A stretch of 64,000 bases of DNA from Chloroflexota bacterium (GTDB lineage Bacteria > Chloroflexota > Anaerolineae > Promineifilales > Promineifilaceae). Shown one piece after another: positions 1 through 64,000 of the stretch (within the stretch, counting starts at the first letter, position 1; every line of letters starts with the position of its first letter). A program made the position numbers and the translations under genes. The notes beneath the pieces are model-generated. The model saw nothing but the letters and a program-made list of their open reading frames with translations. It was not told where the DNA came from and did not search any database. The DNA is taken from assembly GCA_020628815.1 (NCBI GenBank), contig JAHDEN010000001.1:36288-100287 (forward strand), written 5' to 3'.

Positions 1-1
1 A

Positions 2-2380
2 ATGTGCTTTACGCCAAATGCAACACCAACTGCAGAAGCTGATTTATGGTTCAACACCATCGCGACAGCAGATGCGACAAACAGCTGTGCAAATGTTGAG
101 TTTGAGGCGGAAAGCGGCGCGATGTACGGATTTACCACGGTAGCAGATCCTTCTGCAAGCGGTGGTAGCTACGTCCATACAGAAAACGCAGGTATTTTCG
201 ATTATCCAGTGTCGTCCAGCCGAATGATTACCTACTCGGTTAACATTCCGGCAACCGGCACCTACCAAGTGTTTGGTGATGTTCAAGGGTTAAACGGCAA
301 AAGCGATTCGTTCTATTTCCAAATCGATAATGAATCACCCATTCCTTGGCACATCAAACCAAGCAACAGCTTCTATCAGTTTTATGTTGCAGACTTCGTT
401 AACGGCTGGCACAACTTGTCTTTAGAACTAGAGGCAGGCGAGCATATCGTAACCATCTACAATCGTGAAGATGGCAGCCGTTTAGACAAACTGACTTTTG
501 ACTGTATCGAAGCTCAAGAAACCCCAGGATCTGTATTAGCTAGCACAACAATCACATACACGTTGTTGGCACGTGGTGCCGGTTTTGACCATGCGCTTAT
601 GCACAATCTACCTTTTGCAGAAGGTGGTCAATACTCACTCACAACATACGATGGTGACGGAGTTCAGCTATCAGCTGTAGACGGTTTGTTTGATGAAAAC
701 CAGCCGATTGAGATCTTCGCATCTTCAAAAGTAGGATTGCCACCAATTGATTCGGGTGACGAATACAACACCCAAACCAACACCCGTGGTGATCAAGAGC
801 AGATGGTTAAAGGACACAGTGCGGTCTTAACCTTCTCGATCAACAGTCCAGAAAAGTATCTGCAAGATGACTTAACCGGATTTCCTTGGGACCTTTATCT
901 GCCTGTCCATGACACAGATCAAGAGATCCATCTGCAAATTCCAGGACACATGGAAAACAGCCAGATGGTTAACACCACCTTCGACGCGGGCTCGCCCATG
1001 GTTGGCTACAACCTGCCATTTGGCTTTGTATTTGAAGAAGAATGGACTTGGCCGCTAGAATTTGAAGGGATTTGGAAAGCATATCCAGACTTCGTTAAGT
1101 TTATGAGCACCGGGTTCAACCAAAAACAAGATTGGTATACGGCCGAAAACGCCTTTGGACCATTCTTGTGGAACAACCGCAACACGCGCCAGCCCTTGTT
1201 GCCACTAACCAATGAAGATGTTGAATCTCGTTACTTTGCCAGCCCAGTAGTTGCTGACATCGATGACGACAAGGTTCCTGAAGTCATTGTTGGTGATTTG
1301 ATTGGCAGCAAAGTGTCTGTCTTCGACCTCGGCCAAAAACTAATCTGGTCGGCCGAAACCGATGGTGGTATCCGGGCTGAAGTTGCTATCGAAGACATTG
1401 ACTTTGATGGAGATGTAGAACTACTTGTTGGCGATGAAAGTGGCAAGCTGTATGCATGGCATCACGACGGGACCCCTGTCGCTAACTTCCCAATCACCGT
1501 ATCTAGCGAGCGTTTGCTTTCAAGCCCAACTATCGCAGATATTAACGACGATGCTGAATACGATATCATCCAAGTTAGCTCTGACGGTAACATGTACGTG
1601 TACAAAGCAGATGGCACCTTGCAGTGGCAAGTAGCTTTAGCCGCAAATGCGGACAGCTTCGCCGCACAAGAGCGCAACGGACAAGCTGTAGTTGAAGATC
1701 TGAACGGTGACGGCGCACTCGAGATCGTTGTTCCATCAGCAGATGGCTCTGTCATGGCATTTGATGCGATGGGAGACCTAATCTGGACCTTTGGTGCAGA
1801 AGACAGCGTTTCATCAACCCCGATTGTAGCGAACTTTGACCCAGATCAACCTGGTTACGAAGTGATCTTCGGATCTGGTGACTCTTATTTGTATGTTTTG
1901 AATCAAGATGGCGAGTTAATCTGGAAACGGGCAACCGATTGGATTATTAGCTCAGCCCCTCTGCTTCACGACTTAGATTCAGACGGCTTCCCAGAAATTT
2001 TGGTAGGTGGAGAAGATCAGAAACTCCATGCATTCCACTTCTGGGCAGAGACTGTTGAAGGCTGGCCACAAGAGATTTATGGTGCGATCACTTCTGCTCC
2101 GGTAGCGGGTGACATCGACGCTGATGGCGAAGATGAAATCATGATCGGTGGTGAAGATGGTAAGCTTTACGCTTGGAACAGCGACGGATCTCCCGTCCCA
2201 TCATGGCCAAAACAGACGGGTGAATCATACAAAGGTGCTCCTGTCATCTTGAATGCTGACGACGATGCAGAAGAAGAAATCTTCGCGGCCGACTTTAGCG
2301 GCGCCCTGTTAACTTGGGGAATCGATGAAGAAGATCCAATCGTTATTTACAGAGCATATTTACCATCTGTTGAGCGGTAA
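2..2380 (+). CDS. Secreted FG-GAP/VCBS-repeat beta-propeller protein, C-terminal 792 aa (5' end lies outside the window); a CBM-like module followed by integrin-alpha-like repeats
   Basis: Open frame from the window edge to TAA. Repeated FG-GAP-type motifs (DIDDDKVPEVIVGD, DLNGDGALEIVV, DIDADGEDEIMIGG). The N-terminal 'FEAESGAMYGF..ASGGSYVH..DKLTF' segment resembles a CBM6/35-like sugar-binding module. Collinear and clearly similar by eye to the last ~790 aa of the next gene. Confidence 0.85.
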   Translation: MCFTPNATPTAEADLWFNTIATADATNSCANVEFEAESGAMYGFTTVADPSASGGSYVHTENAGIFDYPVSSSRMITYSVNIPATGTYQVFGDVQGLNGKSDSFYFQIDNESPIPWHIKPSNSFYQFYVADFVNGWHNLSLELEAGEHIVTIYNREDGSRLDKLTFDCIEAQETPGSVLASTTITYTLLARGAGFDHALMHNLPFAEGGQYSLTTYDGDGVQLSAVDGLFDENQPIEIFASSKVGLPPIDSGDEYNTQTNTRGDQEQMVKGHSAVLTFSINSPEKYLQDDLTGFPWDLYLPVHDTDQEIHLQIPGHMENSQMVNTTFDAGSPMVGYNLPFGFVFEEEWTWPLEFEGIWKAYPDFVKFMSTGFNQKQDWYTAENAFGPFLWNNRNTRQPLLPLTNEDVESRYFASPVVADIDDDKVPEVIVGDLIGSKVSVFDLGQKLIWSAETDGGIRAEVAIEDIDFDGDVELLVGDESGKLYAWHHDGTPVANFPITVSSERLLSSPTIADINDDAEYDIIQVSSDGNMYVYKADGTLQWQVALAANADSFAAQERNGQAVVEDLNGDGALEIVVPSADGSVMAFDAMGDLIWTFGAEDSVSSTPIVANFDPDQPGYEVIFGSGDSYLYVLNQDGELIWKRATDWIISSAPLLHDLDSDGFPEILVGGEDQKLHAFHFWAETVEGWPQEIYGAITSAPVAGDIDADGEDEIMIGGEDGKLYAWNSDGSPVPSWPKQTGESYKGAPVILNADDDAEEEIFAADFSGALLTWGIDEEDPIVIYRAYLPSVER

Positions 2381-2414
2381 ACACCGTTTTTAAGCAGATA
2401 ACATAGCAATCCAA

Positions 2415-2448
2415 GGGGATGGCGCACAACAAGCGCCGTCCCCTTTTT
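2415..2448 (+). terminator. Rho-independent terminator after the first giant-protein gene
   Basis: GGGGATGGCGC / loop ACAACAA / GCGCCGTCCCC, followed by TTTTT. Confidence 0.7.
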
Positions 2449-2950
2449 GCTTTAGCATCTCATTTAAGACAGAAGATTAAATACGCTCAAAGCGTACCCC
2501 GTGACTGTGTAAAAGTTCTTCACTCCCTACAGGTCAGTACAAACTCTCCATTGGATTACACCCTCAAACCATTTATGATTTTTCTGCAATAGACACGGCA
2601 CGCTCTAAGAATCACTTCTCTTTTCAGTGCTGTTTACCAATTTCCTACTAGGAACAATCGGGGACCCTGACGGGGCTAGATGTCAAAACCGTCAGAATTT
2701 TCGAAAGGTAATCTATTTAACATTCGCGGTGTTAGCAGAGCCTCTTTTGCTAGCGCCAATTTTTGGTCAGGTGATTCCACACCCAGCCAACCTATGCACA
2801 GCAGGTCATTACCTCTTAATTGCCTGAACATAAAGCTATCGTTGTTTAAGAAGGCAGCGAGTTCATCTCTAGCGATTTAGTTCAATTTATATATTGCGTC
2901 TACGTATGTTTTTCCATGTCTTGTGGGACGGCATCGGCGCAGGATGACTT

Positions 2951-5900
2951 ATGTTCTCAAAAAAATCAGCTTTTCTATTCATTTTTTCGCTTTTGATTTC
3001 AGCAACTGCGGTATTTGCCAACACATCGTTTGCAGATCCAAATGCTGGAACTTTGACCCTAACCCACGGGGTCGGAGATCAAGAGCCCCTATTAGGCGGA
3101 ACAGTCAGTTTCGACATTACTTTAGGGAACACTGGATCCGATCCGGTGACTGACAAAGGTTACAATGTAACTATCTCGAGTACCTTACCCGTTAGCGTCA
3201 CGTACGTTAGCGCAACAATAAGTCCAACTTACATTGAAGAACAAGCCGATGGATCAACATTGCTGTTTTGGGACAATATTGCGGACTTAGAGGTAAACGA
3301 AGAATTGGGTCTATCTATCACAGGGTCGCTTAGCCCAGATATTACAATCGCAGATACGATCACAAACACTGTTTTGGCTAGCTTCAACAATGCGCCTGAC
3401 AACAGTCTGGCATGGCAAGAAGTTACCTCTCAGGTTTTAGCTTTACCACAAGCGATCGACATCGAGACAGTTGCGATTCAGTCAACGGCCGATGAGCAAG
3501 CAACCGGTGCGGGAGAATACGATGGGAGTGCAGACTGGCCTTACCAATACAAAGCGACGATTAAAAATAATAATGTGGGGTCCACAGAAGATGTAGTGGC
3601 GACGGTTATTTTACCGGCCGGTGTTGCGTACTTGGGCGATGTTTCAATCAGCCCAAATCCAAACAACAGCTCAACCACGCCAGACATCTCATTAAACGAA
3701 GATGGATCACTAACTTTAGAATGGGATCTTGGCACGTTGACTACAGCTCAATATGCCACTCCTGTAGAGATTTTGTTCGATGTGGCTATTCCACACAACT
3801 TCCGCACCAGCGATGATTTTCTAGCTCTTGCAGGTCCTTTTGCGGGACCAATGAGCGGTGGGATCATTCCTGAAGATCAAGTGATGGAAGTAACCTATGA
3901 AGCGACAGGTATGTACGATTCAGCCTCAACGGCCGATGGAACCACATCTACCCCAGATGATGACGCACCCGTTATCGTGATTGCTGAATATTTAACTATT
4001 TCAAAATCCGCTTCGCCAACCGTTGTAGGCATCGGTGACACCGTCACATTTAATATCGACTATTTTGTCTCTGAATACTACACAACAACCAGCGTGGTCA
4101 TCACAGACATCTTGCCTGATGGAATGACGTTTGTAAGCTCATCACTCTTCCCAAGCAGCATCACAGAAGATTCTCCGGGAGCGGGCCAAACAACCATCGT
4201 CTTTGATATTCCTACGCCTAATACCATTCCGGGATCAAGCGGAACAATTGAAATTACCGCAACGGTAGACGAAACCTATGAGCGTGCACCTTATGCAGGC
4301 CAACCGATTGTTTCGGCCGACAGCCTGACCAATCAGTCAACCCTTGGCAACGATTGGGAAGACATTGTGGTTGAGGACCGATCAGACGCTGGGATTCCTG
4401 ACCAGTCAAACGCAACTGTCACAACTAGAAAACCAACCCTAACCAAAGATGTAAAAGATCCTGTAACCGGTTTATGGGGTGATGAGAGCTACGGATTTAC
4501 CGGCGACACAATTTATTTCAGAATCAACTTTGCCCAAGCGGCCGATGTTGATGGCAAAGAAGTTGTTATTCGAGATTTCTTGCCACGCGGCATGACCTTT
4601 GTTGGCTCAACGGACACTTACACCTCAAGTGGCACATTTACGAGCGCAGGCAGCTGTACAACCAACGTCAGCTCTCCTACGATTGGTGATCTAAATGGTT
4701 TGCAATATCTAGAATGGAGATTGTGCGATGTTGACCAAGGCAGCACTTGGGAAACGCAATTTGGTGCGATCTTAGGCGATATGCCAGACGTTCAACCCAA
4801 CTGGATCGTCGGTAACTTCGGAAAATTAAGCTTCCAAAATACATATGGAGATGGGTTCAGCGAACGGGACTTTGCAACGGTTGATTACCGTGCACCGGAT
4901 CTAGTTTTAACTAAATCATCGACCCCAAGCAGCTCATTAAACGGCGGCGATGCGGTTGCGTATACGATTACGGTAGAAAACCAAGGTGACGCCACGGCGT
5001 ACAACTTGAATCTGCTCGACATTTTGCCCGAGTGGCTGATTGTTTCAGCCAGCGGTGGCTCAGCCACACCTGCCAGCAGCAGCTTCACGGCCGACACAGG
5101 CGCTCAGGCTGGAAATGGTGGCACGGCAACTTGGTCACAAATCGCGAGTCTAGCGGTGGGTGAAAGCCAAACGTTTACATACAACGCCACGGTTAAAAAC
5201 GGTGTGATTCCGGGTGAAGCACTCACCAACATTGCGTCAGTGGCTTACAACAGCCGCAGCGACAATACAGGACACGCATGGACCCATTCCAGCGACCCTG
5301 AAGACAATCACACGGCCGACAACACCGTGTACGTTGAAGGTTTAACGATCACCAAATCGTTTGAACCAAACAACGTCACCATCGGTGATATTGTGACATG
5401 GACCTTAGATGTAAATGTTCCAGCAAACGTGCATGCACACTTCCCTGTGGTTGAAGAAAACAATTTGCCACAAGGGTTCGACTATGTTGCAAACAGCACC
5501 GTCATCAACAATGCCACATTATCAACGGCTCATGCTCAAAATCCATTGGATGATGGGTATCGCGACCTGCGTTGGTTCGTTGATTCAATTGACAACTCTT
5601 CCAGCGGGACTGTGCGCCAATTTTCAATTGAATTCCAGACACTGTTTACAGGGGTTCAAGGCACAAACACCGCCAACGAATTCCACATAGATAACTGTAA
5701 AAATTACAATAAGACCAATACGGCCTATGTAGGTTGGTATGGCACCTCTAATGGGTTTAGTGGTGGTCAAGCAGAAGATAGCATTAGCACATCTTATGAC
5801 TACAAAAGCCCTAAAGGAACAGCAAAAATCAAGCTGCAACAACCTTGTTTGAACATTGCCAAATCGGCCCAATACTCAAGCGTTGGTTCGGACGGCCAGT

Positions 5901-8900
5901 TCTACTACGAAATTGTTATTTCAAACAGTGGTGACAAACCGGCATTTGACGTAGAAATTTCAGACACGTTGCCAGCAGGCATCACGTATAACAGCACAAA
6001 TCCGGTTACGTTTGACCCGGCTCCAACAGATACGGGTACAACCCTAACAAATTCAGTTGGTGACACAGAGATTGAATTTACAATCAACGAAATCCCGGCC
6101 GACGGCACCGCCACAATTCGGTATTTCGTGAATACAGATCCGAAATTGTCAGCCTCGCTTGACCTAGTCAACACAGCCACCATTACCGAGTATTCAACCC
6201 AGCCAGGAACCCCGGCGGATACCAACAGTGATGGCTTGAACGATGAGCGGGTTTATTCGGGCCCAACCGCAACCGCGGCAATCCGAACCTATAACATTTC
6301 TATCAAGAAAGAATCAGATGCGCCTGAAGAATTCACCTATGGTTCAACGATCGTTTATACGTTAACCGTTCCAATGAATCCGATCAAAGCGTATATGTAT
6401 GATGTGGTTATTTCGGACCCATTGCCAGAAGGACTCGAGCCGGTCAGCACATCGGCCGGATCTTTTGACGGTAACACCTTAACCGCCACGTTTGCAGAAA
6501 TTGGTGAACTTCAGCAAGAAGTTATCGTCATCGAAGCACGTGTTCCTGCAGATAGTTCGCTACAAGACGGAGCGATCGTTAGCAACGCAGCATCTGTCAC
6601 AACAGACCAAGATTCAGCAGCCAGCAACACCACAACCGACAACTTTAGCGCACCCGCTCTGGTTGTAGACAAAGTGAGTGATCTGTTTGTTGTCTCTGAA
6701 GGGGACACGGTTGAATACACCATTACCCTGAAAAATGTTGGTACTGGCACAGCGTACAACATTGATTTAAGCGACATTTTACCCGCCAACCAAAGCTATT
6801 TGAATAGCGAAGACGGCAGTTGGACTATTGCTGAATTGGCTGGAAACAGCGAGCAAACGTTCACCTTCTCGACAAACGTAGACTACATCGTTCAAGGTGT
6901 GGGCTACACCAACAGCGCATACGCAGTTGGTGAAGATGCAGAAGGTGGCGCGATCCTGAGTGACAGCAGCAGCCGAGTACCGGCCGATGATGATCCACTT
7001 GATTTGGGTCAGGCAACGATTTATGGTGGCCCGCTCGAATGTAATTCTGAAATCAAAAACGTTGCGTTTGAAGACCTAAAAAATACCGGTTGGAGTGACT
7101 GGGATTACAACGACCTGATCGTAAAAATCGAGACTGAGTTGTGTTTCACCCCATCATCCAGAACACCAGTTGAATTAACCCAAGTTAATGCGTGTGAAAA
7201 TGTTTCTATCGAAGCTGAAAACGGCATCTTAAGTGGCTTCACGGTCATCAATGATGCGGCAGCTAGCGGCGGTTCATACATTCATATGCCTGACACAGAA
7301 GGTGAGTTTGACCCGGCCGATCCGGACGCAGCCACAAGCGCGACCTTCACATTTAACGTCAGCGTACCTGGCTCATACAAATTCACCGGTATCGCAGAAG
7401 GCACAAGCTTCTTTGCAGACTCGTTCTGGTTTGCGATTGATGACGAAGCACCTATCCAATGGGCAGTTCCACGTGATCAAGGCTTAACCGAAGTTGATGT
7501 AGCCGACTACGTGAACGACATTGATCCATACTCTGTTGATTTAGCCCCAGGCGATCACACCGTAACGATTTATAACCGCGAAGACGGCGCACGTTTAGAC
7601 AAACTAACCATGGTTTGCCAAGGCGTCTCTGAAACGTATGTACCTAACACATTGGCCACGGTAAACATTACCTACACGGCCGGTGCGCGCGGTGCTCACT
7701 TTAACCACACCTTGAAACATGATCTAGATGTTTCGGGCAGCGGCCAATCTCACTGGCAGCTATTTGACTCAAGCAACAATGTGTTGCAAAACGAACGTGG
7801 CAACTTTGGTAGTGAAGCAGACTTTGTGATCATTCCAGACACCCACGAGGCGCTACCACCGTATCATGCAGATGATAACGAGCGCCAAACAAACACACGC
7901 AAAGACCAACCTGAATATACAAAAGGGTATTGGGCCACTTTATCAGTCTCCTTGAACGATGCATCGATAAACCCGTTAGACGGGTTGCAGCAGCTACCTT
8001 GGGACGTGTATTTACCAGTTGAAGATACCGGCGAAGAAGTGCATTTGCTCGTTCCTGGTCACTTAGACAACCTACAGGTTGTTTCAGCCAGCTACGATGG
8101 GAATATCGGCTCGCCGCTGTTAGGGCAAAGCCTGCCGCTTGGATTCTCATTTGAAGAAAGCTGGCATTGGCCAACTGAATTCTCAGGAGTTTGGAAAGCA
8201 TATCCTGACTTCGTTGATTTTATCGAATCGGGCAGATCAGAATCATTGCAATGGTACGAACTAGAGAAATCGATCGACTGGTTTATCTGGGAAACCCATT
8301 TAGGTTCAGATGTTCCATTTGATGTTTTGGCCGAGCAGGTAACCAGCCGGTACCAAGGCAGCCCGATTGTGGCAGACCTTGATCTTGACGGAAACAACGA
8401 GATCATCGTTGGTGACTTAATCGGGAACGAAGTTGCTGTGTTCACAGGTGGACAATCTGTGGTCTGGAAAGCGGCTACCAACGGTGGTATCCGTGGCTCA
8501 GCAGCGGCCGGCAATCTGGATGATGACAATGAGCTAGAGGTTATCGCCCTAGCAGAAGACGGCATGCTTTACGGCTGGAACCATGACGGTTCAGTCCTTG
8601 ATGGATATCCGATCCAAATCATCGACGGCCGGTTGTTATCGTCACCCATCATTGTTGACCTTGAAGATGACGCCTCAAACGACATCTTGATCTCTGCATC
8701 AAACGGCCGGTTGTACGCCCGTAATGCAGACGGTAGCGCCAAATGGAACTCAAGCATCGGCGATATTGTAGATGCGTTTGGTAGCCAAAGCCTGAACAGC
8801 TCACCCGCTTATGGGGACTTAGACGGCGATGGTGACCTTGAAGTTGTGGTTGGCTCATACGACAAATGTATGTACGCCTTCGACCATTTAGGAACTGAAC

Positions 8901-9490
8901 TTTGGAAATTCTGCACAGACGACATCATCGTCTCGACACCGATCATCGCTGAATTCGCTCTTGACTCATCAGGAGACGAGGTCATCTTCGGCTCGGGCGA
9001 CCAGTATATTTATGTCATCAAGAAAGATGGCTCAATCTACTGGAAACGTGAAACCGGCTGGATCGTTCAAGGCTCCCCTATTGTCGAAGACATTAATGGA
9101 GATGGATTTGCCGATGTACTGATCGGAAGTGATGACGACAAGCTACACGCCAAAGACTTTGACGGTAGAGACATTCCAGGTTGGCCACGTGCGACCTCGG
9201 GTGACATTGTCGGCAAAGCCAGCATTGGTGACATCGACGGCGACGGCGAAGATGAAATTCTAGTGGGAAGTAGCGACGCTAACATCTACGCCTTTGAGAA
9301 AGATGGCTCGGCCGTATCAGGCGACTGGCCACAAGCTACCGACGCATCTATTAAAGGGGCGACCGTCATCGCAAATATGGATGACGACCCTGCTCTAGAA
9401 GTAGTTGCCACAGACTTTACCGGTAATTTGTATGTAATCGGCGCAGATCGTGATTTAATCAAGATTTTCTTGCCGGTCATCACCCGTTAG
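2951..9490 (+). CDS. Giant secreted surface protein (2179 aa): signal peptide, ~9 DUF11-type conserved repeat domains, DUF4114-like motif, CBM-like module, C-terminal FG-GAP beta-propeller
   Basis: N-terminal signal peptide MFSKKSAFLFIFSLLISATAVFANTSFA. Repeated 'TYTITVxNxG...A.N..l.D.LP.G' units (e.g. VAYTITVENQGDATAYNLNLLDILPEWL, VEYTITLKNVGTGTAYNIDLSDILPANQSY). WSDWDYNDLIVKIE (DUF4114 signature). FG-GAP motifs DLDGDGDLEVVVGS, DINGDGFADVLIGS, DIDGDGEDEILVGS. Confidence 0.9.
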   Translation: MFSKKSAFLFIFSLLISATAVFANTSFADPNAGTLTLTHGVGDQEPLLGGTVSFDITLGNTGSDPVTDKGYNVTISSTLPVSVTYVSATISPTYIEEQADGSTLLFWDNIADLEVNEELGLSITGSLSPDITIADTITNTVLASFNNAPDNSLAWQEVTSQVLALPQAIDIETVAIQSTADEQATGAGEYDGSADWPYQYKATIKNNNVGSTEDVVATVILPAGVAYLGDVSISPNPNNSSTTPDISLNEDGSLTLEWDLGTLTTAQYATPVEILFDVAIPHNFRTSDDFLALAGPFAGPMSGGIIPEDQVMEVTYEATGMYDSASTADGTTSTPDDDAPVIVIAEYLTISKSASPTVVGIGDTVTFNIDYFVSEYYTTTSVVITDILPDGMTFVSSSLFPSSITEDSPGAGQTTIVFDIPTPNTIPGSSGTIEITATVDETYERAPYAGQPIVSADSLTNQSTLGNDWEDIVVEDRSDAGIPDQSNATVTTRKPTLTKDVKDPVTGLWGDESYGFTGDTIYFRINFAQAADVDGKEVVIRDFLPRGMTFVGSTDTYTSSGTFTSAGSCTTNVSSPTIGDLNGLQYLEWRLCDVDQGSTWETQFGAILGDMPDVQPNWIVGNFGKLSFQNTYGDGFSERDFATVDYRAPDLVLTKSSTPSSSLNGGDAVAYTITVENQGDATAYNLNLLDILPEWLIVSASGGSATPASSSFTADTGAQAGNGGTATWSQIASLAVGESQTFTYNATVKNGVIPGEALTNIASVAYNSRSDNTGHAWTHSSDPEDNHTADNTVYVEGLTITKSFEPNNVTIGDIVTWTLDVNVPANVHAHFPVVEENNLPQGFDYVANSTVINNATLSTAHAQNPLDDGYRDLRWFVDSIDNSSSGTVRQFSIEFQTLFTGVQGTNTANEFHIDNCKNYNKTNTAYVGWYGTSNGFSGGQAEDSISTSYDYKSPKGTAKIKLQQPCLNIAKSAQYSSVGSDGQFYYEIVISNSGDKPAFDVEISDTLPAGITYNSTNPVTFDPAPTDTGTTLTNSVGDTEIEFTINEIPADGTATIRYFVNTDPKLSASLDLVNTATITEYSTQPGTPADTNSDGLNDERVYSGPTATAAIRTYNISIKKESDAPEEFTYGSTIVYTLTVPMNPIKAYMYDVVISDPLPEGLEPVSTSAGSFDGNTLTATFAEIGELQQEVIVIEARVPADSSLQDGAIVSNAASVTTDQDSAASNTTTDNFSAPALVVDKVSDLFVVSEGDTVEYTITLKNVGTGTAYNIDLSDILPANQSYLNSEDGSWTIAELAGNSEQTFTFSTNVDYIVQGVGYTNSAYAVGEDAEGGAILSDSSSRVPADDDPLDLGQATIYGGPLECNSEIKNVAFEDLKNTGWSDWDYNDLIVKIETELCFTPSSRTPVELTQVNACENVSIEAENGILSGFTVINDAAASGGSYIHMPDTEGEFDPADPDAATSATFTFNVSVPGSYKFTGIAEGTSFFADSFWFAIDDEAPIQWAVPRDQGLTEVDVADYVNDIDPYSVDLAPGDHTVTIYNREDGARLDKLTMVCQGVSETYVPNTLATVNITYTAGARGAHFNHTLKHDLDVSGSGQSHWQLFDSSNNVLQNERGNFGSEADFVIIPDTHEALPPYHADDNERQTNTRKDQPEYTKGYWATLSVSLNDASINPLDGLQQLPWDVYLPVEDTGEEVHLLVPGHLDNLQVVSASYDGNIGSPLLGQSLPLGFSFEESWHWPTEFSGVWKAYPDFVDFIESGRSESLQWYELEKSIDWFIWETHLGSDVPFDVLAEQVTSRYQGSPIVADLDLDGNNEIIVGDLIGNEVAVFTGGQSVVWKAATNGGIRGSAAAGNLDDDNELEVIALAEDGMLYGWNHDGSVLDGYPIQIIDGRLLSSPIIVDLEDDASNDILISASNGRLYARNADGSAKWNSSIGDIVDAFGSQSLNSSPAYGDLDGDGDLEVVVGSYDKCMYAFDHLGTELWKFCTDDIIVSTPIIAEFALDSSGDEVIFGSGDQYIYVIKKDGSIYWKRETGWIVQGSPIVEDINGDGFADVLIGSDDDKLHAKDFDGRDIPGWPRATSGDIVGKASIGDIDGDGEDEILVGSSDANIYAFEKDGSAVSGDWPQATDASIKGATVIANMDDDPALEVVATDFTGNLYVIGADRDLIKIFLPVITR

Positions 9491-9500
9491 ACAGAAAAAT

Positions 9501-9540
9501 GAGATCAAAGTCGGATACCCTCCGGCTTTGATCTCTGCTT
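9501..9540 (+). terminator. Probable terminator hairpin after the giant gene
   Basis: GAGATCAAAGTCGG / loop ATACCCT / CCGGCTTTGATCTC (one G-T pair). The T-run is weak (TGCTT). Confidence 0.5.
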
Positions 9541-9644
9541 AAATACCATAGTGAAAGGAGCGTAAATCGCAAAATTTTATAAAAATCGTTCAAACTTAAG
9601 CACCGCCCAAACAAGCGGCTGCATTTAAACAAAAAAGTCGACCT

Positions 9645-10730
9645 ATGAGTGTATCGTTACCCGACAACAACATCCTGATTATTGATAAGCACACAAAAGA
9701 TGTTGAACCCCTCAAAGTTATTTTAGGAATTTATGGTTATACCGTTACCGTTTGTAACGACAGCATACTAGCCCTGCATAAAGCCCTGCGTAAATCCCCA
9801 GACCTAGTCTTAATCGAAGCATCAATGTCTACAGTAGATGAGTTTGAACTGATCAAGTTTTTACGCCACTACGAAGATACGGAAGAAGTTCCGATCATTT
9901 ATTTAAGTGATCAGGATAACTCTGAAACAAAAATGCAGGCGTTTGCATTGGGCGCTGATGATTACATCGCAAAGCCGTATCAAATAGATGAGGTTGTCGC
10001 CCGCATTAGTATTCATCTAAACAAAATTGAAAAACAAAAAGCCCTGAAAAATAAAATCACCGAGCTAGAGGCCTACACCAATTCTGTAGCCAACGACATC
10101 AAAAGCCCGTTGGGGGTCATGAACGGTTTTGCCGACCAATTAAGAACCTATTGGGACGATTATGACGACGGTAGTAAAAGGACCTTTTTAGATGTAATTG
10201 ATCGTAATTCAAGAAAAATCTCTGAAATTGTCGAAGAACTATTAACCTTTACCGATGTCAGCCGAGCGGATATTTTGATCGAGCCCCTAAACATGACAGA
10301 AGTGATTGAAAACGTGATGGCACGGCTTGCACAGAGCGAAGAAAAATATTTGGGGAAGATGATTGTTCCCGATCAATGGCCCATTGTTGTGGGATACGGA
10401 CCTTGGGTTGAAGAGGTTTGGATCAACTACATTGCAAACGCAATTAAATGTTGTGGGCAAGATGCTGATATTGAATTGGGATTCTCAAATGCAGGATCGG
10501 AATTTACCAAGTTTTGGGTGAAAGATTCTGGACCAGGATTATCAAAACAAGAGGCAGAGGCTGTCTTTCAAAAATATACCCGTCCCAATCAAAACGATAA
10601 AAACGGGTCTGGGCTGGGGCTTTCTATCGCCAAACGGATTGTAGAAAAACTGGGTGGCGAAGTTGGTGTTACAAGCAAATTGGGAGAAGGATCTACGTTC
10701 GAGTTTAGCCTACCTCTCCAAAAAATTTAA
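9645..10730 (+). CDS. Receiver domain fused to a histidine-kinase-like HisKA/HATPase core, with both phospho-acceptor residues substituted
   Basis: REC-like N-terminus with conserved K (YIAKPY), but DLVLIEASMS where DLVLLDxxMP is expected. The H-box reads VANDIKSPL (Asn in place of His). The N-box (NYIANAIK), G1 (KDSGPGL) and G2 (GSGLGLS) motifs are intact. Confidence 0.85.
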   Translation: MSVSLPDNNILIIDKHTKDVEPLKVILGIYGYTVTVCNDSILALHKALRKSPDLVLIEASMSTVDEFELIKFLRHYEDTEEVPIIYLSDQDNSETKMQAFALGADDYIAKPYQIDEVVARISIHLNKIEKQKALKNKITELEAYTNSVANDIKSPLGVMNGFADQLRTYWDDYDDGSKRTFLDVIDRNSRKISEIVEELLTFTDVSRADILIEPLNMTEVIENVMARLAQSEEKYLGKMIVPDQWPIVVGYGPWVEEVWINYIANAIKCCGQDADIELGFSNAGSEFTKFWVKDSGPGLSKQEAEAVFQKYTRPNQNDKNGSGLGLSIAKRIVEKLGGEVGVTSKLGEGSTFEFSLPLQKI

Positions 10731-10733
10731 GCC

Positions 10734-11480
10734 CTAACGGACCCGGTTCAGCAACCCCTCGGCCGAATATCTCGCTACAACAATCTCCTCATCAGAAAGA
10801 GCCATCCCATTTGTACCTGAATACAACAGACGCCCCGCGTCATCAAGCACATGGTGCAGCCCCAAAATATGGCCGATCTCATGCGACGTCACCCGCTCAT
10901 CAAACACACTGGGGGTATCCATTACAAAAAAGGCGTTTGAGTTTGAGGGGTTAATACCGTTGGGGCCACCCAGTTGTTGGGTGTAAAAACCGACGATTGG
11001 CGCAAAGCTGGGCAAATCGATATCGCCTGAATTAACCGCATTGAAAAAGCTAAAAAAATCTCGATTGTTGAGCCGCAAAAGCAAATCCTGTGGCACCGTT
11101 GCCCGCTGGATGGTTTGCACCTCAAGCTCAATGTTGGCCTGGCTCCAAATCTCGTTAACCCGTTCGTAGATCTGCTCAATATCAGCGACAGTCCGGCCGC
11201 TTGAAAGCTCTCCATCTGCATCATCCAAAATATAAATCGCGATCGGGATCACAATCGTCTCAAGTTCAGGGTCGGCCGTGGGTTCAGGAATCGCAGTTGC
11301 TGTAGGCTCCGTCGGTTCCGGTTCGGCCGTAGCAACCGTGGCAGCCGTGGGTGCCAGCGTGGGGATGGTTTCTGGCGAGTCGAGAGTGGGTTGAACGGCC
11401 GGAGGTGTTGAACAGGCAACCGCCATCCCAACAAATAAAAGCAATCCGATAAAAAAAGAAATTTGTTTCAACAAAGTCAT
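10734..11480 (-). CDS. Secreted zinc metalloprotease lipoprotein (metzincin-like HExxHxxGxxH)
   Basis: HEIGHILGLHH zinc-binding motif. Signal peptide with lipobox (LLFVGMAVAC). Start chosen at the internal ATG at 11480, which is preceded by AAAGGGG. The ORF track extends to 11528. Confidence 0.8.
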   Translation of the reverse strand: MTLLKQISFFIGLLLFVGMAVACSTPPAVQPTLDSPETIPTLAPTAATVATAEPEPTEPTATAIPEPTADPELETIVIPIAIYILDDADGELSSGRTVADIEQIYERVNEIWSQANIELEVQTIQRATVPQDLLLRLNNRDFFSFFNAVNSGDIDLPSFAPIVGFYTQQLGGPNGINPSNSNAFFVMDTPSVFDERVTSHEIGHILGLHHVLDDAGRLLYSGTNGMALSDEEIVVARYSAEGLLNRVR

Positions 11481-11530
11481 GCCCCTTTTGACAAGATAAA
11501 TAGAAACGACCTTACTCAATAACAGCAAAT

Positions 11531-12343
11531 CTACCCAATCCCCTCACGAATCTGAGCAGCATGTGCCTTTATAAACCCGATATCTCCTGTATACAGCTGA
11601 TCATGCTGGTCTTGAATATGGGCTGCAAAAGTCTCGTTTCCGGCCGCCGCTTGTGCGTGCATGTAAGCGATCATCGTTTCTAGCCGACGAATGGTCATAT
11701 CTGTTAACCGGCTTCGCTCCTGTGGACCAAGCTGATACGCATCGCAAAACAGTTTTGCCCGGCCGATTTTCTCTTCCAAGCTGCCAAAGGTTTCAGGGTT
11801 ATGCGCCCCGGTCAATGGTGCCCAACGATAAACCGCGTAAGCCACATCCCATAAACGCGGGGCTGGATGGGCCGTATCAAAATCGATGATGCCGACAATT
11901 TCCTGTCCCTGTTGCACCACGTTGTAAGGGGCATAATCCCCGTGGCACAGCGCCTCAAACGGCTCCTGAGCTGGCAGCATCCACGGCAGGCCAACAGTTG
12001 CTGATGACAAAAATGAGACTGTCGCATCATGGTAGCTGCGCAACAGCTTAGCGGCCGATTGCAACGCCATTTCAGAACGTGCTGCCTCACCTGACAAGCT
12101 ATTGAAAACAGTCCCTTCAACAAAAGAGACTCGCTCATTTCCCTGTTCGTCAAAGCCCAACGGTTTGGGAGCCGCGTCAAACCCAACCTCGTTTAAATGG
12201 GCCAGCAACGTTTGCACAGCCGTTGACCAGTCACCTGCCGGCCGCACAACCACATCGCCGTCTTTAAAAATTTGATTGGCTCGCCCCCCTTCTAATTCTT
12301 GTTTCTCTTGATCCATCATTTTGGTCCAGCTATTCGGCCGCAT
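11531..12343 (-). CDS. Phosphotransferase-family (APH/choline-kinase-like) small-molecule kinase
   Basis: Catalytic-loop-like HGDYAPYNVV and IIDFDTAHPAPRLWDVAY motifs typical of the aminoglycoside phosphotransferase fold. The start is uncertain; ATG codons at 12319/12316 would avoid the overlap with aguA. Confidence 0.7.
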   Translation of the reverse strand: MRPNSWTKMMDQEKQELEGGRANQIFKDGDVVVRPAGDWSTAVQTLLAHLNEVGFDAAPKPLGFDEQGNERVSFVEGTVFNSLSGEAARSEMALQSAAKLLRSYHDATVSFLSSATVGLPWMLPAQEPFEALCHGDYAPYNVVQQGQEIVGIIDFDTAHPAPRLWDVAYAVYRWAPLTGAHNPETFGSLEEKIGRAKLFCDAYQLGPQERSRLTDMTIRRLETMIAYMHAQAAAGNETFAAHIQDQHDQLYTGDIGFIKAHAAQIREGIG

Positions 12344-13433
12344 ATTGCGGCTGAGTCACACAGGCGATATTCCCCCCGCCCAACAAAATCTCACGTGCGT
12401 TTTTAAGCCCGATCACCCGTTTATCCGGAAATAATCGACCCAGCAATTCTTGGGCCGGTTGATCGTGCGGATCATCAAATTCTGGCACAACCACAACAGA
12501 GTTCCCCACATAATAATTAATGTACGACCCCATCACTTTATACCCTGCCAGCCGCTGTGTTGCGTCGGCCGTCACATCAACCTGTTCAGCTTCAGCCTGT
12601 GACCATACGGCCGGGGCTGGCTGGTGAATTTTGTGGATGGTGAGCCTGCGCCCCCTGGCATCTGTCGCTTGGCTCAAGATTTCAAACGCCTCAGCATACA
12701 CTTCATATTGCGGGTCATTTTCATCATCGGTCCAAGACAGCAGAAGTTCGGCCGGGGCCACAAAACAAGCCAAGTCGTCAATATGGCCGTCCGTTTCGTC
12801 AAACTTACACCCGCGCGGCAGCCACAAAACTTTGTCTATCCCCATGTAATCAGAAAATATCTGCTCCGCCTCACCCTTTGTCATGCCGGGATTTCGGTTC
12901 GGGTTCAAAATGACTGACTCAGTTGTTAACAGCGTTCCCTGTCCATCACACTGCAATCCCCCACCTTCAGTCACCATCGGGCCGCGATATCGATCAATCC
13001 ACTCGATCTCGCACATTTTAGCGGCCGCCATATCATCTTTATCCCACGGGAAGTAAAGCCCCTCGTCTAAGCCACCCCAAGCATTAAACCCCCAGTCCAG
13101 CCCTCGAACTTCCTTGGTTTGATTATTGACCAGGAACAGCGCCCCCATATCACGAAACCAAGCATCGTTCGCGCTCAATTCCACTACGCGAATATTATCA
13201 GGCAGCATCCCCCTTGCGTTGTTAAATTGATCATGATCCACCGCAACAGTTACCCGCTCGCTCGTCGCAATTGCAGTTGCTAGCTCTACCCAAACTTTTT
13301 GAACCGGCTTACCACCATTGCGCCACACATCGCTCCGGCTCGGCCAACCAAGCCAGCAACCGGCCTTTTTCTCAAATTCACCCGGCATGCGAAATCCATC
13401 TGCGCGTGGAGTTGTTTTACATAATCTAGACAT
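12330..13433 (-). CDS. aguA: Agmatine deiminase
   Basis: N-terminal DGFRMPGEFE..CWLGWP and C-terminal GGGNIACVTQ (catalytic Cys motif) of the agmatine deiminase / PAD_porph family. Length 367 aa. Confidence 0.85.
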   Translation of the reverse strand: MSRLCKTTPRADGFRMPGEFEKKAGCWLGWPSRSDVWRNGGKPVQKVWVELATAIATSERVTVAVDHDQFNNARGMLPDNIRVVELSANDAWFRDMGALFLVNNQTKEVRGLDWGFNAWGGLDEGLYFPWDKDDMAAAKMCEIEWIDRYRGPMVTEGGGLQCDGQGTLLTTESVILNPNRNPGMTKGEAEQIFSDYMGIDKVLWLPRGCKFDETDGHIDDLACFVAPAELLLSWTDDENDPQYEVYAEAFEILSQATDARGRRLTIHKIHQPAPAVWSQAEAEQVDVTADATQRLAGYKVMGSYINYYVGNSVVVVPEFDDPHDQPAQELLGRLFPDKRVIGLKNAREILLGGGNIACVTQPQYAAE

Positions 13434-13631
13434 AATATTTTTCTCTTTAAACCAACATGAGAATCGCTCTTAAAGACCCTTGGGTTTAGGGTGATATAGG
13501 TACTAGAAAAGTACCCATCTCCCCCAACTATGGGGCCAAAACAGACCTATTTCACCTGCACTTAACTGGGCAACAAAAGTATATTTCTGAACAAACCAAT
13601 CCGGTAGATCTTTATCCAAGAAATAGCGTCT

Positions 13632-16600
13632 GTGTACCCGCTTGCAAAAGCCTTTGCACGAGATGATTTTGACCCACCAGACCCACCAATGGAACAAGCG
13701 CGCAGTTTCATCAAAGAGCATAAAATCCTATTACTTGCCATCTTTCTGTGCCTCTCGTATCACGGAGGCATGGTGTTTTGGACGTTCCGGGGAACGTATG
13801 ACGCATGGGTGCATATTTTCTTTGCAGATCACTGGCGCAGAACCTTATTTGATCACTGGAACTACCGCTGGTACACCGGCTTCCCCATGGTCGGGTATCC
13901 GCCGGGGTCTCAGCAAACGGTGGGAATGCTGTCCAAGCTAATCGGCCTTGAGTCTGCCTTTGCCGTGGTTCAGCTTTTTGCCGTCACCAACTGCACCGTC
14001 GGAATTTATCGCTTTTCAAAAATTTGGGCCACCGATCCCAAAGCGCCAGGATATGCCGCCCTCTACTTTGTTTTCTGCTCCAGCATTACAGAAACTATCC
14101 ATACCTTTGGCCAGCTGCCCACAACTTTTTCGCTCGGTTTTATTCTAAACACCATCCCGTTTATGTATCGCTGGCTGCGCAAAGGTGAGTTTCATATTTT
14201 GCTGGTTGCCTGGATATTTAATGCGGCGACCACGGCCGGGCATCATGTAACCACTCTGTTCGGGGCAGTCTTTTTCTTGGCACCCGTGATGGTGTTGGCC
14301 ATCGTCGAAGATCTGCAAATTCCCGTGCCAGGTGAGACAGAAGAACACCCATCGATCCTGACCCGCAAAAATTTATGGCCGCTGATTTGGCGCAGGGTGA
14401 GGCGGGTTTTGCCGACAGTGCTACGCTGTGGAGTCTACGGTGTGGGGATGATCGCCCTGCTCGTCATCGTTGTACTCCCCTACTGGATCTGGTCGATCAA
14501 CGATCCGATTACGCAGGTTTCAATTCCGCACAGCTCGCGCGACTCGTTTTTGGTCAACACGTCGGCCGGGCTTGTCTTCTGGCTTGTTCCGTATGGATTG
14601 GGGCTAATCGCCCTACCCTATGCGTTTTACAAAGGCTTTACCACCAAAGCGTGGCCGATGACCCTGTCACTCGCCATGCTCGTTTTGCTTGGAACAGGCG
14701 GCACCACCCCGATCCCAGAAATGCTGTTGGGCGGTGCGTTCCATGTTTTGACCCTCGACCGATTCACATTTTGGGCCACGATCACGGTTCAGCCATTGAT
14801 CGGCGAATTTATTCGCAGCTTGGTTGAAGGGCGGCTGGGGATGTATGTCACCCAGCAGTTTGGCAAGATCACCCTGCGTGTAACCCAAGGGGCTTTGCTG
14901 GCTGGATTTTTAGCCTTCTCGCTGTTTGCGGCCAACTTAACCCAGTTGCGCACCTTCCAACCGGACCCAATTGATATGGAGCCACTTGTTCGCTTTATCG
15001 AAAAGGACGAGCACTGGAAATGGCGCTACCTCACACTGGGATTTGGTGACCAGGTTGCTTGGCTAGGGGCGCAAACGACGGCCGTTAGTGTTGACGGCAA
15101 CTACCACTCTGCACGTCGTTTACCCGAACTCACCACAACCCCAATCGAACGGCTAGAAGGGGCTAAATTCCGCGGCATCCCTGGCATCGGATCGCTCCAG
15201 CAATTTTTGGCCACGCCTGATAAATATCGACTGAAGTTTGTTTTCTCAAACGATCAGTTTTATGACCCACTGCTCTATTTTTCAGGATGGCACCGAATCG
15301 GCCGCCTTGAAAACGGCATCATGATGTGGGAGCGGGCCGACATCCCCGCCCTGCCGGAAGAACTGCCCCGAAAAGAAATCCCCTACTGGCAACGAGCGAT
15401 GTTCGGCATTTTGCCTATGGGCTTTTTAGCTTTGGCTTTAACCGTCGCCAGCATGTTCATTTGGGGCAAGTACGCCGCCATGGCGATGGAAATCACCGGC
15501 ATCTTTCCGTTTATTCGCAAAGTTGGCCGGCCGGTTTCAACGCGGGCCGTACGGCTGTGGAACTGGATCGATGGGTCTCTGGAAAAGTGGTCGCGCCTAA
15601 AAGAACCGGCCAGCGGTGAGGAAGCCTGGTGGCACAAGTGGCTCGACCGAGCTCAAAACTTTGAACTGCCGATGGAGGCCGCCCCATCAGCCAAATTTGT
15701 CCGCTCGATGCTGCTGTTGCTGATGGTCATCACCATAGGCACTGGCATCTATCTAAAAGTTAGGCAGGTTCAGCTCGACCCGATCAAACAGGTTGAAGGG
15801 TATTACGACGATCTCGACTTCCGCCGTTTTCGCGACGCCCACGCCCGCCTTGCACCCGATTTGGTTAAGCCGTTTGATGATTGGCTGTTAGACATGACGT
15901 CTGTGGGCGGTATGCTCGCCTCGTATGCCAAGCTCGACAACATCAAGGTTCGCATCCTTGAAGAAGAAGAGGAGCGGATTTTGGTTGAGGTTGATCTTGA
16001 TTGGATCTCGTCCCTAAATGAATACAACTCAACCCATCAGTTGGAGCTGGTTAAACGGGAAGGGAACAACTGGTACATTGTGCCGCTGCCGTTAGACATT
16101 AAGCAGCAGCCTGACAAATTTTACCGGCAAGGGACGGTTGCTTGGCAGGTGAACTCTGGAGCCAGAGCGGAAAAGACGATTACGAGTTTTAAGCCGCTCG
16201 AAGACCGGCCGGAACTGCAAATTTTATCGTCTCGTTTGGTGTTAGAGGACGGCCGTTACTACGTGGTTGGAGAGCTGATCAACCTAGACGTTGATCCGGC
16301 CGACCTCACCGTATCCGGCCATCTGTTTGACAGTGAGGGCGAAACGATCTCGTGGTACAACGCTCAAAAAGTGATCAGCCACAAAATTTTCCCCAAAGAA
16401 ATCACCCCTTTCAGAGTTGACTTTGAAGGGGTTGCAGGGATGCGTGTGACGGACCGAGACAAAGTTGGCACCTTCCACCCAGATGACTACTCCCCCATCG
16501 ATCTTGAAAAACCGATTGACAGTTTTGTGGTGTACGCCAAAGCGGTTGTCACCCCTCATGATCTGAATCGGGACGTGGGTGTGCAAAATATCCAAATTAG

Positions 16601-17072
16601 CACAGAAGAAATTCCAGATGCGGTGTTTGACTATGTGAACTTTGACGAAGAAGTTGATGACCGCTTAGAAGGTCGTATCCCCGTATTTTTTGACGTTGAC
16701 AGTCGAGACGACGGCAAGCTGCGCGGGGTGATCAACGGCACCCTAATCAATCACGGCACAATCGAAGCGATCATCCCGCAGCTTTTGGTCACCTATTACA
16801 ACGAGGCGGATGAAGTAATGTGGGTCGATTCATTCTACTTAACCGAAAGTGTAAAGCCACAAAAAGAGCTGGATTTTGAGGTCAAACTGAAGCCGATTGA
16901 AAATGTGCGGTTAATCGACAACAACGGTAGCGATTTCTCCAACGTGTTGGACGATGGGGTGTATGAAGATTTTGATCTGGGTTTCCCTTGGATGGAGCGG
17001 ATCGAGGTCCCCGAAGAGTTAGGTTATTCATCCATTCGGGTGAGCGTAAATTATTTCATCGCAAGTCCGTAG
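13632..17072 (+). CDS. Large polytopic membrane protein (1146 aa): >=12 predicted TM helices in the N-terminal ~640 aa, plus a ~500 aa extracytoplasmic C-terminal domain; possibly GT-C-like
   Basis: Long ORF with many hydrophobic segments. The N-terminal 'YDAWVHIFFADHW...WNYRWYTGFPMVGYPPG' resembles loop motifs of GT-C-type glycosyltransferase-like membrane proteins (weak). GTG start at 13632, alternative ATG at 13689. Confidence 0.75.
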   Translation: MYPLAKAFARDDFDPPDPPMEQARSFIKEHKILLLAIFLCLSYHGGMVFWTFRGTYDAWVHIFFADHWRRTLFDHWNYRWYTGFPMVGYPPGSQQTVGMLSKLIGLESAFAVVQLFAVTNCTVGIYRFSKIWATDPKAPGYAALYFVFCSSITETIHTFGQLPTTFSLGFILNTIPFMYRWLRKGEFHILLVAWIFNAATTAGHHVTTLFGAVFFLAPVMVLAIVEDLQIPVPGETEEHPSILTRKNLWPLIWRRVRRVLPTVLRCGVYGVGMIALLVIVVLPYWIWSINDPITQVSIPHSSRDSFLVNTSAGLVFWLVPYGLGLIALPYAFYKGFTTKAWPMTLSLAMLVLLGTGGTTPIPEMLLGGAFHVLTLDRFTFWATITVQPLIGEFIRSLVEGRLGMYVTQQFGKITLRVTQGALLAGFLAFSLFAANLTQLRTFQPDPIDMEPLVRFIEKDEHWKWRYLTLGFGDQVAWLGAQTTAVSVDGNYHSARRLPELTTTPIERLEGAKFRGIPGIGSLQQFLATPDKYRLKFVFSNDQFYDPLLYFSGWHRIGRLENGIMMWERADIPALPEELPRKEIPYWQRAMFGILPMGFLALALTVASMFIWGKYAAMAMEITGIFPFIRKVGRPVSTRAVRLWNWIDGSLEKWSRLKEPASGEEAWWHKWLDRAQNFELPMEAAPSAKFVRSMLLLLMVITIGTGIYLKVRQVQLDPIKQVEGYYDDLDFRRFRDAHARLAPDLVKPFDDWLLDMTSVGGMLASYAKLDNIKVRILEEEEERILVEVDLDWISSLNEYNSTHQLELVKREGNNWYIVPLPLDIKQQPDKFYRQGTVAWQVNSGARAEKTITSFKPLEDRPELQILSSRLVLEDGRYYVVGELINLDVDPADLTVSGHLFDSEGETISWYNAQKVISHKIFPKEITPFRVDFEGVAGMRVTDRDKVGTFHPDDYSPIDLEKPIDSFVVYAKAVVTPHDLNRDVGVQNIQISTEEIPDAVFDYVNFDEEVDDRLEGRIPVFFDVDSRDDGKLRGVINGTLINHGTIEAIIPQLLVTYYNEADEVMWVDSFYLTESVKPQKELDFEVKLKPIENVRLIDNNGSDFSNVLDDGVYEDFDLGFPWMERIEVPEELGYSSIRVSVNYFIASP

Positions 17073-17106
17073 GCCGGGACATCGATTCACTATTTATCAT
17101 TCAAAA

Positions 17107-18414
17107 ATGTCTAAAAGCTCAGCCACTAATTTAGCCAATACCAGAGCAACCGGGTTACCTAAACCCCGTTGCTCTTTTTGGCGTTGGATGGTGCTGTGCG
17201 CCCTGTTTTTATCAGCGTGTAGCGAAGGGTCTGCCACAATTGATCCGGAACGTGAACTAACGCTAGATGCACCGAAAGGTCATCCGGTGGGGCAACCGCT
17301 CACGATCTCAGGAGAGCTTGCAGACGTTGAAGACGGCACAATCGGCCGCCTGTCTCTGTTGGGCAGCTACGGGGTTTGGCTGTACGAAAGCAGCTTTGAA
17401 AACGAGCAGATCGTTTTTAACATTCCGGCCGAAGAGACTGAGCAAGCCGGTTTTGTGACGGCCGTCTTCAAAGCCGAAGGCCTAACCCAGCGCGCCCGCT
17501 TTGAAATGATTCCGGGGGAAGCGATTGAACCACTCACCCCACTTGTCGGGCCGCGAACCATCACGGCCAACGGCGAAACATGGTCGATTGCCACCATCGT
17601 CCCCTTTGATAAATTCGCCAATCCAATTGGAGACGGAACAACCGCGACATTCACGATTTATCACCCCGGCAACGTGCTGGAAGAGTTTAAATCGACTACC
17701 CGCCACTTGGTTGCTTGGATGCGGGTCAACAGCAAGACCAAAGCGGGTAAAACCTTTGTCACCGCACAAATCGGGGATGCATATGGGAACGAGACGGAGC
17801 TAATTGAGACGGCCGACTGGCCGGTGCCGTTCACTATGACAAACGAACCGAAAGAAGTTGTGGCTGACGGCAAACAGCTAACCCAGGTGCGCACTAGCCG
17901 GATCGTTGATCAGTTTGGCAACGTGATGCCGGACGGCACGTTGGTGCAGTTTGTGGTTGAAGACGAAGACGGCAATCGACGTGTGTTGCCGTCTAAAACA
18001 GTAGATGGCTTTGCCCATTTGCCGTTGCAGGCCCCGTTGCGGCCGACCCGTTTTACCGTGGTCGGAACCGTTTTTGCGGTTGAAAGCGAGCCGCTGATTA
18101 TCAACTTTAAACCAGGGCCAGCCATCGGTGCGTTTCCGGTTGAAATGGCGGAAGGCAACGCCCAGTTTGACGGCTACATGACATTTAATGCTGGCCCTTT
18201 GCTGGGTGAGCGGGATCAATATATTCCAAATGGAACGCCGGTTTTATTCCGGCTAACCCATGAGACGGGCAAAACGATTGAAGAAGAAGTTGTTTCAGAT
18301 GATGGGTATGCGTTATTCGCCCATCGGCAGGCCCAACTGCTGACCGGCGCCTACACGCTGCAAGTGTATGTCGGCACAGGTGAAGGGCGGCTCACGTTTG
18401 AATACGGCCGCTAG
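17107..18414 (+). CDS. Lipoprotein of unknown function (435 aa), likely beta-rich with Ig-like repeats
   Basis: Signal peptide with lipobox (ALFLSAC). Lies 34 nt after the preceding gene and 16 nt before the next, suggesting an operon. Confidence 0.75.
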   Translation: MSKSSATNLANTRATGLPKPRCSFWRWMVLCALFLSACSEGSATIDPERELTLDAPKGHPVGQPLTISGELADVEDGTIGRLSLLGSYGVWLYESSFENEQIVFNIPAEETEQAGFVTAVFKAEGLTQRARFEMIPGEAIEPLTPLVGPRTITANGETWSIATIVPFDKFANPIGDGTTATFTIYHPGNVLEEFKSTTRHLVAWMRVNSKTKAGKTFVTAQIGDAYGNETELIETADWPVPFTMTNEPKEVVADGKQLTQVRTSRIVDQFGNVMPDGTLVQFVVEDEDGNRRVLPSKTVDGFAHLPLQAPLRPTRFTVVGTVFAVESEPLIINFKPGPAIGAFPVEMAEGNAQFDGYMTFNAGPLLGERDQYIPNGTPVLFRLTHETGKTIEEEVVSDDGYALFAHRQAQLLTGAYTLQVYVGTGEGRLTFEYGR

Positions 18415-18430
18415 CTGATAGCTAAATTTT

Positions 18431-21400
18431 ATGTCAAAAACGATGATCAAATTCATTTTATGGATGTTGCTCATCACCATTTTTGGTGGTGCCTTTTTGG
18501 GTTCCATTTATGGGATTGGGGCCCTCATCACCTACTTTAATACGGGGGCTGACCCGGCCGCCGCACTGAACATTCACCCCAATGTGCCGCTCGATTGGCC
18601 CGTAAACGTAGAATGGCTGCCGGACGATGCGGACACCGGCCGAGAGCTAGAACCCTTCATACGAGAAAATATCGAAGCCGCCTATATTCGCGCCTGGCTA
18701 CAGCAGGGATTTTCGTACACAAAAGGTGAGCCTCACGGCTTAAAAACATATTTTACCGGCCCCGCTTTGGCGATGGTTGAGGACAACATCAATCATGTAG
18801 CGGAGCAAGATCTGCTGCTGCAACAGGTTGCCACCGATCACTTGCTCCAGCTCCATTTTTACAGTGCGGATGGGACGATTGCGGTGTTTACAGATCGCCA
18901 AGCCCGGGTCGCCCAACATATTAAAGATGGCGCGGGTCAAGAGGTGATGGCTGAAGAAGATTTGGCCGCTTATCAAGTGGTCATGATGGTTGACGAGGGA
19001 AATTGGAAAGTGCGCCACTGGTTACGGCGTGACTTGCAGGATTTTGGAGCTGAGCGGCCGGTTGATGCTGAATCCACCCCTCCGGCCGATGAGCTGGTGC
19101 GGATCGAAAATGGACAGCTAATGTTGGGCGCTGAGCCATATGAAATTCGTGGCTTCAACTATTATCCGCAAGACAATACCTGGACCGACATGTGGACCAA
19201 CTATGAAGGGGATACGATCAGCAATGACATGGCCCTTATCTCTGGAATGGGGATGAACACCATCCGCATTTTTGTTCCATACGAGCAGTTTGGTATCGAC
19301 GAGCCGGTTGATAATGCTCCCGATCAGGTGCAGCGGTTGCGCGATATTTTGAACGAGGCATGGCGTCATGATTTGCGCGTTATCGTCACGCTGTATGACT
19401 TCAAATCTGACTATAACTTGCTAACTTGGCCCAAAGCGGACCGCCATATGGAGGAGCTACTCACAACGTTTAATCGGCATCCGGCCATTTTAGCGTGGGA
19501 CATTAAAAACGAACCTGATTTAGATTATGAGGCGGCCGGGGAAGAGTTAGTCAATATTTGGCTCAAGCATGCGGTTGACCAAGCCCGCATCTACGATCCG
19601 CATCATCTTATAACGATTGGATGGGCCCACGCTGAAAATGCGGACGAGATGGCGCAGATGGTCGATTTTGTATCGTTCCATTTTTACGCCCCGACATCTG
19701 AATTTATCGATACGGTTACCCGCTTAAAAATTAAAGTTGGAGCCGAAAAACCGATTTTGCTGGGGGAATTCGGACTGCCAACGTGGAACAGCCGCCTTTT
19801 CCCAAACGGGCACAGCGAAGAAGAACAATACAACTATCTGCGAGAGCTTTTGGAGCTGAAGGAGTCTGGCCCCACGGCCGGTTATTTGGCCTGGACGCTG
19901 TATGACTTTACCGATGTGCCAGCGCAGGTTGCGGGTCGCTTGCCGTGGAAACGGAGTCCGCAAAGGCAAATGGGGCTTATCCGACCGGACGGCACGCAAA
20001 AACCGGCGGCCGATCTTTTCAAACTCCCCCTGCCAGACAACCTGCTTTCTACCCCGCTTGAAGAGCCGGGTGGATTAAAGCCGTTTTACCAAACAGTGCT
20101 AATTGGGCTATTTATTATTGCCCTCATCGGAATTTATACTATAAGAAGAATTTGGCTTTATTTAGTCGATCGTTTTGGAGAGGAAATCGAAGTTGGGGAT
20201 GATGCCGATGCCCAAGAACCAGCTTCTGTTACAGAAGGCTCAATCGCATCTGGCCGCAAAATGCTCACCAAACTACGGCGATTGTGGCGAGCGCGCCGAC
20301 TTATCCGCTGGCGTAAACGGCGAGACCGGCGATATGCAAAATGGGATAGGCGCAAAGCCAGGCGAACACAACGGCGACACAGACGCAAAGGCAGACGACT
20401 GAAACTGGCCAACGTGGTGCGCATTCTCATCGGCCGGCCGGTCAAAGTAGACAACAGCATCGAAGCATATCTACACCACCCGTCAGCACCATCGGCCAAA
20501 AGCCAGACCGAGCTAGATCAGCTCCACAGTCAAGGATCAGAAACAATGGACAACAACGAATTTAAACCACTCATTGAAATTCCAGAAGGGGTCAAAGAAC
20601 TGCAACAAAAGTTGAATGACGGGGATATGACACCGCTGAGTGGTGAAAGCCATGCTCAAACAGACGAGAAACGGCTAAAAACCAAAGCTGAATTGATTCG
20701 CGAGCTGTTGGCCCCATCAAAACCCAAAAATGCTGAAGTGGATGATGAAGGGCTGACCCCAGAAGACGTTGTTGAATCCACATCAGACACATCTGCTCCG
20801 GCCGAAGAGGCTCTTGATTCGGCAGAGGCTGAAACGGTAGTTTCAATGAAAGTGCCATCTGAAGAAGAAGTTGAAGCGCTGAAAGCCGCAATCGACGAGG
20901 AACAGAGTGCAGATCAATCAGACCCTGAATCTAAAGAAAGCGAGGCAGCTTCGGCCGGTCAAGTCCAAGTTATTCGGGACGAGCTAAAACCGATCAAAAC
21001 CAATATCACCCTTGAAACGGTAACGCCAGACACCACAGAAATTTTCGATTTGGGACAGTATGACTTTGACCCATCTGAGTCACCCGTGCAGTTGGTGTAT
21101 GAAGGGGGTGAGGGTGAAGCCAAAGAGATCACGTTAGACAATTTGGATCCCGATACAACCGACATCTATTACTTGGGTAAAAACGCGGTTGAGCAGGTAA
21201 ATCTCGTCAAAGACCCGGTAGAACCGGTTGAAACAAATGAAACACACGGAGAGGGAGAGATAAAAACGTCAGCTGCACATTATGAAAATGCGCAAGCGTT
21301 GATCGATGGTGCAGATTACTCAACCGGAAACCCTGTGATCCATATCGATTTAAGCGCAGGCCCGGCCGATTTTGCAGGTGCAGAACCAGAAGTAAGCGAA

Positions 21401-21958
21401 ACGGCCGAAGAAAACGCTCCCGCCCAGCCGGGAGATGGGTTCGCGATAGACCATCTGGCGGTTCCGGCCGAAGAGAATGAATTCTCTCAAGAAAATCAAA
21501 CCGCTTGGCCCGCTGTCTCGCCCGATGAGCAACCGGAAGCAAAAATTGTTGAGGCGGTTCAGCCTGCTGAAAACACAGCAGAAAAAGAAGAAAAAGCGCC
21601 TGTTGAGCCAGAAGCAGCTGATGATTCTGCGAAAGCTACAGATCCAGAATCTACGCCAGCCCCTCAGCCAAGCAAAGAGCCAGATCCGATTGCACCGGAT
21701 ATGACCCCCTTAGCAGAGAGTGAAAAAGTGATTGTTGAAATCGATGAGCTTGAGTCAGATGATAAAAAGAACGAATCGAATGAGACGGCCGAAAAAGCGG
21801 AAAAAGCTCCTGCTGAGCCCGACCCCAAAGAGCTTGAGCCAGAAGCAGAATCGGCAGAAGCCGCGCCCAAAGAAGTTGCGCAGCCACCAAGCGAGCCTGA
21901 AGAACAAGGTGGGCTATCCAAAGAAGATATTGAGCGATTCTTTACTTGGGAAGATTAG
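18431..21958 (+). CDS. Membrane-anchored clan GH-A (GH5-like) glycoside hydrolase with a second TM helix, an Arg/Lys-rich segment and a ~500 aa acidic Glu/Pro-rich tail
   Basis: N-terminal TM helix. TIM-barrel motifs IRGFNYYP, NTIRIF, WDIKNEPD (acid/base Glu) and LLGEFGLP (nucleophile Glu). TM helix FYQTVLIGLFIIALIGIYTI. RRLWRARRLIRWRKRRDRRYAKWDRRKARRTQRRHRRKGRR at ~20261-20410, followed by low-complexity E/P/A/K-rich sequence to the stop. Confidence 0.8.
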   Translation: MSKTMIKFILWMLLITIFGGAFLGSIYGIGALITYFNTGADPAAALNIHPNVPLDWPVNVEWLPDDADTGRELEPFIRENIEAAYIRAWLQQGFSYTKGEPHGLKTYFTGPALAMVEDNINHVAEQDLLLQQVATDHLLQLHFYSADGTIAVFTDRQARVAQHIKDGAGQEVMAEEDLAAYQVVMMVDEGNWKVRHWLRRDLQDFGAERPVDAESTPPADELVRIENGQLMLGAEPYEIRGFNYYPQDNTWTDMWTNYEGDTISNDMALISGMGMNTIRIFVPYEQFGIDEPVDNAPDQVQRLRDILNEAWRHDLRVIVTLYDFKSDYNLLTWPKADRHMEELLTTFNRHPAILAWDIKNEPDLDYEAAGEELVNIWLKHAVDQARIYDPHHLITIGWAHAENADEMAQMVDFVSFHFYAPTSEFIDTVTRLKIKVGAEKPILLGEFGLPTWNSRLFPNGHSEEEQYNYLRELLELKESGPTAGYLAWTLYDFTDVPAQVAGRLPWKRSPQRQMGLIRPDGTQKPAADLFKLPLPDNLLSTPLEEPGGLKPFYQTVLIGLFIIALIGIYTIRRIWLYLVDRFGEEIEVGDDADAQEPASVTEGSIASGRKMLTKLRRLWRARRLIRWRKRRDRRYAKWDRRKARRTQRRHRRKGRRLKLANVVRILIGRPVKVDNSIEAYLHHPSAPSAKSQTELDQLHSQGSETMDNNEFKPLIEIPEGVKELQQKLNDGDMTPLSGESHAQTDEKRLKTKAELIRELLAPSKPKNAEVDDEGLTPEDVVESTSDTSAPAEEALDSAEAETVVSMKVPSEEEVEALKAAIDEEQSADQSDPESKESEAASAGQVQVIRDELKPIKTNITLETVTPDTTEIFDLGQYDFDPSESPVQLVYEGGEGEAKEITLDNLDPDTTDIYYLGKNAVEQVNLVKDPVEPVETNETHGEGEIKTSAAHYENAQALIDGADYSTGNPVIHIDLSAGPADFAGAEPEVSETAEENAPAQPGDGFAIDHLAVPAEENEFSQENQTAWPAVSPDEQPEAKIVEAVQPAENTAEKEEKAPVEPEAADDSAKATDPESTPAPQPSKEPDPIAPDMTPLAESEKVIVEIDELESDDKKNESNETAEKAEKAPAEPDPKELEPEAESAEAAPKEVAQPPSEPEEQGGLSKEDIERFFTWED

Positions 21959-21973
21959 CCAAAGGCTTGAGAT

Positions 21974-22603
21974 TCAAATCTTGTTTCCTAGTTCTGAGCG
22001 CAGCTTAGACTGCACCTCTTCAATCGAAACAGACGCGTCGATCTCGCACCACCGGCCGGGGTCAGCCGCAATCATCGCCCGATACCCCTGCTCCACCCGA
22101 TCATAAAACGCCTTTTTTTGCAGATCCATCCGGTTCATTTCCAGATTGCCTACCTCTCGCCTGCGCAGCCCTTCCTCCACATCAACATACAGAAAGAACG
22201 ATAAATCCGGTTTAAGTCCCCCCGTTGCAAAGCGGGTGATCATTTGCAGATCATCCATGTTTAGCCCCCGGCCGTATCCCTGATACGCATAGGTGCTATC
22301 GGTGTATCGATCACACAGCACAATGGTTCCCTCAGCCAGTGCCGGCCGGATGAGCTCTTCGACATGTTGCGCACGGTCGGCCGAGTAGAGCAAAATTTCG
22401 GCCGTGCTCGTCATCGCCTTGTTGTTGACATCGTGCAGCACATGGCGGATTTGGGTCCCGATATCGGTCCCACCCGGCTGGCGAGTCACAATCACCGTTT
22501 TCCCCTGTGACTCTAAGTATTCGGCCAATAATTTAATTTGGGTCGTTTTACCGCTCCCTTCGCTTCCTTCAAACGTGATAAACATATTTTGTATTTTACC
22601 CAA
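21974..22603 (-). CDS. tmk: Thymidylate (dTMP) kinase
   Basis: P-loop FEGSEGSGKTTQ, the DRY motif region (LCDRYTDSTYAYQG) and a length of 209 aa. Ends in TGA. Confidence 0.9.
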   Translation of the reverse strand: MGKIQNMFITFEGSEGSGKTTQIKLLAEYLESQGKTVIVTRQPGGTDIGTQIRHVLHDVNNKAMTSTAEILLYSADRAQHVEELIRPALAEGTIVLCDRYTDSTYAYQGYGRGLNMDDLQMITRFATGGLKPDLSFFLYVDVEEGLRRREVGNLEMNRMDLQKKAFYDRVEQGYRAMIAADPGRWCEIDASVSIEEVQSKLRSELGNKI

Positions 22604-22706
22604 TCAATTTCGGATTTACGATTTTGGATAACGATCAAATTAGCATCTGCACCTTTCTGGGAACCGGAGGTAAAATTTTCTACATACCGATCAATACACT
22701 CAAGGA

Positions 22707-25034
22707 TTGAACACCCAGATGGAAACCTCTTTTTTACCCCGCAACTCACTCTTTACCACCTGCCTGCTCTCCATCTTTTTATGGGTTGGGTGCGGAAACT
22801 CAGACCCCATCCCCCCACCCCCTGAACCAACGGCCGCACCAACAGAAACGGCTGTACCAACTCCAACGGCCGAGCCTGATCCCTTTGCCATCAGCAATTT
22901 GGCCGGAACCGAATTGGTCTTCCCCACCTCGCTACAGTTTGGCCCCGACGGCCGTCTGTATGTCGCACAACGCAACGGGCAAATCAAGGCTTACACCGTG
23001 GTGCGCAACGGGGCAAACAACTATTCAGTCACCCAAACCGAGACCATCGATCTGATCCGCACCATCCAAAATCACAACGACGACGGCTCACCCCACATCG
23101 GCCGGGATCGTCAACTAACCGGTCTTTACATATTAGGCACGGCCGAAAATCCCCGCCTTTACGTCACGTCTAGCGACTATCGAGAAGGGGGTGGCATCGA
23201 AGGCCAAGACTACGGGCTAGACACAAATTCCGGCGTGATCAGCCTGCTCTCTTGTGTGGATGGGGTGACCCGCGCCAACGGGTGTGAGGGGTGGGAAAAA
23301 GTTGACCTTGTGCGCGGCCTGCCCCGTTCTGAGCAAAATCATTCAACCAACGGAATATTGGTACTCCCAGAGCAAAACGTGATCTATGTGGCTCAGGGTG
23401 GTTTTACCGATACCGGTGCCCCATCCCGCTCGTTGGGCTTCACGGCCGAAACCGCGCTCTCGGCCGCGATCCTCAAAATCGACCTGGACTTGATCATGAG
23501 CCTGCCCACCCAAACCGACCCGTGGGGACAAGCGTACAAATACAATTTGCCCACGCTCAACACCGTTTTATCGCCAAATGGGCCGCACGATTTTGGTGAT
23601 CCTTGGGGTGGCAATGATGGGTTGAATCAGGCTGTCATAGTCGAAAATGGCCCGGTTCAGCTCTTTGCCAGCGGCTTTAGAAACCCATTTGACCTGCTAC
23701 TCACCTCGGCCGGACATTTGCTTACCGTAGACAACGGCTCAAATTTTGATTGGGGCGGCTATCCCGAATATGAAGAAAGCTATGGGTGTACCAATAACGT
23801 TCTGGATGGAGATCCTGGCTCAACAACACCAGGGCCAAATCCGGCCGATTACCCATCCAGCATAAAGCTGCACGATGGGCAAAACGGGACCAGTGTTAGC
23901 GACCGGCAGCCGGATAAACCGGCCGAAAATATCGCGGGGCTGCACCTGATCACAGAAGGGTATTACGCCGGACACGCCAACCCGACCCGAGGCAATCCGG
24001 CCGGAGCTGGCATCTATCTGCACGACAACACCACCGATGTGGGTGAATGGCTGGGGCCAGATGATCGGCGCCTGCCTGAAGCATGGCCTCCGGTTCCGGC
24101 TGATCGCGCCAATCCGGTTGAATGTGATTTTCAAGGTCCGATTGTGGATGATTCCGCAATCGCAAATTTAGGCCCTTCGACCAACGGATTGACCGAATAC
24201 ACCGCATCCAACCTAAATGGCGCCCTGCAAGGGGTGATTTTGGGGCCGTCATACACCAACGATATTTTTCAGGTTCGCCTGACCAAAGATGGTAAGGTGG
24301 CGACCAATTGCCCCACTGACCTAATGGAACCCTGCTTAGATCCGTTTGCCAGCGGCTTTGGATCGGTCCCGCTTGATATCCGTGCGATTGGGGATAGCGG
24401 CGTTTTCCCCGGCACGGTGTGGGTCACAAATCATCTGTCTGGGGTGATTAATATTTTCGAGCCACGAGATTACACGGCCGATCAACCGGTTCAACTCCCG
24501 GCCGGTACACCTGCCCCCGAACCTGAACCCGAAGAACGACCTTTTGTCTATGTGGAAGGGGAGTTGGTTGCCTGTGTCAACATCGGTGGCCCCGAAATAG
24601 TTGGGCAAGATGGGCGCACCTTCATGGCCGAGGATGCCAATCCCGCTTGGATACGGGACGGTAAACAATCAGAAACAATTACAGATATAGCAAATACAGA
24701 AGATGATGCGCTTTTCCAGACAGACCGCTGGGGGCCAATGGAGCTTTTTATTCCTGTACCTGAGCCAGGCGTTTATATTGTGGAGCTGTTCTTTGCAGAG
24801 ATTTTTTACGGGGTGAACACCGATTCGGCCGAAGACCAGCGGGTGTTTAACGCAAACATAGAAGGGTTCCCTGCGCTGCGCGATTATGATATCAATCAAG
24901 CGGCCGGTGGCCCCGCAATCGCGATTGTGGAGGCGTTTGAAACAACCACGTTTGATACAAACGTAAACATAAGCTTGCTAAAAGGACCGGCCGATAATCC
25001 CAAGCTTTCGGCCGTTTGCGTGACCCAACCTTAA
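22707..25034 (+). CDS. Lipoprotein: soluble glucose/sorbosone-dehydrogenase-like beta-propeller fused to a C-terminal malectin-like carbohydrate-binding domain
   Basis: Lipobox (FLWVGC). 'LQFGPDGRLYVAQRNGQIKAY' and 'GFRNPFDL' are typical of SGDH-type propellers. The C-terminal 'VELFFAEIFYGVNTDSAEDQRVFNANIEG' is typical of malectin domains. Confidence 0.75.
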   Translation: MNTQMETSFLPRNSLFTTCLLSIFLWVGCGNSDPIPPPPEPTAAPTETAVPTPTAEPDPFAISNLAGTELVFPTSLQFGPDGRLYVAQRNGQIKAYTVVRNGANNYSVTQTETIDLIRTIQNHNDDGSPHIGRDRQLTGLYILGTAENPRLYVTSSDYREGGGIEGQDYGLDTNSGVISLLSCVDGVTRANGCEGWEKVDLVRGLPRSEQNHSTNGILVLPEQNVIYVAQGGFTDTGAPSRSLGFTAETALSAAILKIDLDLIMSLPTQTDPWGQAYKYNLPTLNTVLSPNGPHDFGDPWGGNDGLNQAVIVENGPVQLFASGFRNPFDLLLTSAGHLLTVDNGSNFDWGGYPEYEESYGCTNNVLDGDPGSTTPGPNPADYPSSIKLHDGQNGTSVSDRQPDKPAENIAGLHLITEGYYAGHANPTRGNPAGAGIYLHDNTTDVGEWLGPDDRRLPEAWPPVPADRANPVECDFQGPIVDDSAIANLGPSTNGLTEYTASNLNGALQGVILGPSYTNDIFQVRLTKDGKVATNCPTDLMEPCLDPFASGFGSVPLDIRAIGDSGVFPGTVWVTNHLSGVINIFEPRDYTADQPVQLPAGTPAPEPEPEERPFVYVEGELVACVNIGGPEIVGQDGRTFMAEDANPAWIRDGKQSETITDIANTEDDALFQTDRWGPMELFIPVPEPGVYIVELFFAEIFYGVNTDSAEDQRVFNANIEGFPALRDYDINQAAGGPAIAIVEAFETTTFDTNVNISLLKGPADNPKLSAVCVTQP

Positions 25035-25190
25035 GCCATTTGCGAGCTGCGTAACTTTAGCGTTACAGTAGTGACTATACTTGTAGTGTTAAATGGGTTA
25101 CACCACAAGAAAGATCGTAAGGAATAATACTAACAGCCTATCGGAAAAGCAGACCTGTGTGGAAGAGGTCACAACCCATAACAAAAAGCT

Positions 25191-26363
25191 ATGAATCGAG
25201 CGGTACACTCTTGGATAAATGAACAGCGCCTACGGATTGTCAAAGATACTTTGCGCAAGCTGCCGTTTGATGTATCCAAAGATCTGATCCCCACCCTGCT
25301 CGAAACCCTGCAGCTTTGTTTCGACAAAGATGATTCGGAGCAAACCCAACATATCCAAGAATGGATGCAGCGCCATAAAGACGACCTTAATCGGCAAATC
25401 CATGAGTGGACCACCATCATAAGCACGCTAAAACAGCAAATCATCTCTTCGCTTAAAGACCATTTAGCGGCCGACATCGTCTTGTCAGAATTCCCCACCA
25501 TCGACCGGACGATGACGCTGGCTATGGGGCAAATCAGCCGGGTCGCAGACAATCGTTCACAAGCTGACATGCTGGATCAAATGATCATGCTCAAAGAGCA
25601 GCTGTCGATGCTCGAGAAGAATCGCAAACGCTTTATCCATTTGGCCGCTCATGAGCTTAAAACCCCGCTAACCCTGCTCGAAGGGTATTCGAAGATGTTC
25701 CACGATCATATAAAAGCGGATGATCTTCAGCTCAACATGTACTTGGGGGGTATCGAAAATGGGATTGATCGGCTGCGCGAAATTATTAACGACATGATTG
25801 ATGTGAGCCTGATCACATCGGGCAATTTCACAATTACCCGTCAGCCGGTTTCACTCGGATCGGTTCTGACAAAAGTCATCAATAATATTAATCGGGAATT
25901 TAAAGGGCGCAGTGTGCATGTAGAAGTTGCCCCTCTCGAGAAAAATCATGTGGTGATGGGTGATCCAGAGCGATTGGTTCAAGCGTTTTTCAAGCTGATC
26001 AGCAATGGGGTTAAGTACACGCCAGACGGCGGTACAGTCAAGATCGATCTGGTTCCGCTAACGCGCCGCAGCAATTCGGCCGGTAAACATGCCATGATCG
26101 ATGTCAGAATTGCAGATACCGGTGTGGGTATTTCCCATCAAGTCTTGCCAAAAGTTTTTGAGCCATTTACGGGGGACGGGGACATTAACCTACATTCAAC
26201 CAGCAAAACTAAATTTATGGGCGGTGGCCCGGGATTAGGTTTACCGATTGCAAAAGGGGTTATCGAAGCGCATGACGGAACGCTGTGGGTTGAAAGTGAT
26301 GGATATGACTATGTTGGCTGTCCCGGCAGCACGTTCCACGTTGAGCTCCCCATCGTTGAATAA
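25191..26363 (+). CDS. Cytoplasmic sensor histidine kinase
   Basis: H-box LAAHELKTPL, N-box ISNGVKYTP, G-boxes DTGVGI and GGGPGLGLPIAKG. No TM segment. Confidence 0.85.
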   Translation: MNRAVHSWINEQRLRIVKDTLRKLPFDVSKDLIPTLLETLQLCFDKDDSEQTQHIQEWMQRHKDDLNRQIHEWTTIISTLKQQIISSLKDHLAADIVLSEFPTIDRTMTLAMGQISRVADNRSQADMLDQMIMLKEQLSMLEKNRKRFIHLAAHELKTPLTLLEGYSKMFHDHIKADDLQLNMYLGGIENGIDRLREIINDMIDVSLITSGNFTITRQPVSLGSVLTKVINNINREFKGRSVHVEVAPLEKNHVVMGDPERLVQAFFKLISNGVKYTPDGGTVKIDLVPLTRRSNSAGKHAMIDVRIADTGVGISHQVLPKVFEPFTGDGDINLHSTSKTKFMGGGPGLGLPIAKGVIEAHDGTLWVESDGYDYVGCPGSTFHVELPIVE

Positions 26364-26400
26364 AGCCTGTCAGCTATTAGCGTAACGAAAGGCTCCCCTA

Positions 26401-26739
26401 CTAAAAGAATTCGTTCAAAAGAGGCATATATTTGTGGAGCAAATCTGTGTAGATCTCTTTGCGTGCCACTTCCTCAGCCTCTTTGATCACACAAATCGTA
26501 TTGACCTCATATTTATTAAACTGATAGCTCATTGGGTGGAATTTAAAGCTCCCTGCAATGTCATGTCCGCTGCCTACGAAAAATGGCTCATGGGTTACTT
26601 TCCCCTCAGCCTCAACTCGTTTCGTCACAATGTAAACTCCACCAATCCCAGCTTTAAAGGTGGTTTTAAACGGGAAAACGATGGTTTTGTATTCTTTGCC
26701 AGAATGTCCGACAAATATGGTTGACGTGTATTTTGCCAT
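26401..26739 (-). CDS. Small protein (112 aa), possibly a degenerate GIY-YIG-like fold
   Basis: AAGGA ribosome-binding site upstream of the ATG. Lies 35 nt downstream of the NurA-like gene. Motifs GGVYIV...FFVGSGHDI...H and E..YTDLLHKYMPLLN resemble GIY / YIG / E..P.lN elements, but the conserved Arg is not evident. Confidence 0.55.
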   Translation of the reverse strand: MAKYTSTIFVGHSGKEYKTIVFPFKTTFKAGIGGVYIVTKRVEAEGKVTHEPFFVGSGHDIAGSFKFHPMSYQFNKYEVNTICVIKEAEEVARKEIYTDLLHKYMPLLNEFF

Positions 26740-26774
26740 TGCTCAAACTAATCCTTGATGTCAATTTTAACGGT

Positions 26775-28007
26775 TTAAAGTTGATGCGGCCGTTGACCGC
26801 CACGCGCGATATCTTTTGTGAGCTGCTTGGCGGTTGATTCAGTTGCCACCCCAAACTGGTCCATCATCCGGCCGATTCTAAATTCTAGTTCGGCCTGATC
26901 TTGCTTACCCACAACCGCCATTTCGTCTGCACGGGTGAGCACATACGGATATCGGCCCAGAATTTTACACTGATCAACAATTAACTCATGAATCGTTTGC
27001 ACAGCTATTTCATCTTGTGCCACCCATAAAGGCAGATCAACCCGAGCGATATTGGGTGCATCTTCTCGGTCAGACGTATTCAGGTAGAAAAAGCATATCT
27101 CGTTGTCACGGCCGGCTTTTTTAAAACGGGTATTGGCGTGTGACACATCGGCAAAGACGATGCTGCGGGCACCCGGCCGCAATAAACGGCCAAATAGGTC
27201 AGCATCGGTTATCCCTTCCCAATGGCCCAAACTGTCCGGCTCATCGGCCGACCAAGCTGGGTGGATTTGGTGCAACATCACCATGACAGAGCTTTTTAGC
27301 GGCCGGTCGATATACCCCACCAATAACCCGCCAGAATCCTTGATCTTTTTCATCCCCGCCTGCCACTCTTTAATCACCTTCTCTTTAAACTGCGGGGCGA
27401 TTTCTCCAATGGGAACGTACAACAGCCGCTGATCCATAATCGATAAAAGCGGTCCGTCTCCATGCCGATTTTCAAACGTTTGCCGCGCCAATTCATTCAT
27501 TTCAGCCTGATCTCGTTCAATCGAGACACCGGTTGGGTTAAAGAATCGGGAGTCATCTAGCTCGTGTGATTTGGGAAAATGGAGTTCAGGGGTTGAGAAA
27601 ACTTGAGGCGCTACAGGGGTCCCATGCTGATAAACGATACCCCCCGTATTGATCAGATAATAAACGTATGGCGCATGTCGATCTGGCACAATCTGTGAGC
27701 CGTCTACTGAAATAACTGTCGCTTTGGTTGGTAGATGATCCCCATTAGCCTCAAGAACAGCGTCTAACGGGTTGGCCTGGGGTGCAAGCGGCCGGGCAGA
27801 ACCCCGATACGGCCGGTGATTGGTTGCCTGCAAAACATCTTGAACAATCCGCTGATAGGCATCTTCAAACGCATCCCACGCGGTTGCATTGTTGTGCAAA
27901 AACTCAACCGCTTCATCCAATAGCGTTTGACGTGTTTCAAAGCGACTACCGGCCGCGCGAGCCATCTGCTCAATATCGTTTGTGAGTTGTTGAAAATCCA
28001 GTGACAT
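26775..28007 (-). CDS. NurA-domain nuclease-like protein
   Basis: 'VISVDGSQI', 'GYIDRP' and 'YPYVLTRADEMA' match the NurA motif order (DGS ... D ... Y.L..AD). Length 410 aa. There is no HerA-like ATPase next to it. Confidence 0.6.
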   Translation of the reverse strand: MSLDFQQLTNDIEQMARAAGSRFETRQTLLDEAVEFLHNNATAWDAFEDAYQRIVQDVLQATNHRPYRGSARPLAPQANPLDAVLEANGDHLPTKATVISVDGSQIVPDRHAPYVYYLINTGGIVYQHGTPVAPQVFSTPELHFPKSHELDDSRFFNPTGVSIERDQAEMNELARQTFENRHGDGPLLSIMDQRLLYVPIGEIAPQFKEKVIKEWQAGMKKIKDSGGLLVGYIDRPLKSSVMVMLHQIHPAWSADEPDSLGHWEGITDADLFGRLLRPGARSIVFADVSHANTRFKKAGRDNEICFFYLNTSDREDAPNIARVDLPLWVAQDEIAVQTIHELIVDQCKILGRYPYVLTRADEMAVVGKQDQAELEFRIGRMMDQFGVATESTAKQLTKDIARGGQRPHQL

Positions 28008-28253
28008 AGTTGTGATCGACTGTTAGGGTGATGTTTTTATGAAATGCGATTGTAGCACGAATGATCTATTTCTTCGACGAGATTAGACCTCAATCAGGTA
28101 TACGCAAGAATTGGTTGCCCGTTTCAGATTGATGTTGATAATCTTTGAAAAGAATTTATTCAGTAGATGCCAAAATATACAGTTAAATGCGTGCTGAATA
28201 ACTCTAAAATAAATATACCCCCACGCCTTTGTGGTTGAAATCAGGAGAAAACA

Positions 28254-29148
28254 ATGAGCGAAGAACTAAGATTTGACGGCCGTGTAGCTATCGTCACCGG
28301 AGCAGGTGGCGGATTGGGCGCTGAGTATGCAAAAATTTTAGCCGCACGCGGTGCCAGCGTGGTTGTGAACGACCTTGGTGGCTCTGTCAACGGACAGGGT
28401 GGCGATAACTCTGCGGCCGATCGCGTCGTCAACGAGATCAAAGCGGCCGGTGGTGAAGCTGTTGCCAACTACGAAAGCGTTGAAGACGGTGAACGGATTG
28501 TTGAGCAAGCGATGGACACATTTGGCAAAATCGACATTCTCATCAACAACGCCGGGATTCTGCGCGACAAATCTTTTGCAAAAATGAGCGAAGAGGAATG
28601 GTCTTCTGTCTATCGGGTTCATCTGTATGGCTCTTTCAAAACCCGCGGCTTGGCCCCACATGCGTGCGGGCGGCTACGGCCGGATGGTGATGGCCGCTTC
28701 ATCTTCAGGCGCATATGGCAACTTTGGTCAAGCCAACTATGGCGCCATGAAAATGGGATTGATCGGTCTAATCCGTACCCTAGCCATTGAAGGAATGAAG
28801 TACGACATCAAATCAAACGCTATTTTGCCCTACGGTGGCACCCGCATGACTGAAGGACTCGTCCCTGAAAATGTGTACAAAGCGACAGCGCCTGAAAATG
28901 CGGCTCCAATGGTGGCGTATTTGTGTCACGAAAGCTTTAAAGATAGCGGCCAAGCGTATGAAGTGGGCGGTGGATTTATGTCTCAAATCAGATGGCAGCG
29001 CTCAAAAGGGCATCTTTTCCCGTTAGATGGTGGCATTACAATCGAAAATATCGCAGCCAATTGGGACAGCGTAACTGACTTTAGTCAACCCGCTTACCCC
29101 ACATCTGCGGCCGATGCCTATGCTGAAATCATCAAAAACGCTGGCTAG
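28254..29148 (+). pseudogene. Short-chain dehydrogenase/reductase (MFE-2-type hydroxyacyl-CoA dehydrogenase-like) interrupted by a +1 frameshift
   Basis: Frame A gives TGAGGGLG...NNAGILRD...VHLYGSFK. Frame B continues [15 protein letters not shown]...[18 protein letters not shown] (catalytic YxxxK). The switch falls at the AAAACCC run, 28638-28644. Confidence 0.7.
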
Positions 29149-29164
29149 TAATCAGTAAAAAGTG

Positions 29165-29223
29165 ATAAGTAGAAAGTATGAAGCCCCTGTGAAGCTACTG
29201 CCGGCTTCATACTTCTTACTTAT
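29165..29223. repeat. Imperfect 21-bp inverted repeat (hairpin) between the SDR and thioesterase genes
   Basis: ATAAGTAGAAAGTATGAAGCC ... 17 nt ... GGCTTCATACTTCTTACTTAT. Confidence 0.5.
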
Positions 29224-29235
29224 AACTTCACGCTC

Positions 29236-29664
29236 ATGAAAGACTTGCTCGCCCCATACAACTACACCCTTGAGCTGCCCGTTTTGTGGGGACATATGGA
29301 TAGCATGGGGCATGTGAACAACACCGTCTATTTTCGGTACATGGAAAGCGCCCGCTTAGAATACATTTTACGCTTTGAGCCAGAGCGCTTTGGGGCCGGT
29401 ATGATTTTAGGGTCTACAAGTTGTAAATTTGTTTTCCCCCTCACCTACCCTGACACCATTACGGTTGGAGCCAAAATTGTAAAGCTCGAAAAGTACAAGG
29501 CCCATATGGAGCAAATTATTGTCAGCCATACTCATCAACGGGTAGCGTCCGTCGGCACGGCCGTTTTGGTTGGATATGATTACGAAACACTGGCAAAGGC
29601 ACCCCTTCCAGAATCTGTGCGACAAATCATGATTGAATTAGATGACCCTGAAATAATCGATTAA
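29236..29664 (+). CDS. 4HBT/YbgC-type acyl-CoA thioesterase (hotdog fold)
   Basis: 'VLWGHMDSMGHVNNTVYFRYME' is the typical thioesterase N-terminal motif. Length 142 aa. Confidence 0.8.
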   Translation: MKDLLAPYNYTLELPVLWGHMDSMGHVNNTVYFRYMESARLEYILRFEPERFGAGMILGSTSCKFVFPLTYPDTITVGAKIVKLEKYKAHMEQIIVSHTHQRVASVGTAVLVGYDYETLAKAPLPESVRQIMIELDDPEIID

Positions 29665-29769
29665 ACAAGACGAGCCGTAATCTTTTTAAACATTTTCTTC
29701 CAGCCAAAAATCAAAACAGAAAAAACAGATTCTATCGAAAAAGAATAAGGCATAAGTTTAGCTTGCCTC

Positions 29770-30663
29770 CTAATTTTGGCTCACTGCATCCGCCACAAAA
29801 TCAAATTCCAGCTCTATTTCCTCAACTACCCCGTGATAATCAAAGCCGTTATCAGCATTGTTTAAAATATTGTAATCGCTACGATTTACAGTTGTTTTGG
29901 CTTTGCCTCGCAACTCCTCTAAGGAGTCAACCAAAAGCTCTACACCAAATGTTGCCTGCTGGGTTGTTCCCCGAATGGTTAAATTCCCCGTTACGCTGAA
30001 GGTATAAAGCTGCCCTACTTCAACTTCTTCCGGCAAACCAGATAAAGCACTGGGGGCAAATTCTCCAAACTCATAGATGTCTTGAGCTGTTAGCAATACA
30101 CAGCAACGAATCGATAGATCTCTTTGGGGATCATCGGTTACAAGTGAACGTAGATTTACTCGGATCACGCCAAGTTGCGAATTAGCAGGCGTATTAAAAT
30201 CAACAATAATGTCACCCGCTATCTGGTTTGTCCGGCCGACTGCTGTTCCCTCTGGAAAAGTCTCATAAACTGAAAATCTAGCCTCAGATTGATCTGAATC
30301 GATACGAAAAAGTTGAGGGGCCAATGTGGGTTCCGCTGTGGGCGTAGGTTCGATTGTTGGTTCTAATGAGGGTTCGAGTGGTGGCTCATTCTTGATTTCC
30401 TCTGTTACAGCACCTTCTTCTTGCACAACAGGAGCCAAGAGCTCTTGGGTAGGTAGTGGCACTTCAGCGATAACGGTCTGAGTTGATGCAGAAACCGGAG
30501 CAGCTAATGTGGGAGCACTAATTGGCTGGCTCGGCTCGGCCGTACCTCCAGTGATTGTGATGAAGGCAAAAAGCGAGACCAAACCACCAAAGATCGCTCC
30601 TGCGCCAAACAAAGCCATATTATACAAAAGGTTTTTTCGAAAAGTATTTTTTGATTGATTCAT
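29770..30663 (-). CDS. Membrane-anchored YceI-like domain protein
   Basis: N-terminal TM helix and a Pro/Thr/Glu-rich linker. 'FRIDSDQSEARFSVYE...GRTNQIAGDIIVD' resembles the YceI family. Confidence 0.65.
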   Translation of the reverse strand: MNQSKNTFRKNLLYNMALFGAGAIFGGLVSLFAFITITGGTAEPSQPISAPTLAAPVSASTQTVIAEVPLPTQELLAPVVQEEGAVTEEIKNEPPLEPSLEPTIEPTPTAEPTLAPQLFRIDSDQSEARFSVYETFPEGTAVGRTNQIAGDIIVDFNTPANSQLGVIRVNLRSLVTDDPQRDLSIRCCVLLTAQDIYEFGEFAPSALSGLPEEVEVGQLYTFSVTGNLTIRGTTQQATFGVELLVDSLEELRGKAKTTVNRSDYNILNNADNGFDYHGVVEEIELEFDFVADAVSQN

Positions 30664-30916
30664 AATTGTATTTGTAGTTAGGATCTACAGGCCGAGTAAA
30701 TTTCTTAATTTTCAGAACCCAGTTGAAAAATGATGCGTTCAAATGTTTCAAATTTCGATTTCTCGAATTAAAGTTTTTCTTGAGGACCTATCTTATCGAA
30801 TCAAGATTAATCATTAAACCGCAATATAGCGTAGGGCTCCTCAGTCATTTGGCGGATGCGTTACTTAACCGGAGTAGGTAGGCTTTTGAAACAAACTCTT
30901 TATTCAAAACGAAACT

Positions 30917-31366
30917 ATGATGACACAAAACATAAAATCTAATCCGCTTGCCTCAATCATCGAGGAATATGGATATTATCTAACGCTCATTGTGGCCTTG
31001 GTTGCTACGCTGGGGAGCCTTTATTTCAGCGAGGTGCGTCAATTTGAACCCTGCCGACTGTGTTGGTTTCAGCGAATCATGATGTATCCAATTGGAATTC
31101 TTGCCGTGGTTGGCATTATCAAACAGGATGAGTATTTGCCCAATTACATTCTCCCTCTTTCGGTCATAGGCATTGGCATCTCCATCTATCATATTTTGAT
31201 TCAGAACGGAATAATCGTGCAATCTTCAGGTTGTACAACCGTGCTTTGCTCAATTAAATACATCAATTGGCTTGGCTTTATTTCAATCCCGGTTTTAGCA
31301 GGGGCCGCATTTCTACTCATCAACATTTTGATGTTGACTAGCCTGAAATTTGCTAATTCAGAATAA
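30917..31366 (+). CDS. bdbC: Disulfide bond formation protein, DsbB/BdbC family
   Basis: Four TM segments. First-loop motif 'EPCRLCWFQRIMMYP' and a second Cys pair (SSGCTTVLC). Confidence 0.8.
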   Translation: MMTQNIKSNPLASIIEEYGYYLTLIVALVATLGSLYFSEVRQFEPCRLCWFQRIMMYPIGILAVVGIIKQDEYLPNYILPLSVIGIGISIYHILIQNGIIVQSSGCTTVLCSIKYINWLGFISIPVLAGAAFLLINILMLTSLKFANSE

Positions 31367-31414
31367 TGAAGAGCAATCTCATTTCATGATTTATTTTTGA
31401 ATATTGACAATAGC

Positions 31415-32038
31415 TTAATGTTCTTGAGCATGCGAACCATGATCTGAAAGCTGAGCGTCAAACCATTGGTGGGTTGCGATTTTAAGCCTCTCATTAGCCG
31501 TAGAGTAACTTATTTTTCCACCTTCTAGCAGTGGCTGATACACAACTTCAAGATGCTCAAATCCCGCCTCTAACTCAGCCAGCCCCGGCATATCGTGCCC
31601 GTGGATGAGAGCGGGATCGCCAAAATCACCTGTTTGGAAACGCTCGGCTTCCTCTGCCAAATGAGCCTGAATCAGTTCGATTTGACTCAAATCGCCGTCA
31701 TCAGAAAGAACCTGCTGAACGCCACCAAACTCTGTTTTTTCGAAAATATGCGTGGTCCGCTCAAGATCAAACGGCATCACTTTTAAGCTACGTTCCGCAA
31801 TCTCTGCTTGCCTATCAGATATCATTTCAGCATGTAGTTCATCCGAATGGACCATGCCTTCTGTATGCACCATTCCTTGTGTGTGAATCATAGGTTCGTT
31901 TGCTTGACTGCTGCCCACACCTAGGAAATCAAAGCTGAACAAGATAGCAACGACGGCAATCGTCGTGAGGAAAACTGTTGCAAGGATTATGATCGCCTGG
32001 CGATTATTTCCACTTTTATTTGTGATGGGTTGATTCAT
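31415..32038 (-). CDS. Membrane-anchored His-rich protein of unknown function
   Basis: N-terminal TM helix. His-rich repeat IHTQGMVHTEGMVHSDELH and a C-terminal HGSHAQEH. Overlaps the MarR gene end by 23 nt. Confidence 0.6.
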   Translation of the reverse strand: MNQPITNKSGNNRQAIIILATVFLTTIAVVAILFSFDFLGVGSSQANEPMIHTQGMVHTEGMVHSDELHAEMISDRQAEIAERSLKVMPFDLERTTHIFEKTEFGGVQQVLSDDGDLSQIELIQAHLAEEAERFQTGDFGDPALIHGHDMPGLAELEAGFEHLEVVYQPLLEGGKISYSTANERLKIATHQWFDAQLSDHGSHAQEH

Positions 32039-32453
32039 TGATCGCCTCCACGAGTAGGTTTATTGAGTTAAAAATTACTGTTTGAGAATCAGGTGGAATA
32101 TGAGTCAGGATTTGTTCATATTTTTTTTGCCTCGCTTCAGCAACATCGGCTGCAAGAATTTCCCCTTTTTCAGTTAAACACCAAACCCACGCCCTTCCAT
32201 CATTCAAATCTCTTTCTCGGTTTACCCACTCACGCTTTAACATTTGCTTGAGCAAGCGACTTACCGTGCTTTTCGCTAAATTTAAGCGTTCAACCAAAAC
32301 TTGCTGGGGCAGCTGCTTGTCGGCTGAAAGCTCCATGAGAACATAAGCTTCTCCGATACTAAGCGGCTTGCCACATGGAGTCTCGCCGTTTTTGTGTAAT
32401 CCAAAGGCTCTGACAAATGAAATAATTTGCTCTTCAAGGTGTTTACTATTCAT
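32016..32453 (-). CDS. MarR-family transcriptional regulator
   Basis: Winged-helix region 'LNLAKSTVSRLLKQMLKREWVNRERDLNDGR'. Start placed at the ATG at 32453; the ORF track extends to 32489. Confidence 0.8.
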   Translation of the reverse strand: MNSKHLEEQIISFVRAFGLHKNGETPCGKPLSIGEAYVLMELSADKQLPQQVLVERLNLAKSTVSRLLKQMLKREWVNRERDLNDGRAWVWCLTEKGEILAADVAEARQKKYEQILTHIPPDSQTVIFNSINLLVEAINESTHHK

Positions 32454-32549
32454 AATTAGTTCGATCTTACAACTAGTTAGTTCGAACAAGCAACTATTTT
32501 CCGCAAATTGATACTACTCTTTATAATTTTCTCAAGAATAGGTTCAGTT

Positions 32550-33935
32550 TTATTTTTCGAGCTGTACACTTATTAGTGTCATACCAGACTCACTTTCAAA
32601 GTAGATTTCACTTCCTATGCTGTGAGCTCTCTCTTGCATCCCGCGTAAACCAAAATGCTTTGAGACATTACTTAAAACATTTTGTTGAATACCGGTACCA
32701 TTATCAACAATTGAGAGTTGAATTAATTTTGGCTTGAACTCTAATTTTGCTGACAAATTGCTCCCGTTTGAATGCTTTAGGCTGTTGTTTAACCCCTCTT
32801 GCGCAATACGATAAAGGGCCAACTCTTCGTCCATAGATAGTCTTTGAATATTGCCTGCTGATTGAAACTGAATTGATATCCCCTCTCGGCCGATACCAAG
32901 AGACTTAACCAGCATATCGAGTGCGGGCACCAAACCAAGCTCGTCTAAATAGGACGGCCGTAAATCTTGAATCATTGCTCTTAAGTTAGACGAAGTCAGT
33001 GCGATTTGTTCTCGCAAAGGCTCACTTTCGCTTGGTTGAATATCAAGCAACTGAACCAGTTGATCGATATGTATCAGCGACTGGATTGTGTCATCATGTA
33101 GCTCTTGAGCCAACCGTTTTCGCTCTTCTTCTTGACCAGACTGAATCATAGTCGCATACCGGTGTAGTGAATTCTGGTTTTCACCAAGTTTTTGAACCAT
33201 GCTCTCAAGCTCGGCATACAATTCATTAATCTCTTGGATACCAGAGACAAGGGGGACTTTCTGATCATAATTGCCATTTCCGACTTCTTGAGCGTAAGAG
33301 TTTAAGATCGCGAGCGGCTTAAGTACCCACCGATTAGTGCTCCACATGATCAAGAAAAAGATAAAAACAAGTGGGATCAAAAGTAGTGGAATAAGCAGTG
33401 TTAAATTTAAGCGAGCAAATCGGCCGCCGTCCCAGAATTCCTCAATCACAAAAGCCCATCCCAAGCTCTCAACAGGTCCATATGAGATTAGATGAATCGA
33501 ATCTGGAAACGGCTCACTTATCGCACCACTCTCCCCATTCAACGCTTCATCAACACCTGGATGTGTAACCAGATGGCGAGAAGGATGCACGTCGCCTGAG
33601 TAGTAAATAACGTTCTTTTGTTGATCAACAATTAAAATCGCCTGATCTGTTTGATCATTTTTTAAGATAGCTAACTCATGCGCCAACATCTCGGCTTGAA
33701 ATGCACCATCCCCTGCAGACAACTGATCAGCTTTGCTCTCTAAAAGGGCAATAGCAAATTGCGCCTCCTGAGCATTCCGACTCTCAACCAACAGCTCCAT
33801 TTCTGCCCGGTGTAATAACATGCTCCAAAGGGCAAAACCGGTTAAGAGAAGCATGATGGGCAAAAAAATCAAAGGGATTGACTGCAGAGACAAAATCCGC
33901 TTGGGAGCATGGAATAAATTATTGGCGCGTTTCAA
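32550..33935 (-). CDS. NarL-class sensor histidine kinase (two TM helices, extracytoplasmic sensor, HAMP, HisKA_3, HATPase)
   Basis: H-box 'RLAQELHDDTIQSL', N-box 'QEGLNNSLKHS' and 'DNGTGI'. Two hydrophobic segments flank a ~150 aa domain. Confidence 0.85.
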   Translation of the reverse strand: MKRANNLFHAPKRILSLQSIPLIFLPIMLLLTGFALWSMLLHRAEMELLVESRNAQEAQFAIALLESKADQLSAGDGAFQAEMLAHELAILKNDQTDQAILIVDQQKNVIYYSGDVHPSRHLVTHPGVDEALNGESGAISEPFPDSIHLISYGPVESLGWAFVIEEFWDGGRFARLNLTLLIPLLLIPLVFIFFLIMWSTNRWVLKPLAILNSYAQEVGNGNYDQKVPLVSGIQEINELYAELESMVQKLGENQNSLHRYATMIQSGQEEERKRLAQELHDDTIQSLIHIDQLVQLLDIQPSESEPLREQIALTSSNLRAMIQDLRPSYLDELGLVPALDMLVKSLGIGREGISIQFQSAGNIQRLSMDEELALYRIAQEGLNNSLKHSNGSNLSAKLEFKPKLIQLSIVDNGTGIQQNVLSNVSKHFGLRGMQERAHSIGSEIYFESESGMTLISVQLEK

Positions 33936-33961
33936 TCTTCTTGGTCCTATTAGGCCGATGG

Positions 33962-34624
33962 TTAAATTTTAATAACTCCCATATTGGTTGCCTTACTAAG
34001 GGCCTCGGTCCGATTTGATACATCTAACTTCCGATAAATATTTGCCAAATGGCTCTGCACCGTGCGACTGCTAATCCCTTTTTCAACCCCTATTTGCTTA
34101 TTCGTCTTCCCGTTTTTCAACATCTGCAACATCTCCACCTCCCGATCTGTGAGTGGATTTTTTGTTTCTTGAGCAAGTTGACCAATCAACTTTTGGGCAA
34201 TGGCTGGGGACAAGGCTGATCGGCCGCCATGAATCGATTTTATAGCAGAGATTAACTCTATTGGGGTTGCAGATTTCAGCATGTAACCATCGGCACCAGT
34301 GGATAAAACTGCGGAAATATACGGATCATCATCATAAGCAGATAGGATCAAGACCCGAATGTTTGGGTATGTATGCCGGATAAATTTAGTTGTTTCTATC
34401 CCGTTCATTTCCGGCATTTTTATATCTAAAATAGCAACATCAACTTTTGAGTTGCAGGTAGAAAGATAATCGATGACCTCTTGACCATTCGAAGCTTCAT
34501 AGATGACCTGAACTTCATCCGTCTTTTCAACAAACTGACGAATGCCCGCTCTGACCATCGCATGATCGTCGGCTAACACCGCTCGTATTTTCATTGATTT
34601 ATTTATCATGTCTGATTCAATCAT
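33962..34624 (-). CDS. NarL/LuxR-family response regulator
   Basis: REC motifs (LADDH, VAILDIKMPEMNG, YMLK) and a C-terminal LuxR helix-turn-helix (LTDREVEMLQMLKNGKTNKQIG). Its ATG overlaps the upstream gene's TGA (ATGA). Confidence 0.9.
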   Translation of the reverse strand: MIESDMINKSMKIRAVLADDHAMVRAGIRQFVEKTDEVQVIYEASNGQEVIDYLSTCNSKVDVAILDIKMPEMNGIETTKFIRHTYPNIRVLILSAYDDDPYISAVLSTGADGYMLKSATPIELISAIKSIHGGRSALSPAIAQKLIGQLAQETKNPLTDREVEMLQMLKNGKTNKQIGVEKGISSRTVQSHLANIYRKLDVSNRTEALSKATNMGVIKI

Positions 34625-35013
34625 TCGATCAATTCGTCCAGAGTTGGTTTCAAAAGATCGGCCGGTTGCGAGCCAAAAAATCGATTAGTTATCTCCCCAT
34701 CTTCCGAAATAAGAGCAACGGACGGGTGGCCCCGGAGTGCTAGGTCATTTTGAATTTTCTGATTTGCGGGCTCATTTGCATCAAACCGATAAAATTTAAT
34801 TGATGGATACTCTTCTTCAAGCCCATTCACGATGGGAGCAAACTCTTCTCACGGCGCTCACGGGTCGGTAAAGAATAAGACAAAGGCGGGGCCATCGAAA
34901 GTGACTTCTTGTGCAGACTCAACTTCGGCCGAATCTGGCTCAGATCGAGAACAACTTGCTAACCCGATCGCTAATAAACTAAAAAAAAATGCAATAAATT
35001 TCCACTTTGTCAT
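34621..35013 (-). CDS. Thioredoxin-fold lipoprotein with two in-frame TGA codons at the CxxC positions (putative UxxU selenoprotein, 130 aa)
   Basis: Minus-strand translation from the ATG at 35013: MTKWKFIAFFFSLLAIGLASC (lipobox) ...GPAFVLFFTDP-[TGA 34860-34858]-A-P-[TGA 34851-34849]-EEFAPIVNGLEEEY...LRGHPSVALISEDGE (cis-Pro loop). This aligns with FWAxWCGPCxxxAPxl of thioredoxins. There are no other stops and the frame is preserved. The ORF track shows only the distal 69 aa. Confidence 0.6.
34816..34842 (-). promoter_or_regulatory. Candidate bacterial SECIS-like hairpin downstream of the two TGA codons
   Basis: mRNA UUUG-CU-CCCAU [CGUGA] AUGGG-CU-UGAA: a 5-bp upper stem, a 2x2 internal loop, a 4-bp lower stem (two G-U pairs) and a GU-containing apical loop that starts 17 nt and 26 nt after the two UGAs. 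Confidence 0.3.
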
Positions 35014-35026
35014 ATTGATTTACTTG

Positions 35027-35530
35027 TTATCTTTGAGCTTGAAGTTCCTGAATGCTAGGAGACCATGTGCTTTTAATATAACCCAATACCGCATCAATTT
35101 CCTCGTCGCTTAACATGTCTTCATAGGCAGGCATGTTACTTTCAGCCTGCATATTTGGGTCAAGTTCTCGGGTCCCATATCGGATACGGTCGAGCAAATA
35201 CTGGTCATTGTGATGCCACGTATGTCCATCTTCGTCATGCGGTGGTGCTCTGAATGTCCCATCTGCGTTGCGCTGTTGCCAATCTTCTTGACCTTCAAGA
35301 TTCTCTCCGTGACACGACGCACAATTTTCTGCATAAACAATTTTACCAAGTTCTAAACCATCGGCGCTTAAAAGGGTTGAGCCAACCATGATTGATTCAG
35401 CCGCCCGATTTTCATCACGCCTAATCGCCAATATTCCCATACCAAACATGATAACTGTGGCAAAAATGATAATGGGGAGAATTGGGGCACCACTTTTATT
35501 TGAAGACCGATTTTTTTTGTTCTTTGCCAT
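35027..35530 (-). CDS. Membrane-anchored class I c-type cytochrome
   Basis: N-terminal TM helix, heme-binding CASCHG motif and a distal Met ligand region (SNMPAY). Ends 13 nt upstream of the Trx-like gene start. Confidence 0.8.
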   Translation of the reverse strand: MAKNKKNRSSNKSGAPILPIIIFATVIMFGMGILAIRRDENRAAESIMVGSTLLSADGLELGKIVYAENCASCHGENLEGQEDWQQRNADGTFRAPPHDEDGHTWHHNDQYLLDRIRYGTRELDPNMQAESNMPAYEDMLSDEEIDAVLGYIKSTWSPSIQELQAQR

Positions 35531-35657
35531 CGATATGTTTGAAATTTACCTTTACGATTCTAGGCAGATGTATTTTAGATGTGCCATTGGCCCGCATCCG
35601 GCATTGCAGAAATTGCATAATTCCTAAACGCTAGTCGTAAAGCTCTTCTATCATTAT

Positions 35658-36212
35658 TTAAGCTTCGGCCGTGGATTGAAAAGCTGACACAGCTAGAATA
35701 ACCAGCAACGGAACCTCAATAACCTTAGTTAAAATCGCCACAAAATCATAGTGATCATGGGTTAGAAAATATCCCAAAATTGTCACCAGTGTGTACATCG
35801 CCAGCACAATCGACACTATCCGCTTTTGAATTGGAATAAATTGCTTTGGTATAGCCCATAAGATACCTAAGCCTAAAAAGCCGATTCCATTGAGAAGCAG
35901 TAGAGTGTCTCCCCAAACTGAGCCAACCATTAGATGAATCACACCTGTTGCTCCAGCTAAGGCTAAGCCGATGAGTGTCATCATGCCGGGCCGGGGAGAG
36001 AATAAGAATGCCCCTCCGGCCGCTAACAAGACAGCTCCAAGAATTCCGCCGATGATGAAACTGATATTGCTTGTACCAGACGCATGATCGTCTAAAACTT
36101 CGGCCGAAGTTTCTTCTTCTGGATCATCGCCATGCGATAAAACTGGAACAGCAAAAAGCAGACTTGAGAGCACAATAAGTAGAACACCAATTTTTTTAGA
36201 TTTTTTAATCAC
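35658..36212 (-). CDS. Integral membrane protein of unknown function (signal peptide plus 4-5 TM helices)
   Basis: Signal-like N-terminus ending VLSHGDDPEEE, followed by several hydrophobic helices. Same strand as, and upstream of, the cytochrome c gene. Confidence 0.65.
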   Translation of the reverse strand: MIKKSKKIGVLLIVLSSLLFAVPVLSHGDDPEEETSAEVLDDHASGTSNISFIIGGILGAVLLAAGGAFLFSPRPGMMTLIGLALAGATGVIHLMVGSVWGDTLLLLNGIGFLGLGILWAIPKQFIPIQKRIVSIVLAMYTLVTILGYFLTHDHYDFVAILTKVIEVPLLVILAVSAFQSTAEA

Positions 36213-36397
36213 TGAGGAAGCACCTTTGAACTAAATTATTACTGTAGAGTAGGCCTTTTATCTGCAGTGTACATCGGGTATTTAGCGGATAGCGACTAGG
36301 CCAAATGGCGGAAATATCTTGAATCGAAGTATAATACGACCGTGGGAGAGGCCAAACATGATAAGATCTAATTTTTCTCTAGAAAAAGGAATCACAT

Positions 36398-36718
36398 ATG
36401 AATGGACAGTTCGTAAATATAATAATCTTTGGGCTAATGATAAACCTCTTCATGTGGGCATACGGAGTATGGAAAAAGCTTAATTGGTCTGAATTTTTTC
36501 GGGACAATTATCTTCTTCCCCTATTCCTTACCGCTTGCGGCACATTGACCGGGTACCAGTATGGCTTAACGCTTGGTTCCTCTCTACTAATCGGTTTTAC
36601 TTTGGCAATATTGATTTGTCTCTTTTATGGGGTGCGATTTCATTCTGAATACACGCTTTATAAAACAAAGCCTTCACTCAACCTGCAATCACTCTTTAGC
36701 CGCACATCCAGCTCTTAA
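36398..36718 (+). CDS. Small membrane protein (106 aa, 3 TM helices)
   Basis: Hydrophobic ORF followed by a strong terminator. Confidence 0.5.
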   Translation: MNGQFVNIIIFGLMINLFMWAYGVWKKLNWSEFFRDNYLLPLFLTACGTLTGYQYGLTLGSSLLIGFTLAILICLFYGVRFHSEYTLYKTKPSLNLQSLFSRTSSS

Positions 36719-36750
36719 ACAATCCAGAATTAAGATTACGGATTGAAACA

Positions 36751-36790
36751 AAAAAGCCGCCTCGCAAATTATTGCGAGGCGGCTTTTTTG
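36751..36790. terminator. Bidirectional rho-independent terminator
   Basis: AAAAAA-GCCGCCTCGCAA-ATTA-TTGCGAGGCGGC-TTTTTT, between convergent genes. Confidence 0.85.
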
Positions 36791-36838
36791 TTTCATGGAG
36801 CAGGATTAATTGTCTTCGGCCGATGCAGTTACACAGGT

Positions 36839-37459
36839 TTAGCCAGCAAGCTCGTTCGAAAACTCAGTAAGCCGTGTTTTGACCCCATCTCCTAGATAGT
36901 CTAGAAAAATATCTGCAATTTGCTCTGGGGAGTAACGCCCTTCTGGGTTGTACCAAGATATGGCTAGATTAATGGCGCCAAATGCTAAAAGACGAAACAT
37001 CTCTAGATCGATGCCTTCAGCAATAACATCTTTTTCGCGTGCTTCAAGCAGCAGTTTGTCCCAATAGCGGTCGTAAGCGTCACGCTTGGCGATCACTTCG
37101 GTGCGCCATTCTGGGCTTAGGTGGCGCAAATCTTTCAGCAGCACATAGGCGAAATCTTGATAGTCTAGGCTCGCCCGCATGTGGGTCCGGAAAGCGGCCC
37201 GCAGTTTTTCCCAAATTTGTTCTTGCTCGCTCACGGCCGTCTCAACCGCTTCGATCAGATTGGTTAATGACAGATGCATGATGGCCAATAAAATCTCTTC
37301 TTTATTTTTGAAATGATAATAAAGTGCGGCCGAAGTCATCTCGAGAGATTCACTGATATCACGAATGCTGGTAGCGATGTACCCTTTTTCGCGAAAAAGC
37401 TTAGCAGCTTGTGCAATTATTTCTTCTTGGCGGCTTGAAATCTTATTAAGTTTAATCAT
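36839..37459 (-). CDS. TetR/AcrR-family transcriptional regulator
   Basis: N-terminal helix-turn-helix 'AAKLFREKGYIATSIRDISESLEMTSAALYYHFKNKEE'. Confidence 0.9.
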   Translation of the reverse strand: MIKLNKISSRQEEIIAQAAKLFREKGYIATSIRDISESLEMTSAALYYHFKNKEEILLAIMHLSLTNLIEAVETAVSEQEQIWEKLRAAFRTHMRASLDYQDFAYVLLKDLRHLSPEWRTEVIAKRDAYDRYWDKLLLEAREKDVIAEGIDLEMFRLLAFGAINLAISWYNPEGRYSPEQIADIFLDYLGDGVKTRLTEFSNELAG

Positions 37460-37561
37460 GGGTCTCTCTAAAAAAATTTAGTTACTGAGCATTTGATAAG
37501 TTAACACAAAGCCGTAAGCATAGGCAAGTTCAAGTCGTGCCGATATTAACCGCAGAGCTTG

Positions 37562-38182
37562 TTACAAAACCATATTTATTCGATGGGAGAGCTCTGCGAG
37601 CATGGTGCTTGTAGCCCCCCAAATTTTATGGTCAGCATAAGCAAAAAACGGCACCTCAAACGGGCCGGTAGGCAAGCCTACATCGATTGGCTCTCGGCGG
37701 CGGTTGGTTTCACCTAAAAAGTGTGAATACGGGATTTCAAGGACTTCAGCAACCTCTGCCTCGCTAAGGGTGTATGTCGGCCGTTGATCTATCCATCCTG
37801 CAAAACAGTGCACGTAGAAACGTGACGGCGGAATGTACAGCGGGTCGATCCGGCCGACAATGGTGATCTTATCGCTCTCCACCCCGACCTCTTCCCATGT
37901 TTCACGCAGTGCCGTCTGTTCTAACGTTTCACCGGGATCTTGCTTGCCGCCAGGAAAAGCGATTTGGCCCGGGTGGCTACGCATTGTGGTCGGCCGTCTT
38001 AGCAGGATGGTGCTGAGCGACTCCCCATCTGGAAAGAACAGGGCCAAAACCGCACCAATGCGATGATCGGCCGGCGGTGGTGCCAAAGCACGGTCGGCCG
38101 GAACCATGGGCAAACGAACCGGTACCGGATCAAAATCTGGCTGGTTTAAAGCATTTTTTAAGAGTGAAACATCGAAATTCAT
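37562..38182 (-). CDS. NUDIX hydrolase, CoA pyrophosphatase type
   Basis: 'LLRRPTTMRSHPGQIAFPGGKQDPGETLEQTALRETWEEVG' combines the CoAse signature with the Nudix box. Confidence 0.8.
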   Translation of the reverse strand: MNFDVSLLKNALNQPDFDPVPVRLPMVPADRALAPPPADHRIGAVLALFFPDGESLSTILLRRPTTMRSHPGQIAFPGGKQDPGETLEQTALRETWEEVGVESDKITIVGRIDPLYIPPSRFYVHCFAGWIDQRPTYTLSEAEVAEVLEIPYSHFLGETNRRREPIDVGLPTGPFEVPFFAYADHKIWGATSTMLAELSHRINMVL

Positions 38183-38232
38183 TCAAGTATTTTCTAGCAA
38201 TCGTTTTAAAAAAGAAAACAATCGCACAATCC

Positions 38233-38268
38233 AAAAAAAAAAGACCTCCACAAGGAAGGTCTTTTTTT
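38233..38268 (-). terminator. Rho-independent terminator downstream of the OmpR-type regulator gene
   Basis: AGACCTCC/GGAAGGTCT hairpin (one bulge), flanked by an A-run and a T-run. Confidence 0.7.
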
Positions 38269-38296
38269 GAAACATAGCTTGTCTCAGAGGTGTATT

Positions 38297-39007
38297 TTAG
38301 TTCTTGGGGAAGATATATCCCGTACCACGACGTGAAATCACGTAATATGGTTTTGAATGATCCTTCTCGATTTTGCGGCGCAAGCGATGTACATGAACGT
38401 GCAAACGATCTTCGTATGCCGTTTCAAGTGGCCAAATGCGTCGGAGCAAAAAGTCAGTTGTAACTGTCTTGCCCGCATTCCGGATCAAAATATACAAAAT
38501 CTTTGTTTCGGTTGGGGTCATTGATGTCTCTTTGCCATCGACGTAAACACGACGGGCTGAGAAGTCTACACTCAGGTAGTCATCAATTTTAACCATAGGG
38601 TCTAGCGTGTAAGCAAAGTCCCCCATCCGCAAAAGCACCCGACGAATGCGCGCTAGAAGTTCGTTCGGCCGGAACGGCTTCACAACATAATCTTCAGCGT
38701 ACATTTCAATACCTTTCACAATCGTATCTTCTTCATTGATTGCGGTGAGCATCACAACCGGCACATCGCTAAATTCATGTAGCGCTTTGCAAAACTCAAA
38801 CCCATTCATCATCGGCATATTTAAGTCAACAAGGGCTAAATGGGGCAATCCGGCTCTTTGGATAACGGTTAAGGCTTCTTGACCAGATGTGGCCGTCATC
38901 ACTTGATAACCGTCGCGTTCAAGTGTTAGCTTTACAATTTGTAATGTTTGTTCGTTGTCGTCAACGGCTAGGATTCGTTTAATCCCTGAGTTGTTTTCAG
39001 TCTGCAT
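38297..39007 (-). CDS. OmpR/PhoB-family response regulator
   Basis: REC motifs (VDDNE, LALVDLNMPMMNG, YVVKPF) and a winged-helix C-terminus (LTPTETKILYIL..., RLRRKIE). Confidence 0.9.
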   Translation of the reverse strand: MQTENNSGIKRILAVDDNEQTLQIVKLTLERDGYQVMTATSGQEALTVIQRAGLPHLALVDLNMPMMNGFEFCKALHEFSDVPVVMLTAINEEDTIVKGIEMYAEDYVVKPFRPNELLARIRRVLLRMGDFAYTLDPMVKIDDYLSVDFSARRVYVDGKETSMTPTETKILYILIRNAGKTVTTDFLLRRIWPLETAYEDRLHVHVHRLRRKIEKDHSKPYYVISRRGTGYIFPKN

Positions 39008-39195
39008 TAGAAATAATCCTTAAAATCTTTCGGTCCTTAAGATAAGCATATCCTACCTTACGGTTTATGTCATCTAACTCCGTAATTAAATTCGTGAAAA
39101 TTAGGTCAAATCTCCTATTTTTAAGCTGTTTTTAAGTTTTGTCTTTTGTAAGAAGCACAAGCATTCGTGTGGGGTTCAAGTTAGGCTTAATTAAG

Positions 39196-39777
39196 ATGTT
39201 TTTCACTATTTTAAGCGCACTTTCTCGCCTTATCCTCAAATTAGGGGGATGGACCTTAGAGGGATCACGCCCTCCGGCCGACAAGTACATTATGCTGGCG
39301 TCGCCACATACATCATTTGTCGATGGTTTTTTAATGGTGCTGGCTGGTTTTGGCCTCGGTATCAGACCATCCTACTTGGTTAAAGCTGCATATACCAAGG
39401 GATTTTTTGGACAATTTACGTTGTGGTCTGGGGGGATTCCGGTTTTATCGGGTGCGGGTGCGAATAAAGTGAAAGAAGTAATTGAAATTGCGAATAAAGC
39501 TGAAAAAATCGAGCTTTTAATCGCCCCGGCCGGGACCCGTGCTAAACGGGATGCTTGGCGTAGCGGCTTTTTCCATATTGCACGCGGGACTAATTTACCG
39601 ATTTACTTGTCATATCTTGATTTTGGGAAACGCTGTGCGGGGGTTGATATTCGGCCGATCATTTTGTCTGGAGACACTCGCAAAGATATGGACTTGATTC
39701 GTGCATTCTATGCTGACATGAAAGGCAAGCATCCTGAACAGATGACGCCCATCTATATTAAAGAAGAAGAAAATTAG
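39196..39777 (+). CDS. PlsC-family acyltransferase
   Basis: HxxxxD motif (SPHTSFVDG) and APAGTR block. The ORF could start at the TTG at 39139. Confidence 0.7.
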   Translation: MFFTILSALSRLILKLGGWTLEGSRPPADKYIMLASPHTSFVDGFLMVLAGFGLGIRPSYLVKAAYTKGFFGQFTLWSGGIPVLSGAGANKVKEVIEIANKAEKIELLIAPAGTRAKRDAWRSGFFHIARGTNLPIYLSYLDFGKRCAGVDIRPIILSGDTRKDMDLIRAFYADMKGKHPEQMTPIYIKEEEN

Positions 39778-39856
39778 CGGCTGTTAACCATTTGGTGCTG
39801 GCTTGATAAAATAGGCTTCTAAATCAGCTAAATTTCGTAATTTTACTCGAGGAAAG

Positions 39857-40606
39857 ATGTCCAATTCGACGCCAACCACAAAACTTCAAAAAGAACATGT
39901 AACCATTCGTCGGTACACCGATCAACCTGTATCGGATGAGATGGTAAAAGAAATCATTGATGCCGCTCGTCGCGCCCCTACTAGCAGCAACATGCAAACC
40001 TACAGCGTCGTTGTGGTTCAAAATCCTGAAACAAAAAAACAGCTGGCCGTTTTGGCCGGTGGGCAAAAACATGTTGAGACTTGCCCCGTCTTTTTTGCGT
40101 TTTGTGCTGATATTAGCCGCTTAGATGCCGCCTGCAAGATGCATGGACAAGAGCTGGTGCGTGGGTTAGAAACCACCCTTGTTTCATCAGTCGATGCGGC
40201 TTTGGTCGGTATGAGTGCCAACATTGCGGCCGAATCATTTGGCTTGGGCGTGGTGATGATCGGTGGAATGCGCAATCATCCAGAAGATGCTGCAAAGCTT
40301 TTGGGGCTACCTGACGGCTGCTATGTCGTGTACGGCATGTGCATCGGCTGGCCAGATGAAGAACATGTGCCCGGTCAAAAACCCCGTTTACCGCATGAGC
40401 TTGTGGTCCATTATGAGCAGTACAGCTCGGCCGACCCGGCTGAAAAGCTGGCGGAGCATGACAAAGAATTAGCAGAGCATTATGAGACGCAAGGGCGCAA
40501 TTTGGACGCGGCCGCATTTACGGGGCCTATCGCAAATCGGCTAAATAGCCCACGCCGGACCAATTTACGGCCGGAGCTTGAACGGCTTGGATTTAAGTTT
40601 GAGTAG
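39857..40606 (+). CDS. NfsA-like NADPH nitroreductase
   Basis: 'IRRYTDQPVSDEMVKEIIDAARRAPTSSNMQTYSVVVV' is the typical nitroreductase N-terminus. Length 249 aa. Confidence 0.8.
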   Translation: MSNSTPTTKLQKEHVTIRRYTDQPVSDEMVKEIIDAARRAPTSSNMQTYSVVVVQNPETKKQLAVLAGGQKHVETCPVFFAFCADISRLDAACKMHGQELVRGLETTLVSSVDAALVGMSANIAAESFGLGVVMIGGMRNHPEDAAKLLGLPDGCYVVYGMCIGWPDEEHVPGQKPRLPHELVVHYEQYSSADPAEKLAEHDKELAEHYETQGRNLDAAAFTGPIANRLNSPRRTNLRPELERLGFKFE

Positions 40607-40877
40607 ATTTTGAACGGAGAGCTTAAAATAACGTTACTCAACCGTATTCAAGAGCAAAATCACACTAATTAAAATAGTTAACCCGAGTTTTGCTTAAGCT
40701 CGGAACGTCTGAAAATAGTCTTTACAAATTATTTGAGCCCAAATATCTAACTTGAAATCAACTAGAACGATGTCATCTAAGGCCCAAAGGCCCGATGATA
40801 CCGTTCTTTTGGAAGACAACTTGCGTCTTGGCTCTTATCCAAAATTGAGGTTAGTTAATACTCTTTCATGTGGCGAT

Positions 40878-40945
40878 GTCATTCCAGCGGAGGCGGGTAT
40901 CCAGCGCAAAGCCTGGCACTAGATTCCTGCCTATGCAGGAATGAA
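40878..40945. repeat. REP/MITE-like imperfect palindromic element
   Basis: GTCATTCCAGCGGAGGCGGGTATCCAG ... CTAGATTCCTGCCTATGCAGGAATGA. The arms are inverted complements. Translation gives the 'VIPAEAGIQ ... IPAYAGM' pseudo-peptide seen for a widespread bacterial intergenic palindrome family. Confidence 0.45.
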
Positions 40946-40987
40946 GCACTCTTGGTTGACTTTTAAGATACGGTTACGGCAGCGTCA

Positions 40988-42235
40988 TTAGTCTCCCACT
41001 GCTGGCTGAGCCTTAACCAGTGGCGAATGATCAGCGATTGGCAAATGGATCAAAAACGCAAAGATGGCCAACCCGATCCCCATGATCCAAACCGGCATGT
41101 AGGTCCCCTGCGTATCAAAAAATCGGCCCCCCAGCCAAACGCCTAAAAACGAGCCGATTTGATGGCCAAAGAAAATAAATCCATACAGCGTAGATAAATA
41201 GCGCGAGCCGAAAATTTGGGCGACAAGACCGCTCGTTAGCGGCACCGTTGCCAAATAAAGCAGTCCAAATACAGAGCCAAAAATCAGGGCAGACGCATTG
41301 CTAACCGGAATCAGAATAAAGGCGGCAAACACAATTGCCCGGCCGAGGTAAATACCGCTTAGCAGATATTTTTTGCGATAGCGGTCCCCAAGCCAGCCTG
41401 AAATAGGCGAGCCGATCATATTAAATAGACCGATCAAAGAGAGAGCCAATGCGCCAATTCGGGTCGCAATGCCTAAATCTGACAAATAAGCGGGCAGATG
41501 GGTGCTCACAAATGCGACATGAAAGCCACAGGTAAAAAAGCCCAGAAACAAGAGCCAATAGTTGCCGCTCTTGCCCGCATTTAGCAACACCCCCATGAGG
41601 CTGTTTTTCTCAGCCGAACTGCCATCCAATGCGTTATCAGCAGCTTGATCATCCCCGTCGTCCTGCGGCGCACCCGGGAACCAAGAGGCGACAATCACGA
41701 TGATTAAAACCATCACCCCCATAAACATAAATGTGGTTTGCCAGCCGACGACCGTGCGCAGCTGCTCCATCCCAAACACAACTACAAACATGCCAAAAGA
41801 ACCGGCCGCTGTGATGAGGCCAAATGCGGTGCTGCGCCGTTCAGGGGGCACAACTTTGGCCACAGCCCCCAAAGCAACAACGTAGGTCGTTGCGCTCAGC
41901 GCCATCCCGATTAAAACCCCAAACGAGGTGTATAGGGTAAACACGCTGGGGTCGATTGCGAACCAAAAAATAGCGACGCTGTAGAGCAATCCCCCCCCGA
42001 TAGCAACCCACCGTGAGCCAAAGCGGTCGGCCAAAATGCCCACCAACGGAAAGCCATAAATTAATTGCTGGATGGCGATTGCCAAGCTAAAGGTTTCCCG
42101 GGTGATATCAAGCTCTTCGACCAGCGGCCGTAGAAAAATGCCAAAGCTTTGGCGGATTCCCACGCTAATAATGATGATTACAATAGCGATTTGAACCACA
42201 TAGGTTCGATTTGATCGGTTATTAAAGGTCGACAT
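40988..42235 (-). CDS. MFS transporter (12 TM)
   Basis: Twelve hydrophobic segments. The 'GILADRFGSRW' loop 2-3 motif is typical of the MFS. Confidence 0.85.
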   Translation of the reverse strand: MSTFNNRSNRTYVVQIAIVIIIISVGIRQSFGIFLRPLVEELDITRETFSLAIAIQQLIYGFPLVGILADRFGSRWVAIGGGLLYSVAIFWFAIDPSVFTLYTSFGVLIGMALSATTYVVALGAVAKVVPPERRSTAFGLITAAGSFGMFVVVFGMEQLRTVVGWQTTFMFMGVMVLIIVIVASWFPGAPQDDGDDQAADNALDGSSAEKNSLMGVLLNAGKSGNYWLLFLGFFTCGFHVAFVSTHLPAYLSDLGIATRIGALALSLIGLFNMIGSPISGWLGDRYRKKYLLSGIYLGRAIVFAAFILIPVSNASALIFGSVFGLLYLATVPLTSGLVAQIFGSRYLSTLYGFIFFGHQIGSFLGVWLGGRFFDTQGTYMPVWIMGIGLAIFAFLIHLPIADHSPLVKAQPAVGD

Positions 42236-42239
42236 AGCT

Positions 42240-43787
42240 TTATAGTTTCTCGGCAGGCTCCCGTGGGTTTTCTTTGGGCGCGGTTAACAATAATATTCCC
42301 AAACTGGCTAAAACCAAAACGGCCGAAATAAACATATTGGTGCGAAATCCATCGACAAAAGCAAACCGGACAATCTGTTCAATTTGAGCCGCTGTTTGAG
42401 CCGTTAACTCGGCCGGGATCACCAGTTCGCCCAAACTGCGGGCCTGCGCCACAAGCTCCGCTTCAGCTTGCTCGGGCAACCCTAATGGGGCGATGCGGCT
42501 CGCCAAGCCGCTCCGAAATCGGCCGACCATCACAGCGCCTAAAATCGCTACAGACAGCATTTGTCCTAATCTTGATGCCGCATTATTCACCCCAGACGCG
42601 ATCCCAGATCGGTTAGATGGCAACGCCTGTAACCCCAAACTTGTGATCGGGACAACCAAAAAGCCCAGCCCGATGCCGTATACCAAAATGCCCGGCAGCC
42701 AGTGGGTCCAATACGACTGATCCACGCTGGGCCACATCAGCAAAAAGAAGGCGGCCGCGATAATCAGATTGGCGATCACAATCAAAGGGCGAGCCCCGAT
42801 ACGATCGATGAGCTTACCCATTTGGCGCGCCATCAGAAACAGTGCGATTGTGATTGGCATGATGGCTAAACCAGCCTGTGCGGCCGAATACCCCTGCACC
42901 TGCTGCAGGTTTAGCGTAATAAAGAAAAACGGCCCACCTAAGCCAAAATACAAGATGATGGTCATTAGGTTTATGCCGGTAAATTCAGGAATTTTAAATA
43001 GATTTAACGGGATCAAGGGGGCCTGCACCCAAGATTCAACCCAAACAAAAGAGATGACTCCAAGCACACCAACAATGATCGAGCCGATAATCAGCGGGGA
43101 TCCCCAGCCGAAGTTTGGCCCCTCGATCAGTGCAAAAAGCAGTCCGCTTAATCCCAACATCAATGCTATAAGCCCCAGCCAGTCGATACGGCCGTCAATC
43201 TCATCATTTTTATTTTCAGGCACGAAGCGCCAGGCCACAAAAACGGCTATCAACCCCAATGGCAGGTTGATATAGAAAACGGAGCGCCATGAAGCAAAAT
43301 CAACCAACCAGCCTCCCACAACCGGCCCGGCAACTGTAATCAGCGGTGAAAAGGTTCCCCAAATGCCCAACATACGGCCGCGTCGTTCCGGTGCCACAAC
43401 GGCGTTGATAATGGCCAATCCGCCCGGTGCCACAAGTGATCCGCCAACCCCCTGCAAAAAACGGCCGGCGATCAGCCAATTGGCCGTGGGGGCCACCCCA
43501 CACATCAAAGATGCCCCGATAAAAATTACCATGCCGATGATATAGATGCGAACCCGGCCGAAGATATCTCCTAGCACGCCCCCAATCAGCATCAAGACAG
43601 ACAGGACCAGCAAATAGATATCCAAAATCCACTGCAAGGCACCAATATCGGCGTTTAACGATTTTTGAATCGCGGGCAAAGCGACATTAACAGCAGACTG
43701 ATCTAAAAAAACAATCCCCGAGCTGAGGATTGCAAGTGTAAGCGCCATTTTTTCCACAAATGGTATTTGGGAGATGCGTTCGGCCAT
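42240..43787 (-). CDS. MFS transporter, DHA2 (EmrB/QacA-like, 14 TM) family
   Basis: 'GGVLGDIFGRVRIY' motif A, ~14 hydrophobic segments, 515 aa. Confidence 0.85.
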   Translation of the reverse strand: MAERISQIPFVEKMALTLAILSSGIVFLDQSAVNVALPAIQKSLNADIGALQWILDIYLLVLSVLMLIGGVLGDIFGRVRIYIIGMVIFIGASLMCGVAPTANWLIAGRFLQGVGGSLVAPGGLAIINAVVAPERRGRMLGIWGTFSPLITVAGPVVGGWLVDFASWRSVFYINLPLGLIAVFVAWRFVPENKNDEIDGRIDWLGLIALMLGLSGLLFALIEGPNFGWGSPLIIGSIIVGVLGVISFVWVESWVQAPLIPLNLFKIPEFTGINLMTIILYFGLGGPFFFITLNLQQVQGYSAAQAGLAIMPITIALFLMARQMGKLIDRIGARPLIVIANLIIAAAFFLLMWPSVDQSYWTHWLPGILVYGIGLGFLVVPITSLGLQALPSNRSGIASGVNNAASRLGQMLSVAILGAVMVGRFRSGLASRIAPLGLPEQAEAELVAQARSLGELVIPAELTAQTAAQIEQIVRFAFVDGFRTNMFISAVLVLASLGILLLTAPKENPREPAEKL

Positions 43788-43862
43788 GCGGGAAGAGTAT
43801 CCCGACCAAATTTTTTAGACCAACCGAAATGATAGAAAGAGGGAGATCAATGCAAACTGACT

Positions 43863-45161
43863 TTATCTGCGGGGAGTGACCTTGATACGCAACCCATTTT
43901 CCGGCGCAATAGTGATTAAAGCGCGCGGTTTCACTTTTTGATCAGGCTCAAGCTCAATCTTAAAATGCTGAAACAGCTGGATCAAAATCATCTGGGCTTC
44001 GATCATGGCGAATTGGGCCCCAATGCACACTCTGGGGCCAGCCCCAAACGGCAAGTTGGCATAGCGGGGTATGCTGCCCGCTTTTGTTGGATGGAACCGC
44101 TCGGGGTCAAACCGTTCAGGGTCTGGGTAATACGCTTCCTGACGATGGAGTGAATATGGGGAGATCACCATCCATGTCCCTTTTTTAACTTGGTAGTCGC
44201 CGATAATGCTGTTTTTCTGGACTTCACGATAGGCCAAGGACCAAACGGCCGGGTACAGTCTCAAAGACTCTTTCAGCACCATTTCGCAATATGGCAACCG
44301 CTCTAAATCATCTAATTTAGGTGACCGGCCGTCAAGCACATCATCAATTTCGGCCGTGAGTAACGCTTGGATCTCAGGGTGCTTTCCCAGCAGGTAAAAG
44401 GTCCATGTCAGGGTGTTTGCCGTTGTCTCGTGACCCGCGCTAAACAGGTTATTGACTTCATCAAAGATCTGCTGCTTCGCCATCGGCCGGCCGTTTTCAT
44501 CACGCGCATTCAGCAAGGTTGTTAGCAAATCGTTGTGATCAATATTGGTGCGCATCCGCTCCTCGATAATCGGCATCAACACATCCTGCAATATTTGGTT
44601 ATTTTTCTTGAAAGCCCGATTCCCTCGGGTTGGGAGCCAAAGCGGCACTTTAAACCCCAACCAAAATTCCTTTTCCATCCATATTTGGTTACTCGAAATC
44701 GCATTTGCAGCCCGCTGGGCATCTTTGGCCATTGTGCGGCGATCTGCATTAAATAGCGTTTTCGAGACGATAAACATCGTGAGCCGCATCATGTCGTCGT
44801 GGATGTCTCGATTGGGATTTCGCCACCATTCTTTTAGCAAATCAAGGGTGTAATCTACCATCACACGGCTGTACGCTTCCATCCGTTTATGATGAAACAG
44901 GGATTGCATCATTTTACGCTGCCCCGCGTGGAATTTTCCCGCGCTCGGAACCAATCCGTTCCCCAAGGCTTTACCTAAGGTAGCTCGAAACGGGGCCGCT
45001 TTAGGAAACTCGGCCGCTCGTTTAACCAGCACCTCGCGTACCAAATCTGGATGATGCAGCATCAGCAGACGCTTGGGCCCCATGCGCAGTTCTACAAGCT
45101 CGGGGTATTCCGCCACATAGCGACGCATGGCGGCTAAAACATCTTGTTTAAATTCAGGCAT
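43863..45161 (-). CDS. Cytochrome P450
   Basis: Heme loop FGAGPRVCIGAQFA, ExxR (ESLR) and the I-helix AGHETT. The conserved N-terminal region appears to continue upstream of the annotated ATG (see findings). Confidence 0.9.
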   Translation of the reverse strand: MPEFKQDVLAAMRRYVAEYPELVELRMGPKRLLMLHHPDLVREVLVKRAAEFPKAAPFRATLGKALGNGLVPSAGKFHAGQRKMMQSLFHHKRMEAYSRVMVDYTLDLLKEWWRNPNRDIHDDMMRLTMFIVSKTLFNADRRTMAKDAQRAANAISSNQIWMEKEFWLGFKVPLWLPTRGNRAFKKNNQILQDVLMPIIEERMRTNIDHNDLLTTLLNARDENGRPMAKQQIFDEVNNLFSAGHETTANTLTWTFYLLGKHPEIQALLTAEIDDVLDGRSPKLDDLERLPYCEMVLKESLRLYPAVWSLAYREVQKNSIIGDYQVKKGTWMVISPYSLHRQEAYYPDPERFDPERFHPTKAGSIPRYANLPFGAGPRVCIGAQFAMIEAQMILIQLFQHFKIELEPDQKVKPRALITIAPENGLRIKVTPRR

Positions 45162-45571
45162 ATGCCCCAGTGGATGATAGTTTATATCCCTTGGGGCGAT
45201 TTTATAGCTTGGTTTGGGTGGTGCGAGCTCGATCTTGTGGTTTTCTCTCCTCTAAAAAAACTTTAGTCGATACGGGTGTTGCCTGTTGATTGTCTAAAAA
45301 CAATCTAGCTTTGATCACCGGATAGGTGATGAATCTTTGTGTGGTATGCAGGCACACAACTTAAGCAGGTGGTTGGATTATGACAGCTTCAACAAATCTT
45401 GCATCTAAAAATCGAGTTGTTGCGCAGATAACCGGTTTTTTGAGAAGAAAAAGCGCTTTTTGACAGATAGCCTCAAATATCTGTTTAATCTGCTTGAGAC
45501 TCGACTCTTAATGTTTGTTTCTAACATCCTTTTGCTACAATCATCCAAATTTTTAGCAACAGGATTATCAA

Positions 45572-46756
45572 ATGGAAATTGTCTCTCCCGAATCAGTTGG
45601 TGTCAGCTCAGAAAGGCTAGGTCTCATCGACAAAAAGTTTAAGAAATATTGTGAAGATGGCAAAACGGCCGGGATTGTCACGTTAGCCGCTCGTTATGGG
45701 AAGGTGTTTCATCATGATGTTTGGGGGATGCAAAATTTAGAATCAAACACCCCGATGGCACTGGACTCGATTTTTCGGATTTATTCGATGACCAAACCGA
45801 TTGTTAGTGTTGCGCTGATGCAGCTCCACGAAGAAGGGCGCTTCCACCTGAATGATCCCATCAGCCAATTTGCCCCCATGTTTACTGACCTGGAGGTTTT
45901 GAACAGCGACGGCAGCGTTGAAAAAGCTGAACCGGTCACCTTCTGGCATCTGCTGACCCACACCAGCGGTATGAGTTACGGCTTTCGAGATGATCATCCG
46001 CTTGAAAAAATGTATCGGGATGCGGACCTGTTTGAGCGAGAGCTAACGCTTGAGGGGATGATGCAGCGCATCGCCAAATTGCCGCTGCGCTTCCAGCCAG
46101 GGTTTGACTGGCATTACTCCGTTTCAACCGATGTCGTGGGCTATTTGGTTCAAGTCATTTCAGGGCAGCCGCTGGGTGACTATTTGCAAGAAAATATTAT
46201 CCAGCCGCTGGGCATGGTTGATACGAGCTATGAGATTCCTGACGAAAAACTGCCCAGATTAACCAGCCTGTATGGCAGTTTGCAACCGGAAGATCCCTAC
46301 ATGAAGCTGCTTGATCCCCCTGAAACAAGCTTTCACCGGCCGCCTGTGCTAAACCAGCGTGGCGGCAGTGGTTTGCTGTCAACGGCCGCAGATTACATCA
46401 AATTTGCTCAAATGGTTGCAGACGGCGGAACCTATGAAGGCAAACGGTATTTGGGGCGCAAAACAATTGAGCTCATGACAAGCAACCATCTACCCCTGCG
46501 CATGCTCCCGCTGGCTGTCACAAATGAGTTTCCCGGGGTTGGTTTTGGCCTTGGCTTTCATAACATCGTCAACGTAGCTGATACGCAAATGCAAGGCTCG
46601 GTTGGCAATCATGGCTGGAGCGGCGCGGCCGACACCAATTTCTGGATCGATCCGGTTGAAAAACTGATCGGGATGAGCTTTATGCAATATCTTCCGTCAC
46701 GCACTATTGCGGCTCGAGATGATTTTTCCAACTTTCTGTATCAAGCTTTAGAGTAG
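45572..46756 (+). CDS. Beta-lactamase-family serine hydrolase
   Basis: SxxK motif (YSMTKP), HTSG, and a length typical of class C / esterase EstB-like proteins. Confidence 0.8.
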   Translation: MEIVSPESVGVSSERLGLIDKKFKKYCEDGKTAGIVTLAARYGKVFHHDVWGMQNLESNTPMALDSIFRIYSMTKPIVSVALMQLHEEGRFHLNDPISQFAPMFTDLEVLNSDGSVEKAEPVTFWHLLTHTSGMSYGFRDDHPLEKMYRDADLFERELTLEGMMQRIAKLPLRFQPGFDWHYSVSTDVVGYLVQVISGQPLGDYLQENIIQPLGMVDTSYEIPDEKLPRLTSLYGSLQPEDPYMKLLDPPETSFHRPPVLNQRGGSGLLSTAADYIKFAQMVADGGTYEGKRYLGRKTIELMTSNHLPLRMLPLAVTNEFPGVGFGLGFHNIVNVADTQMQGSVGNHGWSGAADTNFWIDPVEKLIGMSFMQYLPSRTIAARDDFSNFLYQALE

Positions 46757-46854
46757 GCCTGACCCAAGTCACCCGACTCAAATCCCAAAGAAACAAACAT
46801 CCGAATCGTTTAAACTACTCTCCAGAACTATGAACCAACGGTTCTGGAGAGAAT

Positions 46855-47796
46855 ATGCGCTTTCGATTTTTGCTTTTTATTTCGGCGTTCGCCATCCTAT
46901 TAGCCGGTTTTGCACTGATGGGTCCCGCCGCCGCCGAGCCGGTCCCCCCGGCCGATTTTGATTTCCCCTACGCCGAGGACGGGAATTTTGATCATATCCT
47001 GTTTGTCTACGAAGATTTTGACGAGAATGAAGGGGGATATTTTGAACCAGAGGCCGGTCTGCAAACGACCGGTTGGGGAGAGTATCTTGATATTTTGACC
47101 CCCGGAACCACCATTGAGGGAGAGTTTGAGTGGATTACAGATAACACCATCGACGGCCGGGCATTCCGTTGCGCCTTAACCGGTGGAGATGCTTTTAACA
47201 ACTATTTTTGTGCAAATAACGTGGCTCGTCTAAACGGCAGCGTGGGGGACTATCCTTATGCAGGCTTAAATTGGCTAGAGTTTGAAATGGACTTTTACGT
47301 TGAGGGACACATCGACTGCACGTTTAGCACCAAATCAGACATGGAAGGGATTGAATGGGTATGGCAATTTACAGAGCCGCCCGACAGCTACGGTTTTGGC
47401 ATAGTCTACGCCCCGTACCGAGGGCAACTGCGCCATTGGACCGAACAGGGAACTTGGGAGCCTTTTGATCCGCCGATTGAATATATCTGTATAGAGGGGA
47501 ACCAGTGGCACCATGTTAAGTTTGTAACCAGCATGCTGTTTGACAAAATTAACTACCACTACATGATTTTAGATGATCAGGTTATCGATTTTAATGGGCA
47601 ACAGCTCGACAAATTCCCGACTTTTGAAGAATGGAAAGACACCTTCATTCAGATGGGGATTCAGGTTGATTCAACGTTTGGAGTGGATGATCCGGCCAGA
47701 GCACGGCCGGTTGCAATGGTCGTTGACAATGTGACTTTAACAGGGCTAAAGTTAACCTTCGACAACCACATTTACCTGCCAGCGGTCCAAAAATAA
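46855..47796 (+). CDS. Secreted protein of unknown function (313 aa) ending in IYLPAVQK
   Basis: Signal peptide MRFRFLLFISAFAILLAGFALMGPAAA. No recognisable catalytic motif. Confidence 0.7.
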   Translation: MRFRFLLFISAFAILLAGFALMGPAAAEPVPPADFDFPYAEDGNFDHILFVYEDFDENEGGYFEPEAGLQTTGWGEYLDILTPGTTIEGEFEWITDNTIDGRAFRCALTGGDAFNNYFCANNVARLNGSVGDYPYAGLNWLEFEMDFYVEGHIDCTFSTKSDMEGIEWVWQFTEPPDSYGFGIVYAPYRGQLRHWTEQGTWEPFDPPIEYICIEGNQWHHVKFVTSMLFDKINYHYMILDDQVIDFNGQQLDKFPTFEEWKDTFIQMGIQVDSTFGVDDPARARPVAMVVDNVTLTGLKLTFDNHIYLPAVQK

Positions 47797-47916
47797 ACGT
47801 CGATATTCAGGCAATTTAATACGTGTTGCGTGTTGCGTAGCAGGCAGAATCAACCCGCTACGCAACATGCTTTTAAGTATCAATTTGGATCGTGCTAAAA
47901 CTTTATCCCTTCAACC

Positions 47917-48867
47917 ATGTTCCATATTCGCCCGTTTAATTTCTCTGACGCTGATTATGCTAACTGCGTACAGCTACGAAACAGCATCTATTCAGATACC
48001 CCCACAACTGTAGATATTTGGAAAAACAATGACCAAATTCGCCCTGAAAATCTTTGCTATCATTTTTTTGTAGCCGAAGGAGCGGATGGGCAAATTGTAG
48101 GAATGGCCCAATGTGCCAAGACAAATGCTGAAAGCGGCACCTTTAGCTTGGGGCTTATCGGCCGAGATGAGAGTTGGCACAACGGAGTGATGGGTGAATT
48201 GCTGACATGGGTTAAACAGGCGGCCCCGCAGGTTCAGGTGAATGGGCTTGTTCAAAAAATCCAAGAGTCTGATGAGCCAAAGCTGAGCTTCTTAAAATCC
48301 CAAGGATTTCAGCAAATCATGCGCTATCCGCTTTCAGCTTTAGATGTAAACGGCTTTGATCCAGATCGTTTTACCGACAAACTGAAGCTGGTTGAGCAAT
48401 CGGGCATACGTGTCAGCCAGCTCCCGGCCGGTTGGGAGAACGATCCCCATTGGCAAAAGCTGGTCCACGACGTTGACTGGAAACTAATGCTAGACGTGCC
48501 GCACCATGAGCCACGCATCAAAGACAGCTTAGAGCAGTTCATCAAAAACGAATTGTTGCACCCAAACGGGATGCCTGACAGCTATTTTTTAGCGTGGGAT
48601 GGGGAGAAACCGGTGGGATTGACCTGCTTTATCAAACGAGGCGGCCGGACTCAAACCGTTTCAACCGCCTTAACCGGCGTTCTTCGTTCGCATCGTCGGA
48701 TGGGAGTTGCTACAGCGCTCAAGGTTCATTCGATCCGGTATGCCCGTTCAATCGGCTGTCATACCATCCTCACCAAAAACGCAGAGACAAATCCCATGTA
48801 TCAAATTAATGTTTCACTAGGGTTTGAAGCCAAACCAGCTTGGTTAGACATGAAATTAGCCGTTTAA
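47917..48867 (+). CDS. GNAT-family N-acetyltransferase (two-domain)
   Basis: C-terminal 'LTGVLRSHRRMGVATALK' acetyl-CoA-binding (Q/RxxGxG/A-like) motif. Length 316 aa. Confidence 0.7.
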   Translation: MFHIRPFNFSDADYANCVQLRNSIYSDTPTTVDIWKNNDQIRPENLCYHFFVAEGADGQIVGMAQCAKTNAESGTFSLGLIGRDESWHNGVMGELLTWVKQAAPQVQVNGLVQKIQESDEPKLSFLKSQGFQQIMRYPLSALDVNGFDPDRFTDKLKLVEQSGIRVSQLPAGWENDPHWQKLVHDVDWKLMLDVPHHEPRIKDSLEQFIKNELLHPNGMPDSYFLAWDGEKPVGLTCFIKRGGRTQTVSTALTGVLRSHRRMGVATALKVHSIRYARSIGCHTILTKNAETNPMYQINVSLGFEAKPAWLDMKLAV

Positions 48868-48988
48868 AGCCCTGTTTACAGCCGTGAAGCCAACTCAAAC
48901 GATACACGAATAAAACGCATGGATTTGAACAGTGTCCGTACCCAACCGCGCCTAAAGTAGCTATAATCCCGGCTGGAATAGGGACATT

Positions 48989-51187
48989 ATGAACACAAAC
49001 CAACACTCTCCCAAAACAAAACAGTTTAGGATCTTATCGGCGCTTCTATTTTTAGTAATCGGTCTGTTTGCTGTGCCGGTGCGCGGTGCTGAAAATCTAA
49101 CCATTTCACTCATTGGATTAGAAGCTGGATTTCCAGAGATTCGGGCCAATGTACGAATTTTGGGCAGCGACAACCGGGTTGTTGAAGAAATTAATCCGGC
49201 CGATATCGAGATTTATGAAAACGGAACCCGCATCAACGAATTTGAAGTTGTGCCTGCCCAAACAAGCCCACAGCTTATTGCGATCTTAGTCGATTCAGGC
49301 ATCAACACGACGTATGAGCGGGATTATGGGGATGCAAGCATTCGAGCAGCGTTTGGCGGGCTCATCAGTGAGCGGATCATCGATAGCCAAGAAGACAAAG
49401 TTATCCTAACTGAGCAAATCGCAGATGGTGGGATTGATCAAACGATTCTGCATGTTACGGCGGCCGATAACCCGGCCGATGTCATGCAAGGGTTTGAGTC
49501 GATTTCGTTCACCCCGGCCAATGAGCCAACCGAAGCCTTTATCGGAATCGATGAAACGCTGACCGAAATTTCAACCAGCCTTGAAGGGCAAGCCGGAACA
49601 CCTTCGTCCCTCATCTTTTTCTACCACAATGTCAACTGGCCCCCACAAACCCAACAGGTGCGGTTAGCACGGGCGATGGCTGACAAAGCGCTGGCTCAAG
49701 GGACACGCATTTATGTGATCCATGCAAATCCTAGAAACGATTTCTCTGAACCGTTTGAGGAGATGGCTCAGCTATCAGGCGGCAAGTACATCAACTTAGC
49801 GGCCGATGATGTGTTGACTGAGAGGTTTGCAGAAATCTATGAAGACCTGGAACCGCAGTCACAAACCTACGTTTTGCGCTTTAACAGCAATTCGATCAAT
49901 CCGGGTGAACGGGAGATCGCGATTGTGCCAGCCGGTGAACCGGTCAGCAAATCTCAGGCTGTCGGGTCGGTCAATCTAAGTTCAAATCCAGTCTCTATCC
50001 TTGTCGAAAGCAACCCAGATATTGTGCGCACACCTGCACAAGTCGGCGATGAAATCCGCTTTACCCCCAGCTCAACTCCGATTTTGGCACAGGTTGAAAG
50101 CTGGCCTTATATTTTGGGGGATGACGACTTAACGTTGGCAGAGTTGATTGTGAATGGGGTGCCGGTTCAAACGATTGAAAATCCAGAGCCAACCAATATT
50201 GTTTTCGATCTAAACATTAATCAGATTGAAATCGACTCGACCCTGCTTGTTCAGGTTCGCTTATCAGATAAAAACGACCTGGTTTTCAAAAGCGAAACGC
50301 AACAGCTACTGATTGAAGTAGAGGAATTTGAGCCAACAGCGGTTCCCACAGAGCCACCTGCGGCCGGGTCAGGCACAGCGGCCGGATCTGAATCTTCAGA
50401 ACCTGTGCCGACGCCAACACCGTTTGTCGTTGTTAGTTCAGAATCAGCGGATCAATCACCCAGTTTTCTAAGCTGGTTGCCGTGGGCACTCACCGCTCTT
50501 TTGCTCTTGGCCCTCATTGGGGTCATTATCTTTTTTAACCGCCGCCTCAATCAGCTCGGGGCCGGTGTAGCACGCGAAGCTTATCGGCGTGGTGGTCTTC
50601 TTTTGCTAACACGTACAATCATCACCGGCCCTATTCGTGGCAACGAGGTGATTGCTCGTCTAAAAGTATTAAAAGGGCCGGAAGGGTTGGTTGGCAATAA
50701 AGTTGACATTTACACCCACAATGTCAACATCGGCCGTGATCCACGCAGGTGTGATATTGTGTTGTATGATGGGGACGATTTAAGCAGCGTCAGTTCACTG
50801 CACGTCATCATTCAATTTGACCAAGGTGCTTTCAAGATTACCGATGCGTCGACCAATGGAACCAAATTAAATGGGAAACAATTAGAGTCCGACTTGCCTG
50901 CCGACCTGAAAAACGGAGATACAATTATTTTGGGAGATCTGTTTAAACGAGGGGCAGAACTCAAATTTGAAGTTCCTAGAAACACCAAAAACAAAAAGAA
51001 TGCCAAAAGTGAAAAGCAACAGGCATCTCTCTCAAAGCTAAACGCCATTGATAAGAACGCCAATGAAGAACTTATCGAGGTAATCGAGCAGGCTGAACCA
51101 GAACAACCAAAAGCAGGCCAAACACCGGCCGCATCATCTAAAAGTCAGGATGATAATGACGAAAATTGGATGGACGAGCTTGAATAG
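48989..51187 (+). CDS. Transmembrane FHA-domain protein with an extracytoplasmic vWA-like region
   Basis: Signal peptide. 'LIAILVDSGIN' is a degenerate MIDAS-like motif. TM helix LPWALTALLLLALIGVIIFF. C-terminal FHA motifs (IGRDPRRCDIVLYD..VSSLHVII..ITDASTNGTKLNG). Confidence 0.8.
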   Translation: MNTNQHSPKTKQFRILSALLFLVIGLFAVPVRGAENLTISLIGLEAGFPEIRANVRILGSDNRVVEEINPADIEIYENGTRINEFEVVPAQTSPQLIAILVDSGINTTYERDYGDASIRAAFGGLISERIIDSQEDKVILTEQIADGGIDQTILHVTAADNPADVMQGFESISFTPANEPTEAFIGIDETLTEISTSLEGQAGTPSSLIFFYHNVNWPPQTQQVRLARAMADKALAQGTRIYVIHANPRNDFSEPFEEMAQLSGGKYINLAADDVLTERFAEIYEDLEPQSQTYVLRFNSNSINPGEREIAIVPAGEPVSKSQAVGSVNLSSNPVSILVESNPDIVRTPAQVGDEIRFTPSSTPILAQVESWPYILGDDDLTLAELIVNGVPVQTIENPEPTNIVFDLNINQIEIDSTLLVQVRLSDKNDLVFKSETQQLLIEVEEFEPTAVPTEPPAAGSGTAAGSESSEPVPTPTPFVVVSSESADQSPSFLSWLPWALTALLLLALIGVIIFFNRRLNQLGAGVAREAYRRGGLLLLTRTIITGPIRGNEVIARLKVLKGPEGLVGNKVDIYTHNVNIGRDPRRCDIVLYDGDDLSSVSSLHVIIQFDQGAFKITDASTNGTKLNGKQLESDLPADLKNGDTIILGDLFKRGAELKFEVPRNTKNKKNAKSEKQQASLSKLNAIDKNANEELIEVIEQAEPEQPKAGQTPAASSKSQDDNDENWMDELE

Positions 51188-51198
51188 AGTGCAACTTT

Positions 51199-52188
51199 AT
51201 GACCTTTAACATAGGGGATAAGTTAGAAGCGTATACAATCGAAAAGTGTCTTTCGGATACCGGAGGCATGGCGAAGATCTTTTTAGCATATGAAGAAGAT
51301 CGGCCGACTCGCCGCGTGGTTTTGAAAGTACAGCGCACCGGGATGGAAGAAAGTCGAATGTTCCAAGACCTACTGCGCCAAGAGTCCGCTATGCTGCGTT
51401 CGCTGCGCCATCCTGGCATCGTGCGCACTTTGCCCATGCGGATTGATAAGAAAGAAGTGGTCTACGAGGCGCGTGCGGCTAGCTTTGAAGGGACCCCATG
51501 GTATTACGCTATGGAATATTTGGGCGGCTACTCTCTGGCCAAACACATCGATCAATTTCCTGAAGACTCTCGTTTAAGCACACGTAATCCGAACCAAGAT
51601 TTAGGCCTGTACACGATTGATTGGTCGATCGAGCTGTTTTATCAGCTGGTCCAAGTTGTGGATTACATGCATGAAAAGAAGATTGCTCATACAGATCTTA
51701 AACCGGACAACATTATTCTGCGTCATATCCCTTCTTTAAATTTAGTTCCACAGCCGGTTGTCATTGATTTTGGTAGCGCGTGTCGGTTTGACCAGATGAC
51801 TGATTTAACTGCGTCGGTCGGGTATTCGCCACCTGAGGTCATTAAGGCTGTTAAGTATAAAAAAGGGATTGATGAAGCGGAAAACATCTATCCCGATAAA
51901 ATTGATGTGTGGGCGTTAGGGGTTATTTTGTTTGAGCTGCTCACCGGCCGCAACATGAATAGAAGTGCAAAAGGTGGAATTTTAGATACATCCTTAATCT
52001 CGATCCGGTCTAAAAAAATCAGCCGATATCGCATTGATGCACATGCCTCTATCGACAAACTCATTTCAGCCATTCTGAATAACGATCCACAGAAAAGACC
52101 ATCGGTCAAGCAAATTCTGAAGGCTTTAGACGAGAAAATCTACTCGATCCGCCCCCCTAGAATAGATAATCGGCCGATAAATTCTTAG
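51199..52188 (+). CDS. Ser/Thr protein kinase (cytoplasmic, non-RD type)
   Basis: VVLKV (catalytic Lys), HTDLKPDNIIL (Thr replaces the Arg of HRD), VIDFGSA, SPPE. Starts 11 nt after the FHA gene. Confidence 0.8.
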   Translation: MTFNIGDKLEAYTIEKCLSDTGGMAKIFLAYEEDRPTRRVVLKVQRTGMEESRMFQDLLRQESAMLRSLRHPGIVRTLPMRIDKKEVVYEARAASFEGTPWYYAMEYLGGYSLAKHIDQFPEDSRLSTRNPNQDLGLYTIDWSIELFYQLVQVVDYMHEKKIAHTDLKPDNIILRHIPSLNLVPQPVVIDFGSACRFDQMTDLTASVGYSPPEVIKAVKYKKGIDEAENIYPDKIDVWALGVILFELLTGRNMNRSAKGGILDTSLISIRSKKISRYRIDAHASIDKLISAILNNDPQKRPSVKQILKALDEKIYSIRPPRIDNRPINS

Positions 52189-52545
52189 ATGATCCTGGAC
52201 GGTAATTTTCTGCCTATTTTGAAAATTTAGTTAAAATTAAAGCGATTATTCAGCAAGTTAAAATTTCGCTGTCAGTGTCTACGCCACAGGATGATGTTCC
52301 TAAGAAAATGACAACCCGCTTCGCTTTAAAATGATATTTACATAAAATCGAACCGTTGTCTAAAATTGATTAGATAGGAAATTTGATCAGTTTTTGGAGT
52401 AAATGCGACTTATGTCGGGAAAATATTCCTAATTTAAGTTTAAACTGCCTTCAAAAAATGACCATTTCGGATTAAAATTAAGCTGGTGGGTTCAACTGCA
52501 ACTCAATCAAATTTTTATTTCTGTATCTAAGAATTATTTATTTCG

Positions 52546-54579
52546 ATGCCAAAAATTATTAGCGGATACCATTTTGATACAGGTACCCGGGAGCTTTATG
52601 AAGACAGGGTACGCGCAGGTAGCATTAAACGTGCAAACGGTGATTTGCTGGATTATGCTATCGTGGCGGATGGTGTCGGCGGTGAGAATAATGGGGAGCG
52701 CGCGGCGCAATTGGCGTTAGACGCCACAATTGTCTATCTGCAAAACGGCTTAGAAAAATCAATCCCAGCTCTGCTCAGTAAAGCCTTGCACAGTGCGAAC
52801 CATGAGGTTTTCTGGAGCACAAAAAGTAATAAGGGGACAAGCACTACATTAACGGTAGCCGTCATCCTTAATGGACAAACGCTATACATAGCCAATGTTG
52901 GGGATAGTGAGGCTTATCTAGTGCGTGGGAGCAAGGTCTCGAAGCTTACGCTGGACCATTCGTTTAAAAATATTATTCCGATTCAAGACAAAATGAGTCG
53001 CGAGGCGGCCGCATCAAGCCCCCGTGCCAATGTGCTCATGCATGCGATCGGGCTTGAAGAGACGGTTCCGGTTGACATCGGTTTCCACATCAAAGATGAC
53101 TTAACCGAGCAGGAATATAAAAAAGCCCAATTGCGAGGCAAAAAAGGACTCCCCATCAAAAAAGGGGACACCGTCATCGTTTGCTCAGATGGGCTTACCG
53201 GTTTGTCACCAACAGACGGCCGGCCGCTCATTCAAGATGAAGAGATCCTTCAGGTTGTTAGTGCTCAAGAAGGGAATCGAGCCGCCAGAGGGCTGGTTTC
53301 GTTTGCTCTCGGCCGGGATGCTGATGACAATGTTTCTGTCGCACTGCTGCAAACAGACGACCCTGACCGCAAAGAAAAGGCCGTTAATCGGCAGCAACAA
53401 ATCAGAAAGAATGCAGCACTTTTTTATGGCGGGATCGCCTTGGCCACAATCGCTCTGTTTTCAGTCATCGCATTCTTCTTTTTCCAAGGTCGCTCAACAG
53501 AAACTTTAAATGCAGAGCAAACGCGCATCGCCTTAGTGCAAAATCAGACCGCAACTTATAATGCGTTTCTACAAGAAACCCGTGACGCTAATGATGCGCA
53601 ATTGGCAGCCGAGGCAACCGCAATACGGGCAACCGCCGATCAACGGGACCTGAATGGTCAGCTTGCTATTCAGCAAACGGAAACTGTTTCGGCCATTATT
53701 GCTGCAACCCAAACGGCTCAACCCACCGCAACGCCCCTTCCAACTAGCACCCCCCGGCCGACCTTAATCCCTGGCCAGATTGGTTTCTTCCGTGGCAAGA
53801 GCCAAGATGATTTGCAACCTCTATTCGAGGATGAAGCGGTCATTGCTGTCGAAAATTCTGAAGTTCAAATTAATCATTTAGATGTTGAAGAGGAAGATGC
53901 CAGCATTTATTTGAGCAGCGGCGGAGAAATTGAGTTTAGCCAAGTAAGCCGTCAGGTTGAATTCCGCATTTTTGAAGAGAGCAACATCTTAGTTGAAACC
54001 GGCCGCTATCAAAGTGGTGCAGAGGCCGAAGTAAGAGCAACAGACAACGATGTTCTTTTTAGCGTTGTAGGATCTTGCATGGGTGTTAATTACTCTGAAC
54101 AAGAAGAGTTGATTGTGGCAGCCTGCTTTGAAGGCGAATGTGATTTCCGCATTGATCGCGACGATACTGTTTCAATCCCAACCGGTGATCTGGTGACGCT
54201 TAACCCAGCAGATTTGAGCCTAGAACCCCAATTTAGCCCGATTCCGCCCAACTTAGCGGTGAACTACCGAACGCTCTTGAGTGATTTCCCAGGTGGCTTG
54301 TTAGACGTCCCTCAATGTCTCCAACCTTATCTACCTGTGCCACCAACACCGACCCCGACGCCAACAATTTCGCTTCCAACAGAAACTCCGACCCCGGTTG
54401 AAGTCGATTCAGGTGGTGGCAACAACGGTGGCGGAAATAGCGGCGGAGGCAACAATGGTGGCGGCGGTGGTGGATCCCAAAATACGCCGGTTCCCCCTCC
54501 AACTGCAGCTCCACCACCAACAGAAAGTGCCCCTCAACGGCCGACCGCGGTTCCAGAGCGACCAACCGCAGCACCTTAG
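52546..54579 (+). CDS. PP2C-family Ser/Thr phosphatase with a TM helix and a large extracytoplasmic domain; Pro-rich and Gly/Asn-rich tail
   Basis: PP2C motifs (YEDR, VADGVGG, ANVGDSEAY, SDGL, DDNVS). TM helix FYGGIALATIALFSVIAFFFF. C-terminal GGGNNGGGNSGGGNNGGGGGGS and PxxT repeats. Confidence 0.85.
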   Translation: MPKIISGYHFDTGTRELYEDRVRAGSIKRANGDLLDYAIVADGVGGENNGERAAQLALDATIVYLQNGLEKSIPALLSKALHSANHEVFWSTKSNKGTSTTLTVAVILNGQTLYIANVGDSEAYLVRGSKVSKLTLDHSFKNIIPIQDKMSREAAASSPRANVLMHAIGLEETVPVDIGFHIKDDLTEQEYKKAQLRGKKGLPIKKGDTVIVCSDGLTGLSPTDGRPLIQDEEILQVVSAQEGNRAARGLVSFALGRDADDNVSVALLQTDDPDRKEKAVNRQQQIRKNAALFYGGIALATIALFSVIAFFFFQGRSTETLNAEQTRIALVQNQTATYNAFLQETRDANDAQLAAEATAIRATADQRDLNGQLAIQQTETVSAIIAATQTAQPTATPLPTSTPRPTLIPGQIGFFRGKSQDDLQPLFEDEAVIAVENSEVQINHLDVEEEDASIYLSSGGEIEFSQVSRQVEFRIFEESNILVETGRYQSGAEAEVRATDNDVLFSVVGSCMGVNYSEQEELIVAACFEGECDFRIDRDDTVSIPTGDLVTLNPADLSLEPQFSPIPPNLAVNYRTLLSDFPGGLLDVPQCLQPYLPVPPTPTPTPTISLPTETPTPVEVDSGGGNNGGGNSGGGNNGGGGGGSQNTPVPPPTAAPPPTESAPQRPTAVPERPTAAP

Positions 54580-54608
54580 AGCCGAAAGTAACACACCCCC
54601 TTTATTCG

Positions 54609-55334
54609 CTAAATTGCTAAATCTAATAGCTGATCATAAAGCGGTTGGCATTCAGCCAACAGTGGTTTTAACTGGTCTGGAAACGCAGTCTCTTTAGGCT
54701 TATATTTCATAAATCCAGTTGATCTGTGGACGCTATCGTACCAAGCAGGTGCCCAAGCACCATCTTCAGGACGAGCCCCAGCTGGCCAGCTCAGCATCGC
54801 TGGGTCAAAGGGAATCCCAACATGCTCACACATCTTAGACAGCACGCCTTCAGGGTCCTGCAGCACTCGTTTTGAATCAATAATAATGGGAGTCTGACCG
54901 TTATCGATCAAATATTTCCACAGGCGCATATTGTCAGCATATCCAACATCTCGCATCGTTGGTGCTGAAACCTGATGAGCATACGATGGGAGCATATCCA
55001 CAGGATTCCGAATTAAGATCACGTTGGTCATCTTTTGCAGAAAATCCCAAGGCATATTTACAAGATGATGGGTCATCTGCTTGAAAAATATCACTGGGGT
55101 TTCAGGGTCTGCCAGCATAATCTTTTGTAAAACATCACGATAGTCGGCCGACTGTGTCTTTAATGTCTCCGCAGCTAAAGGATGATATTCATCCGCATCG
55201 GTAGTGCTCAAATAATGAGCATACAAAGGCTCATCTACAACCGTTGTGTCGCTTCGCTGAGCAAAGCTATACATGAGCGCTGTTGATATGTTTCTGGGGC
55301 CTGACCACACATTTAATCGTAAAAATTGACTCAT
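54609..55334 (-). CDS. Sulfotransferase-like P-loop-fold protein (putative)
   Basis: 'VWSGPRNISTALMYSF..DEPLY' N-terminus recalled from the sulfotransferase-family annotation. The functional assignment is weak. Confidence 0.45.
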   Translation of the reverse strand: MSQFLRLNVWSGPRNISTALMYSFAQRSDTTVVDEPLYAHYLSTTDADEYHPLAAETLKTQSADYRDVLQKIMLADPETPVIFFKQMTHHLVNMPWDFLQKMTNVILIRNPVDMLPSYAHQVSAPTMRDVGYADNMRLWKYLIDNGQTPIIIDSKRVLQDPEGVLSKMCEHVGIPFDPAMLSWPAGARPEDGAWAPAWYDSVHRSTGFMKYKPKETAFPDQLKPLLAECQPLYDQLLDLAI

Positions 55335-55529
55335 TAGAATTTTTTTTGGTGAATAAAGCTAATTACTTTTGGGACCGATTCAATATTCTATGCAACATTT
55401 TTTATTTAGCATATCGGCCCTTACGCTAAACTATTAGTCATACTCTTTGGGCAAACGGACCTATATACATAGGGCTACAAATCAATCAAAATTGGAAGCT
55501 GATATCTAAATTAATTCACTTGTGATTCT

Positions 55530-58220
55530 ATGTTTCAAAATCCAGCCGTTAGCTTCTATATTATTCTATTTATCGGGCTCCTTTTACTTGGCACGACCAT
55601 CTATTCATTTCGGGCCAGTAAAAATTGGGTAGGATACAGCTTTTCTATTTTCATGCTGACGCTAACCGCCATGGCATTGATGGAGCTATTTACGATTCTT
55701 AATGTAGGGAAACCGCTTATTTGGGGGCTTAGCCGTCGTATCTCGCTCTCTTTTTCAATTCTATTTGTCCCATACACTCTAATTCAATTCACTTACGCAT
55801 TAGCAAATGACAATGCCAGAATTCCACCAAAATATCTTTCTGGGTTGCATGGTTATTTTGCAGCAGTCTTACTTCTCCTTTTCACCAATTCGCGGCATGG
55901 GCTAATTTTGTTCGAAGGCCACCTCATCGAACCGGCCGTGCGCTCATCCTTCCAAAGTGTAAATGGGCCATTACTCATCCCGGTGTTGGCCATCTCACTA
56001 CTAGGCTATCTCTATTCAATCAGCCTGTTATTTAATCTGGCCAAGCGAAGTAGAGGCAATCTCAAAAAACAGTCCATCTTTTTAATCGGTGCAATCTGCT
56101 TACCTCTGGTAGTTAGTATCGGGCAAATTGCTACAGATCAAATCAACTTGGTAATTTCCCCCACAGTTGTCGGGTTTTGTATTTGCGGGCTCATTTCTAC
56201 ATTTGTTCTTTTTACACTCAATCTCAATAACGTTGTCGTCTTTGCACGAGACACCGTAATTGAGCAAATGGAAGATGGCGTTCTTGTTCTAGATCATCAG
56301 GAAGTGATCCAGTTCGTCAATCCAGCGCTTTGCAAAATGGTTGGATGGGGCTTTAATAAAATCGTAGGTAAAAACGTCTTTGAGCTATTGTCCTATATTC
56401 AGGTTGAAGGCTTTTTTGACGAGCAAAGCATAAACGATTGGGAAGATAAAACCCTTGTTTCGATGAACCACTTTGAGCTAAATACTCCGATGGTCTTAGA
56501 AATCCGAAAAAATCTTTTTTACGGCCAAGCGGGCGAAAAGATCGGCACCATGCTCATATGGCAAGATGTAACGGCCAGATACAATGCAGAAGTCGCGATG
56601 GCTGAAGCTCGATCCCTAGCAGAAGATGCAAACCGAGCCAAATCCGCCTTTCTTGCCAACATGAGCCATGAAATTCGAACCCCCCTTAATGGCATTTTGG
56701 GGATGGCGGGCCTGCTTAAAGACACAGAGCTAACTCCAGAACAACTAGATTTTTGCCAAACAATTGTTGGCAGTGGTCAGTCTCTTCTAACAATTATTAA
56801 CGATATTCTTGACTTCTCGAAAATTGAAGCTGGAAAATTAGATCTGGAGGAAGAACCGTTCTTTCTACATCGTTGCGTAGAAGAGGTATTAGACATATTG
56901 GCATCAAAAGCAGAAGAAAAAGATATTGAGTTAGCCTTTATGCCAGAGGGGGTTGTTCCAACAACGATTTTAAGCGATGTCACCCGTTTGAGACAGGTCT
57001 TGTTAAACCTGATTGGAAACGCGATTAAGTTCACAAGTGAAGGTGAGGTGGTTATCTACCTTTCGGCCGAGCGAAAGCTTAGCACTGAAAATCCGTGGCT
57101 GTTTCACTTTCGTGTAAAAGATACCGGCATTGGGATCCCCGAAGACAAAATCAATCGGTTGTTCAAAACCTTTAGTCAAGTAGATGAATCGACCACGAGA
57201 AAGTTCGGCGGGACAGGTTTAGGCCTTGCAATCAGCAAAAAGCTGGCCGAAATGCTTGGGGGAGATATGTGGGTTGAGAGTGAGCTAGGCAAAGGCTCCA
57301 CGTTCCACTTTACCGTTGCAGCCAATGCATCTTTCGATCAACCGCCTGAACATCTCACAAACAATGAAACCCCATTGTTTGGCAAGCAGATTTTGGTTGT
57401 AGATGACAATCTAACCAATCGGAAGATAATCGAAATCCAACTCAGAAACTGGGGAGTAGTCTCTACTTTGGCCGCATCAGGTGAAGAGGCGCTGTCGCTT
57501 TTAGACTCCGAGGGACCAAATCAATTCGACATGGCGATCTTAGACATGCACATGCCGGAAATGAACGGGCTGGAACTGGCCCAAGAGGTACGCAAAAATC
57601 GAAGTAAAGATAAATTCCCGCTAGTCATGCTCACCTCACTCGGCCGAATTAATGATGATAAAAATGCTGAATTTTCATCCTACTTGACAAAGCCTGTAAA
57701 AGCCGCCCATCTATTCACTGCGCTTGTGAAAGCGACAAAGCCGAACCTAATCCAAGACGTGGACGAAAATGAAGTTTCGAATCCTAATGAACAAGCGGTT
57801 GCAGGCTTTGGTGAAAATCTAGCTGATCATGCCCCGCTCTCAATTCTTCTGGCAGAAGATAACATCGTTAATCAAAAGGTTGCGCTGAGAATGTTTGAAC
57901 GGCTAGGCTACAAGATAGAAATGGCGAACAACGGCCGTGAAGCGCTTGAACTGTTAGAGCAAAAGCAATTCAATGTGGTATTTATGGATATGCAAATGCC
58001 AGAGATGAATGGGACTGAGGCGACAGAGAAGATTCGAAACGAATGGCAAGATCGTGCTCAACCCTGGATTGTTGCAATGACAGCAAATGCTATGGTCGGA
58101 GATAGAGAAAAATATTTAGAGCTTGGGGTTGACGATTATGTAAGCAAACCGGTCAACAAAGATTCGTTAGAGGAAGCGCTAAAAAGAGCGGCTAAAAGTC
58201 TAAAACTTACTACTCGATAA
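55530..58220 (+). CDS. Hybrid sensor histidine kinase (N-terminal 7TM region, PAS, HisKA, HATPase, two receiver domains)
   Basis: ~7 hydrophobic helices. PAS-like 'MEDGVLVLDHQEVIQFVNPA'. H-box MSHEIRTPLNG, G-boxes DTGIGI/GGTGLGLAI. Two REC domains (ILDMHMPEMNG, FMDMQMPEMNG). Confidence 0.9.
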   Translation: MFQNPAVSFYIILFIGLLLLGTTIYSFRASKNWVGYSFSIFMLTLTAMALMELFTILNVGKPLIWGLSRRISLSFSILFVPYTLIQFTYALANDNARIPPKYLSGLHGYFAAVLLLLFTNSRHGLILFEGHLIEPAVRSSFQSVNGPLLIPVLAISLLGYLYSISLLFNLAKRSRGNLKKQSIFLIGAICLPLVVSIGQIATDQINLVISPTVVGFCICGLISTFVLFTLNLNNVVVFARDTVIEQMEDGVLVLDHQEVIQFVNPALCKMVGWGFNKIVGKNVFELLSYIQVEGFFDEQSINDWEDKTLVSMNHFELNTPMVLEIRKNLFYGQAGEKIGTMLIWQDVTARYNAEVAMAEARSLAEDANRAKSAFLANMSHEIRTPLNGILGMAGLLKDTELTPEQLDFCQTIVGSGQSLLTIINDILDFSKIEAGKLDLEEEPFFLHRCVEEVLDILASKAEEKDIELAFMPEGVVPTTILSDVTRLRQVLLNLIGNAIKFTSEGEVVIYLSAERKLSTENPWLFHFRVKDTGIGIPEDKINRLFKTFSQVDESTTRKFGGTGLGLAISKKLAEMLGGDMWVESELGKGSTFHFTVAANASFDQPPEHLTNNETPLFGKQILVVDDNLTNRKIIEIQLRNWGVVSTLAASGEEALSLLDSEGPNQFDMAILDMHMPEMNGLELAQEVRKNRSKDKFPLVMLTSLGRINDDKNAEFSSYLTKPVKAAHLFTALVKATKPNLIQDVDENEVSNPNEQAVAGFGENLADHAPLSILLAEDNIVNQKVALRMFERLGYKIEMANNGREALELLEQKQFNVVFMDMQMPEMNGTEATEKIRNEWQDRAQPWIVAMTANAMVGDREKYLELGVDDYVSKPVNKDSLEEALKRAAKSLKLTTR

Positions 58221-59982
58221 CGGGCAACATAACAGACACATCATCAAATTGAACAACACTGGTTTTTGCATCTTCATTCAACGGGGTGGCCAAATAAAAT
58301 CCGATCTGCCCTTTGTGATCCATTTCAGAATTTACAGGGATTCTCTCTACAAACTGATTGTTGATAAATAAATCCATTTCATCTGCGCGCACTTCAACTC
58401 GCAGATTATTCCAATTGCTGTACGGTTCAATTGTCGAAGATGGTATCCACGGTGAGCCACTTTGCTCTTTCAAGGCTACCCACACCCCATCGGTCAAGTT
58501 CCAAACGCTCCACTGCCCCAGGCCATTCACCCCGAACACGTGATAGTCACGAGGAGACTTGTAATTAAACACAAGTCCATATCCTGTTTCTAACGGGCCA
58601 TCTTTATGAATAATATTTGCGCTAAATGTGTATTGCTCGTATTCAGGGCTCTCAACAGGAACAGCCGAAACGACACTATCGGCTTTTTCAATCCGCATTT
58701 CATAAACGCCGTCAACCAATTGGATCCAGCGAGGAGCACCGCCAGTGGGCCAAACAAGATCGTTGTTATCAAAGGAATCGGTCAATTCAACTAGGCCGCC
58801 TACCACTTCACCACCTGTTCCAGCTTCTACTTCTGGTGACCGCCCAGCGCGACGATTGAGGAAGATTGATCCAAAAACAAGAAGTAGAACCAGCCCGGCC
58901 GCGCCTGCTTTCATGCGCCAGTCAATTTGACTAAATTGATATATCCACCTAAACCAGCCTGTTAACCGAACCTTTGTGATTTCAACCCAGTTATTTTCAG
59001 ATGCACCATGAATGGGAGAAACAACTAATGAGTTATCTGCTTCTGCGTCATTTAATTGAGCATATTTAGGACTATTCAACAGGTTTTGAATCTCATCAGC
59101 TAGCTCTTGCCCAGATTGATACCGATCATCCCCATTTTTCTGAGCCGCACGATTCACAATATATGAAACCGCCTCGTCAACTTCAGGATTGATTTCACTC
59201 ATCGATGGCAACGGCTCATTAATGTGCTTCATGAGGATGCCATACAAGTTCTCGGAGTTAAACGGGAGTTCGCCAGTCAGTAACTGATACAACACGATGC
59301 CCAAGGAATATATGTCGCTGCGTTTATCTCCACGATCTCCCGTAATCATTTCAGGTGGGATGTAAGTCGGCGTGCCGCTGGTAGCCCCATCGGCCGTCAT
59401 TCGGTTCTGGTGCAGTAACGTTGCAATTCCGAAGTCGGTAAGAACATAGCGGCCGTCAGTGCCGATCAAAATATTTCCAGGTTTCACATCTCGGTGAATG
59501 ATCCCAAACTTGTGAGCATAATCTAAAGCTTCAGAAATATCTCGGGCGATTTCAAGCGCCTGCTTAACCGGAATGGGTTTAAATTTATCTTTTGAGATTT
59601 CGCGAGCTTTTAGCTGTTGATCAAGCGCCCCACCGTCAATATACTCCATCGAAATAAAACTAACTTCATCCGAAGCCTCAAAATCGTAAACTTGCACGAT
59701 GTTGGGATGCTTCATGCTCGCAATCGCTTGGGCTTCAAGCAAAAAGCGTTCGCGCACAGTTTTTTCAATGGTTAGATGCTGATGCAGAACTTTAAGCGCG
59801 ACATTACGACCCAAGGGTTCTTGAACCGCTTTGTATACAGTCGCCATACCGCCTTGCCCCAAGACTTCCCCGATTTTATATTTTCCTATCGTGTCGCCTG
59901 ACTTTATTTTCAAGCCTAACTTTCCTTGATTGCGATTTGAAATTGACCGTTTTTGTGAATCAATTATATGGCTGAAGGCCAA
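58210..59982 (-). CDS. PknB-like Ser/Thr protein kinase with a TM helix and a LamG/DUF1080-like ectodomain
   Basis: GQGGMATVYKA, VALKV, HRDVKPGNIL, DFGIA, PTYIPPE. TM helix AGAAGLVLLLVFGSIFL. The C-terminal ~200 aa end in VQFDDVSV. TTG start as in the ORF track. The 3' end overlaps the convergent hybrid HK gene by 11 nt. Confidence 0.85.
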   Translation of the reverse strand: MAFSHIIDSQKRSISNRNQGKLGLKIKSGDTIGKYKIGEVLGQGGMATVYKAVQEPLGRNVALKVLHQHLTIEKTVRERFLLEAQAIASMKHPNIVQVYDFEASDEVSFISMEYIDGGALDQQLKAREISKDKFKPIPVKQALEIARDISEALDYAHKFGIIHRDVKPGNILIGTDGRYVLTDFGIATLLHQNRMTADGATSGTPTYIPPEMITGDRGDKRSDIYSLGIVLYQLLTGELPFNSENLYGILMKHINEPLPSMSEINPEVDEAVSYIVNRAAQKNGDDRYQSGQELADEIQNLLNSPKYAQLNDAEADNSLVVSPIHGASENNWVEITKVRLTGWFRWIYQFSQIDWRMKAGAAGLVLLLVFGSIFLNRRAGRSPEVEAGTGGEVVGGLVELTDSFDNNDLVWPTGGAPRWIQLVDGVYEMRIEKADSVVSAVPVESPEYEQYTFSANIIHKDGPLETGYGLVFNYKSPRDYHVFGVNGLGQWSVWNLTDGVWVALKEQSGSPWIPSSTIEPYSNWNNLRVEVRADEMDLFINNQFVERIPVNSEMDHKGQIGFYLATPLNEDAKTSVVQFDDVSVMLPVIE

Positions 59983-60136
59983 TTGCAGGATATCAACTTC
60001 AATATTCTACGCTTTTACTCAAAAACAGCATGAGAAATAAAGGTTAATTTAAACCAAATTATGCCAAAATCGTACAAATCTACTTGAAAAAATTGTATGA
60101 AACCAAGCTTACGGTTTAACTTGTAAAATTACCTTA

Positions 60137-60165
60137 TTGACTCTCTTTAGGCAGACGCTTATAAT
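60137..60165 (+). promoter_or_regulatory. Sigma-70-type promoter for the serS leader
   Basis: TTGACT - 17 nt - TATAAT (consensus -35 and -10). Confidence 0.7.
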
Positions 60166-60171
60166 TCGGCA

Positions 60172-60409
60172 AAATTCAAAATTTATCAACTGTGACGAAG
60201 ATAAGTATTTTGCAGTTTGTTTCCAGAGAGTTAGCGGCGGTGCAAGCTAATAACAAAAGCAATTGAAATCTACTTCTGAGTTGTTTGCGCAAAACGCAAA
60301 CCGGTTAGGACCGTTATATCCTCCAGAGTATAGTCAAAGCTTAGAGCAATGACTTAAAATTCAGGTGGTACCGCGACGCCCCTTCGCCCTGAAGCGAAGG
60401 GGCGTTTTG
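60172..60409 (+). promoter_or_regulatory. T-box riboswitch leader (Ser specifier) with an intrinsic terminator
   Basis: AGAGAG and GGUGCAA Stem-I elements. GAAA-UCU-A specifier candidate at 60269-60271. T-box sequence AAAUUCAGGUGGUACCGCG (60355-60375). Terminator CGCCCCTTCGC/GCGAAGGGGCG+TTTT (60377-60409). Confidence 0.8.
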
Positions 60410-60477
60410 TATTTATTCGCCAAATTGATCATACAATTTTGGCGGTCAAGTTAGCTAAAAGCTAAAAAGGTAACCAC

Positions 60478-61845
60478 ATGATAGACATAAATTTGATTCG
60501 AAATCAGACCGATTGGGTGCGTGAGCAATTGGTCAAGTTAAATGACACCAAGGCACCGATAGACACCGTCTTAGAGCAAGACACTATCCGCCGAGAGGTA
60601 ATTGCAGAGGTTGAAGAGCTGCGACGGGAGCGGAATGTAGCCAGTAAAGCGATTGGCAAAGCGATGGGTGGCTTGAAAAAAATGGAAGCCGACCTTAAAA
60701 AAGCTCAGGCGGCCGGTGAAGCTACGGCTGAGTTAGAAGCTCAAGTTGCTCAGGCTCAAAAAGAAGCGGAAGCTGCCAAAGATAAACCACGCAAGATCGG
60801 GGATCGTATTGATGAGCTGCAAGAAAAGCTAAACAAAGCTGAAGCCCGTTTACGAGAAGCGATGCTGTGGGTGCCGAACATGCCGCACGAAAGTGTTCCG
60901 GTGGCGATGAGTGACGAAGAAAATGTAAATGGGGCACCACAGGGAACACCCATCCCACAATTTGATTTTGAACCGATACCCCATTGGGATTTGGGACCAC
61001 AGTTAGGGCTGATTGACTTTGAGCGAGGGGTAAAACTGAGCGGAAGCCGGTTTTATGTTTTACAAGGGGTTGGTGCCCGGCTGCAGCGGGCGGTGATCCA
61101 GTTTATGCTCAACCATCATGTAGATGAGCATGGCTACACGGAGATTTATCCGCCGTTTATGGTACGTAGCGAAATGTTTGAAGGGGCGGCTCAGCTACCT
61201 AAATTTGCTGAAAACATTTATCGTGATGCTGAAGAAGATTTCATGTTCTTGGGCACGGCCGAAATCGCGCTAACAAATTTGCATAGAGATGAGATTTTAG
61301 AGCATACGGATTTACCGAAAAAGTATGTCGCTTATACACCTTGTTTCCGACGTGAAAAAATGAGCGCCGGCCGAGATGTACGCGGCATCAAGCGTGGCCA
61401 TCAGTTTGATAAGGTGGAAATGTACCGCTTTACCAAGCCAGAAGACAGCTATGCGGCGCTTGAAGAACTCCTGACCGAAGCGACAGATATCGCTGAAGCG
61501 TTGGAGTTGCCGTACCGCATCGTTGATATTGTAAGTGGCGACCTTGGGTTTGCGGCCGCCAAGAAATATGATGTTGAGATTTGGGCGGCCGGTTGCCAAG
61601 AGTGGCTTGAAGTGAGCAGCGCCAGTAACTGTGAAGGGTTCCAAGCTCGCCGGGCCAATATTCGGTATCGGCCGGATGAAGGTGGACGGCCGCAGTATGT
61701 TCATACCCTAAATGCCAGCGGGCTAGCATTGCCCCGCGTCATGATCGCCATCATGGAAAACAATCAGCAAAAAGATGGCAGCATTGTAATACCCAAGGTT
61801 TTGCGTCCATACATGGGTGGCCTAGAGGTAATCGAACCGGCATAA
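60478..61845 (+). CDS. serS: Seryl-tRNA synthetase
   Basis: Class II motifs (FRRE, GHQFDKVE, ASNCEGFQARR, LNASGLALPR), an N-terminal coiled-coil arm, and a length of 455 aa. Confidence 0.95.
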   Translation: MIDINLIRNQTDWVREQLVKLNDTKAPIDTVLEQDTIRREVIAEVEELRRERNVASKAIGKAMGGLKKMEADLKKAQAAGEATAELEAQVAQAQKEAEAAKDKPRKIGDRIDELQEKLNKAEARLREAMLWVPNMPHESVPVAMSDEENVNGAPQGTPIPQFDFEPIPHWDLGPQLGLIDFERGVKLSGSRFYVLQGVGARLQRAVIQFMLNHHVDEHGYTEIYPPFMVRSEMFEGAAQLPKFAENIYRDAEEDFMFLGTAEIALTNLHRDEILEHTDLPKKYVAYTPCFRREKMSAGRDVRGIKRGHQFDKVEMYRFTKPEDSYAALEELLTEATDIAEALELPYRIVDIVSGDLGFAAAKKYDVEIWAAGCQEWLEVSSASNCEGFQARRANIRYRPDEGGRPQYVHTLNASGLALPRVMIAIMENNQQKDGSIVIPKVLRPYMGGLEVIEPA

Positions 61846-61857
61846 ATTTGTCATCAG

Positions 61858-61916
61858 TTGGCTGTTATCAAATACGGAAGGGTTGCTATACTCCAAGCCA
61901 TTGATAACAGCCAACA
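61858..61916. repeat. Perfect 15-bp inverted repeat (hairpin with a 29-nt loop) downstream of serS
   Basis: GTTGGCTGTTATCAA (61858-61872) and TTGATAACAGCCAAC (61902-61916). No T-run follows. Confidence 0.6.
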
Positions 61917-62039
61917 ACAACTAGTGTTTCAACCATGCTACTATGATGGATTAGAAAAGCGAAGAAACACTTAAAGTCACGACGTTTCCGATAAGATTAC
62001 CGATCATTTTATCCTAGTCGTGACACTAGCGAGGTAAAC

Positions 62040-62705
62040 ATGGACTATAAACTTAAGCTTGTCAGCTTTAAATTATGACCTTACGTTCAGCGTTCGGTCA
62101 TAACGCTAAACCATTTGGGAGTTCCCTATGATATTGAGTACATCGATTTAGCTAACAAACCAGACTGGTTTTTAGAGATTTCGCCATTGGGAAAAGTGCC
62201 TGTTGTACAGGTAAATGACGGGGCATCGATATTTGAGTCTGCCGTGATCAACGAATTTGTCTCAGAAATCAATCCGCCCGTTATGCATCCGGCCGATCCT
62301 GTTGAAAAAGCTCGTAACCGGGCATGGATCGAATACGGGTCGGGCATGTTGGGCACAAATTTTCGATTACGGAATTCGAAAACGGCCGAAGAGTTTGCTG
62401 AAAATCGCAGCAAATTAATCGACCAGCTCAAAAAGGTTGAAGAACAAATAGATGAAGGCCCTTTCTTTAACGGGGAGGAATTTAGCCTCATCGACAGTTC
62501 GTACACACCTTTGTTTATGCAGCTGGATCTGATGAATAAGATTCATAACTTTGACATTTATGCAGAGACCCCAAAAGTCGGCCGATGGGCTGAGATGATG
62601 CTGTCTTTAGACGCGGTCAAAAGTTCAGTTGTCGAGGATTTTCCTGAGCTATTTACAGCCAGCATTTCTAAACGGGATGGATACTTGGGCCAGTTTTTGA
62701 ACTAG
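62040..62705 (+). CDS. Glutathione S-transferase-family protein with an in-frame TGA at the catalytic Cys position (putative selenoprotein, 221 aa)
   Basis: The ATG at 62040 is preceded by GAGG. Translation MDYKLKLVSFKL-[TGA 62076-62078]-PYVQRSVITLNHLGVPYDIEYIDLANKPDWFLEISPLGKVPVV matches the 'SFKLCPYVQR...DLANKPDWF..SPLGKVP' N-terminal domain of Cys-type GSTs. It is in the same frame as the track ORF 62115..62705. Confidence 0.65.
62085..62111 (+). promoter_or_regulatory. Candidate bacterial SECIS hairpin 6 nt downstream of the GST TGA
   Basis: GUUCAGCGUU [CGGUCAU] AACGCUAAAC: 9 bp with one C-A mismatch. The apical loop contains GGUC, as in the E. coli fdhF SECIS loop, and starts 16 nt after the UGA. 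Confidence 0.45.
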
Positions 62706-62767
62706 GCAAGCAGCCATAATCAAGCAAGGCAGACCCATACGGTCATTCACACTTGAACAGATTTTCA

Positions 62768-62803
62768 ACCTCGGGGGTTTTTAAGGCTCCCGAGGTTTTT
62801 TTT
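62768..62803 (+). terminator. Rho-independent terminator after the GST gene
   Basis: ACCTCGGG ... CCCGAGGT followed by TTTTTTTT. Confidence 0.75.
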
Positions 62804-62994
62804 ATAGATTAGGGCTTACGCATTTGGTGTTACAAGTTTGATTTTTGCGTAAATCCTATAGATTTAGCATTTGCTTCGAAAGCTCTTCAAGAGCAAACGT
62901 CCTAAAACACAACTTGTCACTTGCTTGCCTCCAACTTCTCACCCTTCCCTCATCACATTCGGCCGCACAACCTGCTATAATCTGATCCGCATTT

Positions 62995-64000
62995 ATGGAT
63001 GAAGAAGAAGAAACCTCTGGAACCCCGGAGGATGAGTCGTCTCGACCCGACGAAAACAAATCAGCTGAGCTTGAACATGAGGTGCGTTGCCCTACATGTG
63101 ATTTTCGCTTAAGCGAAAAAGCTGACCGCTGCTTAATGTGCGGCGCAGAACTGGCTCCTGAAATCTTCTTAACCGAAGAAGAGCGACTTGAAGCCAAGCA
63201 AGCGGTAGAAGAGGCGATAGCTGCCGTAAAAGAAGCGGAAGAGGCGGCTGAAATCGAGGCGGCCGCGACTGCATCCCCTCCCAAAGCAAAACGTTCATCC
63301 CCTAAAATGGCAAAAATGCCGGGGTTAAATTGGCGGCCGACCCCGCTGTTTGGCATCGGGCTTTTCTTTTTCTTATTTACGGCCGTTGTGGGCACCTTTG
63401 GATTTCTAAATCCGAACGCCATACCGGTTAGCCTGCTCCCATCCCTCACCCCAACAGAAGCCCCGCTGGTTGTGTTGCCGTCCCAAACCCCAACATTGGT
63501 TCCCTCGGCCACACCCTTAATCACGAACACCCCCAGCCCAACTGTTATTCCCACGGTTACCCCAACACCACTGCCCACAAACACCCCCGAGCCACTCCGC
63601 ACCTATCAGGTGCTGTCTGGGCAAACATTGGTCGGGATCGCATCTCTGTTTGGCTATACGTTAGACTCTTTCTTCCAAGCCAATAACTTTACAGATCAAT
63701 CGATCATTATCGAAGGTCAAGAGATTTTTGTGCCTTGGCCCACGGCTACGCCGCCACTACAACCGATTTTCTATGATATCGGCGGGCAAACGTTGATTAT
63801 CGACCCATCTAACTGTCCACCATTCTACGAAATTCAGGAAGGGGACAGTCTGTTTAGTCTGGCATCTCGCAATGACATTCCTCTCGATGCGCTGCTTGAG
63901 ATGAATTATTTGACCGTTGACTCGATTGTGCAGCCGGGTGATCCGATCTGTATTCCACAAATTTTAGAAGGGGCTGTGTTTATTCCTACACCTGGCCCAT
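62995..64000 (+). CDS. Zinc-ribbon / TM / LysM-repeat protein (3' end outside the window)
   Basis: My own translation from the ATG at 62995: MDEEEETSG...CPTCDFRLSEKADRCLMCG (zinc ribbon), TM helix LFGIGLFFFLFTAVVGTFGF, a Pro/Thr linker and two LysM-like units (YQVLSGQTLVGIASLFGY..., YEIQEGDSLFSLASRNDIPLDALLEMN). It is absent from the ORF track because it runs off the window. Confidence 0.8.
   Translation, partial: MDEEEETSGTPEDESSRPDENKSAELEHEVRCPTCDFRLSEKADRCLMCGAELAPEIFLTEEERLEAKQAVEEAIAAVKEAEEAAEIEAAATASPPKAKRSSPKMAKMPGLNWRPTPLFGIGLFFFLFTAVVGTFGFLNPNAIPVSLLPSLTPTEAPLVVLPSQTPTLVPSATPLITNTPSPTVIPTVTPTPLPTNTPEPLRTYQVLSGQTLVGIASLFGYTLDSFFQANNFTDQSIIIEGQEIFVPWPTATPPLQPIFYDIGGQTLIIDPSNCPPFYEIQEGDSLFSLASRNDIPLDALLEMNYLTVDSIVQPGDPICIPQILEGAVFIPTPGP

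What the first reader, a model, noticed from the sequence alone, without database searches (positions are those of the whole stretch)
34621..35013. Thioredoxin-fold lipoprotein whose CxxC motif is encoded TGA-GCG-CCG-TGA: a putative UxxU (diselenide) selenoprotein
Seen directly:
- On the minus strand, an ATG at 35013 opens a frame encoding a lipoprotein signal peptide (LLAIGLASC) and then a canonical thioredoxin fold.
- The only interruptions are two TGA codons (34860-34858 and 34851-34849), separated by Ala-Pro.
- They fall exactly where the two redox cysteines sit: FFTDP-*-AP-*-EEFAPIV aligns with FWAxW-C-GP-C-xxxAPxl.
- The frame is otherwise intact through the cis-Pro loop (RGHPSV) to a normal stop that overlaps the next gene's ATG.

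Two independent nonsense mutations hitting precisely both active-site Cys codons of an otherwise clean gene is very unlikely. Sec replacing redox Cys is the established signature of bacterial selenoproteins. A hairpin with a GU-containing loop lies 17 and 26 nt downstream of the two UGAs, within the usual bacterial SECIS window.

A second Cys-to-TGA gene lies in the same window (the GST at 62076), which supports Sec decoding in this organism. UxxU motifs are very rare. The only well-described case I know of is eukaryotic SelL. A secreted, lipid-anchored bacterial UxxU thioredoxin, with two UGAs possibly served by a single SECIS, would be unusual.
Basis: partly seen in the sequence, partly recalled or inferred. 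Interest (0 to 1): 0.9.

Follow-up and report, generated by a model that had tools for sequence, protein, structure and literature searches.

The report
Double-selenocysteine thioredoxin-like lipoprotein gene
This is almost certainly a real gene for a small lipid-anchored thioredoxin-like protein whose two active-site cysteines are both replaced by selenocysteine, and it belongs to a large family in Chloroflexota bacteria that gene callers routinely cut in two.

Summary
The minus-strand ORF 35013-34621 encodes a lipoprotein signal peptide and a thioredoxin fold. It is interrupted only by TGA at 34860-34858 and 34851-34849, which align with the two CxxC cysteines.

It is not a pseudogene. Of 27 non-redundant homologous loci (31-82% identity, Chloroflexota/Anaerolineae), 24 keep TGA-x-x-TGA and 3 have TGA-x-x-TGY. 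More distant homologues have WCxxC in the same columns.

A 6-bp hairpin with loop CGUGA starts 20 nt after the first UGA and 11 nt after the second. It lies in the codons for P-I-V-N-G.
- Its synonymous sites are frozen (CCC, GTG and GGG in 27/27).
- Two stem pairs covary.
- A Cys-type homologue encodes the same peptide with codons that cannot pair.

About 95 of 138 family representatives are gene calls truncated at the TGAs.

The gene sits next to a membrane-anchored c-type cytochrome, and is fused to it in one lineage.

A known GST-like selenoprotein gene at 62040-62705 supports Sec decoding in this organism.

UxxU motifs served by one SECIS are already known in bacteria (SelL/Prx-like and others). 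This is therefore a new, uncatalogued family of a known kind. The Sec machinery could not be checked.

The parts
34621..35013 (-). Complete coding sequence of the UxxU thioredoxin-like lipoprotein (130 residues plus a TGA stop at 34623-34621)
   Evidence: Orthologues with the same architecture appear.
34951..35013 (-). Lipoprotein signal peptide ending in lipobox L-A-S-C (Cys21 = 34953-34951)
   Evidence: Read directly from the translation. An equivalent signal peptide with a lipobox Cys is seen in every homologue with a complete N-terminus.
34858..34860 (-). First in-frame UGA (codon 52), at the position of the N-terminal Cys of the CxxC motif
   Evidence: TGA in 27/27 aligned loci. Aligns with the first Cys of thioredoxin CGPC and of the WCxxC homologues.
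34849..34851 (-). Second in-frame UGA (codon 55), at the position of the C-terminal Cys of the CxxC motif
   Evidence: TGA in 24/27 aligned loci and TGY (Cys) in 3.
34821..34837 (-). SECIS-like hairpin. Core stem CCCAU/AUGGG (34836-34832 with 34826-34822), loop CGUGA (34831-34827). The closing pair 34837:34821 is a U-C mismatch in this genome. The element is encoded by codons P60-I-V-N-G64.
   Evidence: RNAalifold predicts exactly this helix. 98.1% of cells are paired, with covariation at two pairs and no pairing in slid registers. Codons are frozen. There is one match in the window and one per Sec-type locus.
34717..34734 (-). cis-Pro loop R-G-H-P-S-V (Pro97 = 34725-34723), with a His immediately before the cis-Pro
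   Evidence: Alignment to thioredoxin. Invariant in close homologues. His-Pro is found in about 88 of 104 Sec-type representatives against 1 of 9 Cys-type.
35027..35530 (-). Upstream gene for a membrane-anchored monohaem c-type cytochrome (CASCH ... PPHDEDGHTWHH), the likely redox partner
   Evidence: Pfam PF00034/PF13442. Adjacent on the same strand in L001, L004, L007, L008, L012, L013 and L032. Fused to the Trx domain in L035-L037.
35658..36212 (-). First gene of the conserved cluster: a DUF7475-like membrane protein with a His/acidic N-terminus
   Evidence: 28.7 bits, below the cut-off of 31.3. Same position in L008.
33962..34624 (-). NarL/GerE-type response regulator whose ATG overlaps the Trx stop codon
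   Evidence: Same order in L001-L004 and L008.
32550..33935 (-). HAMP/HisKA_3 histidine kinase, the last gene of the conserved cluster
   Evidence: Same order in L001 and L008.
62040..62705 (+). Second selenoprotein gene of the window: GST-like protein with UGA at 62076-62078 (KL-U-PYVQR). A hairpin AGCGUU-CGGUCAU-AACGCU at 62089-62107 starts 10 nt after the UGA.
   Evidence: Close relatives carry W (code-4 calls) or are truncated there, and distant ones have Cys. The GST-like PF13409 family is listed as a selenoprotein family.

Best explanation
The ORF 35013-34621 (minus strand) is one intact gene for an exported, lipid-anchored thioredoxin-fold protein. Both redox cysteines of its CxxC motif are encoded by UGA and read as selenocysteine (D-P-U-A-P-U).

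Recoding is most likely directed by a single short SECIS hairpin inside the coding sequence.
- The stem is N-CCCAU / AUGGG-N' and the loop is CGUGA.
- The hairpin base lies 11 nt after the second UGA and 20 nt after the first.
- SelB carrying Sec-tRNA(Sec) would bind this hairpin and deliver Sec to both UGAs (inferred).

The mature protein would cycle between a diselenol and a diselenide on the outer face of the membrane. The most likely partner is the membrane-anchored c-type cytochrome encoded immediately upstream.

Shown here: gene integrity, conservation of both UGAs, their equivalence to Cys, the conserved and covarying hairpin, the thioredoxin fold, the lipobox, and the linkage to the cytochrome c.

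Inferred: that the inserted residue is Sec, that one hairpin serves both UGAs, and the redox function. The direction of electron flow is also inferred. I lean towards oxidation of the selenols by the cytochrome, which would make the protein a diselenide-based thiol oxidase or isomerase. My confidence in that direction is about 0.35. The overall confidence given below (0.8) refers to the core claim: a genuine gene recoded at both UGAs through a dedicated SECIS hairpin.
For: Gene integrity and conservation
- The frame is open from the ATG through a lipobox and a Pfam-significant thioredoxin domain. The only stops are the two TGAs at the CxxC positions.
- In a gapless alignment of 27 non-redundant homologous loci (31-82% amino-acid identity), the first TGA is present 27/27 times and the second 24/27 times. 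The other three have TGY, that is UxxC.
- No locus has any other disruption.
- Homologues come from Chloroflexota/Anaerolineae MAGs.
- More distant homologues have WCxxC in the same columns.

The hairpin
- RNAalifold on the 60-nt region predicts only the hairpin at columns 27-32/38-43.
- 98.1% of cells pair, against 2-50% in slid registers.
- Pair 27:43 is GC 17, AU 6, GU 1, unpaired 3. Pair 31:39 is AU 24, GC 3, unpaired 0.
- Codons in the hairpin are frozen: Pro CCC 27/27, Val GTG 27/27, Gly GGG 27/27, Ile ATC 24/24.
- The same amino acids elsewhere use all synonymous codons.
- The one Asn AAC co-occurs with Ile-to-Val GUC, which keeps the pair.
- A further 28 representative clusters start with M at the Val codon, which implies GTG there as well.
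- The Cys-type homologue P0113 encodes P-I-V-H-G-L-E as CCC ATC GTC CAC GGC, which cannot form the stem: -2.1 kcal/mol against -7.7 to -10.2.
- The hairpin motif occurs once per Sec-type locus and is absent from the Cys-type loci L025 and L038.
- The loop has G at position 2 (or position 1 in the GAU variants). This matches the rule that G occupies the first or second apical-loop position in bacterial SECIS elements.

UGA is not a general sense codon
- 44 ORFs with no internal TGA cover 89% of the window. Reading TGA as sense extends only this gene and the GST-like gene in a meaningful way.

Sec decoding in the lineage
- The GST-like gene has UGA at its catalytic Cys, conserved in relatives, and belongs to a listed selenoprotein family.

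Partner cytochrome
- The c-type cytochrome is adjacent in at least 8 distinct lineages and fused in L035-L037.
Against: - No selA, selB, selD or tRNA-Sec was found in the 64-kb window or in any flank. The rest of the genome could not be reached.
- The hairpin is short. In this genome its closing pair is a U-C mismatch (-4.8 kcal/mol).
- Single-sequence folding of the region is no better than shuffles (z = +0.27 and -0.37).
- No Rfam family matches.
- Four of the six stem pairs never vary, so they say nothing either way.
- Part of the locus set was retrieved with a peptide pattern (IVNGLE), so the peptide, though not the codons, is fixed by ascertainment.
- Nothing shows which residue is actually inserted, nor that both UGAs are read efficiently.
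- The cytochrome c partnership is absent from several lineages, including L014, L028 and L031.
Confidence: 0.8

Rival explanations
1. The UGAs are recoded, but one or both are read as cysteine rather than selenocysteine. A SelB-dependent tRNA(ReC) (selC*) would use the same hairpin, so the mature motif would be CxxC, UxxC or CxxU.
For: According to the 2026 hydrogenase survey, tRNA(ReC) decodes UGA as Cys in the presence of a SECIS. That survey also found it enriched in genomes with UxxU motifs (about 56% against about 2.3% of other Sec-type genomes). In this family the second position switches between TGA and TGY (L017, L026, L031). Cys is therefore tolerated there.
Against: No tRNA of any kind lies in the window or the flanks, so there is no positive evidence. 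Keeping TGA at both positions in 24/27 lineages, when a one-base change to TGY would give Cys without special machinery, argues that the residue inserted is not simply Cys.
Confidence: 0.08
2. The gene is a decaying pseudogene, or an assembly error, that happens to carry two nonsense codons.
For: Gene callers split it into ORFs of about 50 and 71-77 residues everywhere. Single-sequence RNA folding is unremarkable.
Against: The same two TGAs, with the same spacing and an otherwise intact frame, recur in independent assemblies from many samples and in two GTDB MAGs at 31-82% identity. Residues on both sides of the TGAs are under obvious purifying selection.
Confidence: 0.01
3. The organism uses a genetic code in which TGA is an ordinary sense codon (Trp as in code 4, or Gly as in code 25). 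The motif would then be WxxW or GxxG.
For: Some metagenome pipelines translated family members as W-x-P-W (P0017, P0045, P0091) and the GST-like relatives as KLWPYVQR. TGA is very rare as a stop in this window: 2 of 45 long ORFs.
Against: - 44 ORFs (18,905 codons, 293 TGG) contain no TGA yet cover 89% of the window.
- Treating TGA as sense extends only the Trx and GST-like genes in a meaningful way.
- Both in-frame TGA sites correspond to catalytic Cys, not to Trp or Gly, in distant homologues.
- tmk and the Trx gene itself end in TGA.
- Other carriers of the family use TGA stops freely.
Confidence: 0.01
4. The protein is a genuine UxxU selenoprotein, but the two selenols, perhaps with the conserved His before the cis-Pro, bind a metal such as Cu(I). 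It would then act as a Sco/TlpA-like copper or cytochrome-oxidase assembly factor or a metal sensor, not as a dithiol-disulfide oxidoreductase.
For: - Neighbours in various lineages include a P-type ATPase (L016), a VKOR with a heavy-metal-binding domain and a cation-efflux protein (L032), COX1 (L035) and a TlpA/AhpC-like protein (L019, L031).
- His precedes the cis-Pro in about 88 of 104 Sec-type representatives but in only 1 of 9 Cys-type.
- A UxxU metal-binding selenoprotein family is already listed.
Against: The fold and motif position are those of redox-active thioredoxins. The Cys-type relatives have the classic WCxxC redox motif. There are no Sco or heavy-metal-associated domain matches. 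The neighbour evidence is heterogeneous.
Confidence: 0.15

Closest known systems
SelL and bacterial Prx-like thiol:disulfide oxidoreductases with UxxU (Shchedrina et al. 2007; GOS 'Prx-like 2'; PF00578 family in the 2022 and 2026 inventories)
   Same: Thioredoxin-superfamily fold with both CxxC cysteines replaced by Sec. They occur in bacteria. The two UGAs are three codons apart and are thought to be served by one SECIS inside the coding region. This last point is from my memory of the 2007 paper. The family and its motif are confirmed.
   Different: - This protein matches PF00085 Thioredoxin and does not match AhpC-TSA/Prx models.
- It is a 130-residue lipoprotein.
- It comes from Chloroflexota, not from marine plankton or eukaryotes.
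- It has a characteristic D-[PNG]-U-x-P-U ... G-H-P signature and a cytochrome c partner.
Thioredoxin selenoprotein of Treponema denticola type (PF00085; UxxC in the 2026 inventory)
   Same: Same Pfam family, with Sec in the redox motif.
   Different: That family has one Sec and, from my own knowledge, is cytoplasmic. Here there are two Sec residues and an export and lipidation signal. The score against the canonical thioredoxin equivalog TIGR01068 is 35.8 against a cut-off of 96.8.
UxxU variants of Group 4 [NiFeSe] hydrogenase large subunits (Front Microbiol 2026, PMC13582414)
   Same: Bacterial UxxU that arose from CxxC. One conserved downstream SECIS is proposed to serve both UGAs. G occupies the first or second loop position. 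The phyla include Chloroflexota.
   Different: There the motif ligates Ni in a cytoplasmic metalloenzyme. Here it is the redox centre of a small exported thioredoxin fold.
Extracytoplasmic thioredoxin-like lipoproteins and anchored proteins (BdbD/DsbA, ResA, TlpA, CcmG)
   Same: A membrane-tethered thioredoxin fold outside the cytoplasm. A DsbB/BdbC-like gene lies 3.3 kb away (30917-31366). A VKOR gene is adjacent in L032. There is a link to c-type cytochromes.
   Different: All of those use Cys. None of their models is matched (ResA NF002854 scores 15.7 bits against a cut-off of 170).
Escherichia coli fdhF SECIS (minimal upper stem-loop)
   Same: A coding-region hairpin with GU in the apical loop. 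Its base lies 11 nt after the second UGA, which is the spacing I recall as optimal for the minimal fdhF element (Liu et al. 1998, from memory).
   Different: The stem is only 5-7 bp, with no evident bulged U or lower stem. It must also act on a second UGA 20 nt upstream.

Membership tests
Bacterial selenoprotein gene (UGA recoded to Sec) | In-frame UGA that aligns with a catalytic Cys in homologues | tested here: met
   Both UGAs align with the CGPC cysteines of thioredoxins and with WCxxC in family homologues P0050, P0060, P0065, P0107, P0113 and P0122.
Bacterial selenoprotein gene (UGA recoded to Sec) | UGA and the reading frame on both sides of it are conserved in orthologues | tested here: met
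   First UGA 27/27 and second UGA 24/27 in non-redundant loci, with no other disruption.
Bacterial selenoprotein gene (UGA recoded to Sec) | SECIS stem-loop shortly downstream of the UGA, with G in the first or second apical-loop position | tested here: met
   The hairpin at 34837-34821 was predicted independently by RNAalifold. It shows covariation and frozen synonymous sites. The loop is CGUGA or GUG. The loop starts 26 and 17 nt after the two UGAs. The 16-37 nt range is from my memory of bSECISearch.
Bacterial selenoprotein gene (UGA recoded to Sec) | Genome encodes selA, selB, selD and tRNA-Sec | not testable with these tools
   None is in the window or the flanks. The source genome is not in the searchable collections. 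The only indirect support is a second selenoprotein gene in the window.
Bacterial selenoprotein gene (UGA recoded to Sec) | Selenium demonstrated in the protein | not testable with these tools
   Needs 75Se labelling or mass spectrometry.
Thioredoxin family (Pfam PF00085) | Score above the Pfam gathering threshold, with the CxxC and cis-Pro positions aligned | tested here: met
   34.7 bits against a cut-off of 23.5, covering residues 38-126. The alignment to PDB thioredoxins includes the motif and the cis-Pro loop.
Canonical thioredoxin TrxA (NCBIfam TIGR01068 equivalog) | Score above the equivalog cut-off | tested here: not met
   35.8 bits against a cut-off of 96.8. No WCGPC motif, and the protein is exported and lipidated.
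SelL / Prx-like UxxU selenoproteins (PF00578-type) | Peroxiredoxin-like (AhpC-TSA) domain | tested here: not met
   No PF00578 match at E <= 1. Redoxin PF08534 gives E = 0.26 and 11.5 bits.
SelL / Prx-like UxxU selenoproteins (PF00578-type) | UxxU at the CxxC position of a thioredoxin-like fold, with one SECIS for both UGAs | tested here: inconclusive
   The UxxU motif is met. Only one conserved hairpin is detectable. Whether it serves both UGAs cannot be shown computationally.
Bacterial lipoprotein | N-terminal signal peptide ending in lipobox [LVI][ASTVI][GAS]C | tested here: met
   K/K n-region, hydrophobic core and L-A-S-C21. Equivalent lipoboxes (LIGC, LAGC, LLGC, MMAC, LTAC and others) occur in the homologues. 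This was judged by inspection, because no signal-peptide predictor was available.
ResA/TlpA/DsbD-type extracytoplasmic reductases | Match to the family models | tested here: not met
   ResA NF002854 scores 15.7 bits against 170. DsbD NF001419 scores 10.1 against 330.
Catalogued prokaryotic selenoprotein families (NCBIfam selenoprotein models; 2026 inventory) | Hit to a dedicated model, or a listing with this domain and motif | tested here: not met
   No dedicated NCBIfam model scores above noise. The inventory lists PF00085 only as UxxC. It lists UxxU only for the Prx-like, metal-binding and FmdB families.

The most novel reading that the evidence does not exclude
The UxxU lipoprotein and its co-encoded, sometimes fused, c-type cytochrome form a selenium-based electron relay outside the cytoplasm, passing electrons between a diselenide and haem c. 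This would be a previously unrecognised route for oxidative protein folding or redox/copper sensing in Chloroflexota. In addition, the clade of this window may have almost abandoned UGA as a stop codon because release factor 2 activity is weakened, which would make back-to-back Sec insertion efficient.
Probability: 0.2. Interest if true: 0.8.

Novelty: new member of a known kind. Interest (0 to 1): 0.6.

Why it matters
- **A large unannotated family.** About 95 clusters at 50% identity, almost all Sec-type, exist in public data only as fragments. They appear as unnamed 50-residue and roughly 70-78-residue gene calls, as 'c-type cytochrome', or as W-x-P-W mistranslations. Recognising the family corrects the annotation of many Chloroflexota genomes and adds a PF00085-type UxxU entry to the prokaryotic selenoproteome.
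- **A compact natural system for studying double Sec insertion.** Two UGAs sit 20 and 11 nt upstream of a 17-nt hairpin. This allows study of how one SelB-SECIS complex decodes neighbouring UGAs, and could guide engineering of diselenide proteins.
- **An exported diselenide centre tied to a cytochrome.** This makes testable the long-standing idea, drawn from work on small-molecule diselenides, that diselenides can catalyse oxidative folding in vivo.

Tried and rejected
- **Single-sequence folding** of the region gave energies no better than shuffles. I relied on comparative structure instead.
- **Rfam** at gathering threshold and at E <= 10 found nothing in the gene. The single window hit is a T-box leader at 60183-60394.
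- **ARAGORN** on the window and 14 flanks found no tRNA, so no tRNA-Sec or tRNA(ReC).
- **Pfam annotation** of 30 window ORFs found no SelA, SelB or SelD.
- **Locating the source genome failed.** The exact cytochrome c product is not on record. A 99%-identical GST fragment, P0158, has no contig in the index. The GTDB scan returned only relatives at 74% and 54% identity.
- **Tool restrictions.** I searched with a profile of the C-terminal 75 residues instead. For the same reason no AlphaFold model of the full protein could be made.
- **The SelL paper is not held**. Statements about it are from memory or from citing papers.
- **Lower stem.** I considered a lower-stem extension (UUUG/UGAA in the close clade). 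It is not conserved.
- **Pseudogene, assembly-error and alternative-code readings** were considered and rejected (see rivals).
Full report
**1. The observation**

Reading the minus strand from ATG 35013 gives a 130-codon frame that ends at TGA 34623-34621.
- Residues 1-21 (MTKWKFIAFFFSLLAIGLASC) have the form of a lipoprotein signal peptide with lipobox L-A-S-C.
- The frame is interrupted only by TGA at 34860-34858 (codon 52) and 34851-34849 (codon 55), giving FFTDP-*-A-P-*-EEFAPIV.
- With the two positions written as Cys, the product passes the Pfam Thioredoxin threshold (PF00085, 34.7 bits against 23.5).
- phmmer against PDB thioredoxins aligns 'dpCapCeefapiv' with 'pwCgpCrmiapii', and RGHPSV with the cis-Pro loop.

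**2. Is it a broken gene?**

No. A search of 5.8 billion proteins returned only four hits. All were 71-72-residue fragments that begin just after the second TGA.

Their contigs show a roughly 50-residue ORF directly upstream. The same neighbours are present: c-type cytochrome upstream, GerE-type response regulator downstream. Translating straight through gives full-length homologues with the same *AP*.

Scans of GTDB genomes and JGI/ENA metagenomes added two Chloroflexota MAGs (74% and 54% identity) and 18 metagenome loci at 31-41% identity. Further loci came from protein look-ups.

In a gapless alignment of 27 non-redundant loci:
- The first TGA is present 27/27 times.
- The second TGA is present 24/27 times. 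L017, L026 and L031 have TGY there, that is UxxC.
- The intervening residues vary (AP, PP, PR, PA, PG, FP, VP).
- No locus has any other frame disruption.
- All loci with a complete N-terminus keep a signal peptide and a lipobox Cys.

More distant relatives carry WCxxC in exactly these columns (P0050, P0060, P0065, P0107, P0113, P0122).

Two nonsense codons kept at the two catalytic positions across this range of divergence, with purifying selection on both sides, exclude a pseudogene or an assembly artefact.

**3. Size of the family**

I built a profile of the C-terminal 75 residues and searched it against 1.84 billion cluster representatives. It gave 138 hits, classified as follows:
- 67 are proteins of about 70-80 residues starting M-x-P-[IV]-V-[NDH]-G.
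- 28 start at the Val codon of that motif (MNGLE...).
- 3 are full length with W-x-P-W, which is TGA translated under code 4.
- About 9 are genuine CxxC proteins.

Roughly 95-100 clusters at 50% identity are therefore gene calls cut at the TGAs. The fragments alone cannot distinguish UxxU from UxxC.

Public names, where they exist, are 'c-type cytochrome' or 'hypothetical protein' from Anaerolineae/Chloroflexota MAGs.

**4. The recoding signal**

RNAalifold on the 60 nt from the codon before the first UGA predicts a single helix. It spans columns 27-32 with 38-43, which is window 34837-34821. The core CCCAUCGUGAAUGGG lies at 34836-34822.

Counting pairs on that structure:
- 98.1% of cells are standard pairs, against 2-50% when the 3' arm is slid by 1-3 nt.
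- Pair 27:43 is G-C in 17, A-U in 6, G-U in 1 and unpaired in 3 sequences. This window is one of the unpaired ones (U-C).
- Pair 31:39 is A-U in 24 and G-C in 3, and is never broken.
- The other four pairs never vary.

The G-C cases at 31:39 correspond to Ile-to-Val (AUC to GUC) together with AAU to AAC, GAC or CAC. In L032 the Asn codon changes synonymously (AAU to AAC) in step with AUC to GUC.

Synonymous sites in the stem and loop are frozen: Pro CCC 27/27, Val GUG 27/27, Gly GGG 27/27 and Ile AUC 24/24. Pro, Gly, Leu, Glu and Phe codons elsewhere in the same alignment use all their synonyms.

This is not an artefact of the peptide pattern used.
- Loci obtained purely through protein identity (L001-L006, L027-L037) show the same codons.
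- The 28 'MNG/MDG/MHG' gene calls imply GTG at the Val codon in 28 more clusters.

There is also a natural control. The Cys-type homologue P0113 encodes the same peptide P-I-V-H-G-L-E as CCC AUC GUC CAC GGC, which cannot form the stem. Its energy is -2.1 kcal/mol, against -7.7 to -10.2 for the Sec-type consensus and variants.

The hairpin motif is found once in each of 35 Sec-type loci. It is absent from the Cys-type loci L025 and L038 (L038 was fetched afterwards).

Geometry is invariant. The hairpin base is 20 nt after the first UGA and 11 nt after the second. The loop starts 26 and 17 nt after them. The loop is CGUGA, or GUG when Asn is Asp. G is therefore at loop position 2 or 1, the feature reported as universal in bacterial SECIS elements.

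No second conserved structure is seen. The simplest model is therefore one SECIS for both UGAs, as proposed for the UxxU hydrogenases and, from my memory of Shchedrina et al. 2007, for bacterial SelL.

Weak points:
- In this genome the hairpin is only 5 bp (-4.8 kcal/mol).
- Single-sequence folding is not significant.
- Rfam has no match.

**5. Is UGA generally a sense codon here?**

No.
- Forty-four ORFs defined with TGA as stop cover 89% of the window (18,905 codons, 293 TGG, 110 TGY).
- Re-reading the window with TGA as sense gives meaningful extensions only for this gene and for the GST-like ORF 62040-62705.
- tmk and the Trx gene itself end in TGA.

The GST-like gene has TGA at 62076-62078 in KL-*-PYVQR.
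- Relatives at 73-86% identity have W there (code-4 calls) or are truncated after it.
- Relatives at about 56% identity have KLCPFVQR.
- A hairpin AGCGUU-CGGUCAU-AACGCU starts 10 nt after the UGA.
- GST-like PF13409 proteins are a listed selenoprotein family.

The window thus holds two independent recoded genes, each with the properties of a bacterial selenoprotein gene. The machinery itself (selA, selB, selC, selD) is not in the window or any flank. The source genome could not be reached.

**6. What the protein probably does**

The fold, the motif position and the WCxxC relatives point to a redox-active thioredoxin-like protein on the outer face of the membrane.

The gene order is DUF7475-like membrane protein, membrane-anchored monohaem cytochrome c, Trx, NarL-type response regulator, HAMP/HisKA_3 kinase. 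It is the same in the window (36212 to 32550, minus strand) and in L008 at 54% identity.

A cytochrome c with the signature CxxCH...PPHDxxGHTWHH is linked to the Trx gene in several ways:
- It lies immediately upstream on the same strand in the window, L001, L004, L007, L008, L012 and L013.
- It lies immediately downstream in L032-L034.
- It lies 2.8 kb upstream in L016.
- It is fused to the C-terminus of the UxxU domain in L035-L037, giving a 277-residue lipoprotein.

Another PF13442 cytochrome c lies in the same cluster in L017 and L021. The cytochrome resembles CcoP domains and c552-type carriers.

Other neighbours vary between lineages:
- a VKOR (L032)
- a BdbC/DsbB-like protein 3.3 kb away in the window (30917-31366)
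- COX1 and a sortase (L035)
- a P-type ATPase (L016)
- TlpA/AhpC-like proteins (L019, L031)

Diselenides have very low redox potentials, so electron flow from the diselenol to a c-type haem is downhill. My preferred reading, which is an inference, is that the cytochrome re-oxidises the selenols and the diselenide oxidises or shuffles substrate thiols.

A reductive role, a metal-binding role (two Se plus the conserved His before the cis-Pro), or a sensory role for the adjacent two-component system cannot be excluded.

**7. Comparison with what is known**

Bacterial UxxU motifs are on record for the following:
- Prx-like thiol:disulfide oxidoreductases and SelL
- a metal-binding protein (NF041115)
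- an FmdB-family protein
- Group 4 [NiFeSe] hydrogenases

The 2026 inventory lists thioredoxin PF00085 only as UxxC. No NCBIfam selenoprotein model matches this protein. It fails the Prx-like domain test. Full-text searches found no description of a selenoprotein of this kind in Chloroflexota or Anaerolineae.

It is therefore best filed as a new family of a known kind. It works like bacterial SelL-type UxxU proteins but is not a member of that family.

An unexcluded variant is decoding of one or both UGAs as Cys by a SelB-dependent tRNA(ReC). That tRNA is reported to be enriched in UxxU-bearing genomes.

**8. Verdict**

My confidence that this is a genuine gene recoded at both UGAs with a dedicated SECIS is about 0.8-0.85.
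- Novelty is moderate: an uncatalogued, abundant UxxU thioredoxin-like lipoprotein family with a minimal SECIS and a cytochrome c partner.
- Interest is 0.6.

Noticed in passing
whole window; tmk 21974-22603 (-); 34621-34623: TGA is strongly avoided as a stop codon. Of 45 long non-overlapping ORFs, 24 end in TAA, 19 in TAG and only 2 in TGA. Yet TGA is the commonest of the three trinucleotides overall (2550, against 1889 TAA and 1189 TAG). Close relatives look similar (L007 1/7, L008 1/6). More distant carriers of the family use TGA stops freely. The Trx gene's own TGA stop is followed five codons later by TGA TAA. Weak RF2 competition could favour double Sec insertion. prfB was not available to check.
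   Followed up: partly
window 62040-62705 (+), TGA at 62076-62078, hairpin 62089-62107: A GST-like selenoprotein gene (KL-U-PYVQR). Close relatives keep the TGA and distant ones have Cys. It belongs to the listed GST-like (PF13409) selenoprotein family. In the window it would be called as a 196-residue fragment starting at 62115.
   Followed up: yes
window 28254-29148 (+): A short-chain dehydrogenase is split into two overlapping ORFs in different frames: 28254-28790 (profile positions 1-115) and 28627-29148 (positions 118-181). This is a frameshift, from a sequencing error or a pseudogene. It accounts for one of the only two 'TGA stops' among the long ORFs.
   Followed up: partly
window 34717-34734 (-) and family representatives: A histidine immediately precedes the cis-proline (R-G-H-P) in about 88 of 104 Sec-type family representatives. 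Only 1 of 9 Cys-type relatives has it; the rest have Q, V or I there. This position is known to tune thioredoxin-fold redox properties. It could also supply a third metal ligand next to the two selenols.
   Followed up: partly
L035 3836-4669 (also L036, L037); GenBank MCL4294259.1: A natural fusion of the UxxU thioredoxin domain with the partner cytochrome c gives a 277-residue lipoprotein. It lies downstream of COX1 and a sortase gene. The public annotation ('c-type cytochrome', 222 aa) starts after the second TGA and so misses the signal peptide and the active site.
   Followed up: yes
L035 6839-7717 (-): A DUF3179 gene is called as two fragments (75 and 91 aa). DUF3179 is a listed selenoprotein family, so this may be a further Sec gene in an Anaerolineae genome that carries the UxxU protein. 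My straight translation also showed other stops, so its state is unclear.
   Followed up: no
window 30917-31366 (+); L032 620-2206: A BdbC/DsbB-type disulfide oxidoreductase (NF002849, 142 bits against a cut-off of 124) lies 3.3 kb from the Trx gene. In L032 a VKOR with a heavy-metal-binding domain is the gene immediately upstream of the UxxU Trx. Both hint at an oxidative, DsbA-like role.
   Followed up: partly
window 60183-60394 (+) and 60478-61845 (+): A T-box leader (119 bits) sits upstream of an ORF that looks like seryl-tRNA synthetase. I identified the ORF by eye only; it was not scanned. This is the enzyme that also charges tRNA-Sec with serine. It lies just upstream of the GST-like selenoprotein gene.
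   Followed up: no
P0017, P0045, P0091; P0159, P0160, P0162, P0163, P0165: Some metagenome pipelines translated short contigs of these organisms with genetic code 4. This produced W-x-P-W thioredoxins and KLWPYVQR GSTs in public protein sets, a systematic mis-annotation of Sec codons as Trp.
   Followed up: partly

What the first reader, a model, noticed from the sequence alone, without database searches (positions are those of the whole stretch)
62040..62705. GST-family gene with TGA replacing the catalytic Cys of the CPYV motif (second putative selenoprotein)
The ORF track starts this gene at 62115. The same frame is open back to an ATG at 62040 (GAGG Shine-Dalgarno upstream) except for one TGA at 62076-62078.

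The upstream 25 codons supply exactly the missing beta1-alpha1 of a Cys-type GST/glutaredoxin-2-like N-terminal domain: LVSFKL-*-PYVQRSVITL. Characterised homologs read SFKL-C-PYVQR at this position.

A 9-bp hairpin (62085-62111) begins 6 nt after the TGA. Its loop, CGGUCAU, contains the GGUC tetranucleotide found in the E. coli fdhF SECIS apical loop.

Together with the UxxU thioredoxin, this gives three candidate Sec codons in 64 kb, all at redox-Cys positions.
Basis: partly seen in the sequence, partly recalled or inferred. Interest (0 to 1): 0.7.

Follow-up and report, generated by a model that had tools for sequence, protein, structure and literature searches.

The report
Selenocysteine-containing glutathione transferase gene, mis-annotated short
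This is a real gene for a glutathione-transferase-like enzyme whose catalytic cysteine is replaced by selenocysteine (encoded by TGA plus a small RNA hairpin); this type of selenoprotein has been known from ocean metagenomes since 2005, so it is a sound annotation correction in a new bacterial lineage, not a new kind of thing.

Summary
ATG 62040, an in-frame TGA at 62076-62078 and an open frame to TAG 62703-62705 encode a 221-residue GST-fold protein. The TGA falls on the catalytic Cys column (Cys32 of human GSTO1).

- **Conserved TGA.** All 14 loci of the window's Chloroflexota clade (12 distinct) keep the TGA, the ATG 12 codons upstream and a Shine-Dalgarno. The annotated TTG start at 62115 is not conserved.
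- **Sec/Cys split.** In 165 family loci, 35 have TGA and 130 have Cys at this column.
- **RNA-level constraint.** Codons 17-22 are nucleotide-invariant in all 12 orthologs, while about 90% of the other conserved codons vary synonymously (permutation p about 1e-5). These codons form a 6-bp/7-nt-loop hairpin (62089-62107, loop CGGUCAU). Another Sec-GST lineage has a hairpin in the same columns with three compensatory pairs.
- **Second selenoprotein gene.** A thioredoxin-like gene with a UAPU motif lies in the same window, and its orthologs keep both TGAs.
The Cys homologs are not characterised.
- **Not tested.** No Sec machinery lies in the window, so its presence in the genome could not be checked.

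GST-like selenoproteins are an established family (Zhang 2005, 2008; 2026 review). Verdict: new member of a known kind, with modest interest.

The parts
61857..61915 (+). 15-bp perfect inverted repeat (61857-61871 / 61901-61915) enclosing a promoter-like site (TTATCA-16 nt-TGcTATACT, 61865-61892). It is the likely promoter/operator region of the GST gene, or part of the serS terminator.
   Evidence: TATACT and the GTTGACTGTTAT...ATAACAGTCAAC repeat recur upstream of the orthologs in L163, L169 and L171. Function is inferred, not tested.
62031..62034 (+). Shine-Dalgarno GAGG, 5 nt before the ATG.
   Evidence: GGAG or GAGG sits at the same place in all 13 orthologous loci that have readable upstream sequence.
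62040..62705 (+). Full coding sequence of the Sec-containing GST-like protein: 221 codons plus a TAG stop, with Sec at codon 13.
   Evidence: The AlphaFold model of the ortholog is; the GST fold is confirmed against PDB.
62076..62078 (+). TGA read as selenocysteine. The column corresponds to the catalytic Cys of the CP[FYW]V motif and to Cys32 of human GSTO1.
   Evidence: 35 TGA and 130 TGY at this column in 165 family loci. All 14 loci of the window's clade have TGA.
62089..62107 (+). Conserved SECIS-type hairpin. The stem is AGCGUU/AACGCU (6 bp). The loop is CGGUCAU (62095-62101). The stem starts 10 nt after the UGA and the loop 16 nt after it.
   Evidence: Codons 17-22 are codon-invariant in 12 distinct orthologs, and this is the only invariant run longer than 2 codons in the gene (permutation p = 1e-5). 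The helix is 100% paired, and L027 shows 3 compensatory pairs in the same columns.
62085..62111 (+). The outer three pairs and the C-A mismatch are not conserved.
   Evidence: the helix of columns 10-12 with 34-36 is only 72% paired, and pair 12-34 is unpaired in 10 of 12 sequences. Energy is -6.2 kcal/mol.
62073..62102 (+). Alternative helix in free mRNA: UUAUGACC pairs with GGUCAUAA. It buries the UGA and the SECIS loop and is mutually exclusive with the SECIS hairpin.
   Evidence: -13.4 kcal/mol over 62070-62115. UGACC/GGUCA can still pair in all of clade A but is broken in L027. Its significance is unknown.
62115..62117 (+). TTG used as the start by the ORF track. It is not a real start codon.
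   Evidence: The same codon is TTA, CTA or CTG in orthologs, and nothing resembling a Shine-Dalgarno lies upstream. A product starting here would lack beta1, the catalytic residue and alpha1.
62767..62807 (+). Intrinsic terminator after the gene.
   Evidence: a 14-pair stem followed by a T-run.

Best explanation
The gene at 62040-62705 encodes a 221-residue cytosolic-type glutathione transferase of the Cys-type (Omega-like) kind. In this protein the nucleophilic active-site residue at the N-cap of helix alpha1 is selenocysteine.

Proposed decoding (inferred from established bacterial Sec biology):
- Translation starts at ATG 62040.
- When UGA 62076-62078 reaches the A site, the 19-nt hairpin 62089-62107 sits just outside the mRNA channel.
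- The hairpin presents its CGGUCAU loop to the SelB-GTP-Sec-tRNA(Sec) complex, which inserts Sec instead of RF2 terminating.

Proposed chemistry (inferred by analogy with Cys-type GSTs):
- The selenolate, next to an intact glutathione-binding site (K40, V53-P54, E66-S67), attacks a disulfide, glutathionyl or oxidised substrate.
- This gives a selenenyl-sulfide with glutathione.
- A second thiol resolves the intermediate, so the enzyme acts as a thiol-transferase, reductase or deglutathionylase rather than conjugating.

Shown here: the gene structure, the Sec/Cys column, conservation of the TGA, RNA-level constraint on the hairpin, and the fold. Inferred: SelB recruitment, actual Se incorporation, and the substrate.
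For: 1. **Frame and domain.** The frame is open from ATG 62040 through one TGA to TAG. GST_N_2 scores E = 1.9e-18, and the GST_N match begins at residue 4.
2. **Active-site column.** The TGA column equals the Cys of SFKLCP[FY]VQRS in homologs. It also equals Cys32 of human GSTO1 1eem, with GSH-site residues K59, V72-P73 and E85-S86 aligned to K40, V53-P54 and E66-S67. These residues are invariant in 42 homologs.
3. **Conserved TGA.** All 14 loci (12 distinct) of the window's clade, from different MAGs and samples, have the TGA, an ATG 12 codons upstream and a Shine-Dalgarno. Changes in codons 7-12 upstream of the TGA are purely synonymous (LVSFKL).
4. **RNA-level constraint.** Of 115 amino-acid-invariant degenerate codons, only 12 are codon-invariant. 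Six of these are the consecutive codons 17-22 that make up the hairpin. Permutation p = 1e-5.
5. **Same hairpin in other Sec lineages.**
   - The helix of columns 14-19 with 27-32 is 100% paired. In L027, a separate Sec-GST, three pairs are changed on both sides.
   - The proteobacterial Sec clade has a helix starting at the same column, with one compensatory pair.
   - G22-U23 sits in the loop at the same distance from the UGA in all three clades.
6. **Fit to the published bSECIS model.** The hairpin meets three of the four criteria of the model in PMC13188914: 7-nt loop, 6-bp stem, G in the first two loop positions followed by G, and 16-nt spacing.
7. **Independent sign of Sec decoding in the same genome.**
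   - A thioredoxin-like gene carries TGA-GCG-CCG-TGA at the CxxC position (34849-34860, minus strand), and the protein matches Pfam Thioredoxin.
   - Its orthologs keep both TGAs and the downstream hairpin CCCAU-CGUGA-AUGGG.
   - G22-U23 again falls after the second TGA.
8. **No code change.** tmk ends at TGA, and no other in-frame TGA interrupts the 43 long ORFs.
9. **Known family.** GST is an established selenoprotein family.
Against: - No selA, selB, selD or tRNA-Sec lies in the 64-kb window. The rest of the genome could not be searched.
- No Rfam family matches the hairpin.
The bSECIS model's cut-off is -7.5.
- A more stable alternative helix competes with it in free RNA.
- Raw folding energy downstream of the codon does not separate Sec from Cys homologs (Mann-Whitney p = 0.51). 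A difference appears only after GC correction (p = 0.002), and that test ignores phylogeny.
- Within clade A the hairpin is invariant, so the covariation evidence rests on one outgroup sequence (L027) and one proteobacterial sequence (L052).
- No experimental data on Se incorporation or on any member of this GST subfamily were found.
Confidence: 0.88

Rival explanations
1. The TGA is a nonsense mutation. The gene is a pseudogene, or the functional product is the 196-aa protein starting at TTG 62115, as the ORF track and public annotations have it.
For: - The ORF lister and public gene calls give 196-207-aa products.
- TGA is one step from TGY, so it is the expected nonsense mutation of a Cys codon.
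- No Sec machinery is seen in the window.
Against: - The TGA is kept in 12 distinct orthologs that have diverged at about 90% of synonymous sites.
- The 12 codons upstream remain under protein-level purifying selection, with a conserved ATG and Shine-Dalgarno.
- The TTG is TTA, CTA or CTG in orthologs.
- A 196-aa product lacks beta1, the catalytic residue and alpha1 of the thioredoxin-like domain.
- The rest of the gene shows no decay: there are no further stops, and the G-site residues are intact.
Confidence: 0.03
2. The TGA is translated, but not as selenocysteine. The lineage reads UGA as Trp, Gly or Cys, either through a changed code or through near-cognate or suppressor read-through, and the hairpin merely stimulates read-through.
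For: - Gene callers translated five orthologs with W at this column, using code 4.
- TGA is an unusually rare stop in this window: 2 of 43 long ORFs, against about 20% in relatives.
- Sec machinery was not demonstrated.
Against: - The W calls are on contigs of 0.9-1.6 kb, and those loci translate to '*' under code 11.
- About 19,000 codons of long ORFs in the window contain no in-frame TGA except at redox-Cys positions of two thiol oxidoreductases.
- tmk and the Trx-like gene terminate at TGA.
- Relatives use TGA stops at 5 of 26 ORFs.
- Trp or Gly at the nucleophile position would kill a Cys-type GST.
- The hairpin meets three of the four bSECIS criteria (loop and stem size, loop G, spacing), with the MFE criterion borderline, and a GU at the same distance recurs in a second gene.
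Confidence: 0.05
3. The invariant 18 nt serve a different RNA or DNA function, and are only incidentally hairpin-forming. One candidate is the alternative helix UUAUGACC/GGUCAUAA, which would mask the UGA as a translational attenuator or switch.
For: - The alternative helix is the minimum-free-energy fold: -13.4 against -5.3 kcal/mol for the SECIS core in the same 46 nt.
- UGACC/GGUCA can pair in all clade A members.
- Invariance of the loop codons UCG GUC AUA fits either model.
Against: - The alternative helix is broken at 3 of 5 pairs in L027, and it was not the MFE fold in most of the proteobacterial Sec clade (L029 pairs UGACC with a more distal GGUCG). The hairpin starting at column 14 is present in all three clades.
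- The 5' arm of the alternative helix is fixed by coding (UGA-CC), so its 'conservation' is uninformative.
- A ribosome decoding the UGA must unwind anything that includes the UGA, leaving only the downstream hairpin. The same argument is made for the lower fdhF stem in PMC4513850.
- This rival does not exclude Sec insertion; it would add a layer to it.
Confidence: 0.04

Closest known systems
GST-like selenoprotein family of marine bacteria (Zhang, Fomenko & Gladyshev 2005, PMC1088965: 4 sequences, COG0625; Zhang & Gladyshev 2008, PMC2398784: 12 sequences against 1,036 Cys homologs; listed as 'GST-like protein, PF13409' in the 2026 review PMC13188914)
   Same: - The GST fold with a PF13409 (GST_N_2) match.
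- A single Sec encoded by an in-frame UGA with widespread Cys homologs.
- A small hairpin with a G in the apical loop immediately downstream of the UGA.
- Predicted by the same Sec/Cys-pair logic.
   Different: - The window's clade (SFKL-U-PYVQRS, Chloroflexota/Anaerolineae MAGs) is separate on an NJ tree from the large proteobacterial Sec clade (T-U-PWVQRA), with Cys-containing lineages between them.
- Identity to that clade is only about 36-40%, and the SECIS loop is 7 nt instead of about 12 nt.
- I infer, but did not verify, that the proteobacterial clade is the one found in surface-ocean data.
Omega-class glutathione transferases (human GSTO1-1, PDB 1eem; Drosophila pyrimidodiazepine synthase, PDB 10ha)
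   Same: - Best sequence matches among solved structures: E = 1e-22 to 1e-23 and TM about 0.85.
- The nucleophile sits in a C-P-[FY] motif at the N-cap of alpha1 (Cys32).
- The K59, V72-P73 and E85-S86 glutathione contacts are conserved.
- Known Omega chemistry (thiol transfer, dehydroascorbate and S-phenacylglutathione reduction through a mixed disulfide) is the model for the mechanism proposed here. That chemistry is stated from general knowledge of the class.
   Different: - Sec replaces Cys.
- Identity is only about 26-30%.
- The roughly 19-residue N-terminal extension of GSTO1 is absent: query residue 5 aligns to GSTO1 residue 24.
- Tau-class and DHAR structures match about equally well by fold, so class assignment is loose.
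E. coli fdhF SECIS (bacterial selenocysteine insertion sequence)
   Same: - The hairpin lies within the coding region directly after the UGA.
- The apical loop contains GGUC: positions 21-24 here and 22-25 in fdhF, counting the U of UGA as 1.
- It meets three of the four criteria of the general bSECIS model (loop size, stem length, loop G, 16-nt spacing); the MFE criterion is borderline.
   Different: - The element is much smaller: a 19-nt hairpin with a 6-bp stem and a 7-nt loop, against the roughly 40-nt fdhF hairpin.
- It has no bulged U.
- It has no lower stem continuous with the UGA. Instead there is a mutually exclusive alternative helix.
- Stability is below the -7.5 kcal/mol model threshold when taken alone.

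Membership tests
Bacterial selenoprotein gene (Sec-UGA + bSECIS) | In-frame UGA aligned with Cys in non-seleno homologs (a Sec/Cys pair at a functional residue) | tested here: met
   130 Cys against 35 TGA at the same column in 165 loci. The column corresponds to catalytic Cys32 of GSTO1.
Bacterial selenoprotein gene (Sec-UGA + bSECIS) | TGA-containing orthologs in other organisms, with coding conservation on both sides of the TGA | tested here: met
   14 loci (12 distinct) have the TGA, an upstream ATG and a Shine-Dalgarno. Upstream variation in LVSFKL is synonymous only.
Bacterial selenoprotein gene (Sec-UGA + bSECIS) | bSECIS model criteria i-iii (PMC13188914, Fig. 2A): apical loop of 3-9 nt, upper stem of 4-16 bp, G in the first two loop positions, and 16-37 nt between the UGA and the loop | tested here: met
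   The loop is CGGUCAU (7 nt, with G at position 2 followed by G). The stem is 6 bp. Sixteen nt lie between the UGA and the loop.
Bacterial selenoprotein gene (Sec-UGA + bSECIS) | bSECIS model criterion iv: MFE <= -7.5 kcal/mol | tested here: inconclusive
   Energy is -4.5 kcal/mol for the core and -6.2 for the 27-nt hairpin. It is -10.3 for nt +12 to +61, which includes a second hairpin. The model does not say which stretch is scored.
Bacterial selenoprotein gene (Sec-UGA + bSECIS) | Evolutionary constraint or covariation on the hairpin beyond what coding requires | tested here: met
   A run of six codon-invariant codons has permutation p = 1e-5. L027 shows three compensatory pairs in the same columns.
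Bacterial selenoprotein gene (Sec-UGA + bSECIS) | Sec machinery (selA, selB, selD, tRNA-Sec) in the same genome | not testable with these tools
   None lies in the 64-kb window. The rest of the 121.8-kb contig and the genome could not be retrieved. Indirect support comes from a second TGA-bearing redox gene in the window whose orthologs keep the TGAs. Some Chloroflexi are recorded as having selenoproteins (PMC1794560).
Bacterial selenoprotein gene (Sec-UGA + bSECIS) | Selenium actually incorporated at the UGA position | not testable with these tools
   This needs 75Se labelling or mass spectrometry.
Cytosolic GST superfamily, Cys-type (Omega-like) | N-terminal thioredoxin-like domain plus an all-helical C-terminal domain | tested here: met
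   Pfam GST_N_2, GST_N_3 and GST_N match, with a weaker GST_C_2 match. The AlphaFold model of the ortholog has pLDDT 93.8. TM is 0.83-0.86 to GST structures.
Cytosolic GST superfamily, Cys-type (Omega-like) | Nucleophilic Cys (here Sec) in a C-P-x motif at the N-terminus of alpha1, together with the cis-Pro and Glu-Ser glutathione contacts | tested here: met
   Residue 13 aligns to Cys32, V53-P54 to V72-P73, E66-S67 to E85-S86 and K40 to K59 of 1eem. These residues are invariant in 42 homologs.
Cytosolic GST superfamily, Cys-type (Omega-like) | Omega class proper: an N-terminal extension of about 19 residues that packs against the C-terminal helix | tested here: not met
   The protein starts 4 residues before beta1, and query residue 5 aligns to GSTO1 residue 24. 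It is therefore Omega-like in its active site but not filed as Omega class.
Cytosolic GST superfamily, Cys-type (Omega-like) | Glutathione-dependent thiol-transferase or reductase activity | not testable with these tools
   No member of this bacterial subfamily with biochemical data was found. NCBIfam gives only sub-threshold matches to SspA and GstA models.
GST-like selenoprotein family (Zhang 2005; PF13409 in the 2026 review) | PF13409/COG0625 GST domain carrying one Sec, with widespread Cys homologs | tested here: met
   PF13409 scores E = 1.9e-18, 67 bits against a cut-off of 25. Sec/Cys pairs are shown. The family is described.
GST-like selenoprotein family (Zhang 2005; PF13409 in the 2026 review) | Same phylogenetic lineage as the published ocean sequences | not tested
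   The published sequences (AACY accessions, MEK9676863.1) were not retrievable here. The NJ tree shows three separate Sec groups, and the window's group is distinct from the large proteobacterial one.

The most novel reading that the evidence does not exclude
The Chloroflexota Sec-GST may be an independent Cys-to-Sec conversion served by an unusually small (19-nt) SECIS. Its loop can alternatively pair with the UGA-CC itself, giving a two-state element that hides both the UGA and the SelB-binding loop until a ribosome opens it.

The host genome might also be selenoprotein-rich and shaped by this. The window holds 2 selenoprotein genes and 3 Sec codons among about 45 genes, and TGA is almost avoided as a stop (2 of 43 long ORFs, against about 20% in relatives).
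Probability: 0.12. Interest if true: 0.5.

Novelty: new member of a known kind. Interest (0 to 1): 0.3.

Why it matters
**Annotation.** The gene and all its orthologs in public databases are mis-called. Some are truncated at 196-207 aa and named 'glutathione S-transferase family protein'. Others are translated with Trp at the active site under genetic code 4. Correcting them restores the catalytic residue and the first beta-alpha unit.

**Distribution.** The finding extends a catalogued but biochemically uncharacterised selenoprotein family into Chloroflexota/Anaerolineae. It also shows at least three separate Sec groups within one GST subfamily, which is useful material for studying Cys/Sec exchange.

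**SECIS definition.** The run of six nucleotide-invariant codons defines a minimal SECIS cleanly and could help train SECIS predictors.

It does not open a new question.

Tried and rejected
- **Rfam.** The whole window at gathering threshold gave only the serS T-box. The local region at E <= 10 gave no SECIS or other credible family.
- **tRNA-Sec.** ARAGORN found no tRNA in the window.
- **Sec machinery.** NCBIfam and Pfam scans of 38 other window ORFs (40 queries in all, counting the two GST reads) found no SelA, SelB or SelD.
- **The window's own contig.** Look-ups beyond the window failed because the exact protein is not on record.
- **Metagenome scan (JGI).** It returned no close relative (best 52% identity), only more of the wider family. 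Close relatives came from ENA, Logan and NCBI via exact-protein look-ups.
- **Raw MFE comparison of Sec and Cys homologs.** This was uninformative (p = 0.51), because GC-rich Cys homologs fold as well. I relied on synonymous-site constraint instead.
- **Structure prediction of the conceptual U-to-C protein.** I modelled the 86%-identical ortholog P0002 instead.
- **Genetic-code change (code 4 or 25).** Rejected on ORF integrity and on TGA-terminated tmk.
- **Other in-frame TGAs flanked by long open frames.** I checked the NUDIX gene at 37562-38182, the ORF at 2951-9490, the ORF at 46855-47796 and others. In each the TGA lies just upstream of a normal start, so they are not Sec candidates.
Full report
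**1. The observation**

- GAGG lies at 62031-62034 and ATG at 62040.
- One in-frame TGA lies at 62076-62078.
- The frame is then open to TAG 62703-62705.

The mechanical ORF list starts the gene at TTG 62115, giving 196 aa. The conceptual 221-residue protein, with Cys substituted for the stop, matches three Pfam N-terminal GST models:

| Pfam model | E-value |
|---|---|
| GST_N_2 | 1.9e-18 |
| GST_N_3 | 1.5e-15 |
| GST_N | 4.3e-12 |

- These matches begin at residues 4-13, upstream of the TTG.
- There is also a weaker GST_C_2 match.
- An intrinsic terminator follows the gene at 62767-62807.

**2. Homologs and the TGA column**

A search of 5.8 billion proteins gave thousands of GST-family hits. 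The alignment separates two groups.

Relatives at 56% identity or less (Thiofilum, Competibacteraceae, Beggiatoa, Kordiimonas and others) read SFKLCP[FY]VQRS, with Cys at the TGA column.

Relatives at 71% identity or more fall into two kinds:
- Truncated proteins that start just after that column (MQRSV...).
- Full-length proteins with 'W' at that column.

The W forms sit on contigs of 0.9-1.6 kb. Their loci do not translate to the database protein under code 11. They are therefore code-4 gene calls across a TGA.

I fetched DNA for the whole clade: two Chloroflexota MAG loci from the genome collection and eleven loci from ENA, Logan and NCBI. Together with the window, all 14 loci (12 distinct sequences) have three features in common:
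- TGA at the same codon.
- An ATG exactly 12 codons upstream.
- GGAG or GAGG 5-8 nt before that ATG, wherever upstream sequence is readable.

Upstream of the TGA, codons 7-12 (LVSFKL) vary only synonymously. Leu appears as CTT, CTA, CTC and TTA at codon 7 and as TTA, TTG and CTT at codon 12. That stretch is therefore translated and under purifying selection.

The TTG at 62115 is TTA, CTA or CTG in orthologs, so it is not a conserved start.

Across all 165 family loci in which the motif could be located, 35 carry TGA and 130 carry TGY at this column. An NJ tree places the TGA forms in three separate groups:
- the window's Chloroflexota clade, in which every member has TGA;
- a single other Chloroflexota sequence (L027);
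- a large proteobacterial clade (T-U-PWVQRA) that has a few Cys members nested within it.

**3. The hairpin**

I count the U of UGA as position 1.

*Synonymous constraint.*
- The 12 distinct orthologs are invariant at every nucleotide of codons 17-22 (CAG CGT TCG GTC ATA ACG, window 62088-62105).
- The neighbouring codons use up to four synonymous forms.
- Gene-wide, only 12 of 115 amino-acid-invariant degenerate codons are codon-invariant, and six of them are this run. The next longest invariant run is two codons.
- Random placement of the 12 invariant codons gave a run of six or more in 2 of 200,000 trials.

*Structure.*
- The invariant stretch forms A14-U32: stem AGCGUU/AACGCU and loop CGGUCAU (window 62089-62107).
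- On an alignment of the clade plus L027, this helix is 100% paired.
- L027 changes three of the six pairs on both sides: G-C to A-U, U-A to C-G, and U-A to A-U.
Pair 12-34 is unpaired in 10 of 12 sequences.

*Other Sec clades.*
- The proteobacterial Sec clade has a 6-7-bp helix starting at the same column, with a roughly 12-nt loop beginning CGUGAU.
- It shows one compensatory pair, in L052.
- In all three clades a G-U dinucleotide occupies positions 22-23.

*Comparison with E. coli and the published model.*
- The E. coli fdhF SECIS, which I recalled and then verified at 100% identity in 5,419 of 5,426 E. coli genomes, has its GGUC loop at positions 22-25. Here GGUC is at 21-24.
- The published bSECIS model asks for four things (PMC13188914): a 3-9-nt loop, a 4-16-bp stem, a G in the first two loop positions usually followed by G or U, and 16-37 nt from the UGA to the loop.
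- All of those four are met.
- The model's energy threshold of -7.5 kcal/mol is not met by the hairpin alone. The hairpin scores -4.5 to -6.2 kcal/mol, so I score that criterion as inconclusive.

*Limits of the energy evidence.*
- Raw folding energy does not separate Sec from Cys homologs.
- Some Cys members nested in the proteobacterial Sec clade still carry the hairpin.
- The evidence for function is therefore the synonymous-site constraint and the positional conservation, not stability.

*A competing fold.*
- In naked RNA, UUAUGACC (62073-62080) pairs with GGUCAUAA (62095-62102).
- That fold scores -13.4 kcal/mol, against -5.3 for the SECIS core in the same 46 nt.
- Its 5' arm is fixed by coding.
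- It is broken in L027.
- It was not the MFE fold for most of the proteobacterial clade; L029 instead pairs UGACC with a more distal GGUCG.
- A ribosome with the UGA in its A site must have unwound it. The same reasoning is applied to the lower fdhF stem in PMC4513850.
- I treat it as an unexplained extra, not a rival to Sec decoding.

**4. Is UGA decoded as Sec in this organism?**

The window contains no tRNA. It contains no Rfam RNA other than the T-box before serS. None of the 38 other window ORFs scanned is a Sec-pathway protein. I could not retrieve the rest of the contig.

Three lines of indirect evidence support Sec decoding.

- **A second candidate gene in the window.**
  - It is a thioredoxin-like lipoprotein on the minus strand, next to a cytochrome c gene.
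  - It reads ...FFTDP-TGA-GCG-CCG-TGA-EEF... at the CxxC position, with TGAs at 34858-34860 and 34849-34851.
  - It matches Pfam Thioredoxin at E = 1.9e-8.
  - Its only database relatives are 71-72-aa fragments called from just after the motif.
  - The three loci fetched for one of these relatives (P0123) show both TGAs, the same gene order, and the hairpin CCCAU-CGUGA-AUGGG conserved while flanking codons change synonymously.
  - Counted from the second TGA, that loop again places G-U at positions 22-23.
- **No sign of a changed genetic code.**
  - The 43 long ORFs (about 19,000 codons) are uninterrupted.
  - tmk and the Trx-like gene end in TGA.
  - Relatives use TGA stops at 5 of 26 ORFs.
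- **Precedent in the phylum.** Chloroflexi are recorded as containing selenoproteins (PMC1794560).

**5. What the protein is**

*Fold and active site.*
- An AlphaFold model of ortholog P0002 (86% identical; pLDDT 93.8, pTM 0.90) shows beta1 at residues 5-9, residue 13 at the N-cap of alpha1 (14-25), and a standard GST fold.
- The best sequence matches among solved structures are Omega-class GSTs at E = 1e-22 to 1e-23.
- Foldseek gives TM 0.83-0.86 to Omega, Tau and DHAR enzymes.

*Correspondence with human GSTO1 (1eem)*; the window residues are invariant across 42 homologs:

| Window residue | GSTO1 residue |
|---|---|
| 13 (Sec) | Cys32 |
| K40 | K59 |
| V53-P54 | V72-P73 |
| E66-S67 | E85-S86 |

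*Classification and function.*
- The roughly 19-residue N-terminal extension of Omega enzymes is missing, so I call the protein Omega-like rather than Omega class.
- By analogy, it is a thiol-transferase or reductase that cycles through a selenenyl-sulfide with glutathione.
- The substrate is unknown.

**6. Comparison with what is known**

Glutathione S-transferase is already a listed prokaryotic selenoprotein family:
- 4 sequences in the Sargasso Sea study (PMC1088965).
- 12 sequences against 1,036 Cys homologs in GOS (PMC2398784).
- 'GST-like protein, PF13409' in a 2026 review, which notes that the functions remain uncharacterised (PMC13188914).

The window's gene is therefore a new member of a known kind. 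What is new is modest:
- a Chloroflexota lineage that appears to be a separate Sec group from the proteobacterial one;
- a very compact SECIS that is well defined by its sequence constraint;
- systematic mis-annotation of the whole clade.

**7. Verdict**

Confidence that this is a genuine Sec-encoding GST gene is about 0.88. The residual doubt is that the Sec machinery and selenium incorporation are undemonstrated. Interest is about 0.3.

Noticed in passing
window 34621-35013, minus strand (TGAs at 34858-34860 and 34849-34851): A thioredoxin-like lipoprotein gene has a U-A-P-U motif in place of CxxC and sits next to a cytochrome c gene (35027-35530). Orthologs L172-L174 keep both TGAs, the gene order and a CCCAU-CGUGA-AUGGG hairpin after the second TGA. 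Database proteins for it are only 71-72-aa fragments. The gene itself ends in TGA.
   Followed up: partly
window, all long ORFs: Stop-codon usage among 43 non-overlapping ORFs of at least 120 aa is 23 TAA, 18 TAG and 2 TGA, and one of the two TGA cases is a frameshifted gene. Loci from close relatives show 5 of 26 TGA, and other loci of 43-52% GC show 28 of 121. TGA stops therefore seem depleted in this genome.
   Followed up: partly
window 62073-62102: In free RNA the most stable fold pairs UUAUGACC (which includes the Sec UGA) with GGUCAUAA (the SECIS loop). It scores -13.4 kcal/mol and is mutually exclusive with the conserved SECIS hairpin. It can form in all clade members but not in other Sec-GST lineages.
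   Followed up: partly
window 61857-61915: A perfect 15-bp inverted repeat (GTTGGCTGTTATCAA / TTGATAACAGCCAAC) encloses a promoter-like TTATCA-16-TGcTATACT between serS and the GST gene. The same arrangement (GTTGACTGTTAT ... TATACT ... ATAACAGTCAAC) recurs in orthologous loci L163, L169 and L171. Two more 8-bp inverted repeats follow (61923-61971 and 61976-62024).
   Followed up: partly
window 60183-60394: A T-box leader (Rfam RF00230, 119 bits) lies upstream of seryl-tRNA synthetase (60478-61845). The gene order serS, GST, LysM protein, response regulator is conserved in L167 and L171; serS-GST adjacency alone also appears to hold in L161, L163, L166 and L169, judged from serS-like C-terminal coding sequence upstream of the GST.
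   Followed up: no
window 28254-29148: A short-chain dehydrogenase gene is split between two reading frames (28254-28790 and 28627-29148). This is an apparent frameshift: a pseudogene, an assembly error, or programmed.
   Followed up: no
proteins P0002, P0003, P0005, P0006, P0008 (loci L161-L166): Public protein databases hold these orthologs with Trp at the Sec position. Gene callers chose genetic code 4 on short contigs. This is a general artefact that could be mined to find selenoprotein genes.
   Followed up: yes
loci L058, L122, L102, L089: Cys-containing members nested inside the proteobacterial Sec-GST clade still carry the SECIS-like hairpin (for example L058, CAGCGCGCC...GCGCGC). This suggests recent Sec-to-Cys reversion, or a hairpin partly imposed by the repeated Arg-Ala codons.
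   Followed up: partly
window 2951-9490, 13632-17072, 18431-21958, 22707-25034: Four very large ORFs (2179, 1146, 1175 and 775 aa). The last three had no NCBIfam match at E <= 1e-10; the first (2951-9490) was not scanned. None was examined further.
   Followed up: no
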